DNA of 64,000 nucleotides from Flavobacteriales bacterium (lineage in GTDB: Bacteria; Bacteroidota; Bacteroidia; Flavobacteriales_C; GCA-002722245). Both the position numbers and the translations under genes were made by a program. The notes under the pieces were generated by a model. That model was not told the DNA's origin, did not search any database, and saw only the letters and a program-made list of their open reading frames with translations. Positions 1 to 64,000 of the stretch are shown here, in pieces. Within the stretch, counting starts at the first letter, position 1; every line of letters starts with the position of its first letter. Location: contig PBLA01000001.1 in NCBI GenBank assembly GCA_002722245.1, positions 22,292 through 86,291 of the forward strand, in the 5' to 3' direction.

Positions 1-172
1 CGAGAAAACCGATTAGAAAGAGTGTCCAAAACCAACTTGTGAAAATAAAACTGGCAATAATCAGAAGGGCGCAAGGAACACCATAAAGCCATTCTTTTTT
101 CACCAATGATATTGTGGCAACGGATATGTACTTTTTCTTTTCGAGCTCGTATCTTTTTGTGATTACTTTCAT
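1..172 (-). CDS. hypothetical membrane protein (5' part only; gene continues beyond window start)
   Basis: Reverse-strand ATG at 172-170 opens a stop-free frame to position 1 (MKVITKRYELEKKKYISVATISLVKKEWLYGVPCALLIIASFIFTSWFWTLFLIGFL...). The hydrophobic stretch suggests a TM helix. No recognisable family. Confidence 0.3.
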   Translation of the reverse strand, partial: MKVITKRYELEKKKYISVATISLVKKEWLYGVPCALLIIASFIFTSWFWTLFLIGFL

Positions 173-418
173 ACAAGAAAAATTTCGTGCAAAGATACAA
201 TATTTATAGGCAGTAATGGTAGTTAATGAATGGGTTTACTTATAAACAATGTTAAATTATATTACTCAACAGATGTTTTGCCCGATTATTGATCAGATAG
301 CTTGAACTATTCGGTAAAATGATTGTTTCTCTCTTAGTCATAGACTAAACCAATAAATTTGTAAGAATTATTGATGTTTGGCCGCATTGTTTTACGTTGT
401 ATTTTTTAGTTTTGAAAT

Positions 419-1309
419 ATGTTACTTGATAAACGAATACCCTTAAGTTATATAGTTAAAAAGGTTAAAATGGAAATTTTGGTGGTATTGCTATTTACTA
501 CTGCTATTATTTTCGCCAAACAGTATTTACATATACCATTTGAATTACCACCTACGATACCTGCAGGTTTAGGTACTGCTATATCGCTTGTTCTTGCTTT
601 TAAACTTAATCAATCCTATGACCGATGGTGGGAGGCTAGGAAGATTTGGGGAGCTATCGTAAATGACTCTCGTTCTTTAAGTATTCAATTTATCAATTTT
701 ACACTGGATCAATCTCGACACGAAATTAGAGATTGTATTTATCGTCAGATTGGTTGGTGTTATGCGCTTTCTAATGCATTAAGAAAAACAGGTGACTATT
801 CCAGATCAGCATCTTTTTTATCCAAAGAAGAATATGCTGCTGTTAAAAGTTCTTCTAACGCACCTCTTTTGATAGCGAGCTTTATTTCATCGGATATTCG
901 AACATTATTTAAAGATGGGCAGTTAAATCAATTTCAACAGGTTCAAATGGATGATACCATGGTGCGCTTAGTAGCCTCAATGGGTAAGGCGGAACGTATT
1001 AAGAATACTGTTTTTCCAAAAACATACCGAATGTTTTTAACGTTTTTTGTGTACATATTCCTTTTAACATTGGCCATTTCATTATCAGATCTTCATCCTG
1101 CTTTTGAAATTCCTTTATTAGTTACAATTGCCTTGCCTTTTTTCTTATTAACGAAAACGTCTGTTGCGATTCAAGACCCTTTTGAGGACTTACCAACTGA
1201 TACATCAATGCTTGCTATTTCCGAGACAATTGAAACAAACTTAAAGGAGTTAATACAAGATCAATCTCCTGTTGTGAAGGAATCTGATCGAGAGTTTTAC
1301 TATATGTAA
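419..1309 (+). CDS. bestrophin-like (UPF0187/YneE family) putative anion channel
   Basis: Two N-terminal TM helices followed by the ...SYDRWWEARKIWG... motif typical of bacterial bestrophin homologues. Two more hydrophobic segments sit near residue 200. Confidence 0.6.
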   Translation: MLLDKRIPLSYIVKKVKMEILVVLLFTTAIIFAKQYLHIPFELPPTIPAGLGTAISLVLAFKLNQSYDRWWEARKIWGAIVNDSRSLSIQFINFTLDQSRHEIRDCIYRQIGWCYALSNALRKTGDYSRSASFLSKEEYAAVKSSSNAPLLIASFISSDIRTLFKDGQLNQFQQVQMDDTMVRLVASMGKAERIKNTVFPKTYRMFLTFFVYIFLLTLAISLSDLHPAFEIPLLVTIALPFFLLTKTSVAIQDPFEDLPTDTSMLAISETIETNLKELIQDQSPVVKESDREFYYM

Positions 1310-1318
1310 ACGGGTATT

Positions 1319-1891
1319 TTGAGCAAAACACATTATTACTTTAAACTTAATAAACCACCTAAAGTACTTAGTCAGTTTGTTCGTGTGCAAAAACGTAAGA
1401 AGCGTCTTTTAGGGGAATTATATGATTTTCCTGAGCACACGATGTCTGTTGGGCGTTTAGACGAGAATTCAGAGGGCTTATTATTGCTCACAACCAATGG
1501 AAGAGAAAGTGATCGGATTTGTAGATCGGGTGTGGAAAAAGAATATTATGTTCAGGTTGATGGATGTATTACCCATGAAGCGATTCTCCAATTACAACAA
1601 GGAGTAGAGATTGGTGTAAATGGTGAAAAATATCTCACTAAACCCTCTAAAGTATTCGTGCTTGACAAGACTCCGTACAATGAGCCTGGGTATAGGATTA
1701 GAGATGATAGACATGGTCCAACATCTTGGGTGTCCATTACGATAAAGGAAGGGAAATTTCGTCAGGTACGAAAAATGACTGCAGCGGTTGGTTTTCCAAC
1801 ATTGCGTTTAGTTCGTTGGCGAATTGGAAACATTACTTTAGAAGGCATGAAATCAGGTGAAGTCGTAGCGTTAAATTTTTTTGACGCCTAA
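1319..1891 (+). CDS. rluE: RsuA-family rRNA pseudouridine synthase lacking an S4 domain (RluE-like)
   Basis: HYYFKLNKPPKVLSQF N-terminus and the catalytic-Asp motif VGRLDENSEGLLLLTTNG. About 190 aa with no S4 domain. Confidence 0.7.
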   Translation: MSKTHYYFKLNKPPKVLSQFVRVQKRKKRLLGELYDFPEHTMSVGRLDENSEGLLLLTTNGRESDRICRSGVEKEYYVQVDGCITHEAILQLQQGVEIGVNGEKYLTKPSKVFVLDKTPYNEPGYRIRDDRHGPTSWVSITIKEGKFRQVRKMTAAVGFPTLRLVRWRIGNITLEGMKSGEVVALNFFDA

Positions 1892-1964
1892 ACTGTATCT
1901 TTTTAAAATCTACTGCATTATACTAGTGGTTGAGTAAACCAACTGCCTTATATACATAAAGATA

Positions 1965-1995
1965 AAGCGCCCTTCGTCCGGGGCGCTTTTTTATT
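1965..1995 (+). terminator. rho-independent terminator after rluE
   Basis: GC-rich stem AAGCGCCC (1965-1972) pairs with GGGCGCTT (1981-1988) around an 8-nt loop and is followed by TTTTTATTTTTAT. It stands out in this AT-rich background. Confidence 0.55.
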
Positions 1996-2104
1996 TTTAT
2001 CTCTGATTTTTTAGTGAGTGTGCTTTAAAAAGACATTTGAATACTTCAAATACGGATATAATGGATGCCTTAAACATTGTATATTTGCATCAAATTTTGA
2101 AGTT

Positions 2105-4729
2105 ATGAGCAGTTTAGCAAAAACCTATGATCCGTCGAAAGTAGAGGAGAAATGGTATGACTACTGGATGAAGAATGATTTGTTTAGTAGCAAGCCTGAT
2201 GAAAGAGAGGCTTATACTATTGTTATACCTCCGCCGAACGTGACAGGTCAATTGCATTTAGGCCATACATTAAATAATACACTCCAAGATGCGTTGATTC
2301 GCAAGGCAAGATTGGAAGGTAAAAATGCATGTTGGGTTCCCGGAACCGATCATGCATCCATTGCTACTGAAAATAAAGTTTTGGACTTGTTAGCCGAGCA
2401 AGGAATTAAAAAAGAAGACCTTACACGAGATGAGTTTTTAAAGCACGCTTGGGATTGGACGGATAAATACGGAGGAATCATTTTAAAGCAGTTGAGAAAA
2501 CTAGGCGCTTCATGTGACTGGGATAGAACCGCTTTTACGATGGATAAGAATTTACACGATTCCGTTATCAAAGTTTTTGTTGATTTATTCAATAAGGGAT
2601 ACATCTATCGTGGAGCTAGAATGGTGAATTGGGATCCAATGCGTAAAACGGCACTTTCTGATGAAGAAGTTTATCATACTGAAGAAAATTCAAGATTATT
2701 TCACATTAAATATCAAATTGCAGGAAGTGATGAGTTTTTAACCATCGCTACAACACGGCCTGAAACTTTATTGGGAGATACGGCAATTTGTGTAAACCCT
2801 AATGATGAAAGATATACTCACCTAAAAGGTGCTAAAGCAATTGTACCTCTTGTGAACCGAGAAATTCCTGTGATTTTTGACGAGTATGTTGATATGGAAT
2901 TTGGTACAGGTGCTTTAAAGGTAACACCAGCACACGATATTAATGACTACAACTTAGGTGCAAAACATGATTTGGAGTCTATTGAAATTTTAAATGATGA
3001 CGGCACTTTAAATGAATCGGCTCAATTATATGTTGGCGTTGATCGTTTTGAAGCGAGAAAGAAAATCGCGAAAGAATTAGAAGAAAAAGGACAGCTGGAT
3101 AAGATTGAGGATATTCGAAATAAAGTAGCGCGTTCGGAAAGATCTAAAGTTGTTATTGAGCCTAAGCTATCTACGCAATGGTTCTGTAAAATGGAAGAGA
3201 TTGCCAAGCCTGCTTTAGATCAGGTTTTAGATAATACCATTGAGTTTTTCCCAAAGAATGCTGTAAATACCTACAAGCATTGGTTAGAGAATATTAACGA
3301 TTGGTGTATTTCCCGTCAGTTGTGGTGGGGACAACAAATTCCGGCTTATTTCTACGGAAAAGGTCAGAATGATTTTGTTGTTGCTGAAACAGCTGAAGAG
3401 GCATTAAAGTTAGCTCAAGATAAAACAGGGAAATCTGATTTAAAAGCTGAGGACCTAAGTCAAGAGACTGATGTGGTGGATACTTGGTTCTCATCGTGGT
3501 TATGGCCAATGTCTGTTTTTAACGGAGTTTTAGAGCCAGACAATGAAGAGTTTAATTACTACTACCCCACAAATGTGTGTGTCACTGGTCAAGATATAAT
3601 CTTCTTCTGGATTGCCAGAATGATTATGGCTGGATTAGAATATAAAAATCAGTTCCCATTTAAAGATGTTTACTTCACTGGTTTAGTGCGTGATGAGAAG
3701 CGTAGAAAAATGAGTAAGAGTTTAGGAAACTCGCCAGACTTATTTGAAACCTTTGAAAAGTATTCAGCAGACGGTGTTCGGTTAGGGGTGTTGTTATGTG
3801 CTCCTGCTGGGAATGACTTGTTATACAGTCATGATTTAAGTAAGCAGGGTAGAAATTTTGCGAATAAGGTTTGGAATGCTTTACGATTAGTTGATGGTTG
3901 GAAAATAGATGAATCTTTGGAGCAACCTGAATTAAAGCCTGCAATAGAATGGTTTGATGCTAAACTAAGAGCTGCTGTGGTTAAGGTGAATGATTCATAC
4001 TCGAAGTATAGATTATCAGAGGCTGCAATGGAAATCTATAAATTGATTTGGGATGATTTTTGTTCTTGGTATTTAGAAATGATTAAGCCAGGGTTTGAGC
4101 AGCCAATTTCGAGAGAAATTTATGATGCCACCATGAACTTTTTTGATGAATTAATGGTTTTATTGCACCCAATGATGCCCTTCATTACAGAAGAGGTTTG
4201 GCAGAATGTAAAAGAAAGAAAAGAGGGTGCGTCTATTATGACTGCCTCTTGGCCTTCTGCTGAAGGTGAGAATGAAGAACTTATTTCTTTTGGTGAGAAA
4301 ATGCAAGAGTTAGTTTCGGGAATCAGAAACTTACGAAGTCAGCAAGGAATGAGTCCTAAAGATGCTATTGACGTTTTTATTTCATCTTCTGATAAAGGAT
4401 ATGAAACCTATAAGGGGTTAATTGCTAAGTTGGCTAATGTATCCAAGTTAGAATACACTTCGGAAAGTATTTCTGGAGCGAAGTCGTTCATTATTGGAAC
4501 GGATGAAATTTTCATTCCAGTTGAAATCGATACTGAAAAAGAGAAAGCTGAAATGCAAAAAGAGCTTGATCGTCAGAAAGGTTTCTTAAAAGGAGTAGAG
4601 AAGAAGTTAAGTAACGAAAGATTTGTGAACAATGCTCCTGAGGCAGTTGTTGCTTCGGAAAAGAAAAAACAAGCTGATGCGATTGCTAGAATTGAGATTT
4701 TGCAGAAGTCTTTAGCGGAGTTGAGTTAA
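2105..4729 (+). CDS. valS: valine--tRNA ligase
   Basis: Class I HIGH region PPPNVTGQLHLGHTLNNTLQD, KMSKS motif KMSKSLGN and a C-terminal coiled coil, about 875 aa. The track ORF starts at 2018, but the in-frame ATG at 2105 (MSSLAKTYDP...) matches canonical ValRS N-termini. Confidence 0.93.
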   Translation: MSSLAKTYDPSKVEEKWYDYWMKNDLFSSKPDEREAYTIVIPPPNVTGQLHLGHTLNNTLQDALIRKARLEGKNACWVPGTDHASIATENKVLDLLAEQGIKKEDLTRDEFLKHAWDWTDKYGGIILKQLRKLGASCDWDRTAFTMDKNLHDSVIKVFVDLFNKGYIYRGARMVNWDPMRKTALSDEEVYHTEENSRLFHIKYQIAGSDEFLTIATTRPETLLGDTAICVNPNDERYTHLKGAKAIVPLVNREIPVIFDEYVDMEFGTGALKVTPAHDINDYNLGAKHDLESIEILNDDGTLNESAQLYVGVDRFEARKKIAKELEEKGQLDKIEDIRNKVARSERSKVVIEPKLSTQWFCKMEEIAKPALDQVLDNTIEFFPKNAVNTYKHWLENINDWCISRQLWWGQQIPAYFYGKGQNDFVVAETAEEALKLAQDKTGKSDLKAEDLSQETDVVDTWFSSWLWPMSVFNGVLEPDNEEFNYYYPTNVCVTGQDIIFFWIARMIMAGLEYKNQFPFKDVYFTGLVRDEKRRKMSKSLGNSPDLFETFEKYSADGVRLGVLLCAPAGNDLLYSHDLSKQGRNFANKVWNALRLVDGWKIDESLEQPELKPAIEWFDAKLRAAVVKVNDSYSKYRLSEAAMEIYKLIWDDFCSWYLEMIKPGFEQPISREIYDATMNFFDELMVLLHPMMPFITEEVWQNVKERKEGASIMTASWPSAEGENEELISFGEKMQELVSGIRNLRSQQGMSPKDAIDVFISSSDKGYETYKGLIAKLANVSKLEYTSESISGAKSFIIGTDEIFIPVEIDTEKEKAEMQKELDRQKGFLKGVEKKLSNERFVNNAPEAVVASEKKKQADAIARIEILQKSLAELS

Positions 4730-4749
4730 GTTGTTAAATCGTTAGAGGT

Positions 4750-5706
4750 GTGCCTATTTATAATTTTCCATACCGCTTAAAGTTTAAAACTCCCTTTAAA
4801 ATCGCATCGGTAGAGCGAACAGGGACAGATAACTTATATCTTAAGTTTACAAAAGACGGTTTTGTAGGTTGGGGAGAGGCCGTTTTTCCACCCTACATTG
4901 AGGAAAATCAGCAAACAGCAATTACACGTTTGGCTGATTTGAATTGGGGGTTTTTGGATGAAGCTGAATTGTTTCGATTAATTCAACAGAACCAAATTAT
5001 TTTAAAACAGGAACCATCCTTAGCTTGTGCTATGGAATGTTGTTTATTGAACTGGTTGGCGGCATTTAAAAAAATAGGGCTTCACGCGCTCTTGGGATTA
5101 AATGAAGTAAAAAAAGAAACCTCATATACGATTGGTATAAGTTCGGATCAAGCGATGGAGGAAAAGGTGGTTAATACGCCTGAAGCGACTTATTTTAAGT
5201 TAAAGGTTAATGAAAACGAAATAGAAAGAATTGTTAATACCTATGTTTCTCTTACCTCTAAACCTTTTGTTGTAGATGCTAACCAGGGTTTTTCTAATCG
5301 TGAAAAGGCGTTGTATTGGGCTTCTGAATTAGATAAAATGGGTGTTGCTTATTTTGAACAACCGTTTGATAAAGAGGATTTTGAATCGCATGAGTGGCTC
5401 AAAAATCATGTAAACATTCCCATTATTGCGGATGAGTCTTTTCAACGCATTACTGATCTTGAAAAAGCATTTAAATCCTTCGATGGGATTAATGTTAAAA
5501 TAATAAAAACGGGTGGTGTGTTGGAGGCTAAAAGGTGTTTGCTACAAGCAAAAAAATTAAAGATGATAACGGTTTTAGGCTGTATGTCTGGTTCGTCTAC
5601 TTCTATTCAGTCTGCATCTGCATTACGTGATTTGGCGGATTTTGTGGATTTGGATGGTGTGTATTTAATTGAAAATGACCCTGATTTGAATAAAATGGGA
5701 ATGTAA
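4750..5706 (+). CDS. enolase-superfamily enzyme (dipeptide epimerase / o-succinylbenzoate synthase-like)
   Basis: N-terminal capping domain (FKIASVERTGTDNLYLKFTKDGFVGWGEA) and a C-terminal TIM-barrel region. About 318 aa, typical of MR/MLE members. Substrate cannot be assigned from sequence. Confidence 0.55.
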   Translation: MPIYNFPYRLKFKTPFKIASVERTGTDNLYLKFTKDGFVGWGEAVFPPYIEENQQTAITRLADLNWGFLDEAELFRLIQQNQIILKQEPSLACAMECCLLNWLAAFKKIGLHALLGLNEVKKETSYTIGISSDQAMEEKVVNTPEATYFKLKVNENEIERIVNTYVSLTSKPFVVDANQGFSNREKALYWASELDKMGVAYFEQPFDKEDFESHEWLKNHVNIPIIADESFQRITDLEKAFKSFDGINVKIIKTGGVLEAKRCLLQAKKLKMITVLGCMSGSSTSIQSASALRDLADFVDLDGVYLIENDPDLNKMGM

Positions 5707-5804
5707 AATACCATTCTTGGCTATTTATTTATGTATACGTATTATTTTGAGCCAATTGTCAAATTTTTGACGATTAATTTACTGAAGGAGTGTATTTTTA
5801 GGGT

Positions 5805-7049
5805 ATGAACAGAGTCGCATTATTTCTTACCGTAATTTCTTTAATTGGACTGGCTTTTGACGTTTACTTTTATCATGGGGTAAAAAGTGTTTTTAATACT
5901 GGAAAGTATTCAAGTTATTTTAAATACGGTTATTGGACGGTAAGTTATTGTTATTACCTCTATTCTGTTATTACAATTACCTTATTGTTATTTGGTTATG
6001 AGGCGGGAAGGTTTGGTAAAATACTTGGCCAGGTATTTTTTTTCCTTTTATTTCTTCCTAAGGTGCTTTCCTCTGTGTTTTTAATTTTTGATGATATTAT
6101 TCGTTTAGTTCGGTTTTTAATTGGAAGTTTCTTTTCTAAGGATGTGTCTGGACGTACGGCAGAATCAGGAATAAGTAGGTTACGTTTTTTACAATTGTCT
6201 GCATTAGGTTCATTTGGATTGTTATTAAGTTCTCTAACTTATGGTGTGATAAAAGGTGGATATAATTACACCGTTCAGAAGTTGAAAATTAAAATCCCGA
6301 ATCTCCCAAAGGAGTTTGAAGGAATGAAAATTGCGCAGGTTTCAGATTTACATGTGGGAAGTTTTATGAGCTTGGAACCCATGAAAGAGGCGGTTAATTT
6401 GATTAATGAACAAGATGTTGATATGCTTTTTTTTACGGGTGATTTGGTAAATGATAAGGCAGAGGAGGCTTTAGATTTTATTGATGTATTCAAAAATATT
6501 AAACACAAGGTTTATTCTGTTTTAGGTAATCATGATTATCCTGAGTATATATACGCTAGGGATGATCACGCTTCCAGAAAGCATAACTTTGATTTAATGG
6601 TGGATATTCATAAAAAAATGAATTTTGATTTGCTTTTAAATGAGCATCGTATAGTTGAGCGAAACGGGAAGAAGATGGCCATTATTGGTATTGAAAATTG
6701 GGGAAGTAGTTTCTCTAAATATGGTGATATGAAAAAAGCTTATGAAGGTACGCAAGAGGCTGATATGAAATTGTTGCTTTCTCATGATCCAAGCCACTGG
6801 GATTTGCAGGTGCGACCTGACTACTCGGATGTAGCTGTTACATTCTCTGGCCATACACATGGTATGCAATTTGGTGTTGAAGCTTTTGGGGTTAAGTTTA
6901 GTCCTGCTCAGTGGGTGTATAAACAATGGGCTGGGTTATACAAAGAAGGTCCTCAGCAACTTTATGTGAATAGGGGATTAGGTTTTATTGGTTATCCCGG
7001 AAGGGTGGGTATAAGCCCTGAAATTACGGTTTTTGAACTTACTTCCTAA
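5805..7049 (+). CDS. membrane-anchored calcineurin-like metallophosphoesterase
   Basis: Four to five N-terminal TM helices, then phosphoesterase motifs (VSDLHVG, GDLVND, GNHDY, GHTHG). Confidence 0.65.
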   Translation: MNRVALFLTVISLIGLAFDVYFYHGVKSVFNTGKYSSYFKYGYWTVSYCYYLYSVITITLLLFGYEAGRFGKILGQVFFFLLFLPKVLSSVFLIFDDIIRLVRFLIGSFFSKDVSGRTAESGISRLRFLQLSALGSFGLLLSSLTYGVIKGGYNYTVQKLKIKIPNLPKEFEGMKIAQVSDLHVGSFMSLEPMKEAVNLINEQDVDMLFFTGDLVNDKAEEALDFIDVFKNIKHKVYSVLGNHDYPEYIYARDDHASRKHNFDLMVDIHKKMNFDLLLNEHRIVERNGKKMAIIGIENWGSSFSKYGDMKKAYEGTQEADMKLLLSHDPSHWDLQVRPDYSDVAVTFSGHTHGMQFGVEAFGVKFSPAQWVYKQWAGLYKEGPQQLYVNRGLGFIGYPGRVGISPEITVFELTS

Positions 7050-7063
7050 TAGTAGAGGTTTCG

Positions 7064-7747
7064 TTAATGTGCTTGATCTCCGAGGTTAAAGGCATATTGA
7101 ATAATATTTGCCCCCATTTGAAGCGCTTTTGTTCGTGTTTCTTTGTCGTCATTATGTACTTCTTGATCTTCCCATCCATCCCCTAAATCAGATTCGTAGG
7201 TGTATAGTACAACAAGTTTACTTTCATGAAATAAGCCAAATGCTTGCGGTGGTTTATTGTCATGTTCATGAATTTTAGGTAGTCCATTTTGAAAATCAAA
7301 GGTTTGATGAAATATGGGATGTGCGTAAGGAAGTTCAATAAGTTTTTGGTTAGGAAATACTTTTTTTAGTTCTCTTCGAATAAATTTATCCATACCGTAA
7401 TTGTCATCAATATGAAGGAAACCTCCATTTGTAAGGTATTTTTTTAAATTATTGACATCATTTCCTGATAAAATGATATTGCCATGACCTGTAAGATGTA
7501 AAAAAGGATAGTTGAAAATTTCTTCACTCCCTACATGAACTTGCCCTGGTGTAGGATGAATGTCTGTTTTGAGTTGTTTGTTGCAAAATTTTATGAGATT
7601 GGGTACGGATGTGGGGTTGGCATACCAGTCACCGCCACCATTGTATTTTAAAACAGCTATTGAGTATGAAGAGGGTGCTGTAAAGGAATAGACTAAAATT
7701 CCTATACAGATTGAAAAAAATAACGCAATGAGGTGCTTAGTGTTCAT
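7064..7747 (-). CDS. DUF4159-like secreted protein
   Basis: Signal peptide followed by a LKYNGGGDWYANPTSVPNL motif typical of Bacteroidota DUF4159 proteins. Confidence 0.45.
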   Translation of the reverse strand: MNTKHLIALFFSICIGILVYSFTAPSSYSIAVLKYNGGGDWYANPTSVPNLIKFCNKQLKTDIHPTPGQVHVGSEEIFNYPFLHLTGHGNIILSGNDVNNLKKYLTNGGFLHIDDNYGMDKFIRRELKKVFPNQKLIELPYAHPIFHQTFDFQNGLPKIHEHDNKPPQAFGLFHESKLVVLYTYESDLGDGWEDQEVHNDDKETRTKALQMGANIIQYAFNLGDQAH

Positions 7748-8432
7748 AGTTCATGTTGATGATTGTGCAGGCAACAATTCCGGCAGTTTCTGTTCTTAAA
7801 CGTGATTCGCCTAAACTAATTGGCTGAAAGCCATTTTTTAAGGCGAGTTGAATTTCTTCTTCTGAAAAATCTCCTTCTGGACCAATTAGGATTAGTGTTT
7901 CTTCTCGAAAACTAAGACTTTTTAGGTGCGTTTTTTGTCCTTCGGAACAATGTGCTACAAACTTATTTTTTATGTTGGATTTAACAATTTCATTTACCTC
8001 AGTTAAAGGGTTCAGTTTTGGGAAGTGAAAGTTCTTACTTTGCTTACAGGCAGAGGTGATAATCCTGTTGAGCCGTTCTTGTTTAATACTTTTTCGTTCA
8101 GAATGAAAGCTTAATAGCGGGGTGATTTGAGAAACGCCTATTTCAGTTACTTTCTCTAAAAAAAATTCGAATCGATCAATATTTTTAGTGGGAGCTATTG
8201 CTATGTGTAGGGGTGGTGTGATTTGAGTGAAATGCTTAGTGGATTGAACAGTGTAAAAACATTTTTTTGGACTGGCTTCAGTAATTAATGCAGAATGAAG
8301 ATCCCCATTTCCGTTAGTAATTAGTATTGTGTCGCCTTTTGATTTTCGAAGGACTCGAATACAGTGTTTGCTTTCTGATTCATTTAAATGTCCTGCGATA
8401 ATTTCAGAATTGCTTGCGGTAAAGACTTGCAT
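7737..8432 (-). CDS. rsmE: 16S rRNA (uracil1498-N3)-methyltransferase
   Basis: RsmE-like N-terminus (MQVF...AGHLNESESKHCIRVLR), a SPOUT-type C-terminal domain and about 230 aa length. Confidence 0.75.
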   Translation of the reverse strand: MQVFTASNSEIIAGHLNESESKHCIRVLRKSKGDTILITNGNGDLHSALITEASPKKCFYTVQSTKHFTQITPPLHIAIAPTKNIDRFEFFLEKVTEIGVSQITPLLSFHSERKSIKQERLNRIITSACKQSKNFHFPKLNPLTEVNEIVKSNIKNKFVAHCSEGQKTHLKSLSFREETLILIGPEGDFSEEEIQLALKNGFQPISLGESRLRTETAGIVACTIINMNYEH

Positions 8433-8466
8433 GGAATAAAATTAATCTTTTGCTTGAAATAGAGGG

Positions 8467-9315
8467 CTATTCTTGGTGATAGTTTTCGTAAGCTTTAGCC
8501 ATAATGGTGTATACTAATGGATATTTGTCAGCTAGGTAATCAAAAGATTGGGTCATTTTTTTCTTTCCAAACTCCCCTCCGGAAAACATCCAAAAGAAAA
8601 CATTGTAAATTTGCTTTTCATTAAAACCTTCTAATTCTTTAAATAAAATTTCTTTGTTTGAATTGATAATTGGTATGGATTCGAAATAAAATTTCTTGGT
8701 GTTTTTACCTGCAACTCTCATGTCGGTGTGTTGAGCGAAAAGTATAAATAATGAAATGTAAGTATTCCTTCCTACAAATTTGGGTCGAAAAATAGTTTGG
8801 ATATATCGCTTCGCTTCTTTTTTTAAGTTGACTTCCTCTACGAGCGAAGAGAAGAAAATTTCAAGTTCAATTCCACTTTTTGGAAATCGGTTTAGAAACG
8901 CACGTTTATAACTTAAATTGGTTTTATTATGAACCATATGTTTATAGGATTCACGCAAACGCGCACATTCCTCTTGAAGCACTTGCTTGTCAATATCTAA
9001 TAAGAAGTTCTCGGTGTATCGCTCTAATTTTTGGATTTCAAATTCCTTTAAAACTACGGGGTGGAAATACTTGTTTTTGACGCCAGCGATGAGTTTGAAT
9101 GTTCCCATTTTTGGTAATGGAAGAGAATAGTTTCCAAATTTATCGGTCACAGTTTGTGCAATAACCCTTTTCTTTTCATGTAATTGTATTTTAACATTGG
9201 GAATAGGGAAGCCTTGTTTACTCGTAATTTTACCATTGAGTTCAAAGGGCTCACTGGAGCTATAAAAAGCGAATCCAATTATACTTATTAGAACAAAATG
9301 TGTGAATTTCTTCAT
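8467..9315 (-). CDS. hypothetical secreted protein with carboxypeptidase-regulatory-like beta domain
   Basis: Signal peptide, then LNGKITSKQGFPIPNVKIQL...KFGNYSL (transthyretin/CarboxypepD_reg-like) and a helical C-terminal half. Confidence 0.35.
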   Translation of the reverse strand: MKKFTHFVLISIIGFAFYSSSEPFELNGKITSKQGFPIPNVKIQLHEKKRVIAQTVTDKFGNYSLPLPKMGTFKLIAGVKNKYFHPVVLKEFEIQKLERYTENFLLDIDKQVLQEECARLRESYKHMVHNKTNLSYKRAFLNRFPKSGIELEIFFSSLVEEVNLKKEAKRYIQTIFRPKFVGRNTYISLFILFAQHTDMRVAGKNTKKFYFESIPIINSNKEILFKELEGFNEKQIYNVFFWMFSGGEFGKKKMTQSFDYLADKYPLVYTIMAKAYENYHQE

Positions 9316-9424
9316 ACCCCCCTTACGGCGATGAAGATTTTTGGTTTTGTCTATATGTGATATGGATAAAAAAGGGTTGAGTTTTCTGTTTAGCTTTTCA
9401 GAAACTTAGTAACTTAAAAATTCT

Positions 9425-10822
9425 ATGGAATATGCAATCGTTGATATTGAAACAACTGGTGGATTTGGCGCTAAAAATAAGATTACTGAGATTGCAATTA
9501 TTATTCATAATGGGGTGAAAGAGCTTGAGCGTTATTCTACTTTAGTTGATCCACAAGCATTTATTCCAAAAAATATTACGGCGTTAACGGGCATTACAAA
9601 CGAAATGGTAGAAGGTGCACCTCCTTTTTATGAGGTAGCTAAAACGGTTTGGGAAATGACAGAGGGGAGAATTTTTGTAGCGCACAATGTGGGTTTTGAT
9701 TACAATATTATTCGGAATGAGTTTAGCGAATTGGGTGCAAAATTTCAACGTAAAAAACTTTGTACTGTGCGATTGGCAAAAAAAATCTTCCCTGGTAAAC
9801 CCTCTTATAGCCTTGGTAATTTGTGTGAAGGGTTGGGTATTCCATTAAAAAATAGGCACAGAGCGCTTGGAGATACAGAGGCAACAGCATTGCTTTTTAA
9901 AATGATGATTAGCATGAAAAGTGATGATGCTTTTCAAAAAGAATTAACTACGTTAAATAAGGAAGCAAAGCTACCTGCTAAGCTTGATGCGGACGTTTAT
10001 CATAGGCTACCTGAAGGGTGTGGCGTGTATTATTTTTACAACGAGAGTAAGGAAGTTATTTATGTTGGTAAAGCGAAGAATATAAAGAAGCGGGTTACGC
10101 AACATTTTACGGCTGTAGATTCTTCCACTCGAAAGAATAATATGATGCGTGACATTGCTGATGTTTCATATGAGCTTACGGGCTCTGAACTCGTTGCGCT
10201 TTTAAAAGAATCTGAGGAAATAAAAACAATTTCACCATTATTTAATCGAGCACAAAAACGCATTAGAATGAATGCGGGTATTATTCGTTATTTTGATCAA
10301 AATGGTTATTTAAGATTGGGGATTGATCGAAAATCAACGTTGAATGCGCCGTCTTTTTTAAAGTTCTCTTCTCAACAGGATGCGCGTAGCTTTTTACATC
10401 GTTTAGTGGACAAAGGGAATCTGTGTCAAAAGATGGTTGGGTTACAAACAGGTGAAGGGGGGTGTTTTGAAGTCCAATTGGGAATGTGTAATGGGGCTTG
10501 TATAAAAGAAGAATCTCCTGATGTATATAATGCAAGAGTGAGTAAGGCTTTGAAGAATGTTTCGCTTGCTGGCGATAGTTATTTAATTAAAGATGTTGGT
10601 CGTGATCGCGATGAGTTTTCAGCGATATGGATTCAGAATGGTGCTTATAAAGGATTTGGTTTTTTTAGTCATGATGTTCATGATCCTCAACTAATAAAAG
10701 AGGGTATTACTCAGGCAATGGATAATAGAGACGTTATTATGATTATTAAATCGTATTTATCACGGCATTCATTACCTATTATTCCTATTGAAAACACGAG
10801 GGAGAAAGGGGAGTTATTTTAG
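9425..10822 (+). CDS. DEDDh 3'-5' exonuclease (DnaQ-like) fused to GIY-YIG nuclease domain
   Basis: N-terminal Exo I/II/III motifs (AIVDIETTGG; FVAHNVGFDYNIIRNEF; HRALGDTEAT). C-terminal GIY-YIG motif GVYYFYNESKEVIYVGKAKNIKKRVTQHF. Confidence 0.75.
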   Translation: MEYAIVDIETTGGFGAKNKITEIAIIIHNGVKELERYSTLVDPQAFIPKNITALTGITNEMVEGAPPFYEVAKTVWEMTEGRIFVAHNVGFDYNIIRNEFSELGAKFQRKKLCTVRLAKKIFPGKPSYSLGNLCEGLGIPLKNRHRALGDTEATALLFKMMISMKSDDAFQKELTTLNKEAKLPAKLDADVYHRLPEGCGVYYFYNESKEVIYVGKAKNIKKRVTQHFTAVDSSTRKNNMMRDIADVSYELTGSELVALLKESEEIKTISPLFNRAQKRIRMNAGIIRYFDQNGYLRLGIDRKSTLNAPSFLKFSSQQDARSFLHRLVDKGNLCQKMVGLQTGEGGCFEVQLGMCNGACIKEESPDVYNARVSKALKNVSLAGDSYLIKDVGRDRDEFSAIWIQNGAYKGFGFFSHDVHDPQLIKEGITQAMDNRDVIMIIKSYLSRHSLPIIPIENTREKGELF

Positions 10823-11710
10823 TGTTATGTGGCTTATAATGTCCTCTATTTGCTGCGGAGTAAACCATGTTATTTCTTTATTTCGCTTAAAAAAAGTCAG
10901 TTGTCTTTTGGCAAATCTTCGTGTGTTTTGTTTTACTAGTTCAATGGCCTTTTGAGTGTTTTGGGGATTTTGGTAAAACTCTTGGTAACCCACAGTTTTT
11001 AAACAGGTTAAATCTTTGTTTGATTCAAGGGCACGAACTTCGTCCAGTAAGCCATTTTTAATCATTACATCAACTCTCTGGTTGATGTTTTTATATACTT
11101 CGGCTCGATCAAGGTTCAATCCAATCCATGTGATATTAAATGGCCGTATCTTTTTCTGAAGATTTCTAAAGGTGGAATAGGGCTGACCAGAGACTCTGTA
11201 GGTTTCAAGTGCGCGTATGACTCTATGTGGATTTTGTTGGTCTACCTGCTCAAAATAGATCGGATCAACTTTTTTAAGTTCAGTTTGTAAAACTTGAAGC
11301 CCTTCTGTTTTCCATATTTGAATCAATTGATCTCGAACGTCTGGGTTACAGGGAATGTCATCTAATCCATAACAAACTGCATTCACAAATAACCCGCTTC
11401 CACCTACGAGAATAGCTTTGTTTTGAGTTTGAAAGATGTTTTCAAGTTTTTGTATGGCTTCTTTTTCAAAATCACCTGCGGTATAGTTTTGTTGGATGGA
11501 TAAGTGATTTATAAAATGATGAGGGACACCTTCCATCTCTTGGGATGTAGGTTTGGCAGTGCCTATGGCCATTTCTTGGTAAAACTGTCTGGAGTCTGCG
11601 CTAAGTATTTCGCAATTAAAATGCTTGGCGATTTTGATACTAAGTGCAGTTTTCCCTATAGCCGTAGGGCCTACAATAACAATAAGTTGTTTCTCCGGAT
11701 TGGTGGACAA
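10814..11710 (-). CDS. miaA: tRNA dimethylallyltransferase
   Basis: P-loop LIVIVGPTAIGKTALSIKIAK and the SADSRQFYQEMAIGTAKP motif. About 298 aa. Confidence 0.9.
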   Translation of the reverse strand: MSTNPEKQLIVIVGPTAIGKTALSIKIAKHFNCEILSADSRQFYQEMAIGTAKPTSQEMEGVPHHFINHLSIQQNYTAGDFEKEAIQKLENIFQTQNKAILVGGSGLFVNAVCYGLDDIPCNPDVRDQLIQIWKTEGLQVLQTELKKVDPIYFEQVDQQNPHRVIRALETYRVSGQPYSTFRNLQKKIRPFNITWIGLNLDRAEVYKNINQRVDVMIKNGLLDEVRALESNKDLTCLKTVGYQEFYQNPQNTQKAIELVKQNTRRFAKRQLTFFKRNKEITWFTPQQIEDIISHITLK

Positions 11711-11713
11711 GAT

Positions 11714-12244
11714 TTAAATATCTAGGTCATCAATATTTTCAAAGGTTGGTTCATCGTCCTCATCTTCATTGAGAAGAGCATCAGATGGTTCTTCTAAATC
11801 ATCAAATGTGATATCGGACAACTGGTTGACCTCTGGGGAATAACTTCCAACTTCTGCTAAGAGAACAGGTACGTCTTCTTTGATTTCTGTATTTTCTCCT
11901 ATTCGTTCAATTTTAAATTTTTTGGGAAATAAGAAATCATAGGTGAATTTGTAATATTTAACATCTTGTTCAACAGATTGTGCAATTGTGAATTCCTGCA
12001 TAAGGATATTTACTGATTCATGCTCCATCGTACCCATATCCATTAGGGTTATTTCTAAACCTTCTTCCCAGTTTTCTGTACACGTGTAAAAGCTTGCCAT
12101 TTCACCTTCTTGAAGTCCGTAGGCATCCAAAATCGCAAAGTGAAAATCTTCTAAGGTTTTGTCTTCCTGAATTAAGATGTCTCTGTAGATTTCTTCTTCG
12201 TTGCCTTCAATATTGGGTGAAATTCTGTAAACAAATGCTTTCAT
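11714..12244 (-). CDS. pRiA4b ORF-3-like (IS-passenger TnpR-like) family protein
   Basis: TLEDFHFAILDAYGLQEGEMASFY resembles the LxDLHxxIQxAFGWxxxHLHxF core of the PRiA4_ORF3 domain. It has an acidic C-terminal tail. The assignment is tentative. Confidence 0.4.
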   Translation of the reverse strand: MKAFVYRISPNIEGNEEEIYRDILIQEDKTLEDFHFAILDAYGLQEGEMASFYTCTENWEEGLEITLMDMGTMEHESVNILMQEFTIAQSVEQDVKYYKFTYDFLFPKKFKIERIGENTEIKEDVPVLLAEVGSYSPEVNQLSDITFDDLEEPSDALLNEDEDDEPTFENIDDLDI

Positions 12245-12284
12245 GGGTTGTCTTTAAACTATTAATGTAACAAATATGCAGATT

Positions 12285-13703
12285 TTAGTTGATTTTCTTC
12301 ACTAAAGTGAGTCCAATTTCTTGTCCTTTTTTTTCCATGAACGCAATAGCTGCTTTTCGTTCATTGGGTATGTGCCCCTCTAAGATGGCTTCTTTTATGG
12401 CTTCTTTAATTTCACCAATTTTAGGAGAGGGGTTTAAATCAAAGGCCTCAATAATTTCTTTTCCGTCAACAGGAGGTTGAAAATTTCTAATTTGATCTCG
12501 TTCTTCAACGTCTTTGAGTTTTTGTCGAACCAATTGGAAGTTGTTCAGGTATTTTGCAACCTTTTGTTTGTTTTTTGAAGTGATATCAGCTTCACAGAGG
12601 GTCATTAAGTCGTCTACGTCATTTCCTGCGTCAAAAAGGAGTCTTCTCACGGCTGAGTCCGTAACTACTTCTTGAGCAAGTACAATTGGCCGCAAATGAA
12701 GGTTTACCAGTTTTTGAACAAATTTCATTTTCTGGTCCAATGGTAGCTTTAATCGTTTAAATATTTTCGGCACCCACTTGGCTCCCAAAGGTTCATGGCC
12801 ATGGAAGGTCCACCCTGCTTTTTTATCAAATCTTTGGGTGGCCGGTTTAGCGATGTCGTGCAATAATGCAGCCCATCTTAACCATAAATTATTGGTGTTT
12901 ACACTGATATTATCGACTACCTGTAGGGTGTGGTAAAAATTATCTTTATGTTTTTGACCGTTCATTTCTTTTACTCCCTGAAGTTTTACCATTTCAGGAA
13001 AGAATTGATGAAGTAATTTCGTGTTGAACAGGAGCTTTAAGCCAACCGAGGGGACAGGGGCAAGCATAATTTTATTAAACTCATCCATAATCCGCTCTAC
13101 TGATACAATTTTAAGTCGCTCTGCATTTTGCTGAATGGCTTCAAACGACTTTTCTTCAATTGTAAAACCTAATTGTGTGGCAAATCGAATGGCTCGCATC
13201 ATTCTTAAAGGATCGTCGCTGTATGTGATAGAAGGATCTAATGGTGTGATTAGTCGTTTATCCTTCATATCTTTTAAGCCACCAAAAGGATCAATAAGTT
13301 TCCCGTAATTTGCCTTTTCTAAACTTAATGCCAAGGCATTAATAGTGAAGTCTCTTCGTTCTTGATCTTCTTCAAGAGAGCCGTCTTCAACAATAGGTTT
13401 TCGAGAATCGCGCGTGTATGATTCTTTACGGGCTCCTACAAATTCAATTTCCAATCCTTTGTAATTAAAGGCTGCTGTTCCAAAGGATTTGAAAACAGCA
13501 ACTTTTGGATTTCCTACTTTTTTAGCTGCAGCTAACGCTAATTCGATGCCTTTTCCTTCTACGACAATATCAATGTCCTTTGATGGTCTTTTCAGGTAAA
13601 GATCTCTCACGTATCCACCAATTACAAATGCTCTCACATTAAGTTCGGCGGCTGTTTCAGAAATAATTTCAAAAATTTTATGTTTCAGCAAATCTTTACT
13701 CAA
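12285..13703 (-). CDS. cca: CCA tRNA nucleotidyltransferase / poly(A) polymerase family with HD domain
   Basis: Pol-beta nucleotidyltransferase motif [12 protein letters not shown]...DIDIVVEG, followed by HD-domain region (HD motif ALLHDIAKP). Confidence 0.8.
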
Positions 13704-14261
13704 TTAAGGTCGGATTATTTCTACTTCATCACCATTTAGTTTTACAATCCTTGATGGTGTACTTGTAGGAGTGTAGTCGGTTTGCAAATTTAAGGCATAA
13801 TCTATAGCCTCCAAAATAGCAGGAGAAAGTTCTTCATAGGTTTGTGCTGCAGGGGATCCACTGATATTCGCTGAAGTGGATACGATGGGCGCTCCAAATT
13901 GCGTGATTAATGTCTTAATTTGAGGGTGCCCTGTTATTCTAAAAGCTAAACTATGATCATCTGCGAGAAGTGAAGGGGGTAAACCTTTAATGTTTGAGAA
14001 AATCACAGTTGTGGGGCGATCCGATAAAAGCCATTCTCTTTGCTTTTTATTGATCACGCCAACATAGTGTTCCAGCATTTCAATGGAGTCTACTAAAACG
14101 ATAAATGATTTGTTAGATGGTCTATTTTTTATGGTGTAAATACGTTCAATTTGCGCCTCACTTAAAGCAGAACAGCTTAAACCCCATACTGTTTCTGTAG
14201 GCGTTGCTATTACTCCAGGTTTTTTTAGATGGTATAGTGCTTCTTGGATTTTTTTTTCCAT
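13704..14261 (-). CDS. tsaC: L-threonylcarbamoyladenylate synthase (YrdC/Sua5 domain)
   Basis: IATPTETVWGLSC and the ...NRPSNKSFIVLV motif. About 185 aa with a YrdC fold signature. Confidence 0.8.
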   Translation of the reverse strand: MEKKIQEALYHLKKPGVIATPTETVWGLSCSALSEAQIERIYTIKNRPSNKSFIVLVDSIEMLEHYVGVINKKQREWLLSDRPTTVIFSNIKGLPPSLLADDHSLAFRITGHPQIKTLITQFGAPIVSTSANISGSPAAQTYEELSPAILEAIDYALNLQTDYTPTSTPSRIVKLNGDEVEIIRP

Positions 14262-14347
14262 GACCCAAATTTACAATAGTTATATAGAATTTAAAGTTTG
14301 TTTTTTTTAGGTGTTAAAACAATTCCTATTTTTATTTTATTTCAATT

Positions 14348-14722
14348 ATGTTGAAGCGTTTATTTTTAATTAGCATCTTATCTGTTTTTCTTTTTGGATG
14401 CAAAAAAGATGAGAGGTTAGAGGAGTATCTTTTTAAGTCATGGACATTGCATTGGAAGCAGTGTGGTTTGTATTACAATAGATATAATGCTCAACTAACT
14501 TTTACTGAAACTGATACTACAAATTTTGGCATTTATTCGGAGCAGGGTTATAATGATGTTACGTTTGATTTTACTATACTAAGTGATCAGGAGGTTCTCT
14601 TATATAATGCTACTGATGATCAGTGGGATGGGGTGCTCAACATTCATTCTTTCGGAAATAATAGATTGGAGATTTCAAGACCCAAAAAAGGATGCGAAAA
14701 TGAATTGTTTCAATTTAATTAG
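14348..14722 (+). CDS. hypothetical lipoprotein
   Basis: Signal peptide with lipobox (LFLISILSVFLFGC). No recognisable domain. Confidence 0.4.
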   Translation: MLKRLFLISILSVFLFGCKKDERLEEYLFKSWTLHWKQCGLYYNRYNAQLTFTETDTTNFGIYSEQGYNDVTFDFTILSDQEVLLYNATDDQWDGVLNIHSFGNNRLEISRPKKGCENELFQFN

Positions 14723-14742
14723 TTTGGAATGGTTTTTGTTCC

Positions 14743-15345
14743 TTGAGTAACATGAGGTATTTAGTCATTTTTTTTCTGGTGTTCACTTTTTCGCTTTCTG
14801 CTCAAAGTGAGCAGGATCAAGCGGTGTTTAAACATAAGGTGTGGAGAGTGGTTGATGTTTCGAATACGAAACAGAGTTTTTTTGATGAACAAGATAAGTA
14901 TTTAGGGAGTAGAGAGGTGTTTGCCACTCAAACCATATACAAGGACAAATGGAAACGGACAATCAAGGTAATCCAAACAGCCACAGTAAATCAACCTCCT
15001 GTAGAAAAGATCAAAAGAAATAGCAGGAAGGAGGATGTTAATGTTCGCAGAGCAAACCAGGTTATTGTTCGAAGAAATAAAGCGTGGTTTTATGATGAAA
15101 ATGGAAAGGTAACGCGAACTGCGAAAAGAAGAGGGCGAAAAGTGTTTTTTCATCAATCGGACGGGAAGCTAATTGGATATAAAGTATATAGAAGAGATGG
15201 TTCTAAAATTTACAAGGATGCTCGTGGAAGGACAACAGGGAGCAGTCATATTGATAAATCAGGAAGGTTGATTTACAGAGCAAAAAACAGGAGGTTGAGA
15301 ACACCAAGAGTTTTATTTGAGGATCCGTTCTTATACTCTCGATAA
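14743..15345 (+). CDS. small basic secreted protein with YD/Rhs-like repeats
   Basis: Signal peptide (MRYLVIFFLVFTFSLSAQ). The C-terminal half carries repeated (Y/R)D-x-x-G-(K/R)-hydrophobic units (FYDENGKVTRT; HQSDGKLIGYKVY; RRDGSKIYKDARGRTTG; DKSGRLIYRA). It is very basic. Confidence 0.4.
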   Translation: MSNMRYLVIFFLVFTFSLSAQSEQDQAVFKHKVWRVVDVSNTKQSFFDEQDKYLGSREVFATQTIYKDKWKRTIKVIQTATVNQPPVEKIKRNSRKEDVNVRRANQVIVRRNKAWFYDENGKVTRTAKRRGRKVFFHQSDGKLIGYKVYRRDGSKIYKDARGRTTGSSHIDKSGRLIYRAKNRRLRTPRVLFEDPFLYSR

Positions 15346-15376
15346 GAGTACTGTTGATGTAGGTATTCTAGTGTAT

Positions 15377-16960
15377 TTAAAATTCACTGGTGAAGTGAAA
15401 CTCAATATCGGTATACTTCTCCTGTGCTAAATCAAGTGCATATCTCGAATCTGCTAAGAAAACATCTCTTCCGTCCTTATCTTTCGCAAGGTTATGAAGT
15501 TTTCGCAATTTAAAGTCTTTTAATTGTTCTTCGTTTTCACTAGTAAACCAACATGCTTTAAATAAGTTGATTGGTTCGTAACGACATTTAGCATTGTATT
15601 CGTGCTCTAAACGGTATTGAATAACTTCATACTGAAGTTGACCAACTGTCCCAATGATTTTACGGTTGTTGTCTACTTTCGTAAATAACTGAGCAACACC
15701 TTCATCCATTAATTGGTCAACACCTTTATTGAGTTGTTTTGTTTTTAATGGATCAGCGTTTTCAATGTATTTGAACTGTTCTGGAGAGAAAGACGGAATT
15801 CCGCTGAACATAAACTTTTCTCCTTCGGTTAAAGTATCTCCAATTTTGAAGTTTCCTGAATCGTATAAACCAACGATGTCACCTGCGTAAGAATCTTCAA
15901 CTACTTCTTTCTTTGAAGCCATGAAAGCTGTTGGGTTTGAGAATTTTAACTTTTTGTTGTTTCTTACATGAAGGTAATTTGTGTTTCTTGAGAATTTACC
16001 TGAAACTATCTTTACGAAAGCAATTCTATCACGGTGTTTAGGATCCATGTTTGCATGAATTTTAAACACAAAACCAGAGAACTTTTCGTCGTATGGAGAG
16101 ATCTCTCTGATGTCCGATTCTTTTGGTTGTGGCTTAGGAGCGATCCTAACGAAACAGTCCAATAATTCCTGAACCCCAAAGTTATTTAAAGCAGAGCCAA
16201 AGAACACAGGAGAAACCTTTCCTTCAAGGTATTTCTCATTGGTGTATTCAGGATAAACCGTTTCAATGAGCTCTAACTCTTCTCTTAATGTTCCAGCAGC
16301 ATCAGATCCAACGATATCATCTAATTCACTTGATTCAATATCATTAACAGAAACAACATCACTCACATGCTGTTTATTTTCAGAAGAAAATAGGTTTAAT
16401 CCCTTTTCATAGATATTATAAACGCCTTGAAAGTCATCTCCTTGACCTATCGGCCAAGATAAAGGATGAACATTAATTCCTAATTTCTGCTCAACTTCAT
16501 CTAGTAAATCAAACGCATCTTTTCCATAACGATCCAATTTATTAATGAAAACAATGATAGGGGTATCGCGCATTTTACATACCTCAACCAGTTTTTCAGT
16601 TTGCGCTTCAACACCTTTTGCTACATCAATAACTACTATAACCGAATCAGCAGCTGTAAGGGTCCGATAGGTGTCTTCTGCAAAATCTTTGTGACCAGGG
16701 GTGTCCAAGATATTTATTTTTAAACCTTGGTAACCAAATCCCATTACGGAAGTAGCAACAGATATTCCTCTTTGCTTTTCAATCTCCATAAAATCGGAAG
16801 TAGCTGATTTTTTAATTTTATTAGATTTTACAGCACCTGCAGTTTGAATGGCACCTCCAAAAAGAAGAAGTTTTTCCGTTAAGGTTGTTTTACCAGCATC
16901 TGGGTGAGAAACAATAGCAAACGTTCTCCTTAAATCGATTTCTTCTTGCAGTTTAGACAT
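15377..16960 (-). CDS. prfC: peptide chain release factor 3
   Basis: [30 protein letters not shown]1 motif with a DTPGH switch region. 527 aa. Confidence 0.92.
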
Positions 16961-17077
16961 GTCAACTAATTTTGAGGTGCAAAGTTAACCATTTGTTGTG
17001 AGGGGAGCGAAGAAATGGGTGGTACTCTTTTTGAAAATAAAGGGTTTCTACCCGTAAATTATATATAGTTTTGTGCT

Positions 17078-17707
17078 ATGAAAAAGGCAGATAAGGTTGC
17101 TGAAATTATTTCGATTTTACAAAAGGAGTTTCCAGATACTCCTGTTCCCTTAGATCATAAGGATGAATATACGTTATTGATTGCTGTTTTATTGTCTGCG
17201 CAATGTACTGATGAGCGCGTGAATAAAATTACACCCTTGTTATTTGAAAAAGCAGATAATCCTATGGATATGCTGCAATTAACTGTGGATGAAATTCGCG
17301 AAATTATAAAGCCTTGTGGTTTATCTCCACGAAAGTCTAAAGCTATTTACGACTTGTCTCAAATCCTAATGGATGAACATGGAGGACAAGTTCCGGCTTC
17401 TTTTGAATCATTAGAGGCTTTACCTGGGGTTGGGCATAAAACAGCTTCAGTAGTTATGGCTCAAGCATTTAATGTTCCTGCGTTTCCAGTGGATACCCAT
17501 ATTCATCGATTGATGTATCGTTGGGGATTGAGTAATGGGAAAAATGTGGAACAAACAGAAAAGGATGCCAAGCGTTTGTTTCCAAAGGAAATTTGGAATG
17601 ATCTTCATTTACAAATTATATTCTTCGGAAGAAAATATTGTCCAGCAAGAGGACATAAGGTTGAGGCGTGTCCTATATGCTCGAAGCATGGTAGAAAAGG
17701 TATTTAA
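17078..17707 (+). CDS. nth: endonuclease III
   Basis: HhH-GPD motif (LPGVGHKTASVVM) and PVDTHIHRL. C-terminal 4Fe-4S cluster cysteines CPARGHKVEACPIC. Confidence 0.85.
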   Translation: MKKADKVAEIISILQKEFPDTPVPLDHKDEYTLLIAVLLSAQCTDERVNKITPLLFEKADNPMDMLQLTVDEIREIIKPCGLSPRKSKAIYDLSQILMDEHGGQVPASFESLEALPGVGHKTASVVMAQAFNVPAFPVDTHIHRLMYRWGLSNGKNVEQTEKDAKRLFPKEIWNDLHLQIIFFGRKYCPARGHKVEACPICSKHGRKGI

Positions 17708-17719
17708 TTTTTACCACAA

Positions 17720-18727
17720 TTATTCGTGTCCTCTTTTTAGGGAAAATAATGATTTTACTGTAACAATGTTAAGAGGGAATTCAAGTAGAACGTGTAAAAA
17801 GCTAAGGAAAAATAATACGGTGAATCCTAGCTTATAATCAAGGAAATAGAGTAGAATAGAAATTAGCCAGAAACCAATAATGATATAGGCTTTTTTTCCT
17901 TTAAGTGTTTTTTGCCAACCAATAATGGAGGTTTTTGAGAACCAGTTTAGATAATGGTATGTGTAGGCAAATGAAATGAATATTTGAACTTTTATGGCTA
18001 TTGAAAATATGTTCCTTTTTTCGGGGCTAAACCATTCGGTTAGGATTGAACTTACCCCAATCATATTGGTGGCGGTAAAATTGCTTTGCACTTCTTTTGA
18101 AACGATTAGTGGTTGTGATGGAATATTAAGCGTGGAAATTATAAATGGAACTAACGCAATAAGAATAGAGAGGTAATAGCCCGGTTTACTTTTTGACTTT
18201 CGAGCTCCAAATAAAACGAAAAGCAAGGTAAATATATACACATGAACTACCGTGGGAATTAAAAACCCTAATAGATTGAAAAAATTAGGCTTTAGTTGAT
18301 CAAAAAGAAAAATAAGACCAATAATGGGTAGTAAAGAAAAAACTCTGAATATTGTTTTTTTAACCGAAACAAGAATTACAGAAAAAAGAAGAGCCCCTGT
18401 AATTAATCGGGATCCAATAATATTCGCGAGGTGTATTTCTTGGGAGATTTGAGTGTTTAATAAGTCATCAATGTACCTTGATATAGGAAAAATGGAAATT
18501 ACTAGGCAGCATGTGATAAAAAAGTATATCCAGTGCTTGGACCGTTTAAAAAAGTAATCTTTTTTGTTTAGCCAGTTAATTTCCGTGAGGTAGTGAAGCG
18601 GACCTAAAATTGCATAGGAGAACAGAAAAAGTTCAAATGGGACTTTTATAGCAATAGCCAATGATACAAAAACCAGGAGGATGTTTATTCGGTCAATGTT
18701 TTTTGGATCATTTAAACTTAATGCCAT
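17720..18727 (-). CDS. polytopic membrane protein of unknown function
   Basis: Eight to ten hydrophobic helices with several His residues in them. No family recognised. Confidence 0.4.
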   Translation of the reverse strand: MALSLNDPKNIDRINILLVFVSLAIAIKVPFELFLFSYAILGPLHYLTEINWLNKKDYFFKRSKHWIYFFITCCLVISIFPISRYIDDLLNTQISQEIHLANIIGSRLITGALLFSVILVSVKKTIFRVFSLLPIIGLIFLFDQLKPNFFNLLGFLIPTVVHVYIFTLLFVLFGARKSKSKPGYYLSILIALVPFIISTLNIPSQPLIVSKEVQSNFTATNMIGVSSILTEWFSPEKRNIFSIAIKVQIFISFAYTYHYLNWFSKTSIIGWQKTLKGKKAYIIIGFWLISILLYFLDYKLGFTVLFFLSFLHVLLEFPLNIVTVKSLFSLKRGHE

Positions 18728-18758
18728 AATGTAAATCCGTTATTTGATTTTAGTCCTG

Positions 18759-21700
18759 TTATTTAGACATTCTGGATTTAAACTTTCGCATGGATCGCTC
18801 TGTGCCCAACATAAACGAGTAGGGGCCTTTCTCTTTTGGACCTTTGAATTCTCTTTTATCGGGTTTTAACTCAGTAATAATTGCATTAAAGGCGGCATCA
18901 GATGAAATTACCCTCATTACTCCATTGTTATAGTCAAAGAAGTACCATGTTTCTTCGTCTATTTCAATATAGATCGTTAGTCGCTCTCGGGTTTTCTTTC
19001 TCACAAGTTCAATGTGTCCGTTCACAAACTTGTTTACTTGTTTTTTGTCTATCACTCCAATACCTATTTTGTTTCCTTGTGATTTAAAGGATTGAGTGGT
19101 TTGATCCCATTCCATTTTTACATCCGAAAACATAATGTTGTGACGAACCTCTTTGGCAACTTTTTTAAAGGCTCCGTAAAGGTTTAGTTCGGATACTAAT
19201 TTGTCTCCAAGTTCTTTTCCTGCCATTTCTCTTATGGCTTTACCGTATACTAATCGTGTATTGTCTACGGGTTCCAGTTTAGGGTTACCTAGCATATTGT
19301 CCAACATGTGTGTCCACATTTTTTCGTCGAGGAAAAAATCAACAGCAAGCGCTCCATCTACTTTTACACCATTGGTAAATGGATCATGGTTTACTACACC
19401 ATAGTTAGTGAAGTTGACTTGCCCTAGTTTTTCATTGCCAAGTTGAATTTTACCTTCACCTCGAACGGAACACATTTGCGTATTTAAGGCAACAAAATTT
19501 CCAGGGAAGTTAGATTCTCTTAATTTTTCTTTGTTAGACAGCTGGTATTCATCTTCTTTTTCGTTGTAATTTAAAAAGCCATGGGCTGAAATTAAACTGT
19601 TGTCACTATGGTATTTTTGTGGCGATAAAAATGCGGAATAGAGATGCGTGGAATCTACTTTTAGTAAAACTCCAGATCCCAATTTTGTTCCTTTTGCTTT
19701 GCCCGGAAGCCATGCTTGAATTCCTTCTTCAACAGGAATTAATACATTAGCAGGGTCAATGTCACTTTCAAATCCAATCCAAGCTTTAGCAAGCTTTTTA
19801 CAATCATGTTGTAAATAAGTGGCTCCACGGAAATTCATCCCTTTCTTGGTGGCTTCTATTTTAGAAGTTCCTTTAAAGTGGAAATGGTCACTGAGCATGA
19901 ATTTGTCATCTTCTTTAATATCACCGCTTGCTACGGTTTGGTAGGCTGAATCTACACGTACATTGTTAAAGTGAATGAGTTGCTTTTTCCCTTTTCCATC
20001 AACATATTCGTAATCTCCTTCTGCGGTGTAATCTCTTCGTGCGATAACTTTTACTTTTGCTTTTGTAATTGTGTGGTATTTTGTAGTGATATTGGCGATG
20101 ATTTTAGCGTCTTCTAAAGGCTTCATATTGGCGTTTTTTCGCACCTCAACTTCTCCATCGCTAGTAAAAACTCGTGCATCAGCTACATTGATGAATTTTA
20201 CTTCATGGGCTTTTATAATGTATTTCCGCAAATCGTAGTTGGCTTTTGGTGAGATAAAGCGCAAGGAATCTTGAGAGGGGAGTGTTGAAATAAACTCGGA
20301 CCCTGATAAATCGAGATCGTCACGACCTTCTTGTGCTCCAGCATCTGTTGTTTTCTTGGATTTCTCAGAAGAAGATAGTTCAAGTTCATACTTGTCCATA
20401 AACCATTTGAATTTATCCATGAAACAGATGTATTTATTCATAGGGAAATCAACAAAAGAAGCTCCTCCGTTTGCTAAAAATTCTCCTTCGCGTTTTATAA
20501 AATCAATTTTTGCATTTACATCGTTTGTGGCAAACGCAATACCTCCGTTTTCCCCCTCGGATGTAAGGGTGTCTGCCTTTAATTTGAAGTCGGAGGTGTC
20601 GGCATTAAAAGTCATGTTTTGAAATTCAAAAATTTGTGATTTTAAGTCGGCATTTTCAAATTCTATCCTTCCTTTTCCTGTTAATTCTTTAGGGTCGTAG
20701 CGCAAAACTCCGTGCATAAATGCTTTGTCGTCGTACATTTTCATAGGAATTTCTCGCTTAGCCATTTTGAAATAGTCGTCCGAAGAGTAATAGGCCACAT
20801 TTACTTTTTGTCCCTCTACTTTAGGGTACTCAACGCCTGATTTTTGCGGCTCAATAATGGAACTTTGGGCTGGAGCATTCATGGAATCTAAATAGAATAC
20901 AAAGGCATTTGATTTTGTGGTACTTGTGATGTATTCAAAGTCTCCGTCACCCATTAAACCTTGATTACTTAAGTTAATTTCGTTGTAAAAGGTTGCTTTT
21001 CCTCCGTAAACTGGATAACCTTCGGGTGGGGTTTTTCGCTTAAAGCCAAGAGAGTGATCAGGCATTAGTTTCAAGGGTTCTCTAAAATCAGGAAAGATGC
21101 CTCCTGAATAAAATGTTCCTGGGAAATTTAATGCCTTGTCAGAGAAGGTTCCCATACTGTCTACTGTAAAGGTGTCTAGTTGAAAATATACTTTATCAGG
21201 GTCATAGGCCTTTCCTCTGAGGTTTCGTTTGTTGTAACGGACATATGATTTTTTATCTGAATGGAAGAGGGGATATTGCGGAAAGGAATCAGAAAGAATA
21301 CCTGATTTATTAAATGGCCAGTCAATTTCCAGTTTTCCAGATATATCTTCTATGACACTTCGAACCATGGTAATAGGAACTTGTAATTTACCATCTGCTC
21401 GGGTTCGCCATTTACTCTTATCAAGCATTCCTGCTTTTAATCGTACAGAATCTAATTCGTTTAATCCTATTCCGAAATCGTCGTAGTTAAATTCAAAATT
21501 TTTACCCCAAAATTCAAAACGTTCTGATCGGATTATTCCACCAAATGACATGGCTCGGTTTCGGTGGATTTTTAGGGTTTGGTTTTCAGGAATAAAACCT
21601 GTTTTCCTTGCTCTACTTAATGCCACACCATTTACTCCACGAAGGGTGATGTCATAATTAATGAGGTTCATGCTTGCGTTGGCCTCGCCTTTAATGTCGG

Positions 21701-23414
21701 AAACGATTTCAATGTTGTCATAATCTCCTTTCTTTGATTTGGCATTCATCCATTCAAATAATCTGTCTTGAACGGTGACTATTCCTTCTTCAATATTGTA
21801 AATTAGGAATCCTTTTGCGGCTAATCGTACACAAAGTCGTTGAACAGATTGGTAGTCTTTCCGAATATAATTGGCTAAATCAGCATCTTTAAAAGTGCGT
21901 TCTTCAAAGTTTTCGTCCATTACAAATTTCTTAATACTGTATAAAGGGTGTACACTTTGTAAACCTTGCATTTGCATGAATTTGTCGTTGGAAAAGAAAC
22001 TGTTTGATTCCAATCGCATTATACCAGAACTGGATCCCGGTATCGTTAGGAAGTCCATGTAATCCTTGTCAATTTGCCATTTTAACCACTCGATTTCCAT
22101 ATCCATTCTGTGAAAGGTGTTATAATAGGGTGACGCGCCAATTCCTTTCCCTTCGCAATAGAGGGTAAGTTCTCTTTTATTTGTAAGGAATTTCAATTGA
22201 AGGGCAGGATGGAAGATAGAATCCGTGTCAAGTGCCATGGTTATTGCGGCATAACGGGTTGCAATTCTTTTGTCATCAATTTTAAAGGATTGAGATTTTG
22301 CGATGAGAAATGGCTTGCCATGTCGTTTGATGGTGATTTTAGCAAGTTTTCCATCTACGATTTTACCAATGAAGTTTTTTCCTTTGATCATGAATCCTCC
22401 TTCATAATCTAAGCTGTCTTCGATTTCTTCAATTAATACTTTACCTGAATAGGATTCAAAACGAGGATAGGTAGCATTGTTGGTATCCACATTCGCTAAA
22501 AGTTTTTCTTCTAGCTTACCTTTGAGCATGTAGTCAAAGTATTTGGTGTTTTTATAATCTACTGAATCAGCTTTGTATTTAGAGGATTTTAACTCAATTG
22601 TATACTCGCTTAATTCGGCATAAGATTGTTCCTCGGGTATTCCTGCGCGGGTCCATAATACGCGTCCACCTTTTCCTTTCCATTTTCCTGTGGTAGGATA
22701 AAACGCTCCTTTTGTATTGTATATTCTGGCGGTGTCATTTTTTGCCACGCAATACAGATCCATGCGTGGAAAAACAACTTTTGGTAAACTGTCATAATCA
22801 AATGAAAATGTTGGTGAGGTTCCCTGCCATTTTACATTTTGAGTCACGTATACAGAGTTGTATAAAAAGATATTATTACAATTTGTAAGAAATACAGTGA
22901 AATATCGCTTTTTGTCGTCAATGAGCTTATTCACAGTGATATTCCATGCGTCAAAGGAATCTTCTGATTGAAAAGTGGTGAAAAAACTGATTACGGAGTA
23001 GAGGTAAATTTTAAAATCAGGGATGGCTTTCATCCGCTTTTTTAACATCTTATTACACATCATAATAATCATTTGAATTTGGTAGTTGTTCAACTTTCCA
23101 CTTTCAAAACCATAAACAAATGTGCTGGATGCGTTTAATTTCTTGAGTCTTTTTTGATAAACTAAATTGGCAATTTTATATATTTTTTCTTCTTGTTTCG
23201 GTTTTACAAGGTCCATTGGCCAAAGTGCTCTAAATTCGGCCATGATTAAGTCTGCCTCTTCCTCACTGGTTTTTCGAATAAATCCCTCTAATTCTTCAAT
23301 GAATTGCTCTTTATCATTGGAAAATTGCTTAAATGTTTGCCCTTGAAGTCCAAAACAGCAAAGAGCAATTATTGAGGTTATTATTATTTTTTTGTAAAAG
23401 CCAGGCATAACCAA
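18759..23414 (-). CDS. very large (1551 aa) secreted protein of unknown function
   Basis: Uninterrupted 4.6-kb ORF with an N-terminal signal peptide (KKIIITSIIALCCFGLQGQ). Composition is K/D/F/Y-rich with no catalytic motifs recognised. Its 5' end overlaps the prmA 3' end by about 30 bp. Confidence 0.5.
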   Translation of the reverse strand: MVMPGFYKKIIITSIIALCCFGLQGQTFKQFSNDKEQFIEELEGFIRKTSEEEADLIMAEFRALWPMDLVKPKQEEKIYKIANLVYQKRLKKLNASSTFVYGFESGKLNNYQIQMIIMMCNKMLKKRMKAIPDFKIYLYSVISFFTTFQSEDSFDAWNITVNKLIDDKKRYFTVFLTNCNNIFLYNSVYVTQNVKWQGTSPTFSFDYDSLPKVVFPRMDLYCVAKNDTARIYNTKGAFYPTTGKWKGKGGRVLWTRAGIPEEQSYAELSEYTIELKSSKYKADSVDYKNTKYFDYMLKGKLEEKLLANVDTNNATYPRFESYSGKVLIEEIEDSLDYEGGFMIKGKNFIGKIVDGKLAKITIKRHGKPFLIAKSQSFKIDDKRIATRYAAITMALDTDSIFHPALQLKFLTNKRELTLYCEGKGIGASPYYNTFHRMDMEIEWLKWQIDKDYMDFLTIPGSSSGIMRLESNSFFSNDKFMQMQGLQSVHPLYSIKKFVMDENFEERTFKDADLANYIRKDYQSVQRLCVRLAAKGFLIYNIEEGIVTVQDRLFEWMNAKSKKGDYDNIEIVSDIKGEANASMNLINYDITLRGVNGVALSRARKTGFIPENQTLKIHRNRAMSFGGIIRSERFEFWGKNFEFNYDDFGIGLNELDSVRLKAGMLDKSKWRTRADGKLQVPITMVRSVIEDISGKLEIDWPFNKSGILSDSFPQYPLFHSDKKSYVRYNKRNLRGKAYDPDKVYFQLDTFTVDSMGTFSDKALNFPGTFYSGGIFPDFREPLKLMPDHSLGFKRKTPPEGYPVYGGKATFYNEINLSNQGLMGDGDFEYITSTTKSNAFVFYLDSMNAPAQSSIIEPQKSGVEYPKVEGQKVNVAYYSSDDYFKMAKREIPMKMYDDKAFMHGVLRYDPKELTGKGRIEFENADLKSQIFEFQNMTFNADTSDFKLKADTLTSEGENGGIAFATNDVNAKIDFIKREGEFLANGGASFVDFPMNKYICFMDKFKWFMDKYELELSSSEKSKKTTDAGAQEGRDDLDLSGSEFISTLPSQDSLRFISPKANYDLRKYIIKAHEVKFINVADARVFTSDGEVEVRKNANMKPLEDAKIIANITTKYHTITKAKVKVIARRDYTAEGDYEYVDGKGKKQLIHFNNVRVDSAYQTVASGDIKEDDKFMLSDHFHFKGTSKIEATKKGMNFRGATYLQHDCKKLAKAWIGFESDIDPANVLIPVEEGIQAWLPGKAKGTKLGSGVLLKVDSTHLYSAFLSPQKYHSDNSLISAHGFLNYNEKEDEYQLSNKEKLRESNFPGNFVALNTQMCSVRGEGKIQLGNEKLGQVNFTNYGVVNHDPFTNGVKVDGALAVDFFLDEKMWTHMLDNMLGNPKLEPVDNTRLVYGKAIREMAGKELGDKLVSELNLYGAFKKVAKEVRHNIMFSDVKMEWDQTTQSFKSQGNKIGIGVIDKKQVNKFVNGHIELVRKKTRERLTIYIEIDEETWYFFDYNNGVMRVISSDAAFNAIITELKPDKREFKGPKEKGPYSFMLGTERSMRKFKSRMSK

Positions 23415-24217
23415 TTCTCTTTATTCAGTTTATTAATAGGGGTTAAGTTGTGTTGGATTGCGCAATCTGAAATTGCGTGTTCATCAAAAAGTAAAAATCC
23501 ACTTAAAACCAATTGTCCTCCTTGTTTTAATATTCTAGCATACTCAGTCATTTGATCCATGAGTATGTTTTTATTGATGTTTGCAAAAACAACATCAAAT
23601 GAACGGTTAGAAATTTGTTCTTTTCCGCCTTTTTTTATGTTCAATTCAACATGGTTATTCTGGGCGTTTTCTATGCAATTTGCTACAGCACCCTCCTCGA
23701 TATCAATAGCCTCTACATATTGCGCTCCCATTTTTTTAGCAAGGATAGCTAATACACCAGTTCCTGTTCCCATGTCCAGAACATCTTTCCCCTTTAAGTT
23801 GATGCACTGCATATTCTGTACCATCATGTAAGTGGTTTCGTGATGCCCAGTCCCAAATGACATTTTGGGTGAAATTTTTACGTAATGCTGAGTATTGTAT
23901 TCACCGCTATGAAACGGGGCAATTATCGCACACCAATCACCTACAATAATTGGTTCAAAGGATGACTCCCAAACTTTATTCCAATTTTCACTAGGAATCT
24001 CTTCCAATATGTAGGAGAGCTTAATTTCCCCTCGATCGCTTAATGCAATGATGAATGATTCCAGTTCAGAAGTGAAATGAATTGAGGGTATGTAAGCATT
24101 AAATCCATTAGGAGTTTCCTCGAAGCTGTCACAGCCTTTTTCTCCAAGTTCATCTATAAATAGATCAACCCAGGGATCCCTGGGTTGAATATTTAATGCT
24201 ATTTTGTGATAGTTCAT
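23384..24217 (-). CDS. prmA: ribosomal protein L11 methyltransferase
   Basis: ISPKMSFGTGHHETT and the SAM motif VLDMGTGTGVLAI. Confidence 0.85.
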   Translation of the reverse strand: MNYHKIALNIQPRDPWVDLFIDELGEKGCDSFEETPNGFNAYIPSIHFTSELESFIIALSDRGEIKLSYILEEIPSENWNKVWESSFEPIIVGDWCAIIAPFHSGEYNTQHYVKISPKMSFGTGHHETTYMMVQNMQCINLKGKDVLDMGTGTGVLAILAKKMGAQYVEAIDIEEGAVANCIENAQNNHVELNIKKGGKEQISNRSFDVVFANINKNILMDQMTEYARILKQGGQLVLSGFLLFDEHAISDCAIQHNLTPINKLNKENWLCLAFTKK

Positions 24218-24978
24218 TAATTGAAAGCAGTGATGATTCCAATGAAGTCTTCTGCTTTCAGTGATGCTCCTCCAATTAAACCTCCGTCTACGTCTTTCTT
24301 TCCAAAAATTTCGGCTGCATTCGATGGCTTACATGATCCACCGTAAAGAATCGGGGTTTCATTTGCGATTCCCTCACCGTATTGTTCAGTAACACAACTT
24401 CTAATAAATGCATGCATATCTTGAGCTTGATCTGGAGAGGCTGTTAAACCTGTTCCAATTGCCCAAACCGGCTCATAAGCAATAACGACTTTAGCAAAAT
24501 CTTCTGCGCTTAAATGAAACAATTCTGCTTCAATTTGACCTCCAACGATTTTGTTTTGTTGTCCACTTTCTCTTTCCTCTTTAACTTCTCCACAGCAGTA
24601 AATAGGTGTGAGTCCTTGTGCAAGAACAGCATCAACTTTTTTTGCAATATCTGTAGAGTTTTCCCCAAAATATTCTCTTCGCTCGGAGTGTCCGATAATG
24701 ACATATCCTACACCAACGCTTTTTAACATCTCTGCTGAAATTTCTCCGGTGTAAGCACCGCTTGCCTCTTGATGAACGTTTTGTGCAGAAACATTTACCG
24801 CTGAACCTCCGGCTGCTTTAACTGCTTCGGATAAGTTTACATAAGGTGGGGATACAACCACCGTTACATCGCTTGCGTCTACTTTTGCTAATTCATTTTT
24901 TAAATCTTCAACCAACTGTACTCCTTCATTTACAGTTTTGTTCATTTTCCAGTTTCCTGCAACAATTTTACGTGCCAT
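24217..24978 (-). CDS. tpiA: triosephosphate isomerase
   Basis: IVAGNWKMNKT start, catalytic VIIGHSERR and AYEPVWAIGTG motifs. Confidence 0.95.
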   Translation of the reverse strand: MARKIVAGNWKMNKTVNEGVQLVEDLKNELAKVDASDVTVVVSPPYVNLSEAVKAAGGSAVNVSAQNVHQEASGAYTGEISAEMLKSVGVGYVIIGHSERREYFGENSTDIAKKVDAVLAQGLTPIYCCGEVKEERESGQQNKIVGGQIEAELFHLSAEDFAKVVIAYEPVWAIGTGLTASPDQAQDMHAFIRSCVTEQYGEGIANETPILYGGSCKPSNAAEIFGKKDVDGGLIGGASLKAEDFIGIITAFN

Positions 24979-24988
24979 AACTCAATTT

Positions 24989-26353
24989 TTATTTATTTAA
25001 AAAGTCTTTCTCAATATCTTCAAAGGTCGGGAAATCATAGTAATGCCATTTATCCAAAACCAAATCTTTTTTCCACAAAAATAATCCGGGACTTGCTCGA
25101 ATCATTGTTTTTAATTCTTTATCATCACAGTTGTAGAATTTTACTTTTGTTTTCATTTCTTGACGGAAGGCATCAATTTTATTTACATCGTATTCCGAAG
25201 TAAGAACTGAAAAGTAAAATGTTTGATTTTTATTGAGTGGATAGAGTTCCTGAAATTTCTTGTAATATTTTTCTCCTTTGGATGATTTGTTGAAATGCCA
25301 TCCATCATTGGCCATAGTAAACTCACCGAAAAAGCTGAGATCTCTAATTACTAACACAAAGCGATAATTGGTGTCATTTAACATGATTTGTATTTTATCC
25401 TCATCATCCTGAAAAGAATAGGCTGTGAGGTCAGTTATTTTAGGATCTTCATCTGGTTTGAAAATCATCGTGGTGTCTTTTATTAAAGTCCAGTCGTCTT
25501 TTAGCGCTTCGGGAATAGCAATTACTTTATTGGTTTGTCCTGTACTTTTTATATTAATTAGTTTAATGTTTAATTCCCCATCTACTTCTCTAAAATAAGG
25601 CTGGGTGGAATCATTTGGATTAATATATGGCTTCCAATTTTGATAATCGTCTGGGTAGTTTGCCATTTCAGCAATTGCGCCATTGGTTTTGTGCTGAAGC
25701 TTATATAAAATAAGAGGATTCCCTTTTTTTGTTTCCATTTGCTCTAAGAGATGATTGCCTATTGCATAAGCTCTGTGATCTGCATATGGAAGGTGATTGT
25801 ATGCGTAAAAGGTGAATAAAAAGAATGTTATCCAGGAGGAAAAGAGTACAATTTTATCTCCTACTGGAGTTAAAAAAGAGTTTATCTTTTTTCGAGCTAA
25901 AACAATTGGAATAATCCACACGAGAAGGTAAAGATCTTTTAAGAAGCTCGTTTTTGGCGTTAGTGGGATAAAATCTCCAAAGCATCCACATGATCTTACT
26001 AAGTCCCAATACCAACTTACAAATGTGAGGAAGGTAAAGAATATGATGAGTACTAATAGCCATAGGGCTACTCTGCGCATATTAATCCCTAATAAGGTGA
26101 GAATTCCAAGAACAATTTCAAATACAACAATGAAAATAGAGAGAGGCAAGGCGATATGCGCCATCCATTCCATGGGCACGGCAAGAAGGCCCATGCCATT
26201 TTCTGAAAGAATTTTTGCAAATACCTCAAAGTATTCTTCTAGCTTATAGGAAAATCCTAAAGCGTCATTGGCTTTAATCAATCCTGAGAATATGAATAGA
26301 CCTCCAATTTGAATTCTGCAGATCCAAACAATTATTTTGAAAATTAAGTTCAT
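24989..26353 (-). CDS. DoxX/MauE-like membrane domain fused to a ~280-aa soluble C-terminal domain
   Basis: The N-terminal ~170 aa has four TM helices and CGCFGDF as in DoxX/MauE family proteins. The C-terminal part is hydrophilic and unassigned. Confidence 0.45.
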   Translation of the reverse strand: MNLIFKIIVWICRIQIGGLFIFSGLIKANDALGFSYKLEEYFEVFAKILSENGMGLLAVPMEWMAHIALPLSIFIVVFEIVLGILTLLGINMRRVALWLLVLIIFFTFLTFVSWYWDLVRSCGCFGDFIPLTPKTSFLKDLYLLVWIIPIVLARKKINSFLTPVGDKIVLFSSWITFFLFTFYAYNHLPYADHRAYAIGNHLLEQMETKKGNPLILYKLQHKTNGAIAEMANYPDDYQNWKPYINPNDSTQPYFREVDGELNIKLINIKSTGQTNKVIAIPEALKDDWTLIKDTTMIFKPDEDPKITDLTAYSFQDDEDKIQIMLNDTNYRFVLVIRDLSFFGEFTMANDGWHFNKSSKGEKYYKKFQELYPLNKNQTFYFSVLTSEYDVNKIDAFRQEMKTKVKFYNCDDKELKTMIRASPGLFLWKKDLVLDKWHYYDFPTFEDIEKDFLNK

Positions 26354-26408
26354 TTTTTCCTGTTTCCTCTGAATTTATAAAATCAAAGGAAATCTTTCTT
26401 TTTTTTAA

Positions 26409-26963
26409 CTAAACATTAACGCTTTTCGCTTCTCCAAGTCGAATTAACGCAAAAATGGAGTAATTAATCATATCCAAGTAATTGGCATCTAATCCTTCGC
26501 TAACGATGGTTTTACCTTCATTATCTTCAATAGATTTAACTCTAAGTAATTTCATTAAGATTAAATCGGTGAGTGAACTAACGCGCATTTCTCGCCAAGC
26601 TTCACCGTAATCATGATTTTTATTCGCCATTAAATCTTTGGCAGTTTTTAAATAACCAGCGTGAAGATTGGCTATTTTTTGTTCGTTGGTATCTTCACCA
26701 ACAGCTGCTCCTAATTCAAGTTGAATGATCGCCATTACGCAATAGTTGATTATACCAATGTATTCGGGTACAATTCCTTCTCCAACTTTTGACTCTCCCT
26801 TTTGTTCGAGTGTTCTTATTCGTTGGGCTTTAATAAAAATTTGATCCGTGAGCGAGGTGGTTCGTAGTATTCTCCAAGCGGTTCCGTAATCCTTCATTTT
26901 TTTCAAAAATAAGTCGGAACATTTAGCGATTATAACATCAAATTCTGCAGCTGTGTTGCTCAT
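26409..26963 (-). CDS. DUF1599 domain protein (two repeats)
   Basis: Two internal repeats (KDYGTAWRILRTTSLTDQIFIKAQRIRTLE and HDYGEAWREMRVSSLTDLILMKLLRVKSIE). This is a family commonly found beside folP in Bacteroidota. Confidence 0.6.
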   Translation of the reverse strand: MSNTAAEFDVIIAKCSDLFLKKMKDYGTAWRILRTTSLTDQIFIKAQRIRTLEQKGESKVGEGIVPEYIGIINYCVMAIIQLELGAAVGEDTNEQKIANLHAGYLKTAKDLMANKNHDYGEAWREMRVSSLTDLILMKLLRVKSIEDNEGKTIVSEGLDANYLDMINYSIFALIRLGEAKSVNV

Positions 26964-26972
26964 TTTTTATTT

Positions 26973-27836
26973 TTGCTTGATATGAACGTGAAAGATAACC
27001 CATTTTCCAAAAAGTTTTGTATTCAAATTGGAGAGAAAACAATTGATTTTTCAACACCCAAAATAATGGGCGTGTTAAATGTGACGCCAGATTCATTTTT
27101 TGATGGCGGAAAAAACAATTCTTTGGAGAATGCATTGCTGCAAGCGAAGAAAATGATTGAGGAGGGTGTAGATATAATTGATATTGGAGGCTATTCTTCA
27201 AGACCAGGTGCGGCAGAAGTATCTCTAGAGGAAGAATTAGCACGAACAGTTCCTATTGTGCGAGCGATTCATGAACGGTTTCCTGAAGTAATCCTCTCAA
27301 TTGATACGTTTAGAAAAACGGTTGCTGAAATGAATATTGATGCAGGTGCTCTTTTTGTGAATGATATTTCTGCAGGGAATTTAGATGCAGAGATGATTCC
27401 TTGGATAAAGGCTAAGCGAATTCCTTACATTGCGATGCATATGAGAGGAAATCCGCAAACCATGAAAACGCATTGTGAATATGATAATTTATTGCAGGAT
27501 GTTGTTGCTGAACTTTTAGATTCCTTAAAAGAGCTAGAGGACGACCATCCACTAATTTTAGATCCTGGTTTTGGGTTTTCCAAAACGGTGGATCAAAATT
27601 ATGAACTCATGAATAATTTGGATTGTTTTGCGAAGTTGAAGCAGCCTTTCTTAGTAGGTGTTAGTAGGAAATCTATGATTTATAAAGTGTTAAATTCTCG
27701 TCCTGAATATGCTTTAAATGGAACCACTGTTTTGAATACTGTTGGTGTTTTAAGTGGGGCAAGTGTTTTACGGGTTCATGATGTAAAAGAGGCTAAAGAA
27801 TGTGTTAATCTTTTGAATAAAGTATTGGCGTCATAA
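26973..27836 (+). CDS. folP: dihydropteroate synthase
   Basis: IMGVLNVTPDSFFDGG and DIGGYSSRPGA pterin-binding motifs. Confidence 0.9.
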   Translation: MLDMNVKDNPFSKKFCIQIGEKTIDFSTPKIMGVLNVTPDSFFDGGKNNSLENALLQAKKMIEEGVDIIDIGGYSSRPGAAEVSLEEELARTVPIVRAIHERFPEVILSIDTFRKTVAEMNIDAGALFVNDISAGNLDAEMIPWIKAKRIPYIAMHMRGNPQTMKTHCEYDNLLQDVVAELLDSLKELEDDHPLILDPGFGFSKTVDQNYELMNNLDCFAKLKQPFLVGVSRKSMIYKVLNSRPEYALNGTTVLNTVGVLSGASVLRVHDVKEAKECVNLLNKVLAS

Positions 27837-27901
27837 AACTACTTTATTTCTTTTGGACGGCATCTTAAGTGCTCACAAAGGTAGGGGTAGAATCAACAAT
27901 G

Positions 27902-29068
27902 TTAGGCAATTACACCGGATCCAATTAATTCATTTTCATCGTACCATGCCGCAAATTGACCGGAAGCAATTCCTCTTTGGTTTTCGGTAAATGTCATATA
28001 AATCCCCTCTCTCGTCATGCATAAGGTAGCTTCACAAAGTGCTTGGCGATATCGTATACGACTCAAGTATTGCCGCGTTTCTCCAGGGGTCATTTTCAAA
28101 TCTTCTCTTGTCCAATGAATTTCATCAGCGGCAATAAATAATCCTTTTCTATTTAAACCAGGGTGATCATGACCTTGGCCTGCGTAAACAATGTTTTTGT
28201 GAATATCTGTTTCAATTACAAAAAGAGGTTCGATTTTACCTCCAACACCTAATCCTTTTCTTTGTCCTACTGTGAAAAAATGAGCGCCATTATGATGTCC
28301 TACAATTGTGCCTTGGTCGGGTTGATGTTGGTAGGGTGTAGTTAATTCTTTAAGGGATTGCTTCTTCTTGTTATAAATTGAGGCATTTTTAGGGATTTCA
28401 ATAATTTCTCCTTTTTTTGCTTTTAATTGTTGTTGAAGGAATTCAGGTAAATGTACTTTGCCAATAAAGCAAAGACCTTGAGAGTCTTTTTTATTTGCGG
28501 TAACCAATTTTTGCTCTTCTGCAATTTTTCGCACTTCTGATTTTTGTAAATGCCCTATTGGAAATAAAGCTTTAGCGAGTTGATTCTGTTTAAGCTGACA
28601 AAGAAAATAGCTTTGATCTTTGTTTTTGTCTTCGCCTGCTTTGAGTTGATAAATAGTTTGTTTATCTCGCTCAAAGGATGATTTTTGACAATAATGTCCC
28701 GTTGCAACATAATCTGCACCCAGTTCTAAACATTTATCTAGAAAAACATCGAATTTTATTTCTCGATTACAAAGAACATCTGGATTCGGTGTTCTTCCCT
28801 TTTCATATTCATTGAACATGTAATCAACGATACGTTCTTTGTATACCTGTGAAAAGTCAATAACTTGAAAGGGGATGTCTAATTTTTCAGCCACTAACAA
28901 AGCGTCTGTTGAGTCTTCAACCCATGGACATTCCGCTTCTAATGTTACGGAGGCATCCACCCAGTTTTTCATGAAAAGCCCGATAACTTCATATCCTTGC
29001 TCTTTCAATAAGTAGGCCGCTACACTGGAATCAACGCCACCACTTAATCCTACAACAACTCTTTTCAT
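27902..29068 (-). CDS. mnmA: tRNA-specific 2-thiouridylase
   Basis: PP-loop [18 protein letters not shown] and a C-terminal MnmA domain. The start is placed at MKRVVVGL; the track ORF extends 15 codons further upstream. Confidence 0.9.
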
Positions 29069-29141
29069 AATGTAAAGATAGTTATTTGTGAATGGATATC
29101 CTTTTGATTCCATGAGTTAAACATTGTTTATCTTTACAGTT

Positions 29142-30152
29142 ATGTCAGGAAGTAATTTTATAGATTACGTTAAGATTAATTGTAAGTCTGGTAATGGTGG
29201 TGCGGGTTCAAGCCATCTTTTTAGGGATAAGTTAACCTCAATGGGTGGCCCTGATGGCGGAGATGGGGGAAGAGGAGGTCACATTATTATCCGAGGAAAT
29301 GCGCAGCACTGGACATTACTGCACTTAAAATATAGAAAGCATATTAAAGCCACTCATGGGGAAGCGGGAGGAAAAAGTACAAGTACGGGTGCAGAGGGTG
29401 AGGATGTGTATTTGGATGTTCCAATAGGAACAATTGCTAAAAACGCTGAGACAGGCGAGGAAATTGGTGAGATTTTAGAGGACGGGCAAGAGCTTATTCT
29501 AGTAGAGGGAGGAAAAGGCGGATTAGGAAATGCGCATTTTAAAAATGCAGTTCGCCAAACGCCACGATATGCTCAAAAAGGATTACCAGGCGAGGAGCAA
29601 TGGGTAATTCTTGAGTTAAAAGTTTTAGCCGATGTAGGTTTAGTAGGTTTTCCAAATGCAGGTAAGTCCACATTGCTTTCCGTAGTTAGTGCAGCTAAAC
29701 CAGAGATTGCTAATTATCCATTTACCACGTTAGTTCCTAATCTTGGTATAGTAGGGCATAGAAATGATCAGTCTTTTATAATGGCTGATATTCCAGGGAT
29801 TATTGAGGGGGCCTCAGAGGGTAAAGGGATTGGGTTGCGTTTTTTAAGACACATTGAACGAAATTCAATTCTACTTTTTCTGATTCCTGCTGATGCAGAT
29901 GATATTGTAAAGGAATATGAAATCCTTTTGAATGAACTTGAAAAATATAATCCTGATTTGTTAGAAAAAAATCGGTTGCTAGCGATTTCAAAATGTGATA
30001 TGCTTGATGACGAATTACAGGAAGAAATAGCAAAGACGTTGCCGATAGATGTGCAAACTCTTTTTATTTCTGCTGTCGCACAAAAGGGTATTCAAGCCTT
30101 GAAAGATGCTCTTTGGGATAAAATTAGTAATGATCCTTTTGCTGAGGGATAA
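29142..30152 (+). CDS. obg: GTPase Obg
   Basis: Obg-fold glycine-rich N-terminus ([15 protein letters not shown]...[12 protein letters not shown]). G domain with [11 protein letters not shown] and DIPGIIEGA motifs. Confidence 0.92.
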
Positions 30153-30157
30153 TTTGA

Positions 30158-30733
30158 ATGATTGATTTACTTCTACATATTGATCATGATTTATTCACAT
30201 TTTTAAATGGATTGCATTCGGCCTGGATGGATCCTATTCAGTACTGGATCAGTAATAAATTTATTTGGATTCCTTTTTATGCTTTTTTGTTGTTTCTTCT
30301 TTTTAAACACTATAAAAAAAGAGCTGTTTTAGCCGTTGTTTTTATTGTTTCGCTGATTACTTCAACGGATCAGTTGTCAGGTTTTTCTAAACGGTATGCT
30401 GGTAGATACCGGCCGTGCAGAGAGGAGTCATGGCATCGTCCTCGGCCACATCTTGTGGATAATCACTGCGGAGGAGCTTACGGCTTTTTTAGTGCGCATG
30501 CCTCTAGTGCATTTGGGCTAGCTGTATTTGTGGGTACGCTTCTCATGCCTGTGTTTAACCATGCGCGAAAGTATATGTTGTTTTGGGCGGCAATCGTAGC
30601 TTATAGTAGAGTGTATCTAGGTGTACATTATCCCTCTGATATTTTTGTTGGAGCCTTAGTTGGCTTGTTTTTAGGATTTCTTTTTACAGCGCTCTTTAAA
30701 TGGCTCAGTCAAGTGGAGTTTAGTTCAAAATAG
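30158..30733 (+). CDS. PAP2-family phosphatase (phosphatidic acid / undecaprenyl-PP phosphatase-like)
   Basis: KRYAGRYRP, FFSAHASSAF and YSRVYLGVHYPSD acid-phosphatase motifs in a membrane protein. Confidence 0.75.
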   Translation: MIDLLLHIDHDLFTFLNGLHSAWMDPIQYWISNKFIWIPFYAFLLFLLFKHYKKRAVLAVVFIVSLITSTDQLSGFSKRYAGRYRPCREESWHRPRPHLVDNHCGGAYGFFSAHASSAFGLAVFVGTLLMPVFNHARKYMLFWAAIVAYSRVYLGVHYPSDIFVGALVGLFLGFLFTALFKWLSQVEFSSK

Positions 30734-32261
30734 CTTTTCTTGAAAAGTCTGATTTATTTTTTACCCAAGATTTAATGAACTCTTTTTTCATATCATTTTC
30801 TGAGTTTTCTATTTCTTCGAGTCTGTTGTGTAATTGTTTAAATTGAATCTTTTGAAGAGTGTCATCACCGAAACATATAAGTAGTTTGTGAAACGTTTTA
30901 GAGAGTTCTTTTAAAATATCATTGCTAGCATCACATTTTTGAAGGGCGCGTTCAAGGTTTTTTGATGAAGATTCAAACAATTCGAAATTTTTAGATTCTA
31001 GATAAACAATGGTCGTAAGTAGTTTTTTAGAATGAATCATATTTTGATAATCCAAATTGTCTGACTTAAGAATGATGTTCTTTAAACTGCCTAAAACACC
31101 TTTGTTTCTTCCACATCTTAATTGAGCCCAAGCTAAATTAATGAGCAGAGTATTGTGAAGACTTGTGCCTAATTTTGTTCTTTTATTTAGCACAAAATCC
31201 TCAACTTTTTTAACCTGTAAAAAGATTTTGTTCAAGTCGTTTTGAATTAAGTAAAACTCCTGTTCTATATTCAAAAAGTATCCGTAATCGCTGTTTTTAC
31301 TATAATAAGTAATGGTGTTGTCATTGAAAAAAATATTACTTTTTTCTAAAAACAATGCTATTTCATTGTTTTTATTCTGATTCTTTAAGTAGTTTATTTT
31401 AAAGAATAATGCATGGATGTATTTTGTTGGCAGGAGCTTTATTTGTAATTCATTAGAGTGAAATAATAATAGGATTTTATCCACAAATTTCTCTGCTTCA
31501 ACAAGATTATTAGTTAGCTCATAGTAGTTTCTTAATGAATTGTAATACAGTAGTTTATTGTGTTTTAACTCTATTTTCTCTTTAGGCTGTGTAATGTCTT
31601 TTAAACGAAGGTTGTTTTGAGGTTCAACAATACCGGAAGATGCTTGCTTATTGTTTGAGATGGCAAGCATATCCAGATTGTTGTTGTAAATTTCGTTATT
31701 GAGTTGAATTGCTTTGCTCAGCTTTGCTTGGTCATGTTTAAAAGCTGATAATTCATCCCAATTCGGAAATTCATTCATTTTTGCTAAACAATGCAGTTTT
31801 AACCTTTTAATTTCTTGTGTTGAACCCAATAACCCAATCTCATTTGACAGTTCTTCTGCTTTCTTTAGCTTTCTTAAGGCTTGATGATATAAGCCTTTGT
31901 TTTGAAGAATTTCAACAGCGTCTATAATTCTTCTTACTCGTACGGAAGGAAGTGTATCAGCGTTATAAAATGTTAAACTTTTCACAACCAATTCGTACAA
32001 ATATTTTTTTAAGGAAGGATATCTCTTTTCTATTGGAGTTCCTTTAAATTTTTCTTTAATGGCTTCCTCATTGAATACTTCTTGCTTATCAATTTCTTCA
32101 AATAAACGGATATAATCATTTTTCTTGCTAGGCGTTTGTTGTTTGGCCAATAATTTAAAATATCTTTTTTCCGTTTGAGAAAGGTTTTTAATGAGTTCGT
32201 GTAGGTAATTTTGAACTTTAGGTTTTGTCATTAAAGAATAGTTAGGGGCGAGTAGCTTCAA
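30720..32261 (-). CDS. hypothetical all-alpha (TPR-like?) protein
   Basis: 513 aa with no signal peptide and helical, low-complexity K/N/L-rich sequence. No motif recognised. Confidence 0.35.
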   Translation of the reverse strand: MKLLAPNYSLMTKPKVQNYLHELIKNLSQTEKRYFKLLAKQQTPSKKNDYIRLFEEIDKQEVFNEEAIKEKFKGTPIEKRYPSLKKYLYELVVKSLTFYNADTLPSVRVRRIIDAVEILQNKGLYHQALRKLKKAEELSNEIGLLGSTQEIKRLKLHCLAKMNEFPNWDELSAFKHDQAKLSKAIQLNNEIYNNNLDMLAISNNKQASSGIVEPQNNLRLKDITQPKEKIELKHNKLLYYNSLRNYYELTNNLVEAEKFVDKILLLFHSNELQIKLLPTKYIHALFFKINYLKNQNKNNEIALFLEKSNIFFNDNTITYYSKNSDYGYFLNIEQEFYLIQNDLNKIFLQVKKVEDFVLNKRTKLGTSLHNTLLINLAWAQLRCGRNKGVLGSLKNIILKSDNLDYQNMIHSKKLLTTIVYLESKNFELFESSSKNLERALQKCDASNDILKELSKTFHKLLICFGDDTLQKIQFKQLHNRLEEIENSENDMKKEFIKSWVKNKSDFSRKAILN

Positions 32262-32462
32262 AAGTAAAGGAATCTCCTAATGAACTCATTCTTACTTTTT
32301 GTAAAACTTACGCGTTAAAGAACGATTAATGGTTGTTTAAACCATTGTAAATATTTATTAATTAAGTTTTTTAATGTTTCTTGTTTAGGGTGCCGTAAAG
32401 GGTCGTTTAATGAAAAAATTGAGGTTTGTAAGTGACAGGATTTTGTGAATAAATACCCCTCT

Positions 32463-33998
<1,536 letters not shown>

Positions 33999-34016
33999 TA
34001 ATTTAATTATTTCGAA

Positions 34017-35981
34017 ATGAGATTTCAAAAACTACTTATTATAGCAGCTTTATTTGGAAGTACTTTTGTGAGTGCTCAATCCAAAAAAATTAACCCTCAA
34101 TTAGAGGATGAATGGTTGATAGCGATAAATGGTGATACCATCACAGCTGGTGATTTTTGGTATGCTTTTGTGAAAAATGCCGATGAGGAAAAGCCCATAA
34201 ATCTTGATTCATTAAAGAAATACAAAAAACTTTATGACAAATTTCTACTTAAGGTTACTGAAGCGAAATCATTAGGATATGATACCACGCCAAAGTTTTT
34301 AAAGGAATTTAAAGGGTATAAAAATCAGTTGGCCGAGTCTTATTTGAAAGATAAATCGGTAACGGACAAATTAATACAAGAGGCATTTGATCGATCAAGA
34401 ATTGATGTTGAAGCCAGTCATATTTTGGTTAAGGTTCCTTACGATGCTATGCCTGAGGATACACTTAAGGCATTTGAAAAAGCATTAAGCATCATGAATA
34501 AGGCTAATAATGGAGTAGATTTTACCCTTTTAGCAAAAAAGTATTCTGATGATAATGGTGGTAAAAATGGCGGTTACCTTGGTTATTTTTCAGTTTTAAG
34601 AATGGTTTATCCCTTTGAAAATATGGCTTACAACACAAAACCGGGTGAAATTAGTAAGCCGTTTAGATCGCGTTTTGGATATCATATCATAAAGGTTCAT
34701 TCTAATCGAAAAGCGGTAGGTGAGGTAAAGGTGGCTCATATTATGACAATTGCCAAAGAGGGAATGGATCCGAAAAAATTAGTAGATGCTGAAAAAAATA
34801 TTAGAGAGATTTATGAAATGGTTAAAGAAGGTAAAAATTTCGCCGAATTAGCGCGTAAATTCTCAGAGGATTTAAACACATCAAATAGAGGAGGAGAATT
34901 ACCTTGGTTTGGACCGAATAAATTTTTACCTGAGTTTGAAAATGCAGCATTTAGTTTAGCGAATAATGGGGATGTATCCGAACCTGTTAAAACACCTTAT
35001 GGTTGGCACATTATTAAACGCATTGATCGTAAAGAATTATCGTCTTATGATGATATGAAAAATGAACTTCGAAATAAAGTGTCGCGATCCGATAGAGCTG
35101 CCTTAAGTAAAACTGTTGTGATCAATAGGATTAAAAAGGAGTATGAATTTATCGAGTATCGATCTGGAATTGATAATTTTTACACATTCTGTGACACCAC
35201 GTTAATTACAGCAAAATGGAAAGCTCCAGCAGATAAAGAACTTACTGATAAAATGTTTGATTTTGCGGGCGTTACGTATACTCAAAAGGAATTTGCTGAG
35301 TATTTAGCCCAAACCTTGGTTCCTAAAAAAGGAGGGAGCTTTCAAAGAATTGTGCAATATTCATATGAAAATTGGATGACTGATATTATTGAAAGTCATG
35401 AAAAAAGTTTGTTGACTACAAAATACCCAGATTATGGTCGTCTCTTAAGAGAATATAAAGATGGAATTATTTTGTTTGATTTAACAAGTGAAAAGGTATG
35501 GAATAAATCTGTTGTTGATACCGCAGGGTTAAGAGCTTTTCATAACGATATAAAGGATCAATGGCAGTGGAATGAACGTATGGATGGTGTTGTATATAAG
35601 TGTATTGATGAGGCAACAGCAGTAGCAGTAAGGAAATTACTTAAAAAAGGACGAGGTGATGATGTGATTTTGGAGAATATAAATGTGGATTCTAAGCTTA
35701 ATGTAAGAGTAGAGGCAGGAGTTTATGAAGCGAAGTCACGCCCTGAGCTCAATGGATTGAAGTTTAAAAAAGGTGTTTCAAAAGTGTTGAATCAGAATGG
35801 TAATTTTATTGTTTTGAAGGTTGATAAAGTGTTACCAGTTGAATCAAAATCATTGAGTGAGGTAAAAGGAATGGTTACTGCTAAATACCAGGATTATCTA
35901 ATGGATGTTTGGCTAAAGGAGTTGAGAGAAAAATATGAGATTGTATATAACGATGATGTGTTTAAGCAATTAGCTCCTTGA
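34017..35981 (+). CDS. PpiC-type peptidyl-prolyl cis-trans isomerase (SurA/PrsA-like, long form)
   Basis: Signal peptide. Two parvulin-type motifs (EASHILVKV...FGYHIIKV and ...GWHIIKRI). Confidence 0.7.
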   Translation: MRFQKLLIIAALFGSTFVSAQSKKINPQLEDEWLIAINGDTITAGDFWYAFVKNADEEKPINLDSLKKYKKLYDKFLLKVTEAKSLGYDTTPKFLKEFKGYKNQLAESYLKDKSVTDKLIQEAFDRSRIDVEASHILVKVPYDAMPEDTLKAFEKALSIMNKANNGVDFTLLAKKYSDDNGGKNGGYLGYFSVLRMVYPFENMAYNTKPGEISKPFRSRFGYHIIKVHSNRKAVGEVKVAHIMTIAKEGMDPKKLVDAEKNIREIYEMVKEGKNFAELARKFSEDLNTSNRGGELPWFGPNKFLPEFENAAFSLANNGDVSEPVKTPYGWHIIKRIDRKELSSYDDMKNELRNKVSRSDRAALSKTVVINRIKKEYEFIEYRSGIDNFYTFCDTTLITAKWKAPADKELTDKMFDFAGVTYTQKEFAEYLAQTLVPKKGGSFQRIVQYSYENWMTDIIESHEKSLLTTKYPDYGRLLREYKDGIILFDLTSEKVWNKSVVDTAGLRAFHNDIKDQWQWNERMDGVVYKCIDEATAVAVRKLLKKGRGDDVILENINVDSKLNVRVEAGVYEAKSRPELNGLKFKKGVSKVLNQNGNFIVLKVDKVLPVESKSLSEVKGMVTAKYQDYLMDVWLKELREKYEIVYNDDVFKQLAP

Positions 35982-36877
35982 TGATGAATTATAAAAACTA
36001 TAAATGCTTCAAGGCTACCCTTAAAAGGTGGCCTTTTATGCTTATTATGGTTTTAGTTTTAACAAATTGTAGTGAACGTAAAGGAATTGGAAAATCTAAA
36101 GGTGAACTTATTGCAGAAGTTGGAGAACACCGGTTAACTGCCGACGAATTGGTGAAAGTGTTTGGAGATCAATGGCGTCAAAAGCATGAAAAGGTTAAGG
36201 ACTTTGTTAGAATTTGGGTAAAAGATAAAGTGGTAGGGGTTGTGGCTGAAAAGCAACTTGCTGAAGAAGATAAAGATTTTAAGGAAGAAATTATTGCTTA
36301 CAAAAACTCTTTGCTGAAGTATACATTTGAACAAAAAATGTTGGACTCTGCATTATCCTTAGTTGTAGATGAACAGGAGATTGCGGAATATTTACAAAAG
36401 AACAAAAAGAACTTTCAGTTGAAAGAAAATATTGTTCGAGTGCGGTACGTTAAAGTCCCCAAAAAGCATAAAAAACTTAACCAGCTTCGATATATGATTC
36501 AATATAAAGATTCGTTAAGGAAAGAAAAGTTTTTTGATTTAATTCAAAAAGAAAATATTTTTTGTGAAGCAAACGATAGTGTATGGCATAAGCTTGATGA
36601 CTTAAAGAATTTAATTCCATTTAAATTATATAATGATGAGCATTTTTTAAGACATTATAATTACACCGAAGCACCTGATGGAGATTTTATTTGGGTTATA
36701 TATTTTTCGGAAAATCGTTTAAAGAAAGGGGTTTCTCCATTGGAAATGGTGAGGGATCAAATTCAAGCAATTATTATTAACAGGCGAAAACAAAAGCTCA
36801 TCCAAGAGTTTGAAAAATCACTTTACCTTGATGCATTAAAAAACAAGGATATTAAAATATATGCAGATTATGAATAA
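35978..36877 (+). CDS. hypothetical protein, possibly SurA-N-like chaperone domain
   Basis: N-terminal hydrophobic segment. No PPIase signature. It is sandwiched between two parvulin genes, sharing 4 bp with the upstream gene (ATGA at 35978) and 17 bp with the downstream one (36861-36877). Confidence 0.35.
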   Translation: MMMNYKNYKCFKATLKRWPFMLIMVLVLTNCSERKGIGKSKGELIAEVGEHRLTADELVKVFGDQWRQKHEKVKDFVRIWVKDKVVGVVAEKQLAEEDKDFKEEIIAYKNSLLKYTFEQKMLDSALSLVVDEQEIAEYLQKNKKNFQLKENIVRVRYVKVPKKHKKLNQLRYMIQYKDSLRKEKFFDLIQKENIFCEANDSVWHKLDDLKNLIPFKLYNDEHFLRHYNYTEAPDGDFIWVIYFSENRLKKGVSPLEMVRDQIQAIIINRRKQKLIQEFEKSLYLDALKNKDIKIYADYE

Positions 36878-38237
36878 CTATAGATGCTTGATGCTGTGTT
36901 GCTTCTTGTCAATTATGGCTGCAGCCCAAAAAGATCCAATCTTAATTGATGAAGTTTCTGCAGTAATTGGAAAAAATGCCATTTTCAAAAGCGAGATTAT
37001 GAGTTCTGCCGAACAATTAAAAATGCAGGGCGCTCCGAATGATTTATCTACTGAGTGTTATGTATTACAAGAACGACTTTTTGAAAAGTTGTTGGTCCAC
37101 AAAGCGGAGGTAGATAGTATTGAAGTTTCGGATAGTGAAATTGACGATGCGATAGATCGAAGAATGAGTTATATGCTCATGCGTTTAGGAGGCTCTGAAA
37201 TTGAATTTCAAAAATTTTACGGGAAGAGCGTGTTGCAATTTAAGAAAGAAATCAGGGGGACAGTAGCAGATAATATCTTGGCTCAAAAAGTTCGTTCAAA
37301 CATTACTAGAGATGTTTCGGTAAGCCCTACTGATGTAAAAAACTATTTTTCTTCGATACCTAAAGATTCGTTGCCTGTTGTTCCAGAGTCTTACAAAATA
37401 GCTCAATTAGTGATTAAGGCTAAGCCAAATAAAACAGAAAAAGAACGAGTTCGGAAAAAATTAGAAGATGTACGAAAACGTATACTGAATGGTTCTGATT
37501 TTGATTTGATGGCTCGAATCTATTCAAAGGATCCAGGATCTAGAGAGAGAGGTGGAGACTTGGGGTTTTTATCACGAAATCAATTAGTTCCTGAATTTAG
37601 TGCGGTGGCATTTAAACTTCAGGTTGGAGAGGTGTCTGAAATTGTTGAATCTCCTTTTGGTTTCCATTTAATTCAAATGTTGGAGAAAAAAGGAAATCTT
37701 ATTCATGCACGTCATATACTAATGATACCTGAAATTTATCCTACTGATATGAATATTGCAAAACAAAGAGCGGATAGTATTAAGTCGGTGATTAAATCTG
37801 GTGTCAATTTTAATAAACTCGCATCTGATTTGAGCGATGATGAACAATCAAAAATTAACGGAGGTGTTGTTAGAAACAATCAAACTGGAGGGAATTATTT
37901 TGAGGTAGAAGAATTAGAGCAAAGTTTGTATTTAAAGCTTCAGTCAATGAATGAGGGTGAGATAACAGAACCGGAGGTATTCAATATGATTGATAATTCA
38001 ATGGCGTATAGAATCATTTATTTGATGGATAAACTTGATTTTCACGTGGCAAATATTCAATCGGATTATGATAGAATTAAATCTGCAGCTTTATCTGCTA
38101 AACAAGAGCTTGAAGTGAAAAAATGGATTAATTCTCATTTAGAAGGAACGTTTATTAAATTACCCGAAAATTATAGAGGATGCCCGATTCTTAGCGTATG
38201 GTATGCAAATGAAACTAAACCTCTTGTAAAAAAATAA
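36861..38237 (+). CDS. SurA-like peptidyl-prolyl isomerase
   Basis: Signal peptide. Parvulin motifs (...FGFHLIQM; HARHILMIP). Confidence 0.7.
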   Translation: MQIMNNYRCLMLCCFLSIMAAAQKDPILIDEVSAVIGKNAIFKSEIMSSAEQLKMQGAPNDLSTECYVLQERLFEKLLVHKAEVDSIEVSDSEIDDAIDRRMSYMLMRLGGSEIEFQKFYGKSVLQFKKEIRGTVADNILAQKVRSNITRDVSVSPTDVKNYFSSIPKDSLPVVPESYKIAQLVIKAKPNKTEKERVRKKLEDVRKRILNGSDFDLMARIYSKDPGSRERGGDLGFLSRNQLVPEFSAVAFKLQVGEVSEIVESPFGFHLIQMLEKKGNLIHARHILMIPEIYPTDMNIAKQRADSIKSVIKSGVNFNKLASDLSDDEQSKINGGVVRNNQTGGNYFEVEELEQSLYLKLQSMNEGEITEPEVFNMIDNSMAYRIIYLMDKLDFHVANIQSDYDRIKSAALSAKQELEVKKWINSHLEGTFIKLPENYRGCPILSVWYANETKPLVKK

Positions 38238-38239
38238 TT

Positions 38240-39208
38240 ATGTTGAATACGTTTGAGTCAGATGTAAAAGGTATTGATGCACTTGCTAAAGCATCAAGAA
38301 AGCTTGAAGATGAAATTTCAAAGGTCATTGTAGGGCAAAAGGATGTAGTGAAATCTATTATCATTTCCATTTTTTCTAATGGACATTCCTTACTAGTAGG
38401 GGTGCCTGGATTAGCAAAAACATTGTTAGTAAATACAATATCTCAAGCTCTTGGGTTGGAGTTTAATCGTATTCAATTTACACCTGATTTAATGCCAAGT
38501 GATATTATTGGCGCTGAGATATTAGGTGAAGATCGAAGCTTTAAATTTGTAAAAGGCCCCGTTTTTACTAATGTTTTATTAGCTGATGAGATTAATAGAA
38601 CGCCGCCAAAAACACAAGCAGCTTTATTGGAAGCGATGCAAGAAAAAAGAGTAACCATTGCTGGTAAAAGCATAGAGTTACCCACTCCCTTTTTTGTGTT
38701 GGCTACACAAAATCCAATTGATCAGGAAGGAACATATCCACTGCCTGAAGCACAGCTCGATCGTTTTATGTTTAATATATGGGTGGATTACCCATCAATA
38801 GAGGAGGAGGTGCAAGTGGTGAAGTCTACAACTTCAAACACCTCTGTTTCTGTATCACCAGTTTTGTCAGCTGATCAAATCTTAGCGTTTCAGGAATTAA
38901 TTCGAAAAATGCCTGTTGCAGACAATGTGTTAGAATATGCCGTTAAATTAGCTGTTAAAACAAGAAAAGAGTCTGAAATAGCCCCAGAGAATACGAAACT
39001 ATATTTAAGCTGGGGAGCAGGTCCTAGAGCTTCACAATATTTAGTGTTAGGAGCAAAAACACATGCTGCTTTAAATGGTAAATACTCGCCTGATATTGAG
39101 GACGTTCAAGCTGTAGCTCATCCTATATTAAGGCATAGGGTAATGAGAAATTATAAGGCCGAAGCAGATGGTGTTTCATTAAAGCAAATCATTGACTCAT
39201 TACTCTGA
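38240..39208 (+). CDS. MoxR-like AAA+ ATPase
   Basis: Walker A LLVGVPGLAKTLL, a TPDLMPSDIIG linker and Walker B LLADEINR. Confidence 0.85.
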   Translation: MLNTFESDVKGIDALAKASRKLEDEISKVIVGQKDVVKSIIISIFSNGHSLLVGVPGLAKTLLVNTISQALGLEFNRIQFTPDLMPSDIIGAEILGEDRSFKFVKGPVFTNVLLADEINRTPPKTQAALLEAMQEKRVTIAGKSIELPTPFFVLATQNPIDQEGTYPLPEAQLDRFMFNIWVDYPSIEEEVQVVKSTTSNTSVSVSPVLSADQILAFQELIRKMPVADNVLEYAVKLAVKTRKESEIAPENTKLYLSWGAGPRASQYLVLGAKTHAALNGKYSPDIEDVQAVAHPILRHRVMRNYKAEADGVSLKQIIDSLL

Positions 39209-39209
39209 T

Positions 39210-39863
39210 ATGTCATTACAGGTTAAAAATCTATCCGATGAACAATCGAAGCAATTAAGTTCGGGGAAGTATCTTCCTATTATGGAAGAATTTTACACAA
39301 TTCAAGGAGAAGGAAGAAAGGCTGGGAAACCTGCTTATTTTATTCGTATCGGAGGGTGTGATGTGGGATGTCATTGGTGTGATGTGAAAGAGAGTTGGGA
39401 CGCTTCATTACATCCGCTTAAAGCAGTGGATGATCTCATTCACAGATTAGAAGAAGTTCCAGCCAAGGATGTGGTTATTACAGGCGGTGAACCTACTATT
39501 TATAATTTGGATTATTTATGTGAGGTGTTGCACGCCAATGGTTATAAAACATTTTTGGAAACAAGTGGAGCGCATAAGTTTTCGGGAAGATGGAATTGGA
39601 TTTGTTTGTCTCCTAAAAAAAATCAGCCACCTAGGCCTGAGGTTTATTCATTTGCACACGAATTAAAGGTGATTGTGCATAATAAAAATGACTTTAAATG
39701 GGCGGAGCGTCATGCTGATAAAGTAAATAAGGATTGTAAACTTTACTTACAGCCCGAATGGAGTAAACTGGATGAAATGATGCCGTTAATCATTAATTAT
39801 GTCATGAAAAACCCTTCATGGAATATTAGTTTACAAACGCATAAATTCATGAAAATCCCGTGA
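39210..39863 (+). CDS. queE: 7-carboxy-7-deazaguanine synthase (radical SAM)
   Basis: EEFYTIQGEG...FIRIGGCDVGCHWCDVKESW, a QueE-type CxxxCxxC variant. Confidence 0.8.
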   Translation: MSLQVKNLSDEQSKQLSSGKYLPIMEEFYTIQGEGRKAGKPAYFIRIGGCDVGCHWCDVKESWDASLHPLKAVDDLIHRLEEVPAKDVVITGGEPTIYNLDYLCEVLHANGYKTFLETSGAHKFSGRWNWICLSPKKNQPPRPEVYSFAHELKVIVHNKNDFKWAERHADKVNKDCKLYLQPEWSKLDEMMPLIINYVMKNPSWNISLQTHKFMKIP

Positions 39864-39864
39864 T

Positions 39865-40224
39865 ATGAAACGAACTTTAATTGTTGGAGCAACAACAAAT
39901 CCAGCTCGATATGCTTATAAGGCTGCAGAAATGTTAACGGAGAGTGGTCATCCTATTGTTCCCATTGGAATAAAAAAAGGAGTTGTTTTTGGTGAAAAAA
40001 TTCAAAATAATTGGGAACAAATTCAAGGTATTGACACCGTTACTTTGTATGTTGGCCCTGCCAATCAACTTGAATATATGGATGCTATTATAGCGATCCA
40101 ACCAAAACGCGTTATCTTTAATCCAGGTACCGAAAACCCAGATTTTTATGCTAAGCTTGAATCTAATGGCATTGATTATGAGGTTGCGTGTACACTTGTT
40201 CTATTAAGAACAAACCAGTATTGA
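39865..40224 (+). CDS. CoA-binding domain protein
   Basis: MKRTLIVGATTNPARYAYKAAEMLTESGHPIVPIG Rossmann-like CoA-binding motif. Confidence 0.65.
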   Translation: MKRTLIVGATTNPARYAYKAAEMLTESGHPIVPIGIKKGVVFGEKIQNNWEQIQGIDTVTLYVGPANQLEYMDAIIAIQPKRVIFNPGTENPDFYAKLESNGIDYEVACTLVLLRTNQY

Positions 40225-40264
40225 AAATAAGTTATTATCTTATTGTTTTCTACTAATGATGATA

Positions 40265-40840
40265 TTACCTGGAGCTTGATAGGTTGTTTTGTAAAGCGAT
40301 TAACTTATCAAAAACGTTAAGATCAGGTATAATAATTTTAATTGTTTTTATGTTATTGTTGTATTGAATTCGAGCAACTGTGTGTTCTCTCTCTACTGAT
40401 TGAATATGATCCCATGGAATAATTTCTGAATAAGAACCTGGAAGTTTAATTCCATTTTTATAAATTCTTATTGAATTCATAGTGCTTTGATATTTCATTC
40501 CAAAATACATTGCCAGAATCAAGGGTGCCACATAAATAAAAGGACTTTCTCGTTTAAATAAGTCCAGAAAATAGTCAATCGCATATTCCAATATAAAATA
40601 CAGTCCCAATGAAATGAATAGCGGTAGTGTATTTTTTAAAGAAACTCCCACTCTTATGGAGAAAATAATTGAATGAACGTCTTTTTTATGTAGTGTACCT
40701 ATATAGTAGCCAAAACCAATACAACATGTATTTATAAAAACTACAATGGGAAGTAGAAGCGGGAAGTCATAATGACCCAGAACATAAATGATTAAAAAAG
40801 AGAGGGTAATAGTTGCTTCAAAAATTCTATTTATCATCAA
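40265..40840 (-). CDS. hypothetical membrane protein
   Basis: Three to four TM helices, then a soluble C-terminal region. Confidence 0.35.
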   Translation of the reverse strand: MMINRIFEATITLSFLIIYVLGHYDFPLLLPIVVFINTCCIGFGYYIGTLHKKDVHSIIFSIRVGVSLKNTLPLFISLGLYFILEYAIDYFLDLFKRESPFIYVAPLILAMYFGMKYQSTMNSIRIYKNGIKLPGSYSEIIPWDHIQSVEREHTVARIQYNNNIKTIKIIIPDLNVFDKLIALQNNLSSSR

Positions 40841-41148
40841 TCCAGCATAAATATATCTTCACCATCTTTTTTCATCAAATAGTGCTCCCGCGCATATTTC
40901 TCCATGAACTCACTATTGTTCATGTTTCGAAGAAAAATAGTATTCTTTGCAGTTTCTATTTTTAATCGTCGTAGCTCTTTTTTTAATTCATTTTTTTGTT
41001 GGATTAATTCTGCATGAAAAAAGAAATTATAGTGATCAAAGAAAGAAATCCAAACAAGAAAAACAAAACTGGTTAAGAAGAATCGATTTTTAAAAAAGGC
41101 AGGGATGTTTTCTATTAAGTTCACCTTTTGAAGATAGTGGAATATCAC
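40837..41148 (-). CDS. septum formation initiator (FtsB/DivIC-like)
   Basis: Single TM, then a coiled coil (LIQQKNELKKELRRLKIE) and an ...EKYAREHYLMKKDGEDIF tail typical of FtsB-family proteins. Confidence 0.5.
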   Translation of the reverse strand: MIFHYLQKVNLIENIPAFFKNRFFLTSFVFLVWISFFDHYNFFFHAELIQQKNELKKELRRLKIETAKNTIFLRNMNNSEFMEKYAREHYLMKKDGEDIFMLD

Positions 41149-41250
41149 GATGGATATTATCTGGTCTTTATTTTGTTTTAAAAAACCACTTTTTAATAAG
41201 TGATCAACATCAATAGCTTACCCCATTATGGAGTTCATTCTTAACCTGTC

Positions 41251-42087
41251 TTAAGTCAATGATTTTTTTCTCACCTTTTGCCAACCTAAAACGCTGAAAA
41301 GTCCTAATCCCATTAATACACCAATAGCAGGAACTGTAGGTATATCGAGAAATAGCGCAATAAAGTGACCACAGATACAACTCATAATACCAAAGCAAAC
41401 AGCAATGATCAAAAATGGTTTAAGTTTTTGAGTTATGACATGCGCAAATGATGCAGGTACAACTAATAATCCAATGACCATTATTGCTCCAACACTATCG
41501 AAACTATATACTGTGGAAACGCTTGACAGACCCAAAAGAAGATAGTTCCAAAAAGGAATAGAAATCCCTATAGATTTCGCGTATGCTTGATCAAAGCTGG
41601 TTAATTTAAAGCCTTTCAATCCCAGTAAAACAATAGGAGCTGTGATTAAAGAAATAATAATCAAATTAAAAGTAGGAGTGGGTATTCCCCATGTTTTAGG
41701 AACGATAGGGATCGTGTTAATGTCGCCAAATAAGACGCAGTCCACATCAATATCAGCATTTTTTGCTTGTGAAGTAATGAGTATAATTCCAATTGCAAAA
41801 AGGAGTGTGTAAATAATTCCAATTGAACTATCTTTTCCAAAACCTCCTATTCGATTCAACCACTCAATTAACAAAATAGCGATAATCCCAAATCCACTTG
41901 CACCAAGAAGCATCCAGAAAGAGTTGATTTCACCTGAAATCATAAAAGCAATAACAATACCAGGTAAAACAGCATGAGATAAGGCATCACCAATAAGACT
42001 CATTTTTCGAAGTACAAGAAAACTTCCCAGTAAACTGGAGTTTATGCCGATAATGCATGCAGTGAGTATAATCCAAAAATCAAACAT
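41251..42087 (-). CDS. metal (Mn/Zn/Fe) ABC transporter permease
   Basis: ABC-3 family topology with LLGSFLVLRKMSLIGDALSHAVLPGIV. About 278 aa. Confidence 0.85.
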   Translation of the reverse strand: MFDFWIILTACIIGINSSLLGSFLVLRKMSLIGDALSHAVLPGIVIAFMISGEINSFWMLLGASGFGIIAILLIEWLNRIGGFGKDSSIGIIYTLLFAIGIILITSQAKNADIDVDCVLFGDINTIPIVPKTWGIPTPTFNLIIISLITAPIVLLGLKGFKLTSFDQAYAKSIGISIPFWNYLLLGLSSVSTVYSFDSVGAIMVIGLLVVPASFAHVITQKLKPFLIIAVCFGIMSCICGHFIALFLDIPTVPAIGVLMGLGLFSVLGWQKVRKKSLT

Positions 42088-43439
42088 TAGTCTTCGTAAG
42101 GGATATTTTGTTGATGCGGATCGCTCGTTGGCCTCCCCAGTGTTTTTAATAATTCTGTTTCAAGGGATTTAGTCATGATGTGCTCAATGGATTCAGCACT
42201 TTCATGAACATGATCGGATTGTATTTGCATAAACTTTTCCATGTAAAGCTCCCACAATCTATGTATCCTAATAATTCTCTTTGCCTCTGCAATTCCTTTT
42301 TCAGTAAGCGTCCAAGCCCCATTCGCTTCAATTACAAACTTTTTTCTTTTTAAGATACTCAACCCTTTACTGAGATCAAAAGAAGCAAAAGGATGAAAAT
42401 TTTGAATCATTTGAACAGAATAACTTTGATCAAATTGGTTTTTGTGTTCACCTAATTTATACAGCGTTTTTAGGACATTATCCGAGATTATTTTATTTCG
42501 GTTTTGAATCCCCATTATTTTTTTTGTGATTAATCCCTTTCGAGATAGTAATGCGGACAAAATAGCGATGGTGGATAGTACTACAATAATCCAGGGGCCT
42601 GTAGGCATGTCTGGAAACAGATAGGAAACAAAAACACCCAAAATACTGCTTAAAGCTGCAAACGCACCAGACAATAAAATAGATTTTTTAAAGTGGTTGG
42701 TCCAGAAAAATGCAGAAGAGGCAGGAGTAATAATTAATGCACTCATCAGAATTATTCCAACTGTTTGAATTCCAATAGCAGTGCTCACGATAATTAATCC
42801 TGAAATTAGACTTTGAACAAGTTTGTTATTTAAACCAATTGTGTTTGCAAATCCCTGATCAAACAATGCAATTTTGAAGTGTCTATAAAATAAAATAACA
42901 ACCCCTAAAACAAGTCCACATAATCCACAAAAGAGATAGAGGTCTTTTCGAACAATCGTAGCTGCTTTTCCAAACAGAAAATCAGAAAGACCACTCTGCT
43001 GACTATTTCCTGAGTGTTGTATAATACTTAACAAAATAACACCTAAACTAAAGAGCACTGATAAGGCAATTGCAATGGCTGCATCTTTTTTAATTCGTGA
43101 GATTTTTGTTAACCAGTCTACAAGGAATACGGCAATTGCTCCAGCAAACATTCCTCCAGCTATTAAATAAATTGGATTTTTAACCCCAGAGAGCATAAAT
43201 CCTAAACATACACCTGGTAAAACAGAGTGGGAAACGGCATCAACAATTAATGCTTTTTTATTTAAAACAACTAAAACCCCTACAATACCGCACGTAAAAC
43301 CTAAAATTAACGTTCCAAAAAAAACGTTCGAAATATTGGCGTCTTGAAAAGAAAAAAAATAAATAAAATCGTCCCAAAATTTCATGTTACTCTCGAATTG
43401 GAAATTGTCGTTGTTTGTATACTTCACCCAATTGCTCAA
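42087..43439 (-). CDS. metal ABC transporter permease fused to a C-terminal DtxR/MntR-like regulator domain
   Basis: The N-terminal ~300 aa are an ABC-3 permease (IVDAVSHSVLPGV). The C-terminal ~150 aa are hydrophilic, with an HTH-like stretch and RIHRLWELYMEKF...HESAESIEHI. This parallels RKHRLWEVFLVEKLKFGWDEIHEIAEQLEHI of the adjacent stand-alone DtxR regulator. Confidence 0.7.
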   Translation of the reverse strand: MSNWVKYTNNDNFQFESNMKFWDDFIYFFSFQDANISNVFFGTLILGFTCGIVGVLVVLNKKALIVDAVSHSVLPGVCLGFMLSGVKNPIYLIAGGMFAGAIAVFLVDWLTKISRIKKDAAIAIALSVLFSLGVILLSIIQHSGNSQQSGLSDFLFGKAATIVRKDLYLFCGLCGLVLGVVILFYRHFKIALFDQGFANTIGLNNKLVQSLISGLIIVSTAIGIQTVGIILMSALIITPASSAFFWTNHFKKSILLSGAFAALSSILGVFVSYLFPDMPTGPWIIVVLSTIAILSALLSRKGLITKKIMGIQNRNKIISDNVLKTLYKLGEHKNQFDQSYSVQMIQNFHPFASFDLSKGLSILKRKKFVIEANGAWTLTEKGIAEAKRIIRIHRLWELYMEKFMQIQSDHVHESAESIEHIMTKSLETELLKTLGRPTSDPHQQNIPYED

Positions 43440-44172
43440 GAATACTCAGATTACCTCCGTAAGTTTTTTGCAGAAGTTCAGTAGTATATACGTCGTTAGT
43501 GGGACCACTCGCAACGATTCGTTTGTTAATAAGAACCATCCAATCAAAATATTCCATTGCAGATTGAAGGTCGTGATGAACAACAAAAATTGTTTTTCCT
43601 TCCTGTTGAAGCGTTAAAAGAAGATCAACAATTGCTTTTTCACTGGCCATATCAACACCAGCAAAAGGCTCATCCATGAAGTACAAATCTGCCTCTTGAG
43701 CCAAAGCTCGGGCAATGAATACACGTTGTTGTTGTCCACCAGAAAGAGCCGAAATATGATGCTTTGCGAAATCCATCATTTTTACTTTTTTAAGCGCATC
43801 AATAGCAATTTGTTTATCCTGTTTTGTTAGGCGTTTGAAAAGACTTTTTTTACCATATCTTCCCATTTCTACAACATCAAGGACAGTTGCAGGAAAATCC
43901 CAGTCAACCGATTCTTTCTGGGGTACATAAGCTATTTTTTGTCGAACCTTTTTTAAAGGTTGATTAAAGATTTTTACATAACCACTTGCTGATGGAACAA
44001 GTTCCATCATGGCTTTTAATAGGGTGGATTTACCCGCACCATTTGGCCCTATAATACCGACCATTTTCCCCTTAGGAATGTTAAAATCCACATTCCATAA
44101 TACGGGTTTATTATTATAGGCAACCGTTAAATCGTGAATTTCAACAATAGCCTCTTCTACATGCTTAATCAT
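43387..44172 (-). CDS. metal ABC transporter ATP-binding protein
   Basis: Walker A GPNGAGKST, ABC signature LSGGQQQR and Walker B LYFMDEP. Confidence 0.88.
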   Translation of the reverse strand: MIKHVEEAIVEIHDLTVAYNNKPVLWNVDFNIPKGKMVGIIGPNGAGKSTLLKAMMELVPSASGYVKIFNQPLKKVRQKIAYVPQKESVDWDFPATVLDVVEMGRYGKKSLFKRLTKQDKQIAIDALKKVKMMDFAKHHISALSGGQQQRVFIARALAQEADLYFMDEPFAGVDMASEKAIVDLLLTLQQEGKTIFVVHHDLQSAMEYFDWMVLINKRIVASGPTNDVYTTELLQKTYGGNLSILEQLGEVYKQRQFPIRE

Positions 44173-45113
44173 TTGCTTAATGCGCTAACAATTGTTTGGG
44201 TATTTTTTTTAATCATTTTAATGTAGGTTTCTGCACCACTTTGAGCATCACCTAAACCATCGCTGTAGAGCGTTCCACCAATTTTTAGGTCTAGTCCTTT
44301 TGATCGGCACCCTTCAATGATTGCATTGATATTTTTTCTAGAAACAGAATTTTCTATGAAAATGGCAGGGATTTTTCTACTTACTATAAGATCAGTTAAT
44401 TCTGTTATTCCGCGAACAGAAATATCGGATGCGGTTGATATACCTTGTACACCTTTTACTTCAATACCAAATGCTCGTCCATAATATCCGAATGCATCGT
44501 GCGCTGTAATCAACACCCTAATTGAATCAGGTATTTTATTCATTTCACGTTTAACATAAAGTTCAGTGGCTAATAATTTTTTTGTGTAGGATTTTGTTGC
44601 AGAATCAATATAGTTTTGATGAATAGGGAATTTTTTGGAAAATTCTTTTCCTACAAGTTCTACGGATGTTGCAAATAAATTAACATCATGCCAAAAATGT
44701 GGGTCATGAGCTGTTCCAAACTCTGTAGTTGCTCTTAATCTTTCCTCAGGTACAATTTCTCCGAGTTTAACCACATGACGAGATTTTCCTATTTCATCAA
44801 TAGCATCCAGCAAGTTAGATTCAAAGTGAATACCATTACAGGCAACAGATTCTGCGTTTAACATCGCTTTCATTTCAGATGCTTTACTCTTGTAGGTATG
44901 GGGGTCAACTCCAGGACCCATTAATGCTTCGATTTCAAAGGGTGTAGGAGGAAGGATGTTCTTCATAGCATCAGCAATTACACCTGTTGTACAAATTACA
45001 TGAACGCTCGAAGATGACATCTTATTTTCATGCGATGAACATCCAATTATAATAAGAATGGAAAGAAGGGGAAGATAAAGCAGGTTTTTCATATTATTTT
45101 TCTTTGGAAACAT
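44169..45113 (-). CDS. metal ABC transporter substrate-binding lipoprotein (TroA/ZnuA/MntC family)
   Basis: Signal peptide with lipobox (IIGCSS). Cluster-9 SBP length, with conserved HDPHFWHD and AHDAFGY metal-site regions. Confidence 0.8.
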   Translation of the reverse strand: MFPKKNNMKNLLYLPLLSILIIIGCSSHENKMSSSSVHVICTTGVIADAMKNILPPTPFEIEALMGPGVDPHTYKSKASEMKAMLNAESVACNGIHFESNLLDAIDEIGKSRHVVKLGEIVPEERLRATTEFGTAHDPHFWHDVNLFATSVELVGKEFSKKFPIHQNYIDSATKSYTKKLLATELYVKREMNKIPDSIRVLITAHDAFGYYGRAFGIEVKGVQGISTASDISVRGITELTDLIVSRKIPAIFIENSVSRKNINAIIEGCRSKGLDLKIGGTLYSDGLGDAQSGAETYIKMIKKNTQTIVSALSK

Positions 45114-45756
45114 TAAGGTTTTTAGCCACTAATTCTGAAAATGTCCGTTCAGTTTTTTGATTGACCAAAACTTTTAAGGACTTGTCAAATTGAAAGAAAT
45201 CTAAAATTTCAATGGATGAACCCAGTTTGAGGTCGATACTATCTAAATATCTTAAGAAATCTTTGGAGTCTTCAGAGACACCAATTAAAATTGATTTTTC
45301 ACCAATTGATAAATCATTTAATTTGTATTTTTTTAGAGTATGAAACTCGCCTTTTTTGTTTGGAATGGGATCACCATGAGGATCGTTTTTTGGATATCCC
45401 AAGTGCTCGTCCAATTTATCAATAAGTTTTGCGGATTTAATGTGCTCCAATTGCTCAGCAATTTCATGAATTTCATCCCATCCGAATTTAAGTTTCTCTA
45501 CCAAAAAAACTTCCCACAAACGATGTTTTCTTATTACATGTAATGCAATTTGTTCACCTTCTTTTGAAAGTGTTGTTCCTTGATATTTTATATAGTTTAC
45601 TAAACCTTTGTCGGCCAATTTTTTTACCATATCGGATACCGAGGAAGCTTTTGTAGAGAGCTCTTCAGCAATTGCATTGGTGGAAACTCCTTCTTTTGAT
45701 GGTCCGCTTAACTTAAAAATTGCTTTTAGATAATCTTCGGTGGTACTGGTTTGCAT
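45094..45756 (-). CDS. DtxR/MntR-family metal-dependent transcriptional regulator with C-terminal FeoA/SH3-like domain
   Basis: N-terminal wHTH (EDYLKAIFKL), a metal-binding/dimerisation region (RKHRLWEVF...HEIAEQLEH...DPHGDPIP) and a C-terminal SH3-like extension. It is first in the transporter operon. Confidence 0.8.
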   Translation of the reverse strand: MQTSTTEDYLKAIFKLSGPSKEGVSTNAIAEELSTKASSVSDMVKKLADKGLVNYIKYQGTTLSKEGEQIALHVIRKHRLWEVFLVEKLKFGWDEIHEIAEQLEHIKSAKLIDKLDEHLGYPKNDPHGDPIPNKKGEFHTLKKYKLNDLSIGEKSILIGVSEDSKDFLRYLDSIDLKLGSSIEILDFFQFDKSLKVLVNQKTERTFSELVAKNLNVSKEK

Positions 45757-45766
45757 TTACTCTAAG

Positions 45767-45804
45767 ATTTAGACAAAGATAAACAAATTTAGACTTGTCT
45801 AAAT
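45767..45804. promoter_or_regulatory. candidate DtxR/MntR operator: ATTTAGAC half-sites incl. perfect 8-2-8 inverted repeat
   Basis: ATTTAGAC-TT-GTCTAAAT at 45787-45804, plus an extra direct copy of ATTTAGAC at 45767-45774 (20 bp away). These sit 11-48 bp upstream of the regulator start codon (45756, minus strand). Confidence 0.4.
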
Positions 45805-45934
45805 ACCGTGTTTGGTGTAACTAAAAATATTGGCAAACAGTTGTTTTAGCTGTTTTTTATAGAAATCGATGATAAAATATATTTAGTTCGTAGTTTCTTT
45901 TTTTGAAATCTGAATTTGGTTAACTTAGAAAGTA

Positions 45935-46342
45935 ATGAAAAAGCTTCTTTTTTTGGTGCTTACTCTTACAGTTTTAGGTTGCACGAATAATAATGGTACG
46001 GTATTATGGAGAGTTTGGTATGCTGTTCAGGTACCGCCTAATTACGATTTGAAAATCACCTACAATTCGGATAAGTTTTTTGATTCGGGCGTGCATGATA
46101 CGATTTATGTTCATGACAGTAGCTATGTACAGCAATTAGATGGTTTTTGGATCGGTCAACGCCTTCAAGAGAACAAAGAACATGGCTATTATATAAATAT
46201 TAAAATTGATTCCTTAACACCTTATGATGGTCATTTAGGTGTATTTGTATATGCGAATGATACATCTTTACTGGATTCTGTTTTATATCCATATGGAAGA
46301 AAAGAAATCACCCTTCAAGGTGATATTCCAATCAATTTTTAA
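45935..46342 (+). CDS. hypothetical lipoprotein
   Basis: Signal peptide with lipobox (LTVLGCTNNNG). No domain recognised. Confidence 0.4.
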   Translation: MKKLLFLVLTLTVLGCTNNNGTVLWRVWYAVQVPPNYDLKITYNSDKFFDSGVHDTIYVHDSSYVQQLDGFWIGQRLQENKEHGYYINIKIDSLTPYDGHLGVFVYANDTSLLDSVLYPYGRKEITLQGDIPINF

Positions 46343-46344
46343 CT

Positions 46345-46761
46345 ATGCAACGAAAAATTTTAATAACAGCGGCGGTTATGGGGGTATTATCCGTTATAAT
46401 TGGTGCTTGGGCTGCTCACGGTATACAAGGCGTGATTTTGGATTCTGATCCTGATAAAATGAGTAAAATTGATAGTTTTAAGGTTGGAGTTCGTTACCAA
46501 TTTTATCATACTTTTCTTCTTTTGTTTTTGAGTTTAATACCAATTGAACGGTTTTCTAGTTTATTGTCTATTGTGTATAGATTAGTTGTTATAGGCGTAG
46601 TCCTGTTTTCAGGATCAATTTATGCATTAGCGCTCAAAAGTCAACTCGGGCTTGAAGGGGCTACAAAGTTTCTAGGTCCTATAACTCCTATTGGAGGCTT
46701 AACGTTAATTGTTGCCTGGAGTATATTGGTGTTCTATGGTTTAAAACAAAAAAAAATATGA
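46345..46761 (+). CDS. DUF423 membrane protein
   Basis: Four TM helices. AAVMGVLSVIIGAWAAHG and HTFLLL motifs are typical of DUF423. Confidence 0.55.
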   Translation: MQRKILITAAVMGVLSVIIGAWAAHGIQGVILDSDPDKMSKIDSFKVGVRYQFYHTFLLLFLSLIPIERFSSLLSIVYRLVVIGVVLFSGSIYALALKSQLGLEGATKFLGPITPIGGLTLIVAWSILVFYGLKQKKI

Positions 46762-48254
46762 TGGAGAATACATACGAAGGATATAAAGCTCATTTGCAAA
46801 AAATTGCCCATTTAAATTCAACTATGGCGTTATTAAGTTGGGATCAAGAAACCAATATGCCTAAAAAGGGAGCAGCGATCAGAGCGCAGCAGTTAAGTAC
46901 TTTGAGTACAATGGTACATGAATTGTTTACTGATCTTCGATTTGAAAACCTGGTAAATCATTTATTGGCAAAAAGTTGTTTTGGGTTTAAAGAGATGCGT
47001 AATCTTCAACTTACCAAGGAGTCTATTGAAGAAAATAAAAAACTTAATTCAGACTTCATTAAAAGGGCTGCAATTGCACGATCGGAGGCATTTCAATCAT
47101 GGGAACAAGCTCGAAGAGAAGAGCGTTTTTCTGTATTTATTCCGAGTCTTCAAAAAATTGTTGATTTAGAAAAAGAGAAAGCAGAACTATTAGGGTACAA
47201 CGATCATCCTTATGATGCCCTTTTAAACTTATATGAAAAAGATTCTACTGTTCATCAATTGAAGCAGGTTTTTACTCAGGTTAAGAACCATATCGTACCA
47301 TTTATTCAAGAAATATCAGCCAACGAACAGGTGGACGATTCCTTTCTGTATCAATATTATAATAAAGATGCACAATTTGATTTTAGTTTGGAGTTGTTAA
47401 ACTTTATGGGGTATGATTTTGATGCGGGAAGGCAAGATTTATCTACCCATCCTTTTACGATTAATTTTAGCGCTCATGACGTAAGATTGACTACAAGAGT
47501 CAATGAATATAATTTGTCGGAAGTGATTTGGAGTACCATTCATGAAGGCGGGCATGGGCTTTATGAGCAAGGTTTACCTATCAACCACTATGGGCTGCCA
47601 AGTGGTGAATATGTGAGTTTAGGTATTCACGAATCTCAGAGCCGGATTTGGGAAAATAACATTGGAAGAGCACTCCCTTGGTGGAAATTTTTATACCCTA
47701 AACTTCAAAAAGTCTTCCCTGAACAGCTTGGAGATGTTTCATTAGACCAGTTTTACAAGGCGATCAATAAGGTGCAGCCTTCTCTTATTCGAACCTCTGC
47801 TGATGAATTGACTTATCATGTGCATGTGATGATACGGTTTGAGATAGAGTGTAGCCTAATGGAGGGGGTAATTGAAGTTACAGATCTTGAGGAAGTTTGG
47901 AACGAAAAATACCAAGATTATTTAGGTGTAACACCTGATAAACCAACTGAAGGGATATTACAAGATATTCACTGGAGTCATGGAAGTTTAGGGTATTTCC
48001 CTACGTATTCAGTTGGAAGCTTTTATGCCGCCCAATTATATGCTCAAGCGGAAAAAGATATTCCTAATTTGGATGAAAAACTTGCCCAAGGAAAGACGAA
48101 TGATTTTTTAACCCTCATGCGGAAAAAGATTCATCAGTATGGTAAGTTATATCCCGCTGACCAGCTCGTGGAGCGTTTTAGCGGTGAGTCATTGAATATC
48201 AAGTATTTTATGGATTATGTTCATGAAAAATATCTCAAGATTTATGGTTTTTAA
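46758..48254 (+). CDS. M32 carboxypeptidase (carboxypeptidase Taq family)
   Basis: HEGGHGLYEQG zinc-binding HExxH, family-specific GIHESQSRIWEN and HPF motifs. About 498 aa. ATGA overlap with the upstream gene. Confidence 0.85.
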   Translation: MMENTYEGYKAHLQKIAHLNSTMALLSWDQETNMPKKGAAIRAQQLSTLSTMVHELFTDLRFENLVNHLLAKSCFGFKEMRNLQLTKESIEENKKLNSDFIKRAAIARSEAFQSWEQARREERFSVFIPSLQKIVDLEKEKAELLGYNDHPYDALLNLYEKDSTVHQLKQVFTQVKNHIVPFIQEISANEQVDDSFLYQYYNKDAQFDFSLELLNFMGYDFDAGRQDLSTHPFTINFSAHDVRLTTRVNEYNLSEVIWSTIHEGGHGLYEQGLPINHYGLPSGEYVSLGIHESQSRIWENNIGRALPWWKFLYPKLQKVFPEQLGDVSLDQFYKAINKVQPSLIRTSADELTYHVHVMIRFEIECSLMEGVIEVTDLEEVWNEKYQDYLGVTPDKPTEGILQDIHWSHGSLGYFPTYSVGSFYAAQLYAQAEKDIPNLDEKLAQGKTNDFLTLMRKKIHQYGKLYPADQLVERFSGESLNIKYFMDYVHEKYLKIYGF

Positions 48255-48608
48255 TTTTTTTTTCATTGTTTGAGTAAGTCTGAGCTCCCCTTTTATTCAT
48301 GGTGTTCTACCAAAAATATTTACACATTTGATTCCTTTATTTAGTGGTTATGAAATTTAAACAGTTGTAACCCAACGATTAACACGACGTATCAAAAGAT
48401 GACAATTGGATTGTAATGTAAATTATATTCCTCTTAATATTTGATTTTTTTTGAAAACGACTTGAACAAGCTATTCAAAATGTGTTTTTTCTGATCAACT
48501 GTTTATGCAGTGGTGGTTATGAAGTGTTTTTAAAAATCAGAAAATCTTTCATTAGAGTAGTTTTTTAATTGTGTTATCAAATTAAAACTTAACTAAAACT
48601 CTAGTATC

Positions 48609-49337
48609 ATGGAAAATTTATTTTTAACAGCAACTTTAGAAGCGGGGGACTATGTAGGGTTTACCTTCTTCATCGGTAGTATGGCCATGCTAGCCGCTAC
48701 TGTATTTTTCTTTCTAGAAATGAAATCAGTTTCTGGAAAGTGGAGAACGTCACTATTGGTGTCGGGATTAATTACATTTATTGCCGCAGTGCATTATTAT
48801 TACATGCGGGATTTCTGGGTGGAAAACAAAACCTCACCAACAGAATTTCGATATATTGACTGGATTCTAACGGTTCCTTTGATGTGTGTTGAATTCTATT
48901 TAATTCTTAAAGCATTTGGAGCAAAAAAAGGGTTGCTTTGGAAAATGATTTTTTACTCGGTATGGATGTTAGTTACCGGTTATTTAGGTGAAACCGTTTT
49001 CAGAGAATCAAGCGCAACTTGGGGTGCCATTTCAACAATTGGTTATTTAGGTATATTTTATGAAGTATGGTTTGGATCTGCTAAGCAACTATCCAACAAT
49101 TCAAACAATCCTACTCTACAAAAAGCGTTTAGTGCACTTGCATGGTTTATTTTTGCAGGATGGGCTATTTATCCAATTGGATACATGACAATTCCAGGTG
49201 GGTTATTAAGTGGAGCATTACCTGCGGAATCAATGGATATCATTTATAACATTGGTGATGCAATTAACAAAATTGGATTTGGATTGGTTATTTATAGTTT
49301 AGCGATAAATAGCACAAATGAAACCTCTGCTGCATAA
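48609..49337 (+). CDS. proteorhodopsin (light-driven proton pump, DTE motif, Met at tuning position)
   Basis: Seven TM helices. Helix C RYIDWILTVPLMCVEFY aligns to PR RYIDWLLTVPLLICEFY, giving proton acceptor D, T and proton donor E, with Met at the position-105 spectral-tuning site. Helix G DIIYNIGDAINKIGFGLVIY carries the Schiff-base lysine. Confidence 0.9.
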   Translation: MENLFLTATLEAGDYVGFTFFIGSMAMLAATVFFFLEMKSVSGKWRTSLLVSGLITFIAAVHYYYMRDFWVENKTSPTEFRYIDWILTVPLMCVEFYLILKAFGAKKGLLWKMIFYSVWMLVTGYLGETVFRESSATWGAISTIGYLGIFYEVWFGSAKQLSNNSNNPTLQKAFSALAWFIFAGWAIYPIGYMTIPGGLLSGALPAESMDIIYNIGDAINKIGFGLVIYSLAINSTNETSAA

Positions 49338-49381
49338 TCAATCTAATGGAAGGATAATTTTTTTAAAAAATTCATAAATAA

Positions 49382-49417
49382 AAAACCGAAGCAAAATTTG
49401 TTTCGGTTTTTTGTTTT
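49382..49417. terminator. bidirectional rho-independent terminator between rhodopsin (+) and hydrolase (-)
   Basis: AAAACCGAAGCAAA / TTTGTTTCGGTTTT near-perfect inverted repeat, flanked by an A-run upstream and a T-run downstream. Confidence 0.55.
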
Positions 49418-49430
49418 AATAAAAAAACAT

Positions 49431-50489
49431 CTAATGATGCATTACTTTAGAGAGTAGTAAGCTTTGCACCATGCTATTTTCTGTTTTTTGATAATGGGAA
49501 CTGCAATACGTCATATGGCCGTATCCGATATTTTCATTTTTAAATTGAACATTACTGCCTTGAGATGTATAATAATTTGCTAACCACTGACCAATTACAG
49601 GTGGGCAAAGGTTATCATCCGATGCATGCCAAATACTTATGTTTTTTGTTTTGATTAATCTTGGATCGAACCCCCAATCATAACATACATCCTTTGCAGA
49701 TTCCCAACATATTCCTGCTGAACCTCTTTTGACACATCGTTCAACAGAACAGGACAACATCCTAATCAATGCGGTGTCTTGTTCCATATTATCGCACGAG
49801 TATACTAATGTTTTAACAGGTAAACTAGGGGAGAAGAGGTCGGTTGTTATATAAAAGGTAAAAAACATCCACGCGTTTAGCGGATGCTTTAATTGTTCGG
49901 TTGTTTTAAATTGGTCATGTCCCAAAGCTCCTTCAATATTTAATTCCTGTGTTAAATTGTTCGGCAATAAAGGGGCGTTTAAACCCAGTGCAGTACATCG
50001 TTCTTTATAAAAAAAGGCGGCAGCCATAGCATGGGGAGTTCCTTGAGAGTGCCCCGAAATCATAAAATGATCAATGTTTTCTTGTTCTAAAACAGCATAA
50101 AGGTCTTCGGATGCCCATTCAATAACTTTCCGTCCAATTTTCAAATCTGTATTTCCACATCCGGGTAGTGAAATGGATATGCCTCTTACATTTAATTCCT
50201 CACAAGATTTTTGGTGTATTAATTTTTCAAATGTGGCATCTAGCCCAGATCCATGAATATTAATTATCACGGGTGTGTTTGGGTCATTACTACCGTACGT
50301 AAAGTATTCAATTTTTCGTCCATTTGTATCTAAAGCAAGCTTTCCGCCTTCCGCTATCAATTGCTCTCGATTAATTTTAGATTGTCCATTACGTTTTATT
50401 ATAATTCCGCCTATTGTAAAAATCAAAAACAAACATAATCCTCCAATTATAGAATATTTACAAATTTTTTTTAATCTTTTCATATTCAA
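49431..50489 (-). CDS. membrane-anchored alpha/beta hydrolase
   Basis: N-terminal TM helix and a nucleophile elbow GHSQG, with an HG oxyanion region (INIHGSG). Confidence 0.6.
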   Translation of the reverse strand: MNMKRLKKICKYSIIGGLCLFLIFTIGGIIIKRNGQSKINREQLIAEGGKLALDTNGRKIEYFTYGSNDPNTPVIINIHGSGLDATFEKLIHQKSCEELNVRGISISLPGCGNTDLKIGRKVIEWASEDLYAVLEQENIDHFMISGHSQGTPHAMAAAFFYKERCTALGLNAPLLPNNLTQELNIEGALGHDQFKTTEQLKHPLNAWMFFTFYITTDLFSPSLPVKTLVYSCDNMEQDTALIRMLSCSVERCVKRGSAGICWESAKDVCYDWGFDPRLIKTKNISIWHASDDNLCPPVIGQWLANYYTSQGSNVQFKNENIGYGHMTYCSSHYQKTENSMVQSLLLSKVMHH

Positions 50490-50924
50490 TTATTGGTAAC
50501 CAGGTGTATTGCTTAAAGCGATTTTACTTTTTGCAAAGGTGCCGGTTCCAAAGGCAATTTCCTCTCCTTCTTCGTTATATAATGAAGATTCTCCTATCAT
50601 CAGATTAGTAGAGGTAAATCGTGTTTGTCCCATCGCTGTTATTAATCCATGGCGTGCGGGTTTGGTAATGTTTATGGTGAAAGACGTCGTTAATACGAAT
50701 ACGTCATATACAATCGAATTAACGGCAAAGAAAGCAGAATCATCTAAGAGTTTAAAATATACCAGTCCGTGCATAGCATTAAGAGCATGATAATATTTTG
50801 GTGCAAGTTGTAAAGTGATTTCAGACTGCCCCTTTGAAATATAGCAGGTTGTTGTGTCAAATATCATAGTATTGATATTGGCTTGTAAATACATGTTTTG
50901 AAGTTTTCTGTAATGATCCTTCAT
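50490..50924 (-). CDS. hotdog-fold thioesterase (PaaI/4HBT-like)
   Basis: About 144 aa, with a central helix carrying ALNAMHGLVYF, typical of the PaaI family. Its stop abuts the start codon of the downstream hydrolase (one coding unit). Confidence 0.5.
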   Translation of the reverse strand: MKDHYRKLQNMYLQANINTMIFDTTTCYISKGQSEITLQLAPKYYHALNAMHGLVYFKLLDDSAFFAVNSIVYDVFVLTTSFTINITKPARHGLITAMGQTRFTSTNLMIGESSLYNEEGEEIAFGTGTFAKSKIALSNTPGYQ

Positions 50925-50984
50925 GTTCTGTTTTCAATTAACCTATCACTAGTACTATAATAATACTGCTTTTTTTGAATTGGG

Positions 50985-51398
50985 TTATTGAATTTCTATC
51001 CCTTCGTTGATTCGATGTTTTACAATAAAAGAATTTCCGCAGGCAAGTTTATGGGCCAATTTAGTGCCAGGTTGTACAACTCGCCAAAAAGGGGTGATGA
51101 ATCCGATATCTTTTCCATTTAGAAACTCCTCATAGGCAGCTTCAGCAACTATTCTTAAAAAAATACCTGTGGTTACAGGGCATGTTTTATGGGCATTGTA
51201 GGTAAGTGCTAAATCTTTTCTCATTGTTTTTAAATCACTTTGCCTACTAAAAGAAATGTTTTTAATGTAATCATCGATTATTGGCGGAGAAACAATTAGC
51301 ATTTTTGAACCTTCAGGTATATCCGCAAATGTTTTATTAATGATTTTTATTTGAAAGGATTTCTCACAATCTCGTTTTTCAATCCATGACTTAGGCAT
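50985..51398 (-). CDS. MGMT-family / alkyltransferase-like DNA-binding protein lacking the catalytic cysteine
   Basis: SFQIKIINKTFADIPEG resembles the FPQRVWQxVxxIPxG start of MGMT/ATL domains. ITPFWRVVQPGTKLA aligns with VPCHRVIGRNGTMT, with Cys replaced by Phe and His by Trp. The assignment is tentative. Confidence 0.35.
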   Translation of the reverse strand: MPKSWIEKRDCEKSFQIKIINKTFADIPEGSKMLIVSPPIIDDYIKNISFSRQSDLKTMRKDLALTYNAHKTCPVTTGIFLRIVAEAAYEEFLNGKDIGFITPFWRVVQPGTKLAHKLACGNSFIVKHRINEGIEIQ

Positions 51399-51451
51399 AA
51401 TTAATTTTTTAAAAGTTCCTTGGATAATTTTTTAGACGAAAAATCAATTGA

Positions 51452-51964
51452 TTAGTTCAAATTATAGAAGAAATCTTCATCAGATTGCGCTTGTTCTTTT
51501 ATTCCTGCAAGCGCTCGGATCATAATTCCTTTGATTTGTGTGTTTACGAGAAGCCATGTTAGAGGGTTAAAAAGTTTGTTTTTGGAATAGTAAGTGTATG
51601 TGTAAGTAACTTTTATTTTTCTATTCTCTAATTCCTCAACAGACCACTCGCCAATAGCTTTTTTAATAAAAAACAAACTATTAAACTCAAAATCATAGAG
51701 TGTCCATCTCCAATATTTATTTTCAACTCGTTCAAGAATGACATCCTTAAACATTCTTCCTTTTTTAACTAGAAGGTTTCCGTTATTCATTGGGTACCTT
51801 ATTCCGTTTATTTTACCCCAAGTCTCGTCTTCTTCAAAACCTGTAACAGGAGGTTGGAATAAATAGCCCTTCATAAAACGAGTTGCATCTCCCAAGATAG
51901 GTGCTTTAAATGCTCGCTCTCTACTGCATTCAAAAATGTCTTTTAGTTGATAACTGTACTGCAT
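51452..51964 (-). CDS. hypothetical protein, possibly SRPBCC (Bet v1-like) fold
   Basis: 170 aa soluble protein. Weak resemblance only. Confidence 0.3.
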   Translation of the reverse strand: MQYSYQLKDIFECSRERAFKAPILGDATRFMKGYLFQPPVTGFEEDETWGKINGIRYPMNNGNLLVKKGRMFKDVILERVENKYWRWTLYDFEFNSLFFIKKAIGEWSVEELENRKIKVTYTYTYYSKNKLFNPLTWLLVNTQIKGIMIRALAGIKEQAQSDEDFFYNLN

Positions 51965-52005
51965 GAATAACTAATAATAAAATGGGATCGGAATAAATTA
52001 AAAAA

Positions 52006-52755
52006 TTATTTGTTTTTACCGTTCTTTTCTAAAATTCTTACATAAATTAATTTATGTCGACTCTTTTGATTTTCTCTTTGTTCAATTTCGAATCTTCCAA
52101 TTGATTTGATGAGTGGAGTAAGCTTTTCAAAACCATAATTTCGTGAATCAAAGTTTGGACGTTTTTTTTGCAATAAACTTCCTACGTCTCCTAAAAAAGC
52201 CCATCCTTCATCATCGGATAAATCTCGTATTGTTGCAGAAATTAGCTGGATTTCCTTTTTGGTTATTTTATCAATTGTAGGTTCGCTATTATCCTTATTT
52301 TCGGCTTTTTCCTCCGAGCGCTTTTTTAAAATCTCAATGTAAATGAATTTATCGCAAGCTACAATGAATGGGTTTGGAGTTTTTTTCTCGCCTATACCAA
52401 TGACTTGCATCCCTGCTTCTTTAAGACGGGTAGCTAAACGTGTAAAGTCACTATCACTGGAAACTAAACAAAATCCGTTTACTTTTTCGCTGTAAAGAAT
52501 ATCCATGGCGTCTATAATCATTGCAGAGTCTGTGGCGTTTTTTCCAGTGGTGTATCCATATTGCTGAATAGGAGTAATCGCATTTTCCAACAGTAGATTT
52601 TTCCATTTATTTAAACCAGGCCTTGTCCAGTCTCCATATATTCTTTTAATAGAAGGGTTTCCATATTTTGTAATCTCCTCCATCATCTCCTTTACGTGGG
52701 CAGAAGGGATATTATCACCGTCTATTAATACAGCTATGTTTGAGTTGTTATTCAT
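52006..52755 (-). CDS. NYN-domain (LabA-like) nuclease fused to OST-HTH/LOTUS domain
   Basis: N-terminal IAVLIDGDNI...FCLVSSDSDFTRLATRLKEAG (NYN/PIN-like acidic residues). A C-terminal ~70 aa winged-helix-like segment (EGWAFLGDVGSLLQKKRPNFDSRNYGFEKLTPLIKSIGRFEIEQ) is typical of OST-HTH. Confidence 0.65.
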   Translation of the reverse strand: MNNNSNIAVLIDGDNIPSAHVKEMMEEITKYGNPSIKRIYGDWTRPGLNKWKNLLLENAITPIQQYGYTTGKNATDSAMIIDAMDILYSEKVNGFCLVSSDSDFTRLATRLKEAGMQVIGIGEKKTPNPFIVACDKFIYIEILKKRSEEKAENKDNSEPTIDKITKKEIQLISATIRDLSDDEGWAFLGDVGSLLQKKRPNFDSRNYGFEKLTPLIKSIGRFEIEQRENQKSRHKLIYVRILEKNGKNK

Positions 52756-52879
52756 TTGGTTCGCTTAAAAGCATTTTTGTCACACGCTCATTCATTATCT
52801 TATAAAGCGTAACGAAAATGGCGCTAACAATGATTCAAAAAGTATAAAATGGAAGAAGGAAATATGATAACAAATGAAT

Positions 52880-53563
52880 TTATTTTGAAAACTCATCAAC
52901 TTCCTGCTCCTCGATGATGTTTGCTATTTTGTGGCGTTTACCGAAAAGGTAGGTTTTGTTTTCATTGTTTTTAAGTAGTCTCTGAATGTTTTTTTGATGA
53001 GTGACAACAATTAAAACAGCCACAACGGAAGAAAAAATTACTAACGATAAAACTTGTGTTTTAAAGACTAATGATATAAATAATGGAAAGGCAATGCCCG
53101 CAAAAATCGAACCGAGTGATACATATTTAGTTGTGATTAGTATTAAAAGGAATAGGGCTAAGCTACACATTGCAGCAGGTGGATGAACAGCAAGAACAAT
53201 TCCTAAAAGAGTAGCGATCCCTTTCCCTCCTCTAAAACCTGCAAAAATTGGAAAGATATGACCTACAACTGCACAAAAACCGAAGGCTAACTTTAAATTT
53301 GTAAAGGGTGTAATATCATTTTGTCCATAACGCGATTGAAGCCAAACTAAATTGATTGCCAAGGCACCTTTCAAAATATCCAGTAATAATACAGGAATAC
53401 CCGCTTTTTTACCAAGAACTCTAAATGTATTGGTTGCTCCCGCATTCCCTGAACCATGCTCTCTAACGTCAATGCCATGAAAAGTTTTACCCACCCATAC
53501 TGCCGAAGGAATCGAACCAAGGATGTAAGCAAGCACTAACAATAAAACAATTGTAAACGTCAT
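52880..53563 (-). CDS. plsY: glycerol-3-phosphate acyltransferase PlsY
   Basis: YILGSIPSAVWVGKTFHGIDVREHGSGNAGATNTFRVLG is the PlsY signature. Five TM helices. Confidence 0.9.
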   Translation of the reverse strand: MTFTIVLLLVLAYILGSIPSAVWVGKTFHGIDVREHGSGNAGATNTFRVLGKKAGIPVLLLDILKGALAINLVWLQSRYGQNDITPFTNLKLAFGFCAVVGHIFPIFAGFRGGKGIATLLGIVLAVHPPAAMCSLALFLLILITTKYVSLGSIFAGIAFPLFISLVFKTQVLSLVIFSSVVAVLIVVTHQKNIQRLLKNNENKTYLFGKRHKIANIIEEQEVDEFSK

Positions 53564-53681
53564 AACATGAATTACAAGCGTTTAAAGGTATAAAAATACA
53601 CACGTGTTTTCAATTTAAACACCAGATTTAATTAACATACAACCGTTAGATTTTAAAATCAATACGCTGTTTAAAAAAAGA

Positions 53682-54098
53682 TTATTTACAAAAGTCCAGT
53701 ATAATTAGGGCTATAATAAGATATCTTATGAATTTACCTGTAAGCATTGTGAAGAGGGTAAGGTATTTATTCGCTCTAAAAACACCTAGACCAATTGCGA
53801 TCACATCCCCAATAATTGGGGCCCAACATAAAAAACCTAACCAGCCACCTTTTTTCTCAATAATTTTCTGAAAACGTTCAATTTTATCACGCTTTACACG
53901 TAGGTATTTTTCAATCCAGTTCCACTTTGTTAGCCATCCTATCCAGTACGAAAACATGCCGCCGAGCGTATTTCCAATTGTTGCGATCACCAAAGCTGCA
54001 AACACATTGTGCTCATGAATAACAGCGGCGAAATGAATTTCTGAACTAAAAGGAATAAATGTAGCCGCGAGGAAAGATGATATAAATAATAAGAGCAT
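53682..54098 (-). CDS. YqaA/DedA-family small membrane protein
   Basis: 138 aa with three to four TM helices. FIPFSSEIHFAAVI...GNTLGGMFSYWIGW matches the SNARE-associated/DedA-like core. Confidence 0.6.
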   Translation of the reverse strand: MLLLFISSFLAATFIPFSSEIHFAAVIHEHNVFAALVIATIGNTLGGMFSYWIGWLTKWNWIEKYLRVKRDKIERFQKIIEKKGGWLGFLCWAPIIGDVIAIGLGVFRANKYLTLFTMLTGKFIRYLIIALIILDFCK

Positions 54099-54155
54099 AA
54101 AAGTTTAACCCTTTATATTCAATGGATTTAATTCATGTAGATTAGGAGAATATGG

Positions 54156-54872
54156 TTAAATAGACATTAATTCCTTGAACCTTGAGGTTTGTCTTCTTGA
54201 AATTTCCAGTTTCTCTCCACTTTTTAAGGTAACCCTTAAACCGCCATTAAACCAAGCCTCAACTTTGTCAATCCACGTTAGGTTAATAATGTATTTTCTG
54301 GATATTCTAAAGAATTCTTTGTCATTTAAACGTTTTTCTAGGTTGTTTAATGACTTTAGAATCATAGGTTTACTTTCTTCAAAGTAAAGTCTTACATAAT
54401 TACCCTCAGATTCGAACATACGTACTTTGTCCATCTTAACAAACCAGCATTTTTCACCATCTTTGATGAAAATTTGTGAATCATAAGTAAGTTTATCGTC
54501 TGAGTTACTTGATTTGGATTCCTTTTCATCTTCTTTTACCTTTTCAATTGCTTTTTCAAGTCGATTAAGTTCAACCGGTTTAAGCACGTAATCGAGCGCA
54601 TTTACCTCGAACGCTTTTAGCGCGTATTCGTCGTAAGCAGTTACAAAAATGATATTAGGCACGATGTGTAGGTGTTCTAGTACTTCAAAACCGGTCATAC
54701 CAGGCATTTGGATATCAAGAAAAACTAAATCAGGATTTAATTCTTCAATTTTTTCAATTGCTTCCTCGCCATTTGTGGCCTCACCAATGATTTCAATTTC
54801 TGGAAATTTTTCCAAAAGTCTTGTGAGTTCTGTTCTTGCGAGTCGTTCATCATCAACTAATAAAGCTTTCAT
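54156..54872 (-). CDS. LytTR-family response regulator
   Basis: Receiver domain (MKALLVDDE...DLVFLDIQMPGMTGFEV) plus a C-terminal LytTR DNA-binding domain. Confidence 0.88.
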   Translation of the reverse strand: MKALLVDDERLARTELTRLLEKFPEIEIIGEATNGEEAIEKIEELNPDLVFLDIQMPGMTGFEVLEHLHIVPNIIFVTAYDEYALKAFEVNALDYVLKPVELNRLEKAIEKVKEDEKESKSSNSDDKLTYDSQIFIKDGEKCWFVKMDKVRMFESEGNYVRLYFEESKPMILKSLNNLEKRLNDKEFFRISRKYIINLTWIDKVEAWFNGGLRVTLKSGEKLEISRRQTSRFKELMSI

Positions 54873-55933
54873 ATTATATTTTTAGGGATTTTCAGTGTAG
54901 TAATAACCTCTTGGCTATTTAAATTTTGGATTTGAAATGATGCACGATCTTCAAAAATAAAGTTTAATCGTTGCTTACTGTTTTCAATACCAAATCCATT
55001 GGCGTCTTCGTTATGTTTAATTTTCGGATTGTACTGACCCGAATTAATAATTTCCATAATTAAAAACTCATTAGTAGAAGTAGAATTAATAATTAATCTA
55101 CCGCCATCAATTAATCGACTTATACCATGTTTAATCGCATTTTCGGCCAGAGTCTGGATTAACATTGGCGGAATATGATAGTTTAAACAAGAAGGTGAGG
55201 TATTGATTTCATAATACAAGCGCTCTTCCAAACGAATTTTTTCAAGATTTAAATAATCTTTTACCAATTTCAATTCTTCTTCAATTGTAATTAAACTTCT
55301 TTTTTCAAGCGTTAACGTATGACGAAGAATATTACTTAATTGAGTAATACCCTCTTTTGCTTTTTCAGTATCCTCATCAATCAAAGCTCTTAAACCATTC
55401 ATACTGTTAAATATGAAATGTGGATTCAATTGTGATTTAAATTTATTTAATTGAATTTCTTTTAATTTACTCTGTTGTGTTAAATTTTTAATTTCCTCTT
55501 TTTTAAAATTCCTAAAAAAGTAAACCGCAAAATAGAGTATTCCCCAAATAAAATAAACAGTACTGAACGTAGCGGACTGGGCTAAAAATTCGGCCAAAGT
55601 AATATCCTTAACCGATCCATTGTACCAACTTAATCGAATGAGGTATAATAAAAGAATATTTAGTGTTCCAACAATTAAACTTAGAATGGCCAGTTTATGA
55701 AATATTCTTGTAATTCCTTCATTACGCCATTGATATAAATTAAAGATGTATCGAACGAAATGAGAACAGCCAATACCTAACAAAACAAGGAAAATGGAAT
55801 AATAAATATCATTTTTACTAATTGTTCCCTTTGAAAGATAGTTGAATAAAAGATTAGCAAGTGTAAAGGCGGTCCAGCCTAATACTTGCAAGCTCAAATA
55901 CATTTGTTTTTTCTTAGAGATCATTAAGTACAA
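54869..55933 (-). CDS. LytS-like sensor histidine kinase (His_kinase/PF06580 type)
   Basis: Four to five N-terminal TM helices, H-box QLNPHFIFNSMNGLRALI and a C-terminal HATPase region. Overlaps the regulator gene by 4 bp. Confidence 0.8.
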   Translation of the reverse strand: MYLMISKKKQMYLSLQVLGWTAFTLANLLFNYLSKGTISKNDIYYSIFLVLLGIGCSHFVRYIFNLYQWRNEGITRIFHKLAILSLIVGTLNILLLYLIRLSWYNGSVKDITLAEFLAQSATFSTVYFIWGILYFAVYFFRNFKKEEIKNLTQQSKLKEIQLNKFKSQLNPHFIFNSMNGLRALIDEDTEKAKEGITQLSNILRHTLTLEKRSLITIEEELKLVKDYLNLEKIRLEERLYYEINTSPSCLNYHIPPMLIQTLAENAIKHGISRLIDGGRLIINSTSTNEFLIMEIINSGQYNPKIKHNEDANGFGIENSKQRLNFIFEDRASFQIQNLNSQEVITTLKIPKNII

Positions 55934-56015
55934 ATTAAGCCAATAGTTTTTACCAATGCAAAGCGCATTACATAAACGCGCATTGATTTTTATATTTGGT
56001 CTTATTGTAGTAGAA

Positions 56016-56570
56016 ATGAATTTTTTGGCTCATTCCATATTATCTCCCGATTTACCCCTTGTTATGCTGGGTAATCTATCGGGTGACTTTGTAAAAGGAA
56101 GCAAATTTAATGGCATACATGATGATATTGCAAAAGGAGTAAAGATCCATCGCGCCATAGATCATTATACTGATCATCATGTAAATGTGAAAGAAGCTAA
56201 AAAACTCGTGAAAATGGATTTTGGATTATTTTCAGGAGTGGTTATTGATATGTTTTTTGATCATTTTGTTGCTGTTCAGCACACTAATTTAAACGCGCAT
56301 GTAACGTATGTATATCATGAAGCCAATATTCATTTTGAACTCCTTCCTCCAAAATTTAAACATGTTTTCCCATACATGGAAAAATATAATTGGCTGGAGG
56401 CCTATGCAGAATTGGCAAATCTTCGAAAAATCATGTGGCAAATGCGACAAAGAATAGGGGATAAGTCACCACTCGACAAAGCAGTTGATATTCTGATTTC
56501 CAATACAGTAGACTTTCAAGAGTTATTCCAAGAATTTTGGGTGGATATAAATAAGGAATTTAGTTTCTAA
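56016..56570 (+). CDS. acpH: acyl carrier protein phosphodiesterase
   Basis: MNFLAHSILS...LSGDFVKG N-terminus matches the AcpH signature (MNFLAHLHLA). The start is placed at this internal Met. Confidence 0.8.
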   Translation: MNFLAHSILSPDLPLVMLGNLSGDFVKGSKFNGIHDDIAKGVKIHRAIDHYTDHHVNVKEAKKLVKMDFGLFSGVVIDMFFDHFVAVQHTNLNAHVTYVYHEANIHFELLPPKFKHVFPYMEKYNWLEAYAELANLRKIMWQMRQRIGDKSPLDKAVDILISNTVDFQELFQEFWVDINKEFSF

Positions 56571-56619
56571 ATACTGGACTCATTACCTATATTTGTTCGC
56601 AAGAACTAAATTTGAACTT

Positions 56620-57432
56620 ATGTCAAACGGAATACTAAAAGGTAAAAAAGGGATTATTTTTGGAGCTTTAGATGAGAATTCGATAGCTTGGAAAGTAGCC
56701 GTGCAAGCTGCTGCCGAAGGAGCAGAGTTTGTTTTAACAAATGCTCCAATCGCATTGAGAATGGGAGCGATCAATACATTAGCTGAGCAAACGAATTCAA
56801 AGGTTATTCCTGCTGATGCAACATCGGATGAAGATTTAGAAAAATTATTTACGGAGGCTCAAGAGTTTTTAGGAGGTAAAGTTGATTTTGTACTTCATTC
56901 AATCGGAATGTCGCCGAATGTTCGTAAAAAGAAACATTATACAGAACTTAATTATGATTTTTATCATAAAACCTTGGATATATCAGCAATGTCCTTTCAC
57001 AGAGTGTTAGCAGCTGCTAAAAAACTTGACGCAATTAATGAATGGGGGTCTGTAGTTGGTTTATCCTATATCGCAGCACAAAGAACGTTCCCTGATTATT
57101 CGGATATGGCTGAGGCTAAATCGTTATTAGAATCAATAGCCAGAAGTTTTGGATACCACTATGGTACAGAAAAAAATATACGAGTAAATACAATTTCCCA
57201 ATCTCCAACAATGACAACGGCAGGGAAAGGAATTAAAGGATTTAATGGTTTTTATAATTACGCAGATCAAATGTCTCCATTAGGGAACGCTCCAGCTGAG
57301 GACTGTGCAAATTATATTATCTCTTTATTTTCGGATTACACAAAATATGTGACGATGCAGAACTTATTTCATGACGGTGGTTTCTCTAATACTGGAGTTT
57401 CACAAGTAGTAATGGATAAGTTTGAAGAATAA
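56620..57432 (+). CDS. fabI: enoyl-[acyl-carrier-protein] reductase (NADH)
   Basis: LKGKKGIIFGALDENSIAWKVA dinucleotide-binding region and FabI-type length. Follows acpH directly. Confidence 0.85.
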   Translation: MSNGILKGKKGIIFGALDENSIAWKVAVQAAAEGAEFVLTNAPIALRMGAINTLAEQTNSKVIPADATSDEDLEKLFTEAQEFLGGKVDFVLHSIGMSPNVRKKKHYTELNYDFYHKTLDISAMSFHRVLAAAKKLDAINEWGSVVGLSYIAAQRTFPDYSDMAEAKSLLESIARSFGYHYGTEKNIRVNTISQSPTMTTAGKGIKGFNGFYNYADQMSPLGNAPAEDCANYIISLFSDYTKYVTMQNLFHDGGFSNTGVSQVVMDKFEE

Positions 57433-57461
57433 AATAAAATAGAAAGGAATAAAAGAATAAA

Positions 57462-57484
57462 GCCCAGTTTATTAACTGGGTTTT
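57462..57484. terminator. bidirectional terminator between convergent fabI and sulfotransferase genes
   Basis: CCCAGTT-tatt-AACTGGG hairpin, followed by TTTTATTTTTT. Confidence 0.5.
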
Positions 57485-58157
57485 ATTTTTTCCAAAGGCC
57501 AAGTAAATCGATATACTTAATTTGAAGGTTGTATCTAATTTGTTTTCTATAATATTTCAACCTTCCCATTTCTTTATCAATGTTTTTTCCCTTATCTGCT
57601 GAATTGTTCGCATGCGGAAAAGGGGTTTGGGGTATATCCTTTCCAAGAAAATTACACAACTCTTTCCATTGATCTCCTTTTATAAAGTCAAGTTCTAGAA
57701 AATCATCTGGACGATTTTTAAAGTAATTTCTTACATCCTCTATATGATCATTGTATACGCGCAACGTATTCTCTTTATCATCTTTTGGAAGCCCTTTTCC
57801 ACGTCCGTACAACCACTCGTGCTTCGGAGATCTTAACTTCCCAATATGTCTTGAAACGCTTTTGAACCAGGATTCAGGTTCGCGATACGTTAAAATAAAT
57901 TTTGAATTCGGATATAAACTGTCTAATTCCTTGTAGATATAATACCAAGGTGTGTCCTCAACCGCATCATAACCTTCTAAAAGACTTTGAATTTTAGTCC
58001 AGTTTTCTCTTAATATTGGCAATGTGGCTCTTCCTGTTGTGTCCTTTACACGATAGCCAAGTATTTTTAGTGCATCACGTAACGTAGACGTTCCTGTTTT
58101 TTGGAAGCCAACACCAATAATTAATCCTTGATTTGTTTTATTCATAGCCTCAAGCAA
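57483..58157 (-). CDS. sulfotransferase family protein
   Basis: 5'-PSB-like motif GFQKTGTSTL, with the 3'-PB region conserved. About 224 aa. Confidence 0.65.
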   Translation of the reverse strand: MLEAMNKTNQGLIIGVGFQKTGTSTLRDALKILGYRVKDTTGRATLPILRENWTKIQSLLEGYDAVEDTPWYYIYKELDSLYPNSKFILTYREPESWFKSVSRHIGKLRSPKHEWLYGRGKGLPKDDKENTLRVYNDHIEDVRNYFKNRPDDFLELDFIKGDQWKELCNFLGKDIPQTPFPHANNSADKGKNIDKEMGRLKYYRKQIRYNLQIKYIDLLGLWKK

Positions 58158-58207
58158 AAATAAGATTTAAAATGAACGTTAAAAAGAATCTGTTTTAACA
58201 AAAAGAA

Positions 58208-58225
58208 AGTCCCGTAAAAACGGGA
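58208..58225. terminator. hairpin terminator downstream of the M74-like peptidase gene (- strand; stop at 58304)
   Basis: GTCCCG-taaaaa-CGGGAC perfect hairpin in the 58158-58303 intergenic region. Confidence 0.4.
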
Positions 58226-58303
58226 CTAAACTACCTAATACTAACTTTCAAAAAAATTACCTGATTTCCATTACGGAGTCATTAGCTAAAAGTTTCTTAA
58301 TGT

Positions 58304-59068
58304 TCATAACTCTTGAAAGTCTATGTGATAGTGATCGTCATGAAGATCATTAATTGTTGGAGTCAGCGACTTTACAATATAGATACCACTGTTTTTTAAT
58401 AACTGTCCGAAATACCCCTCAAACAGTTCATCTTTGAATTCAACCTTGATAATTACTTTTGAAATCCGAAGACCTTGCTTTTTTCCTTCAGCCTTCAAAA
58501 TTAAAATATGATGTGCTATTTTTTCAAAATCAATCGAAATGCTAGAATCTTTACTATAAATACCTTCATTATTAAACGATAACCAATAATGGCCAACACC
58601 AATTGAATCCAGGCCATAATAAGGTTTGCCATCTTTTAATTTGGGTATCATAAAGTCAACGCTAAGGCCATTTTGATGAGTTCTGTGTGGCCACATTTTA
58701 CCACCGTGTTTATTTGAGCACTCCATTAATTGAAACCTTCTTTTCGGGTAGTTTTTTTCAAGTTCTTTATACCCATTAATAACAGTGTTTAATACTTTGT
58801 GGTGCGTAAAGGCTCTACCGCTTAAATAACTCTTCTCGTCGAAATAACTAAAATTTGTTCCCTTGTAAGGCATTAATTTAGCATGCTTTAGTCCTCCATT
58901 AGATACATGTCCAAATGATATACTGGGAGTAGAATCATTCATATTATTGTTTAAATAATCATCCAGTTTAATATTGGGACGTACAATTTTCTCGTTATTA
59001 TCCTCGGTAAAATTCGATTGACCGCAAGCCGATAATGAAACAACAATGAAATAAAATAAAAAGCGCAT
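58304..59068 (-). CDS. penicillin-insensitive murein endopeptidase-like (peptidase M74/LAS family) lipoprotein
   Basis: Lipobox (SLSACGQS). Zn ligand motifs HRTHQNGLSVDF and HDDHYHIDF. Confidence 0.6.
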   Translation of the reverse strand: MRFLFYFIVVSLSACGQSNFTEDNNEKIVRPNIKLDDYLNNNMNDSTPSISFGHVSNGGLKHAKLMPYKGTNFSYFDEKSYLSGRAFTHHKVLNTVINGYKELEKNYPKRRFQLMECSNKHGGKMWPHRTHQNGLSVDFMIPKLKDGKPYYGLDSIGVGHYWLSFNNEGIYSKDSSISIDFEKIAHHILILKAEGKKQGLRISKVIIKVEFKDELFEGYFGQLLKNSGIYIVKSLTPTINDLHDDHYHIDFQEL

Positions 59069-59147
59069 AAACCTTAAACGAAAATAAAAGCCAATTCTTT
59101 CACACTAAAGGTTAATAAAACTTAATAATAAATGGGAACATGAAAAT

Positions 59148-59600
59148 CTATCGAATTCGATCAACAGATCTTACTAAGTCATCATCCTTTTTCACTGCCT
59201 TATTGGCCATAAAAAATAAAACAGTCGTTATAGGAACAATGAATAAGGCGAAGCCAAAAGATATATTGGTTTCTTCACCTTGGTTCAATTTGTAAAATGT
59301 AACGAGCAAAAAAATTATTTCCGCAAACGTTGCTAAACCACCAATTTTGGAAAATTTTATCTGTCGTTTTCTGTTTTTGAATAAAAAGATTGTTACGAAA
59401 GCAAAAAGAGCAAGTACTAATCCTAAATAAAAGCTTTTAGAATCTCCACCAACAAGCATCTCATTCATATCAAAAACCCCCTTGCCAGTCACTTTATATA
59501 TTGAGTTCGATAGATTGTAGGTAAAATATGTTCCTGTGGCAAAAACCACTTGACCAATAGAAGCGAGTAAAAGATATAGAGATTGAATACGTTGAATCAT
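59148..59600 (-). CDS. DUF4293-like membrane protein
   Basis: MIQRIQSLYLLLASI start with four TM helices, as in Bacteroidota DUF4293. Confidence 0.45.
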   Translation of the reverse strand: MIQRIQSLYLLLASIGQVVFATGTYFTYNLSNSIYKVTGKGVFDMNEMLVGGDSKSFYLGLVLALFAFVTIFLFKNRKRQIKFSKIGGLATFAEIIFLLVTFYKLNQGEETNISFGFALFIVPITTVLFFMANKAVKKDDDLVRSVDRIR

Positions 59601-59610
59601 AATTTATTTT

Positions 59611-60162
59611 TTAAGCTAAAGCCTTTTGAATTAAAGATAAAATTGGCGCTGGATAATTAATTTCCAATGCAAATTTATGGGCTTTTGTTGACATTTTACT
59701 CCAAGTCTTTTGGATAATTTTAATCCATTTATCCTCGGAATAAGATTTTGTTTTAGCAAAGGAAAGTATGTGGTGTTCTAAAAATACAAGGCATGCCACG
59801 TCTTCAATGAGTTGAGTATTCGTATTTTTTCTCAAATCCTTTTTCGAGATCATTCCTTTCACCTCATCTATTAAAGACTCATCATACCCAACTTCACTCA
59901 AAATTTCAGCCGCTTTTTCTGCTTGGTAGGAGTAAAGCTTGATTCGCCATTGATAATACCCTTTTTTATCCATAGGATAATCGGATCTTGGAATATCCCA
60001 CCTTCTGAAATGCTGACATCTCGCAGCAAGTTCTTGAGCTTCTGAGTATGAAGGCTCAAGTTTTCCTAACCATTGAAAACATTGATGAGAATAATTTAAT
60101 GCTTCTTTTTTAGGATCTGTTTGAAGTACTTCTTCAATTTTCTTTACTGCTTCTTCAATCAT
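59611..60162 (-). CDS. DUF4202 family protein
   Basis: The ...ARCQHFRRWDIPRSDYPMDKKGYYQWR... motif region is typical of DUF4202. Confidence 0.45.
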   Translation of the reverse strand: MIEEAVKKIEEVLQTDPKKEALNYSHQCFQWLGKLEPSYSEAQELAARCQHFRRWDIPRSDYPMDKKGYYQWRIKLYSYQAEKAAEILSEVGYDESLIDEVKGMISKKDLRKNTNTQLIEDVACLVFLEHHILSFAKTKSYSEDKWIKIIQKTWSKMSTKAHKFALEINYPAPILSLIQKALA

Positions 60163-61312
60163 TTAGTAACAATTTAACAAGTGTTTTTATAAGCGCATCA
60201 ATATCATGAGTAGTTGAATACTTAGAAAAAGACACCCTAATGGCAGGCTGATCCATCGGAACACCAATCGCCTCTAATACATGTGATCCTTTATTGTTTC
60301 CTGAAGTACAGGCGCTACCTCCGCTTATGGCAATTCCTGCTAAATCAAGATTAAATAAAAACATGGAAACATCTTTATCCGTTTTAAAAGATACATTGAT
60401 AATAGCTGGAGAACTTTCTACCGTATTACCATTAATTGAGTATTGAATTTTTTCATGATTCAACTGGTCAATAAAATATGTCTTTAATTCAGATAACAAC
60501 GCAGTGTTTTTTACTTGTTCCTTTTTAGCATTAGAAAACGCTTCGTTTAAACCACATATTCCCCCTATATTTTCAGTTCCGCCTCTTAATCCTCTCTCTT
60601 GGTTTCCACCTGCAATAAAAGGTGCAGCATCAATATTTTGTTTTACAAAAAGAAAACCACATCCTTTAGGGCCATGAAATTTGTGCGCTGAACAACTTAA
60701 AAAATCGATATTTAGTTTTTTAACATCAATATTATAATATGGTAAGCTTTGAACCGTATCCGAGTGAAAGTAAGCATTATTTAATCCACATAAGTCAGCT
60801 ATTTGTTGAAGAGGTGCACAAGTACCAATTTCATTATTTACGTGCATAAGAGAAACAAGCGTTGTTTGTTTTTCTTTGAGCAACTTCGATAAGTGATTTA
60901 AATCTAAATTTCCTTGATTGTCAATAGTGACATATTCCACTTTAATGTCTTCAGGAAGAGATCTCAATGGATTTAAAATCGCATAATGTTCAATTTTAGA
61001 AGTAATGATTCTTCGCACTCCTAAACTTTTTACAGCCATCGAAATGGCGGTATTATTTGCTTCCGTTCCACCGGAAGTAAAAATAATTTCAGAAGGATGA
61101 GCCTGAATAAGCTGTGCTACACTCTTTCGAGCAACTTCAATTTGAGCTTTTGCTGCCCTGCCATAGGAGTGAATCGAGGAGGGGTTTCCAATTAGGTTTA
61201 AGTTGGTTTTATGCATAACATCAACTACCTCTTTTGATAAAAAGGTAGTAGCCGCATTATCTAAGTAAACCTTTGAATATGTTTTTGGACCATTGCTCAT
61301 GCGCCCTGTCAA
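60155..61312 (-). CDS. cysteine desulfurase (class V aminotransferase, NifS/IscS-like)
   Basis: YLDNAATTFLSKEVVDVM start, a PLP-lysine region SCSAHKFHGPKG and an active-site Cys loop GGSACTSG. Confidence 0.85.
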   Translation of the reverse strand: MTGRMSNGPKTYSKVYLDNAATTFLSKEVVDVMHKTNLNLIGNPSSIHSYGRAAKAQIEVARKSVAQLIQAHPSEIIFTSGGTEANNTAISMAVKSLGVRRIITSKIEHYAILNPLRSLPEDIKVEYVTIDNQGNLDLNHLSKLLKEKQTTLVSLMHVNNEIGTCAPLQQIADLCGLNNAYFHSDTVQSLPYYNIDVKKLNIDFLSCSAHKFHGPKGCGFLFVKQNIDAAPFIAGGNQERGLRGGTENIGGICGLNEAFSNAKKEQVKNTALLSELKTYFIDQLNHEKIQYSINGNTVESSPAIINVSFKTDKDVSMFLFNLDLAGIAISGGSACTSGNNKGSHVLEAIGVPMDQPAIRVSFSKYSTTHDIDALIKTLVKLLLND

Positions 61313-61358
61313 TTTTTGTGAACGGATAGATTAAAGGCGTAAAGACCTTCAATCACTT

Positions 61359-62750
61359 TTAGGCAATAATTTCTTTGATATCACCAATAATTTTAGCTGC
61401 AAGTACTTCTGCTTTTTCAGCGTTCGCACTCTCTGAATAAATCCTGATAATTGGTTCAGTATTAGACTTTCTTAAATGCACCCATTCCTCAGCAAAATCA
61501 ATTTTCACACCATCAACAGTATTAATGTTTTCATGGGCATATTTAGCCTCTATTTTTTCAAGAATCAAATCAACATCAATTTCAGGTGTTAATTCAATTT
61601 TGTTTTTACTTATATGGTAATTAGGATAGCTGTTTCTTAACGTCTTTGCCGACTTGCCAGTTTTAGCCATATGCGTTAAAATTAAAGCGATACCAACAAG
61701 CGCATCTCTACCGTAATGAAGGTCAGGGAAAATAACACCACCGTTTCCTTCACCGCCAATTACAGCATTTTGAGCCTTCATTTGATTTACAACATTCACC
61801 TCGCCAACAGCCGAAGGAAAGTACTGACCACCAGCTTTTTCAGTAACATCACGCAAAGCTCTGGTTGATGACATATTAGAAACAGTATTCCCTTTTCTTT
61901 GAGTCAAAATATAGTCTGCCACAGCTACTAATGTATATTCCTCTCCAAACATACTTCCGTCTTCACAAACCAATGCTAAACGATCCACATCAGGATCAAC
62001 AACAATACCAATATCAGCCTGATTATCAACAACGGTTTTAGATATATCAGTTAAATTTTCTGGTAGAGGTTCAGGATTATGCGGAAACTGACCATTTGGT
62101 TCACAGAAAAGTTCAAATACAGTGTTAACACCTAAAGCACGTAATAATTTAGGTAATACAATACCTCCAGTAGAATTAACAGCATCAATAGCGACCTTAA
62201 ATCCCGCATTTTTAATTGCATCTACATCCACTAGCTCATGCTTAAGAATTTCTTGAATATGAATATCAAAATAATCAGATCGTTCTGAAACAGAACCTAA
62301 ATCATCTACTTCAGCGTAATTGAAATCTTCTCGCTCGGCAATTTCCAATATTTCTAAACCATTATTATTGGAAATAAACTCTCCTTTAGCGTTAAGTAAC
62401 TTCAATGCATTCCATTGCTTAGGATTGTGCGATGCTGTCAAAATAATACCTCCACTGGCATGTTCAAGCGGAACAGCAATTTCAACAGTTGGAGTAGTAG
62501 AGAGTCCAAGATTAATAACATCAATTCCTAACCCAGTAAGTGTGGAAATAACAAGATTCTCAACCATTAAACCACTAATCCGTGCATCCCTACCCACTAC
62601 AACAGTAAGGTTTTCGTTCGATTGCTTTTTCAACCACTCAGCGTAGGCGCTAGTAAATTTTACAATGTCTAATGGACTTAATCCCTCACCGGGTTTACCT
62701 CCAATTGTACCTCTAATACCTGAAATCGATTTAATTAATGCCATTTTCAA
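61359..62750 (-). CDS. glmM: alpha-D-phosphohexomutase (phosphoglucosamine mutase-like)
   Basis: SISGIRGTIGG, the phosphoserine loop TASHNP and metal-binding DPDVDR. The glmM versus pmm/pgm assignment is uncertain. Confidence 0.65.
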   Translation of the reverse strand: MKMALIKSISGIRGTIGGKPGEGLSPLDIVKFTSAYAEWLKKQSNENLTVVVGRDARISGLMVENLVISTLTGLGIDVINLGLSTTPTVEIAVPLEHASGGIILTASHNPKQWNALKLLNAKGEFISNNNGLEILEIAEREDFNYAEVDDLGSVSERSDYFDIHIQEILKHELVDVDAIKNAGFKVAIDAVNSTGGIVLPKLLRALGVNTVFELFCEPNGQFPHNPEPLPENLTDISKTVVDNQADIGIVVDPDVDRLALVCEDGSMFGEEYTLVAVADYILTQRKGNTVSNMSSTRALRDVTEKAGGQYFPSAVGEVNVVNQMKAQNAVIGGEGNGGVIFPDLHYGRDALVGIALILTHMAKTGKSAKTLRNSYPNYHISKNKIELTPEIDVDLILEKIEAKYAHENINTVDGVKIDFAEEWVHLRKSNTEPIIRIYSESANAEKAEVLAAKIIGDIKEIIA

Positions 62751-62966
62751 TAAATAAAGGATACAAAATAAGAAATATTGATAGAAAACCGCCTATATTT
62801 CTTTATCTTAAGGAGGTTGTCTTTGTAAAATCTTGTAAATACGTTAATTACAAGGTTTCATGATTTTTTAACAAAAAAATTGTGGATAAGAAAGTGGTAG
62901 GATTATTGTCTATGTGTAAATAAATAACAAGATTTAATAAGCAAAGTCTAAAAACCTTAAAAGCCT

Positions 62967-64000
62967 ATGGAGTTTTTTGATGCGGGAGATGGTCAGCGGG
63001 AGTCCATACAAAGTGTTACTCGTTTTGAATCTATGGTTGCTAACCAAGAACAGTATTACTTTGATTGTGAAGAATTCCAAGATATTATAGAATACTATCT
63101 ATTAAGAACCGATTTTCAGCAAGCTAAAACAGTGGTGGATTATTCGTTAAATCTTCACCCAACTAGTATAGATTTAAAGCTTTTGAAAGCTCAAGTGTTA
63201 GTAGGGTTGTTACAATACAAGAATGCACTGGATTTAATTGAGAAAATTGAATTATTTGAACCCAATAATACAGATCTGTTTCTGGTAAAAGGAACTATTC
63301 TTAGTAAACTCAAAATGAGTGATCGAGCCATTGCATGTTTTAAGCAATGCTTATCAGATAGTGAGTATAAGGACGAAGTATATCATTTTATTGCCTCAGA
63401 GTATCAACGAAACCTAGAATATGAGGAAGCCATTAAATACTTTAAACTTTGTCTTCGTGAAAACCCTGAAAATGAAGCTGCACTTTATGAGGTAAACATG
63501 TGTTTCGAGTGCACTACTAAATTCGCTGAAGCAATTCAGTTTTACAACCAATTAATTGATGAATCGCCCTATTCAGAATCACTCTGGTTTAATTTGGCAG
63601 GAATGTATTGTAAGCTAGAATCCTGGGATAAAGCAATTGATTGTTATGATTATGCAATTGCAATTAATCCGCGTTTTTCTTCAGCCTATTTTAATAAAGC
63701 CAATGCGCTTGCAACGCATGGTGAGTATCATGCAGCTATTCAAGTGTATAAAGAGTCGTGTGATTATGAATCACCAACCTTCATCACTTATGCATATATT
63801 GGTGAATGTTATGAACGGTTAAAAGAATACGAAACGGGTCTTGAGTTTTACAAAAAATCAATTGCTCAAAACGAAGAATACGCTGAGGCATGGTTAGGTG
63901 TAGCAATTTGTCAAGATGGATTAGGGAAATCTAATGAGGCTTACGCTTCAATAACCAAAGCATTGGAACTTGATCACGAAGATCCCGATTTTTGGTATAC
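62967..64000 (+). CDS. TPR-repeat protein (3' end beyond window)
   Basis: The frame is stop-free from ATG 62967 to the window end (translated by hand). It shows multiple 34-aa TPR-like units (AIKYFKLCLRENPENEAALYEV; WDKAIDCYDYAIAINPRFSSAYFNKANA; YAEAWLGVAICQDGLG). Confidence 0.7.
   Translation, partial: MEFFDAGDGQRESIQSVTRFESMVANQEQYYFDCEEFQDIIEYYLLRTDFQQAKTVVDYSLNLHPTSIDLKLLKAQVLVGLLQYKNALDLIEKIELFEPNNTDLFLVKGTILSKLKMSDRAIACFKQCLSDSEYKDEVYHFIASEYQRNLEYEEAIKYFKLCLRENPENEAALYEVNMCFECTTKFAEAIQFYNQLIDESPYSESLWFNLAGMYCKLESWDKAIDCYDYAIAINPRFSSAYFNKANALATHGEYHAAIQVYKESCDYESPTFITYAYIGECYERLKEYETGLEFYKKSIAQNEEYAEAWLGVAICQDGLGKSNEAYASITKALELDHEDPDFWY

Follow-up and report, generated by a model that had tools for sequence, protein, structure and literature searches.

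A minus-strand operon in the window (the whole 64,000-nucleotide stretch of Flavobacteriales DNA analyzed here) carries two DtxR-type modules, one encoded as a separate regulator and the other joined in frame to the end of a permease. This arrangement poses the question of what the joined module is and what it does in an operon that also encodes a regulator of its own. The operon is a Tro/Ytg-type ABC importer of divalent metal (Mn/Fe, possibly Zn), and its first permease is a permease-repressor fusion of the YtgC-YtgR type. Our best explanation, to which as a whole we give a probability of about 0.8, is a Ytg-type import operon with a YtgC-YtgR-type fusion, whose tail, judging by its chlamydial homologue, would be released and would repress its own operon beside the stand-alone DtxR/MntR. 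The genes run in the order dtxR, substrate-binding protein (SBP, TroA-like), ATPase, permease 1 (fused), permease 2:

45094..45756, minus strand: stand-alone DtxR/MntR-family regulator, the operon's first gene, with a winged helix, a dimerization domain and a FeoA/SH3-like domain
44169..45113, minus strand: TroA-like cluster A-I metal substrate-binding lipoprotein (PF01297, E 1.5e-59)
43387..44172, minus strand: ABC ATPase subunit, TroB/YtgB equivalent (PF00005, E 5.4e-33)
42087..43388, minus strand: whole fused gene (YtgC-YtgR type), 433 aa plus stop
41251..42087, minus strand: permease 2, an unfused ABC-3 permease of 278 aa, TroD/YtgD equivalent (PF00950, E 4.1e-51)

A continuous permease-DtxR gene

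The order SBP-ATPase-permease(R)-permease recurs in L001-L003 and in most of the genome loci. The best solved relative of the SBP is Treponema pallidum TroA (E 3.1e-64), with which its DPH, DPHxW, AHDAFGY and SD ligand motifs align. The stand-alone regulator matches PF01325 (Fe_dep_repress, E 3.3e-18), PF02742 (Fe_dep_repr_C, E 2.2e-30) and PF04023 (FeoA, E 1.4e-7), and its top NCBIfam match is the Thermus-type MntR at 158 bits, which lies under that model's cut-off. Permease 2 is of ordinary length, as the original prediction had it; at the junction, TAATG, its ATG and the fused gene's stop codon overlap.

The fused ORF (42087..43439, minus strand) comprises 450 aa when counted from a TTG codon. 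Because the first 17 of these codons are shared with the 3′ end of the gene for the ATPase (43387..44172) and orthologues of 430-439 aa begin with MKFWDD or MNFWDD, the true start is most likely the ATG at 43388, giving a protein of 433 aa. Pfam finds a ZnuB/MntB-type permease and a DtxR-type domain within this one uninterrupted frame, as originally proposed; with the domains of the separate regulator, this bears out the further proposal that the operon encodes two DtxR-type modules, one of them tethered to the membrane.

Could the fusion be an assembly or sequencing artefact, with a frameshift joining a permease to a small regulator, or could the tail be a functionless relic? Separate proteins of ~135 aa similar to the tail do occur (P0137, P0139, P0140), and in some lineages the ligand residues described below have been lost (Crocinitomicaceae-like P0052, P0048, P0058, P0060). 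However, PF00950 and PF02742 occur together in more than 100 protein clusters of 427-439 aa, the ORF is continuous at 80 genome loci, and hundreds of independent assemblies, among them complete genomes from cultured species, keep an unbroken ORF of 420-440 aa, which rules out a frameshift or mis-assembly. The ligand positions are moreover invariant in 39 orthologues whose identity to the window protein is only 45-80%, and the AF2 model is confident across the whole tail. We regard an artefact or a relic as extremely improbable.

Predicted fold and known relatives of the fused protein

The fused protein divides into three parts:

42534..43388, minus strand: ABC-3 (type II importer) permease domain, residues 1-285 from ATG 43388
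42306..42491, minus strand: tail part 1, helix 1 and a divergent winged helix-turn-helix, residues 300-361 (AF2, fold match)
42099..42305, minus strand: tail part 2, DtxR metal-binding/dimerization domain, residues 362-430 (PF02742, E 3.5e-21)

The ABC-3 match (PF00950) covers residues 33-297 of the 450-aa ORF (E 5.4e-60), and the permease model superposes on PsaC (7kyp; Foldseek TM(target) 0.87-0.92, rmsd 2.1-2.6), which has nine TM helices (PMC8346216). The fused permease is thus predicted to be a nine-TM ABC-3 permease of PsaC-like fold. It shares with Streptococcus pneumoniae PsaBC and the ABC-3 type II importers the DxxSH metal-coordination motif in TM2, whose D50 and H54 are invariant in the aligned orthologues (n = 39). 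In contrast to PsaC, a homodimer that has no cytoplasmic extension, the importer here has two different permease genes, one of which carries a DtxR module. A basic segment, SRKGLITKK, follows the last TM helix and, with the match to nine-TM PsaC, places the tail in the cytoplasm. PsaC has itself been expressed as a C-terminal GFP fusion, an observation that bears on this placing.

The tail is ~145 aa long and was expected to contain both Fe_dep_repress and Fe_dep_repr_C. The second of these is present at residues 379-447 of the 450-aa ORF (E 3.5e-21, 75.4 bits against a cut-off of 27), but PF01325 has no Pfam match in the tail even at E ≤ 1. When searched alone with phmmer, the tail aligns to ScaR 5-130 and SloR 6-131, that is, to the winged helix and the dimerization domain. 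The full AF2 model has a pLDDT of 85.6, with 81-92 in the block of residues 301-390, and its elements in the tail (helices 286-315, 325-331 and 336-348, strands 352-355 and 358-361) describe an H-H-H-β-β winged helix. The tail superposes on DR2539 (8pvt; TM 0.80-0.81, rmsd 2.0 over ~130 residues) and also on IdeR, DtxR and SloR, and the winged-helix part is included in the fold match to DR2539, IdeR and DtxR. The HTH of the tail is therefore recognizable by its predicted fold, not by its sequence.

Six ligand positions of the dimerization domain (H376, E380, H395, E399, E402 and H403) are invariant in the 39 aligned orthologues and correspond to DtxR H79/E83/H98 and C102/E105/H106; the motifs HRLWE and H..AE..EH that contain them are near-universal among fused representatives. 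As in Mn-responsive members of the DtxR family, a Glu stands at the position of DtxR C102. The helix-1 position that matches DtxR M10 is kept as Asn or His, and the position of MntR E11 is, unlike in MntR, an invariant Lys (K307), so the binuclear MntR-type site (M10/D8 position and E11) is not fully reproduced. The C-terminal SH3/FeoA domain that DtxR/IdeR/ScaR-type members possess is missing from the tail: the protein ends 3 residues past the PF02742 match (IPYED*), which makes the tail one of the two-domain (MntR-like) type. It has the same fold as two-domain regulators such as the DR2539 N-terminal construct and B. subtilis-type MntR, which also lack SH3/FeoA, but differs from them in being tethered to a membrane protein.

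The fusion had been put forward as a new membrane-anchored sensor; its architecture, however, is the known one of Chlamydia YtgC-YtgR (YtgCR), and the window protein belongs to this described family. Three papers (PMC5599777, PMC6504234, PMC7755916) report that the Chlamydia trachomatis YtgC permease is fused to the DtxR-like YtgR, that the tail is cleaved off, that released YtgR is a soluble repressor with iron-dependent DNA binding, and that permease-DtxR fusions occur in 11 phyla. The cleavage is described in two of them as shown by immunoblot both during infection and in E. coli (PMC5599777, PMC7755916). The window protein resembles C. trachomatis YtgC-YtgR (CT069/CTL0325) in having an N-terminal ABC-3 permease and a C-terminal DtxR-like module in frame, in the HRLWE and H..AE..EH ligand motifs, in an HTH too divergent for PF01325, and in an operon order (SBP, ATPase, fused permease, second permease) like that of ytgABCD. 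In BLASTP it is 29% identical (E 6e-59, query 16-430, subject 13-449) to a 466-aa YtgC-like protein from a Chlamydia sp. MAG (P0259), which served as the chlamydial comparison sequence in place of C. trachomatis CT069, and the two have the same Pfam pattern of ABC-3 and Fe_dep_repr_C with no PF01325. When the tail was searched against 1.84 billion representatives, 88 of the 149 best matches were proteins of at least 390 aa matched at their C-terminus; they include one protein from a Chlamydia sp. and another from Planctomycetota. Despite these likenesses, a separate three-domain DtxR/MntR gene heads the operon here, whereas YtgR is the only iron-dependent regulator in Chlamydia, which has no separate DtxR (PMC6504234), and the host here is a free-living marine Bacteroidota-type organism. 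The locus also recalls T. pallidum troABCDR, in which a regulator is likewise encoded within the transporter operon and to whose TroA the SBP is closest; the YtgC N-terminus has been described as TroC-like and the C-terminus as TroR-like (PMC5599777). In T. pallidum, however, the regulator is separate and lies at the operon end, while in the window operon the TroC-like permease carries one DtxR-type module as a fusion and the gene for a second, longer regulator comes first. Deinococcus DR2283/DR2284, considered as a fused precedent, was dropped, as the literature searched describes no such fusion.

What is specific to this lineage is a dtxR at the operon front (~63% of related loci), a conserved TTAG-N6-CTAA and a fast-evolving winged helix. 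Work on the permease-DtxR fusion has so far been confined to Chlamydia, which as an obligate intracellular pathogen is difficult to manipulate. Members of the YtgCR-type family abound in free-living Bacteroidota, including cultured ones (Algoriphagus, Pontibacter, Ekhidna, Chryseobacterium), where the fusions usually adjoin a conventional DtxR regulator and a recognizable operator. These carriers offer hosts in which to ask whether, how and why the repressor domain leaves the permease, and what is gained from having a second DtxR module. Current annotation calls the fused genes only 'zinc/metal ABC transporter permease', a label that hides their regulatory domain.

A candidate operator and the proposed release of the tail

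Two elements precede the first gene:

45787..45804, no strand assigned: candidate DtxR-type operator, a perfect 8+8 palindrome ATTTAGAC-aa-GTCTAAAT with TTAG-N6-CTAA as its core, lying 31 nt upstream of the start codon of dtxR
45767..45783, no strand assigned: second, imperfect copy of the operator half-sites, TTTATCTTTGTCTAAAT, adjoining the first (inverted repeat I1)

The candidate operator reads ATTTAGACAAGTCTAAAT; the second copy is recognized from inverted repeat I1, whose 17-nt arms are 82% complementary. In 1.04 Mb of related loci, 19 of the 37 TTAG-N6-CTAA sites fall 2250-2500 nt upstream of the fused gene, and the motif is found at equivalent operon promoters both with and without a nearby dtxR. 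In the window, 45787..45804 is the sole such site at an intergenic promoter position; the further sites at 13522 and 57007 are intragenic with GC-rich centers and were therefore treated as chance.

By homology with chlamydial YtgCR, the tail would bind imported metal in the cytoplasm, proteolysis would free it from the membrane, and the freed tail would dimerize and repress the operon at the palindromic operator, so that repressor dosage would be tied to transporter synthesis. In this lineage the tail would work beside the stand-alone DtxR/MntR, the owner of the better-conserved DNA-reading helix, and judged from sequence it may be this regulator, rather than the tail, that binds the palindrome. 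Cleavage and DNA binding of the tail are thus proposed entirely on the chlamydial precedent. The orthologue alignment contains no conserved cleavage motif or internal start codon in the linker; an internal translation start yielding a free tail was set aside, since the consensus of the orthologues does not conserve Met291 (KKIMGIQ).

Divergence of the tail and what it may mean

The tail had been said to mirror the operon's own regulator. This is so for the dimerization domain (41% over 71 aa), but the HTH has no significant similarity. Fused tails of other phyla match the tail at 73.6-121.9 bits, stand-alone operon regulators at 35.5-67.1 bits, and a reciprocal search splits the two groups cleanly. 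By these comparisons the tail is a YtgR-type paralogue, in a separate subfamily from the regulator of the same operon; the idea that it is a recent duplicate of that regulator was rejected (47 bits to this partner versus 74-122 to the fused tails of other phyla).

Within the fused protein the winged helix of the tail evolves fastest, far faster than the metal-binding core: mean pairwise identity is 0.21-0.27 in helix 2, helix 3 and the wing of the tail versus 0.55 in the permease and 0.6 in the dimerization domain. The same winged-helix elements have identities of 0.50-0.58 in the stand-alone regulators of the same genomes, and the recognition helix of these regulators is well conserved (45 genomes). 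Relaxation of the HTH only where a nearby dtxR makes the tail redundant was considered and rejected, as identity is 0.25 with dtxR and 0.24 without. Such drift is odd for the reader of a conserved operator and counts against the release model.

A tentative alternative is that the tail in Bacteroidota may no longer be a released, sequence-specific repressor at all. It would instead stay on TM9 as a permanently tethered sensor of cytoplasmic Mn/Fe and shut its own importer allosterically when metal is replete (trans-inhibition), or work with the co-encoded DtxR, which would control transcription. This would explain the invariant metal core, the drifting winged helix and the second regulator, with its conserved recognition helix, at the operon front. 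Gating or flux coupling was also part of the original prediction; its support is indirect and comes from the fast-evolving winged helix. The contrast between core and wing holds with or without a nearby stand-alone dtxR, most loci have such a regulator as well as a conserved operator, and in the model the last TM helix continues into the DtxR module's helix 1 as one long helix (residues 286-315). However, the fold of the winged helix is still complete and predicted with confidence, its net positive charge is conserved (mean +4.0, similar to the +3.0 of the stand-alone regulator), and the operator is still present in operons that have no nearby dtxR. Trans-inhibition by a C-terminal regulatory domain is known from MetN and ModC, but the known domains of this kind are on the ATPase subunit and not on the permease, which also counts against a tethered gate. 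YtgCR, the sole member studied experimentally, is cleaved and binds DNA (PMC6504234, PMC7755916). We accordingly keep release and repression as the preferred reading and consider permanent tethering possible, though improbable.

The stand-alone dtxR leads the operon in 50 of the 80 loci with enough flank (~63%). Intact tails (n = 70) occur at 44 loci with an operon dtxR and 26 without, and non-canonical tails (n = 10) at 6 with and 4 without. That an intact tail always goes with an operon dtxR, as L004, L005 and L007 had hinted, is countered by those 26. The same counts bear on a further explanation, which we think quite unlikely, in which the single tail of each heterodimeric transporter would pair through its dimerization domain with a monomer of the stand-alone DtxR, holding it at the membrane or passing it metal, so that regulator activity would report transporter abundance or flux. 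Both paralogues have the unusual HRLWE helix-4 motif and are encoded in one operon, the heterodimeric permease pair gives just one tail per complex, and of the four clearly degenerate tails with enough flank, three (L004, L005, L007) are at loci that have no operon dtxR. Against such docking, an operon-encoded dtxR is absent at the aforementioned 26 of 70 loci, as is any separate DtxR in Chlamydia (PMC6504234), the two subfamilies are clearly diverged, and the correlation with degenerate tails comes from very few independent lineages and has a counter-example in L068, where a degenerate tail accompanies an operon dtxR. Six of the ten non-canonical tails differ by E399D alone, a conservative change.

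The fused gene and its operon

The minus-strand ORF originally predicted at 42087..43439 is genuine, with a corrected start codon. The TTG at 43439, which came from a mechanical ORF call, lies within the upstream ATPase gene and creates a 53-nt overlap, and orthologues of 430-439 aa start at the Met equivalent to 43388 (MKFWDD...); we therefore take the gene to begin there.

42087..43388, minus strand: fused gene, 433 aa, start ATG 43388
43387..44172: ABC ATPase gene, upstream of the fused gene

Upstream there is also a ZnuA-family binding protein, nearest to TroA of T. pallidum (E 3.1e-64), in keeping with an operon of Tro/Ytg type. A stand-alone regulator of 220 aa lies upstream as well; Pfam recognises Fe_dep_repress, Fe_dep_repr_C and FeoA in it. 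Directly after the fused gene, with its ATG on the fused stop, comes a 278-aa ABC-3 permease, of ordinary length. ATG 43388 shares 2 nt with the stop codon of the ATPase gene, whose last base is 43387, and the fused stop and second permease start share TAATG at 42085-42089; overlaps of this kind suggest translational coupling along the operon. Downstream, two small overlapping minus-strand ORFs directly adjoin the operon (window 40265-41148), one of 103 aa that has a single hydrophobic segment and a tail resembling a coiled coil, the other a multi-TM protein of 191 aa.

A search of 5.8 billion proteins with the fused protein returned 1809 relatives. Most of the best 120 are 427-439 aa with PF00950 and PF02742, while the others are shorter fragments, or are full-length but lack a PF02742 match; their sources are mainly MAGs of marine Flavobacteriales, Saprospiraceae and other Bacteroidota. 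Scanning genomes, one per species, gave 579 relatives, and each of the best 80 has a single uninterrupted ORF of about 420-480 aa. These 80 include cultured carriers (Ekhidna, Pontibacter, Algoriphagus, Chryseobacterium and Mangrovivirga) and a few loci from Hydrogenedentota, Armatimonadota and Ignavibacteriales. An artefact of frameshift or mis-joined genes is ruled out by the continuous ORF in 80/80 loci and by the 427-439-aa relatives.

Domains and kinship of the tail

In the fused protein, Pfam matches ABC-3 (E 5.4e-60) and then Fe_dep_repr_C (E 3.5e-21; 75 bits vs a 27-bit cut-off). Of the two DtxR-family matches predicted for the C-terminal residues, this is the one that held; the N-terminal HTH model has no Pfam match in the protein. 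Compared with PDB sequences, the last 150 residues align to ScaR 5-130 and SloR 6-131, spans that, by alignment, cover both N-terminal DtxR domains. In an AlphaFold2 model built from 39 orthologues (mean pLDDT 85.6), PsaC of S. pneumoniae is a structural match for the permease part (TM about 0.9), and the tail superposes on the Mn-dependent repressor DR2539 (TM 0.80-0.81, rmsd 2.0, ~130 residues), with IdeR, DtxR and SloR as the next structural matches. A single helix (286-315) forms the last TM helix and continues as helix 1 of the DtxR module; it is followed by helix 2 (325-331), a putative recognition helix (336-348), a beta wing (352-361) and the three helices of the dimerisation domain. 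A third SH3/FeoA domain is absent, the PF02742 match ending three residues before the protein end. PsaC, a nine-TM protein, has been expressed with GFP fused to its C-terminus (PMC8346216), and the stretch behind the last TM helix of the fused permease is strongly basic; from that topology and this segment we infer that the tail would lie in the cytoplasm.

In Chlamydia, the ytgABCD operon encodes YtgC, in which an ABC permease is joined to the DtxR-like YtgR. Cleavage releases YtgR in the course of infection, and likewise in E. coli; its repression of the ytg and trpBA promoters depends on iron (PMC5599777, PMC6504234, PMC7755916). A passage of a review, citing Thompson 2012, places orthologous permease-repressor fusions in 11 phyla (PMC5599777). 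Residues 16-430 of the window protein align with a protein from a Chlamydia sp. MAG (29% identity, E 6e-59) of identical Pfam pattern. A search of 1.84 billion representatives with just the tail gave 455 matches at E<=1e-10; among the best 149, 88 are proteins of at least 390 aa with the match at the C-terminus, and two of these clusters carry names, one from this Chlamydia sp. MAG and the other from Planctomycetota. Against fused tails it reaches 73.6-121.9 bits, vs 35.5-67.1 against stand-alone regulators from these operons (47.1 with the regulator of the window operon), and the reciprocal search parts the two groups equally well. The tail is therefore a YtgR-type paralogue, and a recent copy of the adjacent regulator is ruled out.

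On these four sequence results, the window gene belongs to the YtgC-YtgR family. The novelty first attributed to the fusion disappears on comparison with YtgCR; it is an uncharacterised addition to proteins of an already known type. Worth noting are its lineage-specific features (two DtxR modules, the operator and a fast-evolving winged helix), and cultured carriers exist. Among the best tail matches are also nine stand-alone proteins of ~130-140 aa (P0137, P0139, P0140, P0176, P0177, P0219, P0233, P0236 and P0237) that span the tail from helix 1 to its end; these may be unfused (split) YtgR-type regulators.

Metal ligands

Six tail residues, H376, E380, H395, E399, E402 and H403, are invariant in the 39 orthologues (45-80% identical to the window protein). 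By DtxR numbering and the ScaR/SloR alignments, we take these to be DtxR H79, E83, H98, C102, E105 and H106. The helix-1 position matching DtxR M10 / MntR D8 is Asn or His in orthologues, and that of MntR E11 is an invariant Lys. HRLWE and H..AE..EH are almost universal among the best 149 of the 455 tail matches. The helix-4 motif of DtxR/IdeR is HRLAE; PDB sequence alignments give HRLIE in ScaR and SloR and HRLLE in DR2539, in contrast to the Trp found here. The stand-alone regulators (window 45094-45756; loci L001-L087) likewise have this Trp.

Ligand residues are lost in a few lineages (protein clusters P0048, P0052, P0058 and P0060; loci L004-L007). The four loci (L004 6001-7284, L005 5880-7163, L006 1166-2437, L007 6001-7290) are from Crocinitomicaceae-like and related lineages, and their tails are full-length (~140 aa) with both motifs gone. 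The operon-leading dtxR is also missing from L004, L005 and L007; L006 has a FUR-family gene nearby, and its contig ends too close upstream for dtxR to be read.

Winged helix, candidate operator and proposed mode of action

From the observed homology and anatomy of the fused protein we infer its function, and a YtgCR-like release-and-repress mode is the most likely reading. Imported metal would be sensed by the tail in the cytoplasm; the tail would be freed from the membrane, dimerise and repress the operon at a palindrome. In the main rival reading, the tail remains tethered and gates the importer, and transcription is left to the stand-alone DtxR. That regulator is well conserved and the DNA-reading surface of the tail drifts; both points favour the rival.

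Mean pairwise identity of tail and stand-alone regulator in the same 45 genomes
Helix 2: tail 0.21; stand-alone regulator 0.51
Helix 3: tail 0.27; stand-alone regulator 0.58
Wing: tail 0.26; stand-alone regulator 0.50
Dimerisation helices: tail 0.59-0.69; stand-alone regulator 0.69-0.82

The sole conserved residues of tail helix 3 are buried leucines, and the pattern is alike whether or not a stand-alone dtxR lies nearby. However, the winged helix is intact and its net charge remains positive (+4.0 on average), which argues against a gate, and the chlamydial experiments favour release and repression.

45767-45804: tandem operator-like palindromes, a perfect copy ATTTAGACAAGTCTAAAT and an adjoining imperfect copy, a short way ahead of the dtxR start

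The perfect copy, ATTTAGAC-aa-GTCTAAAT, lies 31 nt before the start codon of dtxR. Its core, TTAG-N6-CTAA, was sought in 88 loci (1.04 Mb) with one palindromic mismatch allowed; 19 of the 37 occurrences fall 2250-2500 nt ahead of the fused gene, where dtxR-led operons have their promoter. In operons without a nearby dtxR, four more precede the binding-protein gene, and the operator there favours release and repression. Many orthologous operons of Bacteroidota have the core at the equivalent promoter position.

Where 3 kb or more of upstream sequence is available, 44 loci combine an intact tail with an operon-leading dtxR, 26 have an intact tail and no such gene, and 10 have non-canonical ligand columns (solely E399D in 6/10). 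Thus, the window arrangement is the majority pattern in Bacteroidota and is not obligatory. A model in which the tail docks on, or forms a heterodimer with, the second DtxR is weaker, because that partner is missing from many loci and from Chlamydia itself.

Two further perfect TTAG-N6-CTAA sites in the window, at 13522-13535 and 57007-57020, have GC-rich centres (TTAGCTGCAGCTAA, TTAGCAGCTGCTAA) and lie within long ORFs; they probably match by chance and would not be operators.

Follow-up and report, generated by a model that had tools for sequence, protein, structure and literature searches.

A conserved candidate operator upstream of an MntR-type DtxR-family regulator and its tro-like metal transporter operon in a Flavobacteriales bacterium

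We analysed a stretch of 64,000 nucleotides (the window) from a Flavobacteriales bacterium, in which the intergenic region 45757-45934 lies upstream of a gene encoding a DtxR-family regulator. The regulator gene heads five minus-strand genes that overlap or abut one another (45113/45094, 44172/44169, 43387/43385 and 42087/42087). The gene set is the one proposed as an operon in an earlier note made from the sequence alone, but the order of the last two genes differs, as the permease fused to a DtxR-like module is encoded fourth and not fifth (Table 1). Relatives of this fusion align from residue 19 of a longer ORF beginning with TTG, and its likely start is the ATG at 43385 (432 aa). The four transporter genes are tightly linked and encode a tro-type (cluster A-I) importer, with a binding protein of TroA/ZnuA fold, an ATPase and a pair of ABC-3 permeases.

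Table 1. Genes and predicted regulatory features of the regulator-transporter locus (window coordinates)
Feature	Coordinates	Strand	Basis or remark
DtxR/MntR-family regulator, 220 aa	45094..45756	-	Pfam HTH, Fe_dep_repr_C, FeoA/SH3; NCBIfam MntR-like
TroA/ZnuA-family substrate-binding protein	44169..45113	-	Pfam ZnuA
ABC transporter ATPase	43387..44172	-	Pfam ABC_tran; closest NCBIfam models are Mn/Fe ABC ATPases
ABC-3 permease with C-terminal DtxR-like module	42087..43385	-	Pfam ABC-3 and Fe_dep_repr_C; YtgC-YtgR-like
Second ABC-3 permease, unfused	41251..42087	-	Pfam ABC-3
Site 1, predicted main operator	45787..45804	no strand	ATTTAGAC-TT-GTCTAAAT; PWM and conservation
Putative -7 promoter box of the regulator operon	45774..45781	-	TATCTTTG; matches Bacteroidota consensus TAnnTTTG
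Site 2, degenerate upstream operator copy	45809..45826	no strand	minus-strand reading TTTTAG-TTACAC-CAAACA
Site 3, possible weak site	45766..45785	no strand	includes extra half-site ATTTAGAC at 45767-45774

The regulator has the domain order of the DtxR/MntR family, with an N-terminal winged helix-turn-helix (Fe_dep_repress) ahead of the domain for metal binding and dimerisation (Fe_dep_repr_C), and its Pfam matches (PF01325, 3e-18; PF02742, 2e-30; PF04023, FeoA/SH3-like, 1e-7) are all above the gathering scores. Its best match in the PDB is Mycobacterium tuberculosis MntR (5zr4, 2e-40) and the second-best is SloR (5cvi, 3e-32), with further matches to DR2539 of Deinococcus radiodurans (8pvt, 6e-31) and to ScaR. 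Among NCBIfam models MntR (NF047407) fits best, but its 158 bits fall short of the cut-off of 350; the protein belongs to the family without being equivalog to any curated MntR or DtxR. Alignments to 5zr4, 5cvi, 8pvt and 3hrs place residues of MntR type, D8, E101, E104 and H105, at the ligand positions; the reference ligands are Asp, Glu, Glu and His in the Mn-type and Met, Cys, Glu and His in the Fe-type (PMC4805248). A Mn-type ligand set is suggested for the regulator, and its metal selectivity is a prediction from these residues.

The binding protein is closest to TroA of Treponema pallidum (best PDB match 1toa, E = 3e-64) and retains, in the alignment, the DPH, DPH, AHD and SD motifs at the ligand-bearing positions of TroA. 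TroA and TroR have been tied to Zn, Mn and Fe (PMC2628430), reportedly also in earlier T. pallidum papers. In addition, DR2539 responds in vitro to several metals. For these reasons the effector metal, most likely Mn2+, is uncertain.

The intergenic region carries a perfect inverted repeat formed by ATTTAGAC (45787-45794), TT (45795-45796) and GTCTAAAT (45797-45804), and a further direct copy of ATTTAGAC is located at 45767-45774, as the earlier note described. All three half-sites lie 11-48 bp upstream of the ATG of the regulator (45756, minus strand). The palindrome (site 1) can be read with 8-2-8 geometry or, as ATTTAG-ACTTGT-CTAAAT, with 6-6-6 geometry; its core is TTTAG-N6-CTAAA, and it fits the form of DR2539/TroR/SloR-type operators, A/T-flanked dyads of 18-20 bp with arms of 5-6 bp spaced by 6 bp. 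An exact palindrome is by itself unremarkable here, and its significance comes from position and conservation, not from symmetry: the window contains seven perfect 8-2-8 inverted repeats against 2.1 +/- 1.4 expected from Markov simulations, and four copies of ATTTAGAC against 3.4 expected. When the window was searched for the pattern of the earlier note with up to three mismatches, site 1 was the sole match, a result that is uninformative taken alone because 1.0 match is expected in shuffled sequence.

Comparison with related genomes is far more telling. TTAG-N6-CTAA occurs within 200 bp upstream of the orthologous regulator in 77 of 80 genomes, which cover Flavobacteriaceae, Solitalea, Saprospiraceae, Cyclobacteriaceae and Chitinophagales. 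In background sequence the pattern is found 28 times in 905,670 bp, giving a naive binomial P of ~1e-166 that overstates independence, since the loci are phylogenetically related. The consensus of 73 distinct sites is TTTTTAGAC-WW-GTCTAAAAA. Positions left free in the search pattern are also kept (T before TTAG and A after CTAA, each in 72 of the 73), and the flanking A/T tracts are likewise conserved. With a position weight matrix (PWM) built from these 73 sites at orthologous loci, site 1 scores 24.6 bits and is the only match of at least 10 bits in the window. Only five matches of at least 14 bits were found in ~0.9 Mb of other locus DNA: one precedes a gene for a TonB-dependent receptor (L018), one precedes a second copy of the regulator gene (L043), and three fall within coding sequence. 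The motif is both conserved upstream of orthologous regulators and enriched there, as expected of an operator.

The association is also seen when the search begins from the motif. Scanning metagenomes for the exact sequence TTTAGAC-NN-GTCTAAA returned 120 matches, 81 of them intergenic, and the 58 flanking genes include 13 of the DtxR family, which is the commonest, five TonB-receptor genes (Plug), and one each for Nramp, ZnuA and ABC-3. The earlier note had named a lack of enrichment near metal genes as evidence against its proposal; the exact matches are instead strongly enriched beside these families. Genes linked to both regulator and motif are metal importers, comprising tro-like ABC transporters, ZIP, Nramp-Usp and TonB receptors, with Nramp linked to the motif in Solitalea and many metagenome contigs. 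The motif is also found beside DtxR homologues on contigs with 67-71% GC.

A scan of 45500-46200 for sigma-70 promoters and terminators gave nothing beyond shuffled expectation, and sigma-70 is the wrong promoter type for Bacteroidota. We therefore used the Bacteroidota -7 consensus TAnnTTTG (PMC7641319), which identified a putative -7 box 5 nt downstream of site 1; site 1 is thus predicted to cover the -33 region. In the alignment of the seven closest sequences (A1), conservation starts sharply at site 2 and continues through site 1 and the -7 box, where TTAT(C/A)TTT(G/A) is kept in all seven, while DNA further upstream than site 2 cannot be aligned. A gap of 7-10 nt from the CTAA core to TAnnTTTG (L001, L004, L005, L024, L036, L048, L054 and L072) is common to the window's clade, Solitalea and Saprospiraceae. 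In most Flavobacteriaceae, it is a divergent TonB-receptor gene whose -7 box keeps a 9-nt gap to the core, while the -7 box of the regulator itself lies 25-34 nt downstream of the site, so that control of the divergent gene is clearer there than autoregulation. Site 1 lies at the predicted core promoter of the metal-uptake operon, which is also the regulator's own operon. With the promoter predicted from its consensus match, this placement fits metal-dependent repression and autoregulation. An Rfam scan of 45650-46000 returned two sub-threshold matches only (E 0.5-0.7), and hence no riboswitch or leader RNA.

Two weaker copies flank the palindrome. Site 2 has one mismatch in the TTAG/CTAA core and a centre-to-centre distance of 22 bp to site 1. 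Its PWM score in the window is only 2.5 bits, still among the top 19 of 64,000 positions, and the same position holds a full TTAG-N6-CTAA in three relatives (L002, L003 and L006) and a near-consensus copy in two (L004 and L005). Site 3, centred 20 bp from site 1, extends over the -7 box and the likely start of transcription, and its partner half is without the invariant G. The extra half-site proposed earlier is present, but a role for it is only weakly supported: the CTAAA half is conserved in only two or three of six close relatives (L001 and L002 keep it, L005 has it shifted, and L003, L004 and L006 have lost it), and as a full site it reaches 6.5 bits against 24.6 for site 1, although it is one of only three window positions with at least 5 bits.

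The motif resembles operators that have been characterised in other phyla. DR2539 is a DtxR-family Mn sensor with DNA-binding, dimerisation and ancillary domains, like the window regulator. Its binding to the operator ATTTTAGTCGCGCCTAAAAT in the dr1709 (Nramp/mntH) promoter requires divalent metal, and a crystal structure of the complex is available (bioRxiv 10.1101/2024.02.12.579695). This operator shares the TTTAG-N6-CTAAA core and A/T flanks with site 1 and the Bacteroidota consensus, and is essentially identical to them. However, its central 6 bp are GC-rich, whereas the centre in the window and in Bacteroidota is (A/G)C-WW-G(T/C). The turn before the recognition helix also differs, APA in DR2539 and KAS in the window regulator, so that identical base contacts are not guaranteed. 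The two systems belong to different phyla, and in the window the transporter operon begins with the regulator gene, for which autoregulation is predicted.

TroR of Treponema denticola is a Mn/Fe-dependent repressor with an SH3-like domain, and its box, ATTTTGATATATCAAAAT, located at the promoter or close to it, is a dyad of 18 bp with 8-2-8 geometry (PMC2628430). The box and site 1 are identical at 12 of 18 positions. The Treponema troABCDR operon encodes a binding protein, an ATPase, two permeases and a DtxR-like repressor, as does the window operon. However, its half-site is TTTTGA rather than TTTAGA, troR is last in the operon whereas the window regulator is first, and there is no permease-repressor fusion. 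Streptococcus mutans has three SloR recognition elements (SREs) with 6-6-6 architecture (AATTAA-N6-TTAATT), 4 bp apart, that overlap the -10/-35 elements of sloABC (PMC12096823). The resulting spacing of 18+4 = 22 bp is the same as that of sites 1 and 2 in the window, and the 18-bp 6-6-6 geometry is common to the TroR, SloR and window operators (PMC2628430, PMC12096823). In contrast, the SloR half-site is AATTAA and that of the window is ATTTAG, and the flanking sites in the window are weak and partly conserved.

The earlier note considered the half-site unlike the classical DtxR box and possibly specific to Bacteroidota. The 19-bp box of Corynebacterium DtxR and Mycobacterium IdeR is TTAGGTTAGCCTAACCTAA (PMC7762939). 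It contains TTAG-N6-CTAA twice, in overlapping copies, with the arm sequence and spacing of site 1. Read against crystal structures of DtxR with DNA, each embedded TTAG-N6-CTAA unit would be the site of one dimer. DtxR and IdeR differ in that two dimers occupy each 19-bp box, whereas the window sites are separate 18-mers, and in sensing Fe2+ via Met/Cys ligands rather than the Asp/Glu ligands of the window regulator. This DtxR consensus, the DR2539 operator, the TroR box of T. denticola and the contigs with 67-71% GC all speak against the view of the earlier note. The only characterised DtxR-family regulator from Bacteroidota found in a literature search was PgMntR of Porphyromonas gingivalis, of the same phylum as the window organism, which differs in having two FeoA domains and for which a 385-bp fragment alone was tested and no operator defined. 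The same search, with regulon databases such as RegPrecise outside its reach, found no described DtxR/MntR motif for Bacteroidota.

Taken together, these observations make it very probable that the 18-bp palindrome serves as the high-affinity operator for the MntR-type DtxR-family repressor whose gene lies directly downstream. The earlier proposal of an autoregulated DtxR/MntR-family operator gains support from the motif just upstream of the regulator in 77 of 80 loci and from the abutment of site 1 on the -7 box. When cytoplasmic metal (most likely Mn2+) is sufficient, a metal-loaded dimer of the regulator would set one recognition helix on the TTTAG arm and the other on the CTAAA arm, one helical turn away. 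As site 1 sits next to the -7 box of this Bacteroidota-type promoter and occupies its -33 region, the bound protein would block RNA polymerase, and we infer repression rather than activation. The entire operon, including the regulator, the TroA-like binding protein, the ATPase and the two permeases, would be turned off, and the outcome would be negative autoregulation together with feedback control of uptake. Filling of the weaker copies on either side, at 22 bp upstream and 20 bp downstream, may be cooperative.

Such an operator is well supported but ordinary. The motif is neither Bacteroidota-specific nor new, because the same motif has already been characterised for the related Deinococcus regulator, and understanding of the family is unchanged, motif and mechanism being established in Deinococcus, Treponema and streptococci. 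The operator model (TTTAG-N6-CTAAA with the 73-site PWM) is transferable to MntR-type regulators of marine Flavobacteriales and other Bacteroidota, and lends itself to the annotation of Mn/metal regulons in genomes and MAGs of Bacteroidota, where operator-linked TonB-dependent receptors become candidate outer-membrane metal importers.

The permease fusion raises the question of a second DtxR-like sensor. Chlamydia trachomatis YtgC-YtgR, part of a metal ABC operon, is an ABC-3-type permease with a C-terminal DtxR-like domain (PMC6504234), and the fourth gene of the window operon has the same architecture, which recurs in five related loci (L001, L002, L004, L005 and L054). The fused module is 41% identical to the regulator over residues 62-132, to which the BLASTP alignment is limited, and keeps an H/E/E/H ligand pattern. 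Unlike the window, Chlamydia has no separate DtxR regulator beside the fusion, and the HTH part of the window's module is degenerate. We regard it as possible but unlikely that two sensors act on this one promoter, a soluble MntR-type repressor nucleating on the strong central site and a membrane-tethered YtgR-like permease module. The module could be released to the weaker flanking sites or could instead gate the transporter directly on cytoplasmic metal, and in both cases transcriptional and transport-level feedback would be coupled. On this view the operator would, in Flavobacteriaceae, also mark out a regulon with a dedicated TonB-dependent outer-membrane receptor for manganese or a manganese chelate.

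A still less likely reading has the DtxR-like domain of the permease, freed by cleavage, as the main protein on the palindrome, or has both proteins share it. There is precedent in Chlamydia, where YtgR, once cleaved off, acts as a repressor of the ytg operon that encodes it (PMC6504234), and the ligand pattern and recurrence of the fusion are compatible with such a role. However, the motif follows the stand-alone regulator in ~70 loci that have no fusion protein, and Pfam detects no N-terminal HTH domain in the fusion, whose BLASTP match to the regulator begins only at residue 62.

It is very improbable that site 1 belongs to another factor, such as Fur, Zur or another global regulator, or is a generic AT-rich element of Bacteroidota promoters. 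It is indeed AT-rich and overlaps the -33 region, and the conservation extends to its flanking A/T tracts, yet the motif accompanies a DtxR-family gene whatever the cargo (ABC, ZIP, Nramp, paralogue or TonB receptor) and DtxR-family genes are the top flanking family in the motif-first scan. Its single occurrence in 64 kb argues against a general promoter feature. Moreover, experiments have defined the motif as the operator of a homologous DtxR-family protein (bioRxiv 10.1101/2024.02.12.579695). It is hardly credible that the palindrome is a product of chance, or an RNA hairpin (attenuator or terminator), and plays no part in DNA binding: 8-2-8 inverted repeats are not rare in the window (seven against ~2 expected) and the left arm can pair with the third half-site in an RNA fold of -11.1 kcal/mol, but conservation in 77 of 80 loci effectively refutes this reading, the fold of the leader/operator region is not significant (z = -1.55; 13 of 200 shuffles fold equally well), no Rfam match has E < 0.4, and the palindrome is upstream of the predicted -7 box and hence would not be transcribed with the operon.

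Co-regulation of the divergent lipoprotein gene (45935), which had also been suggested, is unsupported though not disproved, as the operator is too far from the likely promoter and the gene has no homologue at the 80 related loci. The palindrome centre is 139 bp from the lipoprotein ATG and would be ~90-100 bp upstream of the transcription start if the best imperfect plus-strand -7-like match is the promoter. The lipoprotein belongs to no Pfam or NCBIfam family.

As a separate observation, a TTTAGG-N4-CCTAAA sequence was judged most likely a by-product of conserved coding sequence. It is conserved ~355 bp inside the regulator gene of six relatives (L001, L002, L004, L005, L062 and L069) and is absent from the gene in the window.

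The palindrome in the 178-bp intergenic region 45757-45934 is very likely an operator at which an MntR-type repressor of the DtxR family would autoregulate a tro-like metal-uptake operon by promoter occlusion. An earlier note had predicted an autoregulated, metal-responsive operator here, and this prediction is strengthened by the occurrence of the site at 77 of 80 related loci, its repressor-type promoter position, and its sharing of the motif of the homologue DR2539. The palindrome and an extra half-site, both within this region, agree exactly with the note's description, and Pfam agrees with its gene content, all on the minus strand. The permease-DtxR fusion, however, is the fourth gene and not the fifth; it probably begins at ATG 43385 (432 aa), because the alignment of relatives starts only at residue 19 of a longer TTG ORF. 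The five genes overlap or abut, which fits a single operon. The operator model is useful for regulon annotation in Bacteroidota, and not surprising. Identical copies of the regulator protein are on record from marine Flavobacteriales MAGs, Tara samples among them.

Features of the probable operator region and linked genes (L001-L080, genome loci encoding relatives of the regulator; higher L numbers, metagenome loci; other coordinates, window)
Feature	Position	Strand	Assignment or sequence
DtxR-family regulator, 220 aa	45756-45094	minus	Pfam Fe_dep_repress, Fe_dep_repr_C, FeoA/SH3 domains
ZnuA/TroA-type binding protein	45113-44169	minus	Pfam
ABC ATPase	44172-43387	minus	Pfam
ABC-3 permease with C-terminal Fe_dep_repr_C module	42087-43385	minus	Pfam
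Plain ABC-3 permease	42087-41251	minus	Pfam
Site 1, left arm	45787-45794		ATTTAGAC
Site 1, centre (between arms)	45795-45796		TT
Site 1, right arm	45797-45804		GTCTAAAT
Extra direct half-site	45767-45774		ATTTAGAC
Site 2	45809-45826		degenerate copy
Site 3	45766-45785		possible weak copy
Putative -7 box	45781-45774	minus	TATCTTTG, fits Bacteroidota/Flavobacterium TAnnTTTG
Divergent gene, putative lipoprotein, 135 aa	45935	plus	protein start MKKLLFLVLTLTVLGC
DUF423 membrane protein	46345-46761	plus	
M32 (Taq-type) metallocarboxypeptidase	46758-48254	plus	
Other perfect 8-2-8 repeats	13325, 33241, 41925, 43991		
Other perfect 8-2-8 repeat	24168		ACCCAGGG-AT-CCCTGGGT
Other perfect 8-2-8 repeat	52040		ACATAAAT-TA-ATTTATGT
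Match inside regulator gene	L001:6355, L002:5511, L004:4520, L005:6355, L062:6349, L069:6349		TTTAGG-N4-CCTAAA
Permease fusion in relatives	L001:8376-9671, L002, L004, L005, L054		
340-aa DtxR paralogue	L022:6651-7673, L025, L038, L039, L042-L044, L051, L055-L057, L059, L061, L067, L068, L070, L079		
Nramp-Usp fusion, genome loci	L012:6654-8540, L036, L048, L073		
Nramp-Usp fusion, metagenome loci	L148, L156, L176-L178, L186, L189, L197		

Symmetry alone does not put the palindrome above chance. Simulations under a first-order Markov model give 2.1 +/- 1.4 perfect 8-2-8 inverted repeats, and the window holds seven; the octamer ATTTAGAC occurs four times (3.4 expected), and the note's pattern at up to three mismatches has a shuffled expectation of 1.0 in the window. 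The case therefore depends on conservation and context.

The footprinting set comprised 80 genome loci whose encoded regulators are 49-86% identical to that of the window, from many Flavobacteriaceae genera, Solitalea, Saprospiraceae, Cyclobacteriaceae and Chitinophagales. TTAG-N6-CTAA lies within 200 bp upstream of the regulator in 77 of them; the other 905,670 bp of these loci contain 28 matches, so that a 200-bp stretch would be expected to hold 0.006. A naive binomial probability of ~1e-166 follows, which overstates independence, since the loci are related. As to the three exceptions, the contig end falls inside the site in L033, L050 carries the variant TTTAAACTAGTTTAAA, and L053 lacks the site within 200 bp upstream of the regulator. 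The DNA around the site varies from locus to locus. Among 73 distinct sites, T precedes TTAG in 72 and A follows CTAA in 72, and arm position 6 is C or T with G or A at the mirror position, all positions that the search pattern left free; the consensus is TTTTTAGAC-WW-GTCTAAAAA. By a symmetrised position weight matrix site 1 scores 24.6 bits and is the sole position of at least 10 bits in 64 kb. Only five positions in the rest of the 80 loci reach 14 bits, one preceding a Dokdonia TonB-dependent receptor, one a second regulator copy (L043), and three within coding sequence. Some relatives carry a further match about 355 bp into the regulator gene (15-19 bits in L005, L062 and L069), not found in the window's own regulator gene; most likely it merely reflects the conservation of the coding sequence, but it may be an internal operator.

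In an alignment of the window with L001-L006, its clade, the sharply conserved block has site 2 (TTTTTAGAnTACCCTAAA) first; four bases further on comes site 1 (ATTTAGACAAGCCTAAA) and then, past a short spacer, TTAT(C/A)TTT(G/A), which is followed by a variable leader and ATG; no conservation was seen upstream of about column 50. The -7 box consensus of Bacteroidota/Flavobacterium is TAnnTTTG (PMC7641319). Site 1 ends 5 nt upstream of the putative -7 box, so that, counting from this predicted box, it would span roughly -17 to -35, including the -33 element, the classical position for a repressor. The distance between the CTAA core and the regulator's -7 box is 7-10 nt in the window clade, Solitalea, Saprospiraceae and a few others, and 25-34 nt in most Flavobacteriaceae. 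In the latter group a CAAAnnTA on the reverse strand lies 9 nt from the core and is the -7 box for a divergent gene, usually one encoding a TonB-dependent receptor of about 760 aa; ten such loci also have an ABC transporter farther upstream, encoded on the receptor's strand. The operator is thus fixed relative to a promoter, while the choice of promoter varies, and the arrangement suggests that an outer-membrane receptor for manganese or another metal is under operator control.

Scores of at least 0 bits are reached at only 19 of some 64,000 positions in the window; three of the 19 fall in the 60-bp operator stretch, at centre spacings of 20 and 22 bp. Site 2 has one core mismatch and scores 2.5 bits; its position holds a full match in L002, L003 and L006, of which L002 and L006 match better there than at site 1. 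The note's extra half-site is part of site 3 (6.5 bits), which overlaps the -7 box and likely start site; its CTAAA is kept only in L001 and L002, shifted in L005, and lost in L003, L004 and L006. The three SloR recognition elements at sloABC are spaced 22 bp apart (18+4) (PMC12096823), equal to the spacing of sites 1 and 2. Site 2 is probably an operator copy, and site 3 possibly one.

The half-site had been thought unlike the DtxR box and possibly Bacteroidota-specific. Neither view holds: the DtxR consensus TTAGGTTAGCCTAACCTAA contains TTAG-N6-CTAA, as does the window motif, and the DR2539 operator of Deinococcus has the same TTTAG-N6-CTAAA motif, which also occurs on contigs of 67-71% GC. 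In the dr1709 (Nramp) promoter the site recognised by DR2539 is ATTTTAGTCGCGCCTAAAAT, and binding requires a divalent metal; the complex has been crystallised, one 5-bp arm being read per DNA-binding domain, with the arm thymines critical (bioRxiv 10.1101/2024.02.12.579695). For TroR, the oligonucleotides in PMC2628430 give ATTTTGATATATCAAAAT as the box of T. denticola and ACTTTGATGCATCAAAAT as that of T. pallidum; the T. denticola box is an 8-2-8 dyad of 18 bp and agrees with the window site at 12 of the 18 positions. Sites of SloR have the 6-6-6 form AATTAA-N6-TTAATT. In the literature we found PgMntR alone as a characterised Bacteroidota DtxR-family member, for which the DNA tested was one 385-bp fragment, and no published description of the motif for Bacteroidota. 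Only the assignment of a known motif to a Bacteroidota regulator is new.

The closest solved structures to the regulator are M. tuberculosis MntR (5zr4, 2e-40), SloR (5cvi, 3e-32), D. radiodurans DR2539 (8pvt, 6e-31) and ScaR (3hrs, 9e-27), all Mn-responsive, whereas DtxR and IdeR reach only 1e-11 to 1e-15. By alignment its primary-site residues are D8, E101, E104 and H105; B. subtilis MntR has Asp/Glu/Glu/His at these positions, and DtxR has Met/Cys/Glu/His (PMC4805248). This points to Mn2+ as the most likely effector, an assignment we consider rather probable. Since it reaches no NCBIfam equivalog cut-off, the regulator counts as a family member rather than a curated MntR. Nearest to the binding protein is T. 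pallidum TroA (3e-64), and the motifs DPH, DPH, AHD and SD are retained at the positions that bear ligands in TroA, so the metal may also be Zn or Fe.

The true binder in the window operon could instead be the DtxR-like module fused to the permease, for which Chlamydia YtgC-YtgR, of the same architecture, is a precedent (PMC6504234). The window operon differs in also having a stand-alone DtxR-family regulator. Against the module as binder, the motif tracks the stand-alone regulator in about 70 fusion-free loci, and the module's HTH is degenerate. In the fusion this degenerate winged helix covers about aa 290-358 and Fe_dep_repr_C about aa 360-430, and an H/E/E/H ligand pattern is retained; the module might act as a second repressor after release, or it might sense metal and gate the transporter. 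A generic promoter element, or a site of another factor, is contradicted by two facts: the 64 kb contain a single match, and the association with a DtxR gene is strict, regardless of cargo. An RNA element in place of a DNA operator finds no Rfam match and an insignificant fold.

Association of the motif with DtxR-family regulators is also seen in metagenome contigs, where a scan for exact TTTAGAC-NN-GTCTAAA gave at least 120 matches, an arbitrary sample; among the matches listed, 39 lie within long ORFs and 81 are intergenic. Genes starting within 350 bp of an intergenic match and pointing away from it numbered 58 among the matches listed; of these, 13 encode Fe_dep_repr_C (12 with FeoA, 11 with the DtxR HTH), five a TonB-receptor Plug domain, and one each Nramp, ZnuA, ABC-3 and a di-haem oxidoreductase, which also adjoins the regulator in genome loci. 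Using tblastn, regulator-Nramp, regulator-ZIP, regulator-ABC and TonB receptor/regulator arrangements were found directly at metagenome matches. On the general estimate that DtxR-family genes make up a tiny fraction of bacterial genes, the enrichment beside the motif is very large. The earlier note had named a lack of enrichment upstream of metal genes as evidence against an operator; the motif is enriched beside DtxR-family and metal-transport genes. At L113 (GC 0.71) and L141 (GC 0.67) the exact motif immediately precedes DtxR-family genes whose products share 41-45% identity with the window regulator, and L141 also has Nramp; the range of the motif therefore extends past AT-rich Bacteroidota.

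Co-regulation of the divergent gene, also proposed, is unsupported. The start of its product looks like a lipoprotein signal; the ORF has no family assignment, none of the 80 loci has a homologue of it, and the regulator's upstream neighbour is different in every close relative. Between the palindrome centre and the ATG of the divergent gene lie 139 bp. Reading by eye between the two, we found no exact TAnnTTTG on the plus strand; the nearest approximation, TATATTTA near 45881-45888, would as a -7 box leave the operator about 90-100 bp upstream of the transcription start. No link to the operator was seen for the DUF423 and M32 genes downstream; L012 and L177 have DUF423 as well, at a distance of a few kb from the regulator.

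Across loci, the cargo linked to regulator and motif comprises tro-like ABC transporters, ZIP, Nramp-Usp fusions, a 340-aa DtxR paralogue and TonB receptors. The paralogue (Fe_dep_repr_C and FeoA, no HTH domain detected by Pfam) directly follows the regulator in loci of Formosa, Mariniflexile and Saprospiraceae. Receptors with CarboxypepD_reg, Plug and barrel domains are divergent from the regulator at L008:3631-5907 and about 35 other loci, and the co-directional receptor in Dokdonia (L018:3054-5426) is preceded by its own 23-bit site at L018:2962. Outside Flavobacteriaceae the commonest partner of regulator and operator is Nramp (MntH) with a C-terminal universal stress protein domain (about 625 aa). 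In Solitalea and several metagenome contigs a divergent AsnC/Lrp-type regulator lies on the operator's other side.

Follow-up and report, generated by a model that had tools for sequence, protein, structure and literature searches.

The stretch of DNA analysed here (the window, 64,000 nt in length) is a housekeeping chromosomal region that carries the genes for ValRS, RF3, TIM, IMPDH, Obg, MnmA, FolP, PlsY and FabI, among others. A gene that reads as a proteorhodopsin (PR) gene is embedded in this region in the order DtxR, Mn/Zn ABC, DUF423, M32 carboxypeptidase, PR and alpha/beta hydrolase, and a LytTR/histidine-kinase pair is situated approximately 5 kb downstream of it. The features of the locus are as follows:

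48609..49337, + strand: PR coding sequence, with an ATG start, 242 aa and a TAA stop
48255..48608, + strand: 5' intergenic region, AT-rich, 354 bp, presumed to hold the PR gene's own promoter
49376..49416, no strand assigned: perfect hairpin of 19 bp, flanked by an A-run and, on the opposite side, a T-run, found by RNA folding
49431..50489, - strand: alpha/beta-hydrolase gene, convergent with the PR gene

A first-pass annotation had described a 242-aa ORF at this position, and the ORF listing returned the same coordinates and the same sequence. With both strands considered, this is the sole ORF of at least 60 aa over 48609..49337, and it is maximal, since the listing opens each ORF at the earliest start codon that follows the previous stop.

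The annotation had also reported an alignment with known PRs along the whole length of the protein, and had proposed that a profile or similarity search should return type-1 rhodopsins; our searches bear out both points. The Pfam model PF01036 (Bac_rhodopsin) matched residues 17-234 with 151.6 bits and E = 2.9e-44 (the gathering cut-off of the model is 24.6 bits), while no NCBIfam model matched the PR protein. A phmmer search of all PDB chains matched 81 distinct rhodopsin sequences, the best being 9jov/9jou, annotated 'Proteorhodopsin' (E ~2e-86, residues 8-239, 60% identity). Green PR (8cnk, 2l6x and 7b03) was matched at ~2e-56, over residues 9-237 in the case of 8cnk and 2l6x, and blue PR (4knf, 4kly and 4jq6) at about 6e-50 to 1e-54. 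The Exiguobacterium rhodopsin (ESR) followed at 4e-33 and the xanthorhodopsins at 1e-23 to 1e-28, and the Na+ pumps (NaR, KR2) and Cl- pumps (ClR) reached only ~1e-11. By these E-values no other rhodopsin family comes as near to the protein as the characterised PRs do and, the similarity being far beyond chance, we place it in the proteorhodopsin clade of type-1 rhodopsins. A xanthorhodopsin identity was considered and was rejected on grounds of motif, similarity and genomic context.

Structural modelling gave a consistent picture. AlphaFold2, supplied with a 32-sequence alignment (A1), returned a model with a mean pLDDT of 83.8 and a pTM of 0.78 in which there are seven long helices (residues 15-40, 44-73, 78-102, 107-130, 137-163, 168-192 and 208-241). 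The top Foldseek match of this model was 9jou_A (TM 0.81/0.85), which is named 'zeaxanthin-bound light-driven proton pumping rhodopsin, NM-R1', and the model superposes on NM-R1, GPR and BPR with a TM of ~0.8. NM-R1 comes from Nonlabens marinus S1-08 (PDB 9jou/9jov; Fujiwara et al., 10.1101/2024.11.08.622755) and is the best solved relative of our protein; the identity of 9jou as NM-R1 is borne out by the D87/T91/E98 numbering, which agrees with the Nonlabens marinus paper. Both proteins have a DTE motif, Met as the tuning residue, the PR-clade His and a Gly at the fenestration position, and both lack a signal peptide. They differ in that NM-R1 falls outside the neighbour-joining (NJ) clade of our protein and that 4/6 carotenoid-ring contacts are different. 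In addition, the host of NM-R1 is a member of the Flavobacteriaceae, whereas ours is an uncultured Flavobacteriales lineage that is not Flavobacteriaceae-like.

Functional residues were mapped with a MAFFT alignment of the PR protein against GPR (EBAC31A08, from SAR86; 2l6x, 7b03, 8cnk), BR and NM-R1. The GPR and NM-R1 sequences were those printed in the phmmer PDB alignments, with the signal peptide of GPR added to the former. The sequence is FRYIDWILTVPLMCVEFY in helix C and IGDAINKIGFG in helix G. In this alignment R81/D84/T88/M92/E95 correspond to R94/D97/T101/L105/E108 of GPR and to R82/D85/T89/L93/D96 of BR, and D217/N220/K221 correspond to D227/N230/K231 of GPR and to D212/A215/K216 of BR. 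H62 falls on GPR H75 and NM-R1 H65, where BR has Met56; this helix-B His, the partner of the acceptor Asp, is a feature of the PR and XR clade that BR lacks. The retinal pocket (W85, M120, G124, W185, Y188, P189 and Y192) is the same as in GPR, and its residues also align with their counterparts in BR. The mapped positions, with invariance counts that include the PR protein itself together with either 120 homologues (121/121) or 80 related loci (81/81), are:

48792..48794, + strand: His62 codon (CAT); GPR His75, the PR-clade His and partner of the primary proton acceptor; conserved throughout (121/121 and 81/81)
48858..48893, + strand: helix C functional core, identified from sequence, alignment and homologue invariance
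Helix C, + strand: Asp84 (GAC), putative proton acceptor and Schiff-base counter-ion; GPR D97, BR D85
Helix C, + strand: Thr88 (ACG); GPR T101, BR T89
Helix C, + strand: Met92 (ATG), spectral tuning site; GPR L105
Helix C, + strand: Glu95 (GAA), putative cytoplasmic proton donor; GPR E108, BR D96
49257..49271, + strand: helix G DAINK, identified from sequence, alignment and invariance
Helix G, + strand: Asp217, putative second counter-ion; GPR D227, BR D212
Helix G, + strand: Asn220; GPR N230
Helix G, + strand: Lys221 (AAA), retinal Schiff-base lysine; GPR K231, BR K216; invariant in 121/121 and 81/81

Conservation at these positions is complete. H62, R81, D84, T88, M92, E95, W185, Y188, P189, Y192, D217, N220 and K221 do not vary among the 120 closest homologues, and H62, D84, T88, M92, E95, Y192, D217 and K221 do not vary among the PR genes of 80 species-representative genomes; M120 and G124 are invariant in the 32-sequence alignment. 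Since these residues are both aligned and invariant, the DTE triad (D84/T88/E95), the Met at the GPR position-105 tuning site and the Schiff-base lysine of helix G, all of which the first-pass annotation had read from the sequence, are confirmed, and its exclusion of an NDQ or NTQ pump holds, the motif being D/T/E and the similarity to KR2 and ClR being as slight as noted above. Residues other than D, E and K at the equivalents of GPR D97, E108 and K231 had been put forward as evidence against the assignment; the residues found there are D84, E95 and K221. The comparison with NM-R1 is informative with regard to function, as NM-R1 has been demonstrated to pump protons, with D87/T91/E98 described as acceptor and donor (10.1101/2024.11.08.622755), and with regard to colour, Met or Leu at GPR position 105 marks the green type (literature including 10.1101/2024.11.08.622755).

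GPR is 46% identical to our protein and shares its DTE motif, His75, Lys231, Asp227, Asn230 and the pocket. It differs in having Leu105, a Phe that closes the fenestration (10.1101/2022.08.24.505090) and a cleavable N-terminal signal peptide. The earlier claim that our protein lacks such a peptide holds on two counts: (i) the 17-residue signal peptide of GPR aligns to a gap, residue 7 of our protein falling at about residue 20 of GPR and (ii) because the ORF is maximal, an upstream extension cannot supply one. The first 14 residues are non-helical and of low confidence in the AlphaFold2 model.

The PR protein is under strong purifying selection. We obtained dN/dS values of 0.029 against locus L001 and 0.037 against L004, its two closest relatives in this comparison, although these are approximate because dS (~2-3) is near saturation for both; it is saturated for all other relatives. 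The catalytic residues, as described above, are invariant.

With regard to the host, the ValRS encoded in the window is 87-93% identical to proteins labelled 'MAG: Flavobacteriales bacterium', which places the chromosome in the Flavobacteriales. An identical PR protein in an identical gene order recurs in several marine metagenomes, on 20 contigs or more, among them a 93-kb Tara Oceans scaffold and GCA_001040365.1, and thousands of close relatives are present in databases. The best matches of the PR protein among species-representative genomes were in Flavobacteriales MAGs, including Schleiferiaceae and Crocinitomicaceae (86-91% identity), followed by PRs of Ekhidna, Cyclobacteriaceae, Roseivirgaceae and Flammeovirgaceae (80-84%) and of Saprospiraceae (73-79%). 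Over their full length the PRs from Cytophagales, Saprospiraceae and Schleiferiaceae/Crocinitomicaceae MAGs are thus 73-91% identical to ours, and their functional residues are the same. NM-R1, the sole Flavobacteriaceae reference, is 60% identical. In an NJ tree built without bootstrap and with this one Flavobacteriaceae reference, our protein groups with L001-L004 inside the Cytophagales sequences and NM-R1 lies outside. By sequence, then, the protein would belong to a broader, Cytophagales-like PR clade of Bacteroidota. The label 'flavobacterial-type' that had been given to it stands in so far as the host (by ValRS) and Met105 are concerned, but the protein sequence itself is Cytophagales-like. 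The GC content of the gene (36.2%) matches that of the window (35.2%), and there is no compositional sign of recent transfer in this comparison.

A further residue, which the first-pass annotation does not mention, is found in the following position:

49023..49025, + strand: Gly139 codon (GGT), the fenestration position, equivalent by MAFFT to BR Trp138, xanthorhodopsin Gly156 and NM-R1 Gly142

Gly is present here in 121/121 homologues and in 80/81 loci. There is precedent for the importance of this position. The residue at XR-156 decides whether there is a fenestration through which the rings of a carotenoid and of retinal can touch (10.1101/2022.08.24.505090; 10.1101/2024.11.08.622755). For three PRs with Gly here, KR1 (Dokdonia eikasta), EinA29G6 and TsPR, binding of zeaxanthin or lutein has been shown, with transfer of 35-40% of the energy absorbed, while GPR, with a Phe at the fenestration, does not bind a carotenoid antenna (10.1101/2022.08.24.505090). 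NM-R1 has been solved both with myxol and with zeaxanthin in the fenestration site, and Met105 and Gly156 are reported to be combined in 'almost all PRs of Bacteroidota' (10.1101/2024.11.08.622755), a pattern that our protein fits. According to the literature, the Bacteroidota PRs that have been examined for it do bind carotenoids (10.1101/2022.08.24.505090; 10.1101/2024.11.08.622755). Going by the published description (Chazan et al., 10.1101/2022.08.24.505090), KR1, EinA29G6 and TsPR are like our protein in having the XR-156 Gly and a green DTE motif and in coming from Bacteroidota; their binding of xanthophylls is experimental, whereas carotenoid binding by our protein is predicted. Given Gly139, we consider it probable that the protein also binds a xanthophyll antenna. 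The lining of the site is less well kept. Of the six ring contacts in NM-R1, counted together with their neighbours, only three are retained: Y194/M195 are kept as Y192/M193, and W138 and G139 are also kept, while W139/L143/W201/Y202 are replaced by A136/A140/L199/L200, the loop alignment near 199-200 being uncertain. As most of the NM-R1 ring contacts are replaced, antenna binding and carotenoid specificity are both uncertain.

Taken together, we are highly confident in reading the gene as that of a green-absorbing, retinal-binding proteorhodopsin whose proton pumping is light-driven, with a probable xanthophyll antenna and a source of retinal outside the locus. A plausible scenario, built on homology with GPR and NM-R1, is as follows. 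All-trans retinal would be bound to Lys221 through a protonated Schiff base within the seven-helix membrane protein, and each absorbed photon would drive the export of one proton, raising the proton-motive force. Isomerisation of retinal would pass the Schiff-base proton to Asp84, which is expected to be tuned by His62, Arg81 and Asp217, and Glu95 would then reprotonate the Schiff base from the cytoplasmic side. Green absorption would be set by the tuning residue Met92. The window left by Gly139 beside the retinal ring would very probably be occupied by a hydroxylated carotenoid (zeaxanthin or a myxol-type xanthophyll), which may pass blue-violet excitation to retinal as in other Bacteroidota PRs. 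Retinal itself would either be made by the product of a blh gene in another part of the genome or be taken up from the surroundings.

The last of these steps touches on the one respect in which the locus departs from those of most of its relatives. According to PMC5932025, the genes for rhodopsin and blh 'are often adjacently coded', and in loci L003 and L004 the gene after PR encodes a beta-carotene 15,15'-dioxygenase (PF15461, E ~1e-42). Using the L003 and L004 proteins as tblastn probes, we found blh at most 1.3 kb from the PR gene in 70/80 related loci, usually 50-300 bp away and on the same strand; it is adjacent and co-oriented at most Cytophagales, Saprospiraceae, Schleiferiaceae and Crocinitomicaceae loci, whereas our PR gene has neither a blh neighbour nor synteny with them. 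Evidence for this absence comes from several searches: (i) no match to PF15461 (blh) or to carotenoid-synthesis families was found by Pfam among the 61 window ORFs of at least 120 aa; (ii) a six-frame tblastn of the window with two blh proteins gave a best E of 2.2 and (iii) no blh or crt genes were present in the 10 kb beyond the left window edge, which brings the DNA covered to ~74 kb in all. The closest relatives, L001 and P0007, are also without an adjacent blh and have their PR gene beside the his operon. Synteny with the closest relatives was sought and none was found. Other proteins at 87-88% identity are encoded in PR-blh pairs in yet other contexts, one such pair lying immediately downstream of a gene in which HTH_38 and, weakly, an integrase core (rve) were matched. 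These differing contexts among relatives imply that the PR gene has moved repeatedly, and in this sub-lineage it is separated from blh.

It does not follow that the organism lacks retinal: the ~74 kb covered make up only a little of a genome, and there is a documented case of rhodopsin function in the absence of known retinal genes, in a bacterium that makes both retinal and a functional rhodopsin (PMC7734400). The first-pass annotation had called the organism a photoheterotroph candidate. This is a reasonable prediction whose basis is the opsin, blh being absent from the window and from the adjoining 10 kb. It is conceivable, but in our estimation rather unlikely, that the host, an abundant marine population, together with L001 and P0007, has moved its PR gene away from blh, has no recognisable retinal pathway and scavenges retinal or obtains it by an unknown route, and that the small residues of its antenna pocket select a different carotenoid. 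The residues in question are A136/A140/L199, which stand in place of W139/L143/W201 of NM-R1 and could for this reason select a carotenoid unlike that of characterised Flavobacteriaceae PRs.

A more extreme possibility is an opsin that is produced yet is largely without function, as there would be no retinal pathway and the protein would persist as a silent apoprotein or depend on scavenged retinal. The absence of blh and crt from ~74 kb, when blh is adjacent in 70/80 related loci, and the like situation in L001 and P0007 could be indicative of this. However, blh may lie in the much larger part of the genome outside these 74 kb, and a dN/dS of ~0.03 with invariant catalytic residues denotes strong selection, which argues against a protein that has lost its function, as do the persistence of an identical sequence across many ocean samples and the precedent for retinal and a functional rhodopsin in the absence of known retinal genes (PMC7734400). 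We therefore regard loss of function as improbable. A further alternative is a sensory rhodopsin, which would signal through a transducer instead of pumping. The JGI automatic annotation calls the identical protein P0001 and several homologues 'sensory rhodopsin'; the LytTR/histidine-kinase pair downstream could be taken in the same sense. The JGI label is generic, however, as other sources call the same family 'bacteriorhodopsin' or 'rhodopsin', and the immediate neighbours of the PR gene encode an M32 carboxypeptidase and an alpha/beta hydrolase, with no transducer or chemotaxis-type gene adjacent. The carboxylate donor E95, the full DTE motif and His62 are signatures of a pump, and NM-R1, the nearest characterised relative, is a demonstrated proton pump. 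A sensory role is accordingly highly improbable in our view.

The same residues bear on the idea that the protein is another kind of ion pump (Na+, NDQ; Cl-, NTQ) or a PR paralogue that does not bind retinal, such as a flotillin-associated rhodopsin. Families of this sort are known from marine Bacteroidota or from within the PR clade, and rank lower in our list of PDB matches, but the motif is DTE and not NDQ or NTQ, and the Na+ and Cl- pumps are matched at ~1e-11 against 2e-86 for a PR. In FArhodopsins, which are PR paralogues unable to bind retinal, His84 and Glu120 fill the pocket (10.1101/2025.04.29.651185). Our protein has Val89 and Gly124 at positions 84/120 of PsFAR, like V102/G138 of GPR, with the caveat that this correspondence is taken from anchor offsets, and no flotillin (Band_7) domain was found by Pfam in the window ORFs of at least 120 aa. 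We consider the likelihood of either alternative to be close to negligible, and continue to favor a green-absorbing proton pump.

As such, the protein is an ordinary green-type, fenestrated Bacteroidota PR for which a structural and functional template is already published at 60% identity. The finding credits an uncultured Flavobacteriales population with a genetic capacity for rhodopsin phototrophy, in which a carotenoid antenna would probably take part, and adds one further data point to a well-documented picture, the Met105 plus Gly156 signature of Bacteroidota having been published previously. The separation of PR from blh is the sole point with some research value, as it bears on the source of the chromophore in rhodopsin bacteria without an obvious retinal pathway.

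Finally, we looked at the DNA that flanks the gene. Sigma-70-like matches upstream numbered 8, against 6.0 +/- 2.9 in shuffled sequences, and were thus not in excess; no exact copy of the Bacteroidetes -7 motif TAnnTTTG was found upstream, where there is a partial TAGTTTT at 48558. The upstream and downstream intergenic DNA had no detectable similarity to the 80 related loci, and so a conserved regulatory element cannot be defined. Rfam (at the gathering threshold) and ARAGORN returned no matches in the window, from which it follows that the PR gene is not accompanied by a riboswitch or other RNA element that they recognise. On the downstream side, the hairpin at 49376..49416 was not called by a consensus terminator scan, but it folds with -20.9 kcal/mol (z = -4.5), and 0/200 shuffles fold as well. 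Lying as it does between convergent genes, it is probably a bidirectional intrinsic terminator common to the PR and alpha/beta-hydrolase genes. With a 354-bp spacer upstream and an end at this shared hairpin, the PR gene appears to be monocistronic.

Near-identical proteorhodopsins occupy many different gene contexts. In one locus, L082, the opsin gene lies beside blh, the gene for the retinal-forming beta-carotene 15,15'-dioxygenase, and the encoded proteorhodopsin is 87% identical to that of the window. Directly upstream of this pair is the following gene:

L082 4720-7663, gene matching Pfam HTH_38 and, weakly, the integrase core (rve)

Given the presence of this gene beside the L082 pair, together with the many contexts in which near-identical proteorhodopsins are found, the evidence points to mobility of the proteorhodopsin cassette, with or without blh. 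A different neighbor was seen in L003, a Schleiferiaceae MAG locus, two genes upstream of its proteorhodopsin-blh pair:

L003 734-2104, minus strand, vitamin-K-dependent gamma-carboxylase-like protein (HTTM and VKGC lumenal domain)

Gene content downstream of the proteorhodopsin gene also differs at the strain level. L088 and L089 are metagenome contigs from the same population as the window and are collinear with it apart from one extra gene:

L088 10837-12684 and L089 10848-12695, 615-aa protein with DUF8202 and a Por_Secre_tail type IX secretion signal

This gene sits between homologues of the window ORFs 50985..51398 and 51452..51964 (that is, at window 51398..51452). Its presence in both contigs, set against its absence in the window and the Tara Oceans scaffold, marks it as an insertion or deletion that varies between strains.

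A regulatory pair is encoded some 5 kb away from the proteorhodopsin gene:

54156..55933, minus strand, LytTR response regulator and histidine kinase

As a raw count, similar pairs (roughly 30% identity) were found within 10 kb of the proteorhodopsin gene in at least 11 related Cytophagales and Saprospiraceae loci (L005, L006, L008, L010, L011, L014, L029, L031, L032, L034 and L035). It may be that this recurrence reflects only how common such regulators are in Bacteroidota.

On the other side of the proteorhodopsin gene is a metal uptake operon:

41251..45756, minus strand, Mn/Zn-type ABC uptake operon (ZnuA, ATPase and two ABC-3 permeases)

Of these permeases, the second (42087..43439) has a DtxR-type metal-binding domain (Fe_dep_repr_C) at its C-terminus, a permease-sensor fusion that is found in the Tara contigs as well. 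Adjoining the operon is the gene for a FeoA domain-containing regulator of the DtxR family.

Several window ORFs had no Pfam match, the threshold for the first of these being E <= 1e-5:

18759..23414, minus strand, 1551-aa ORF encoding a very large product, flanked by PrmA and a 335-aa ORF that likewise had no match
30720..32261, minus strand, 513-aa ORF
35978..36877, plus strand, 299-aa ORF, flanked by two PpiC/SurA-type rotamase genes

One mechanically called ORF appears to be too long at its 5' end:

2018..4729, plus strand, valyl-tRNA synthetase, GTG start, 903 aa

The protein is 873-874 aa long in homologues and in called genes, and translation probably begins some 87 nt downstream of this GTG.
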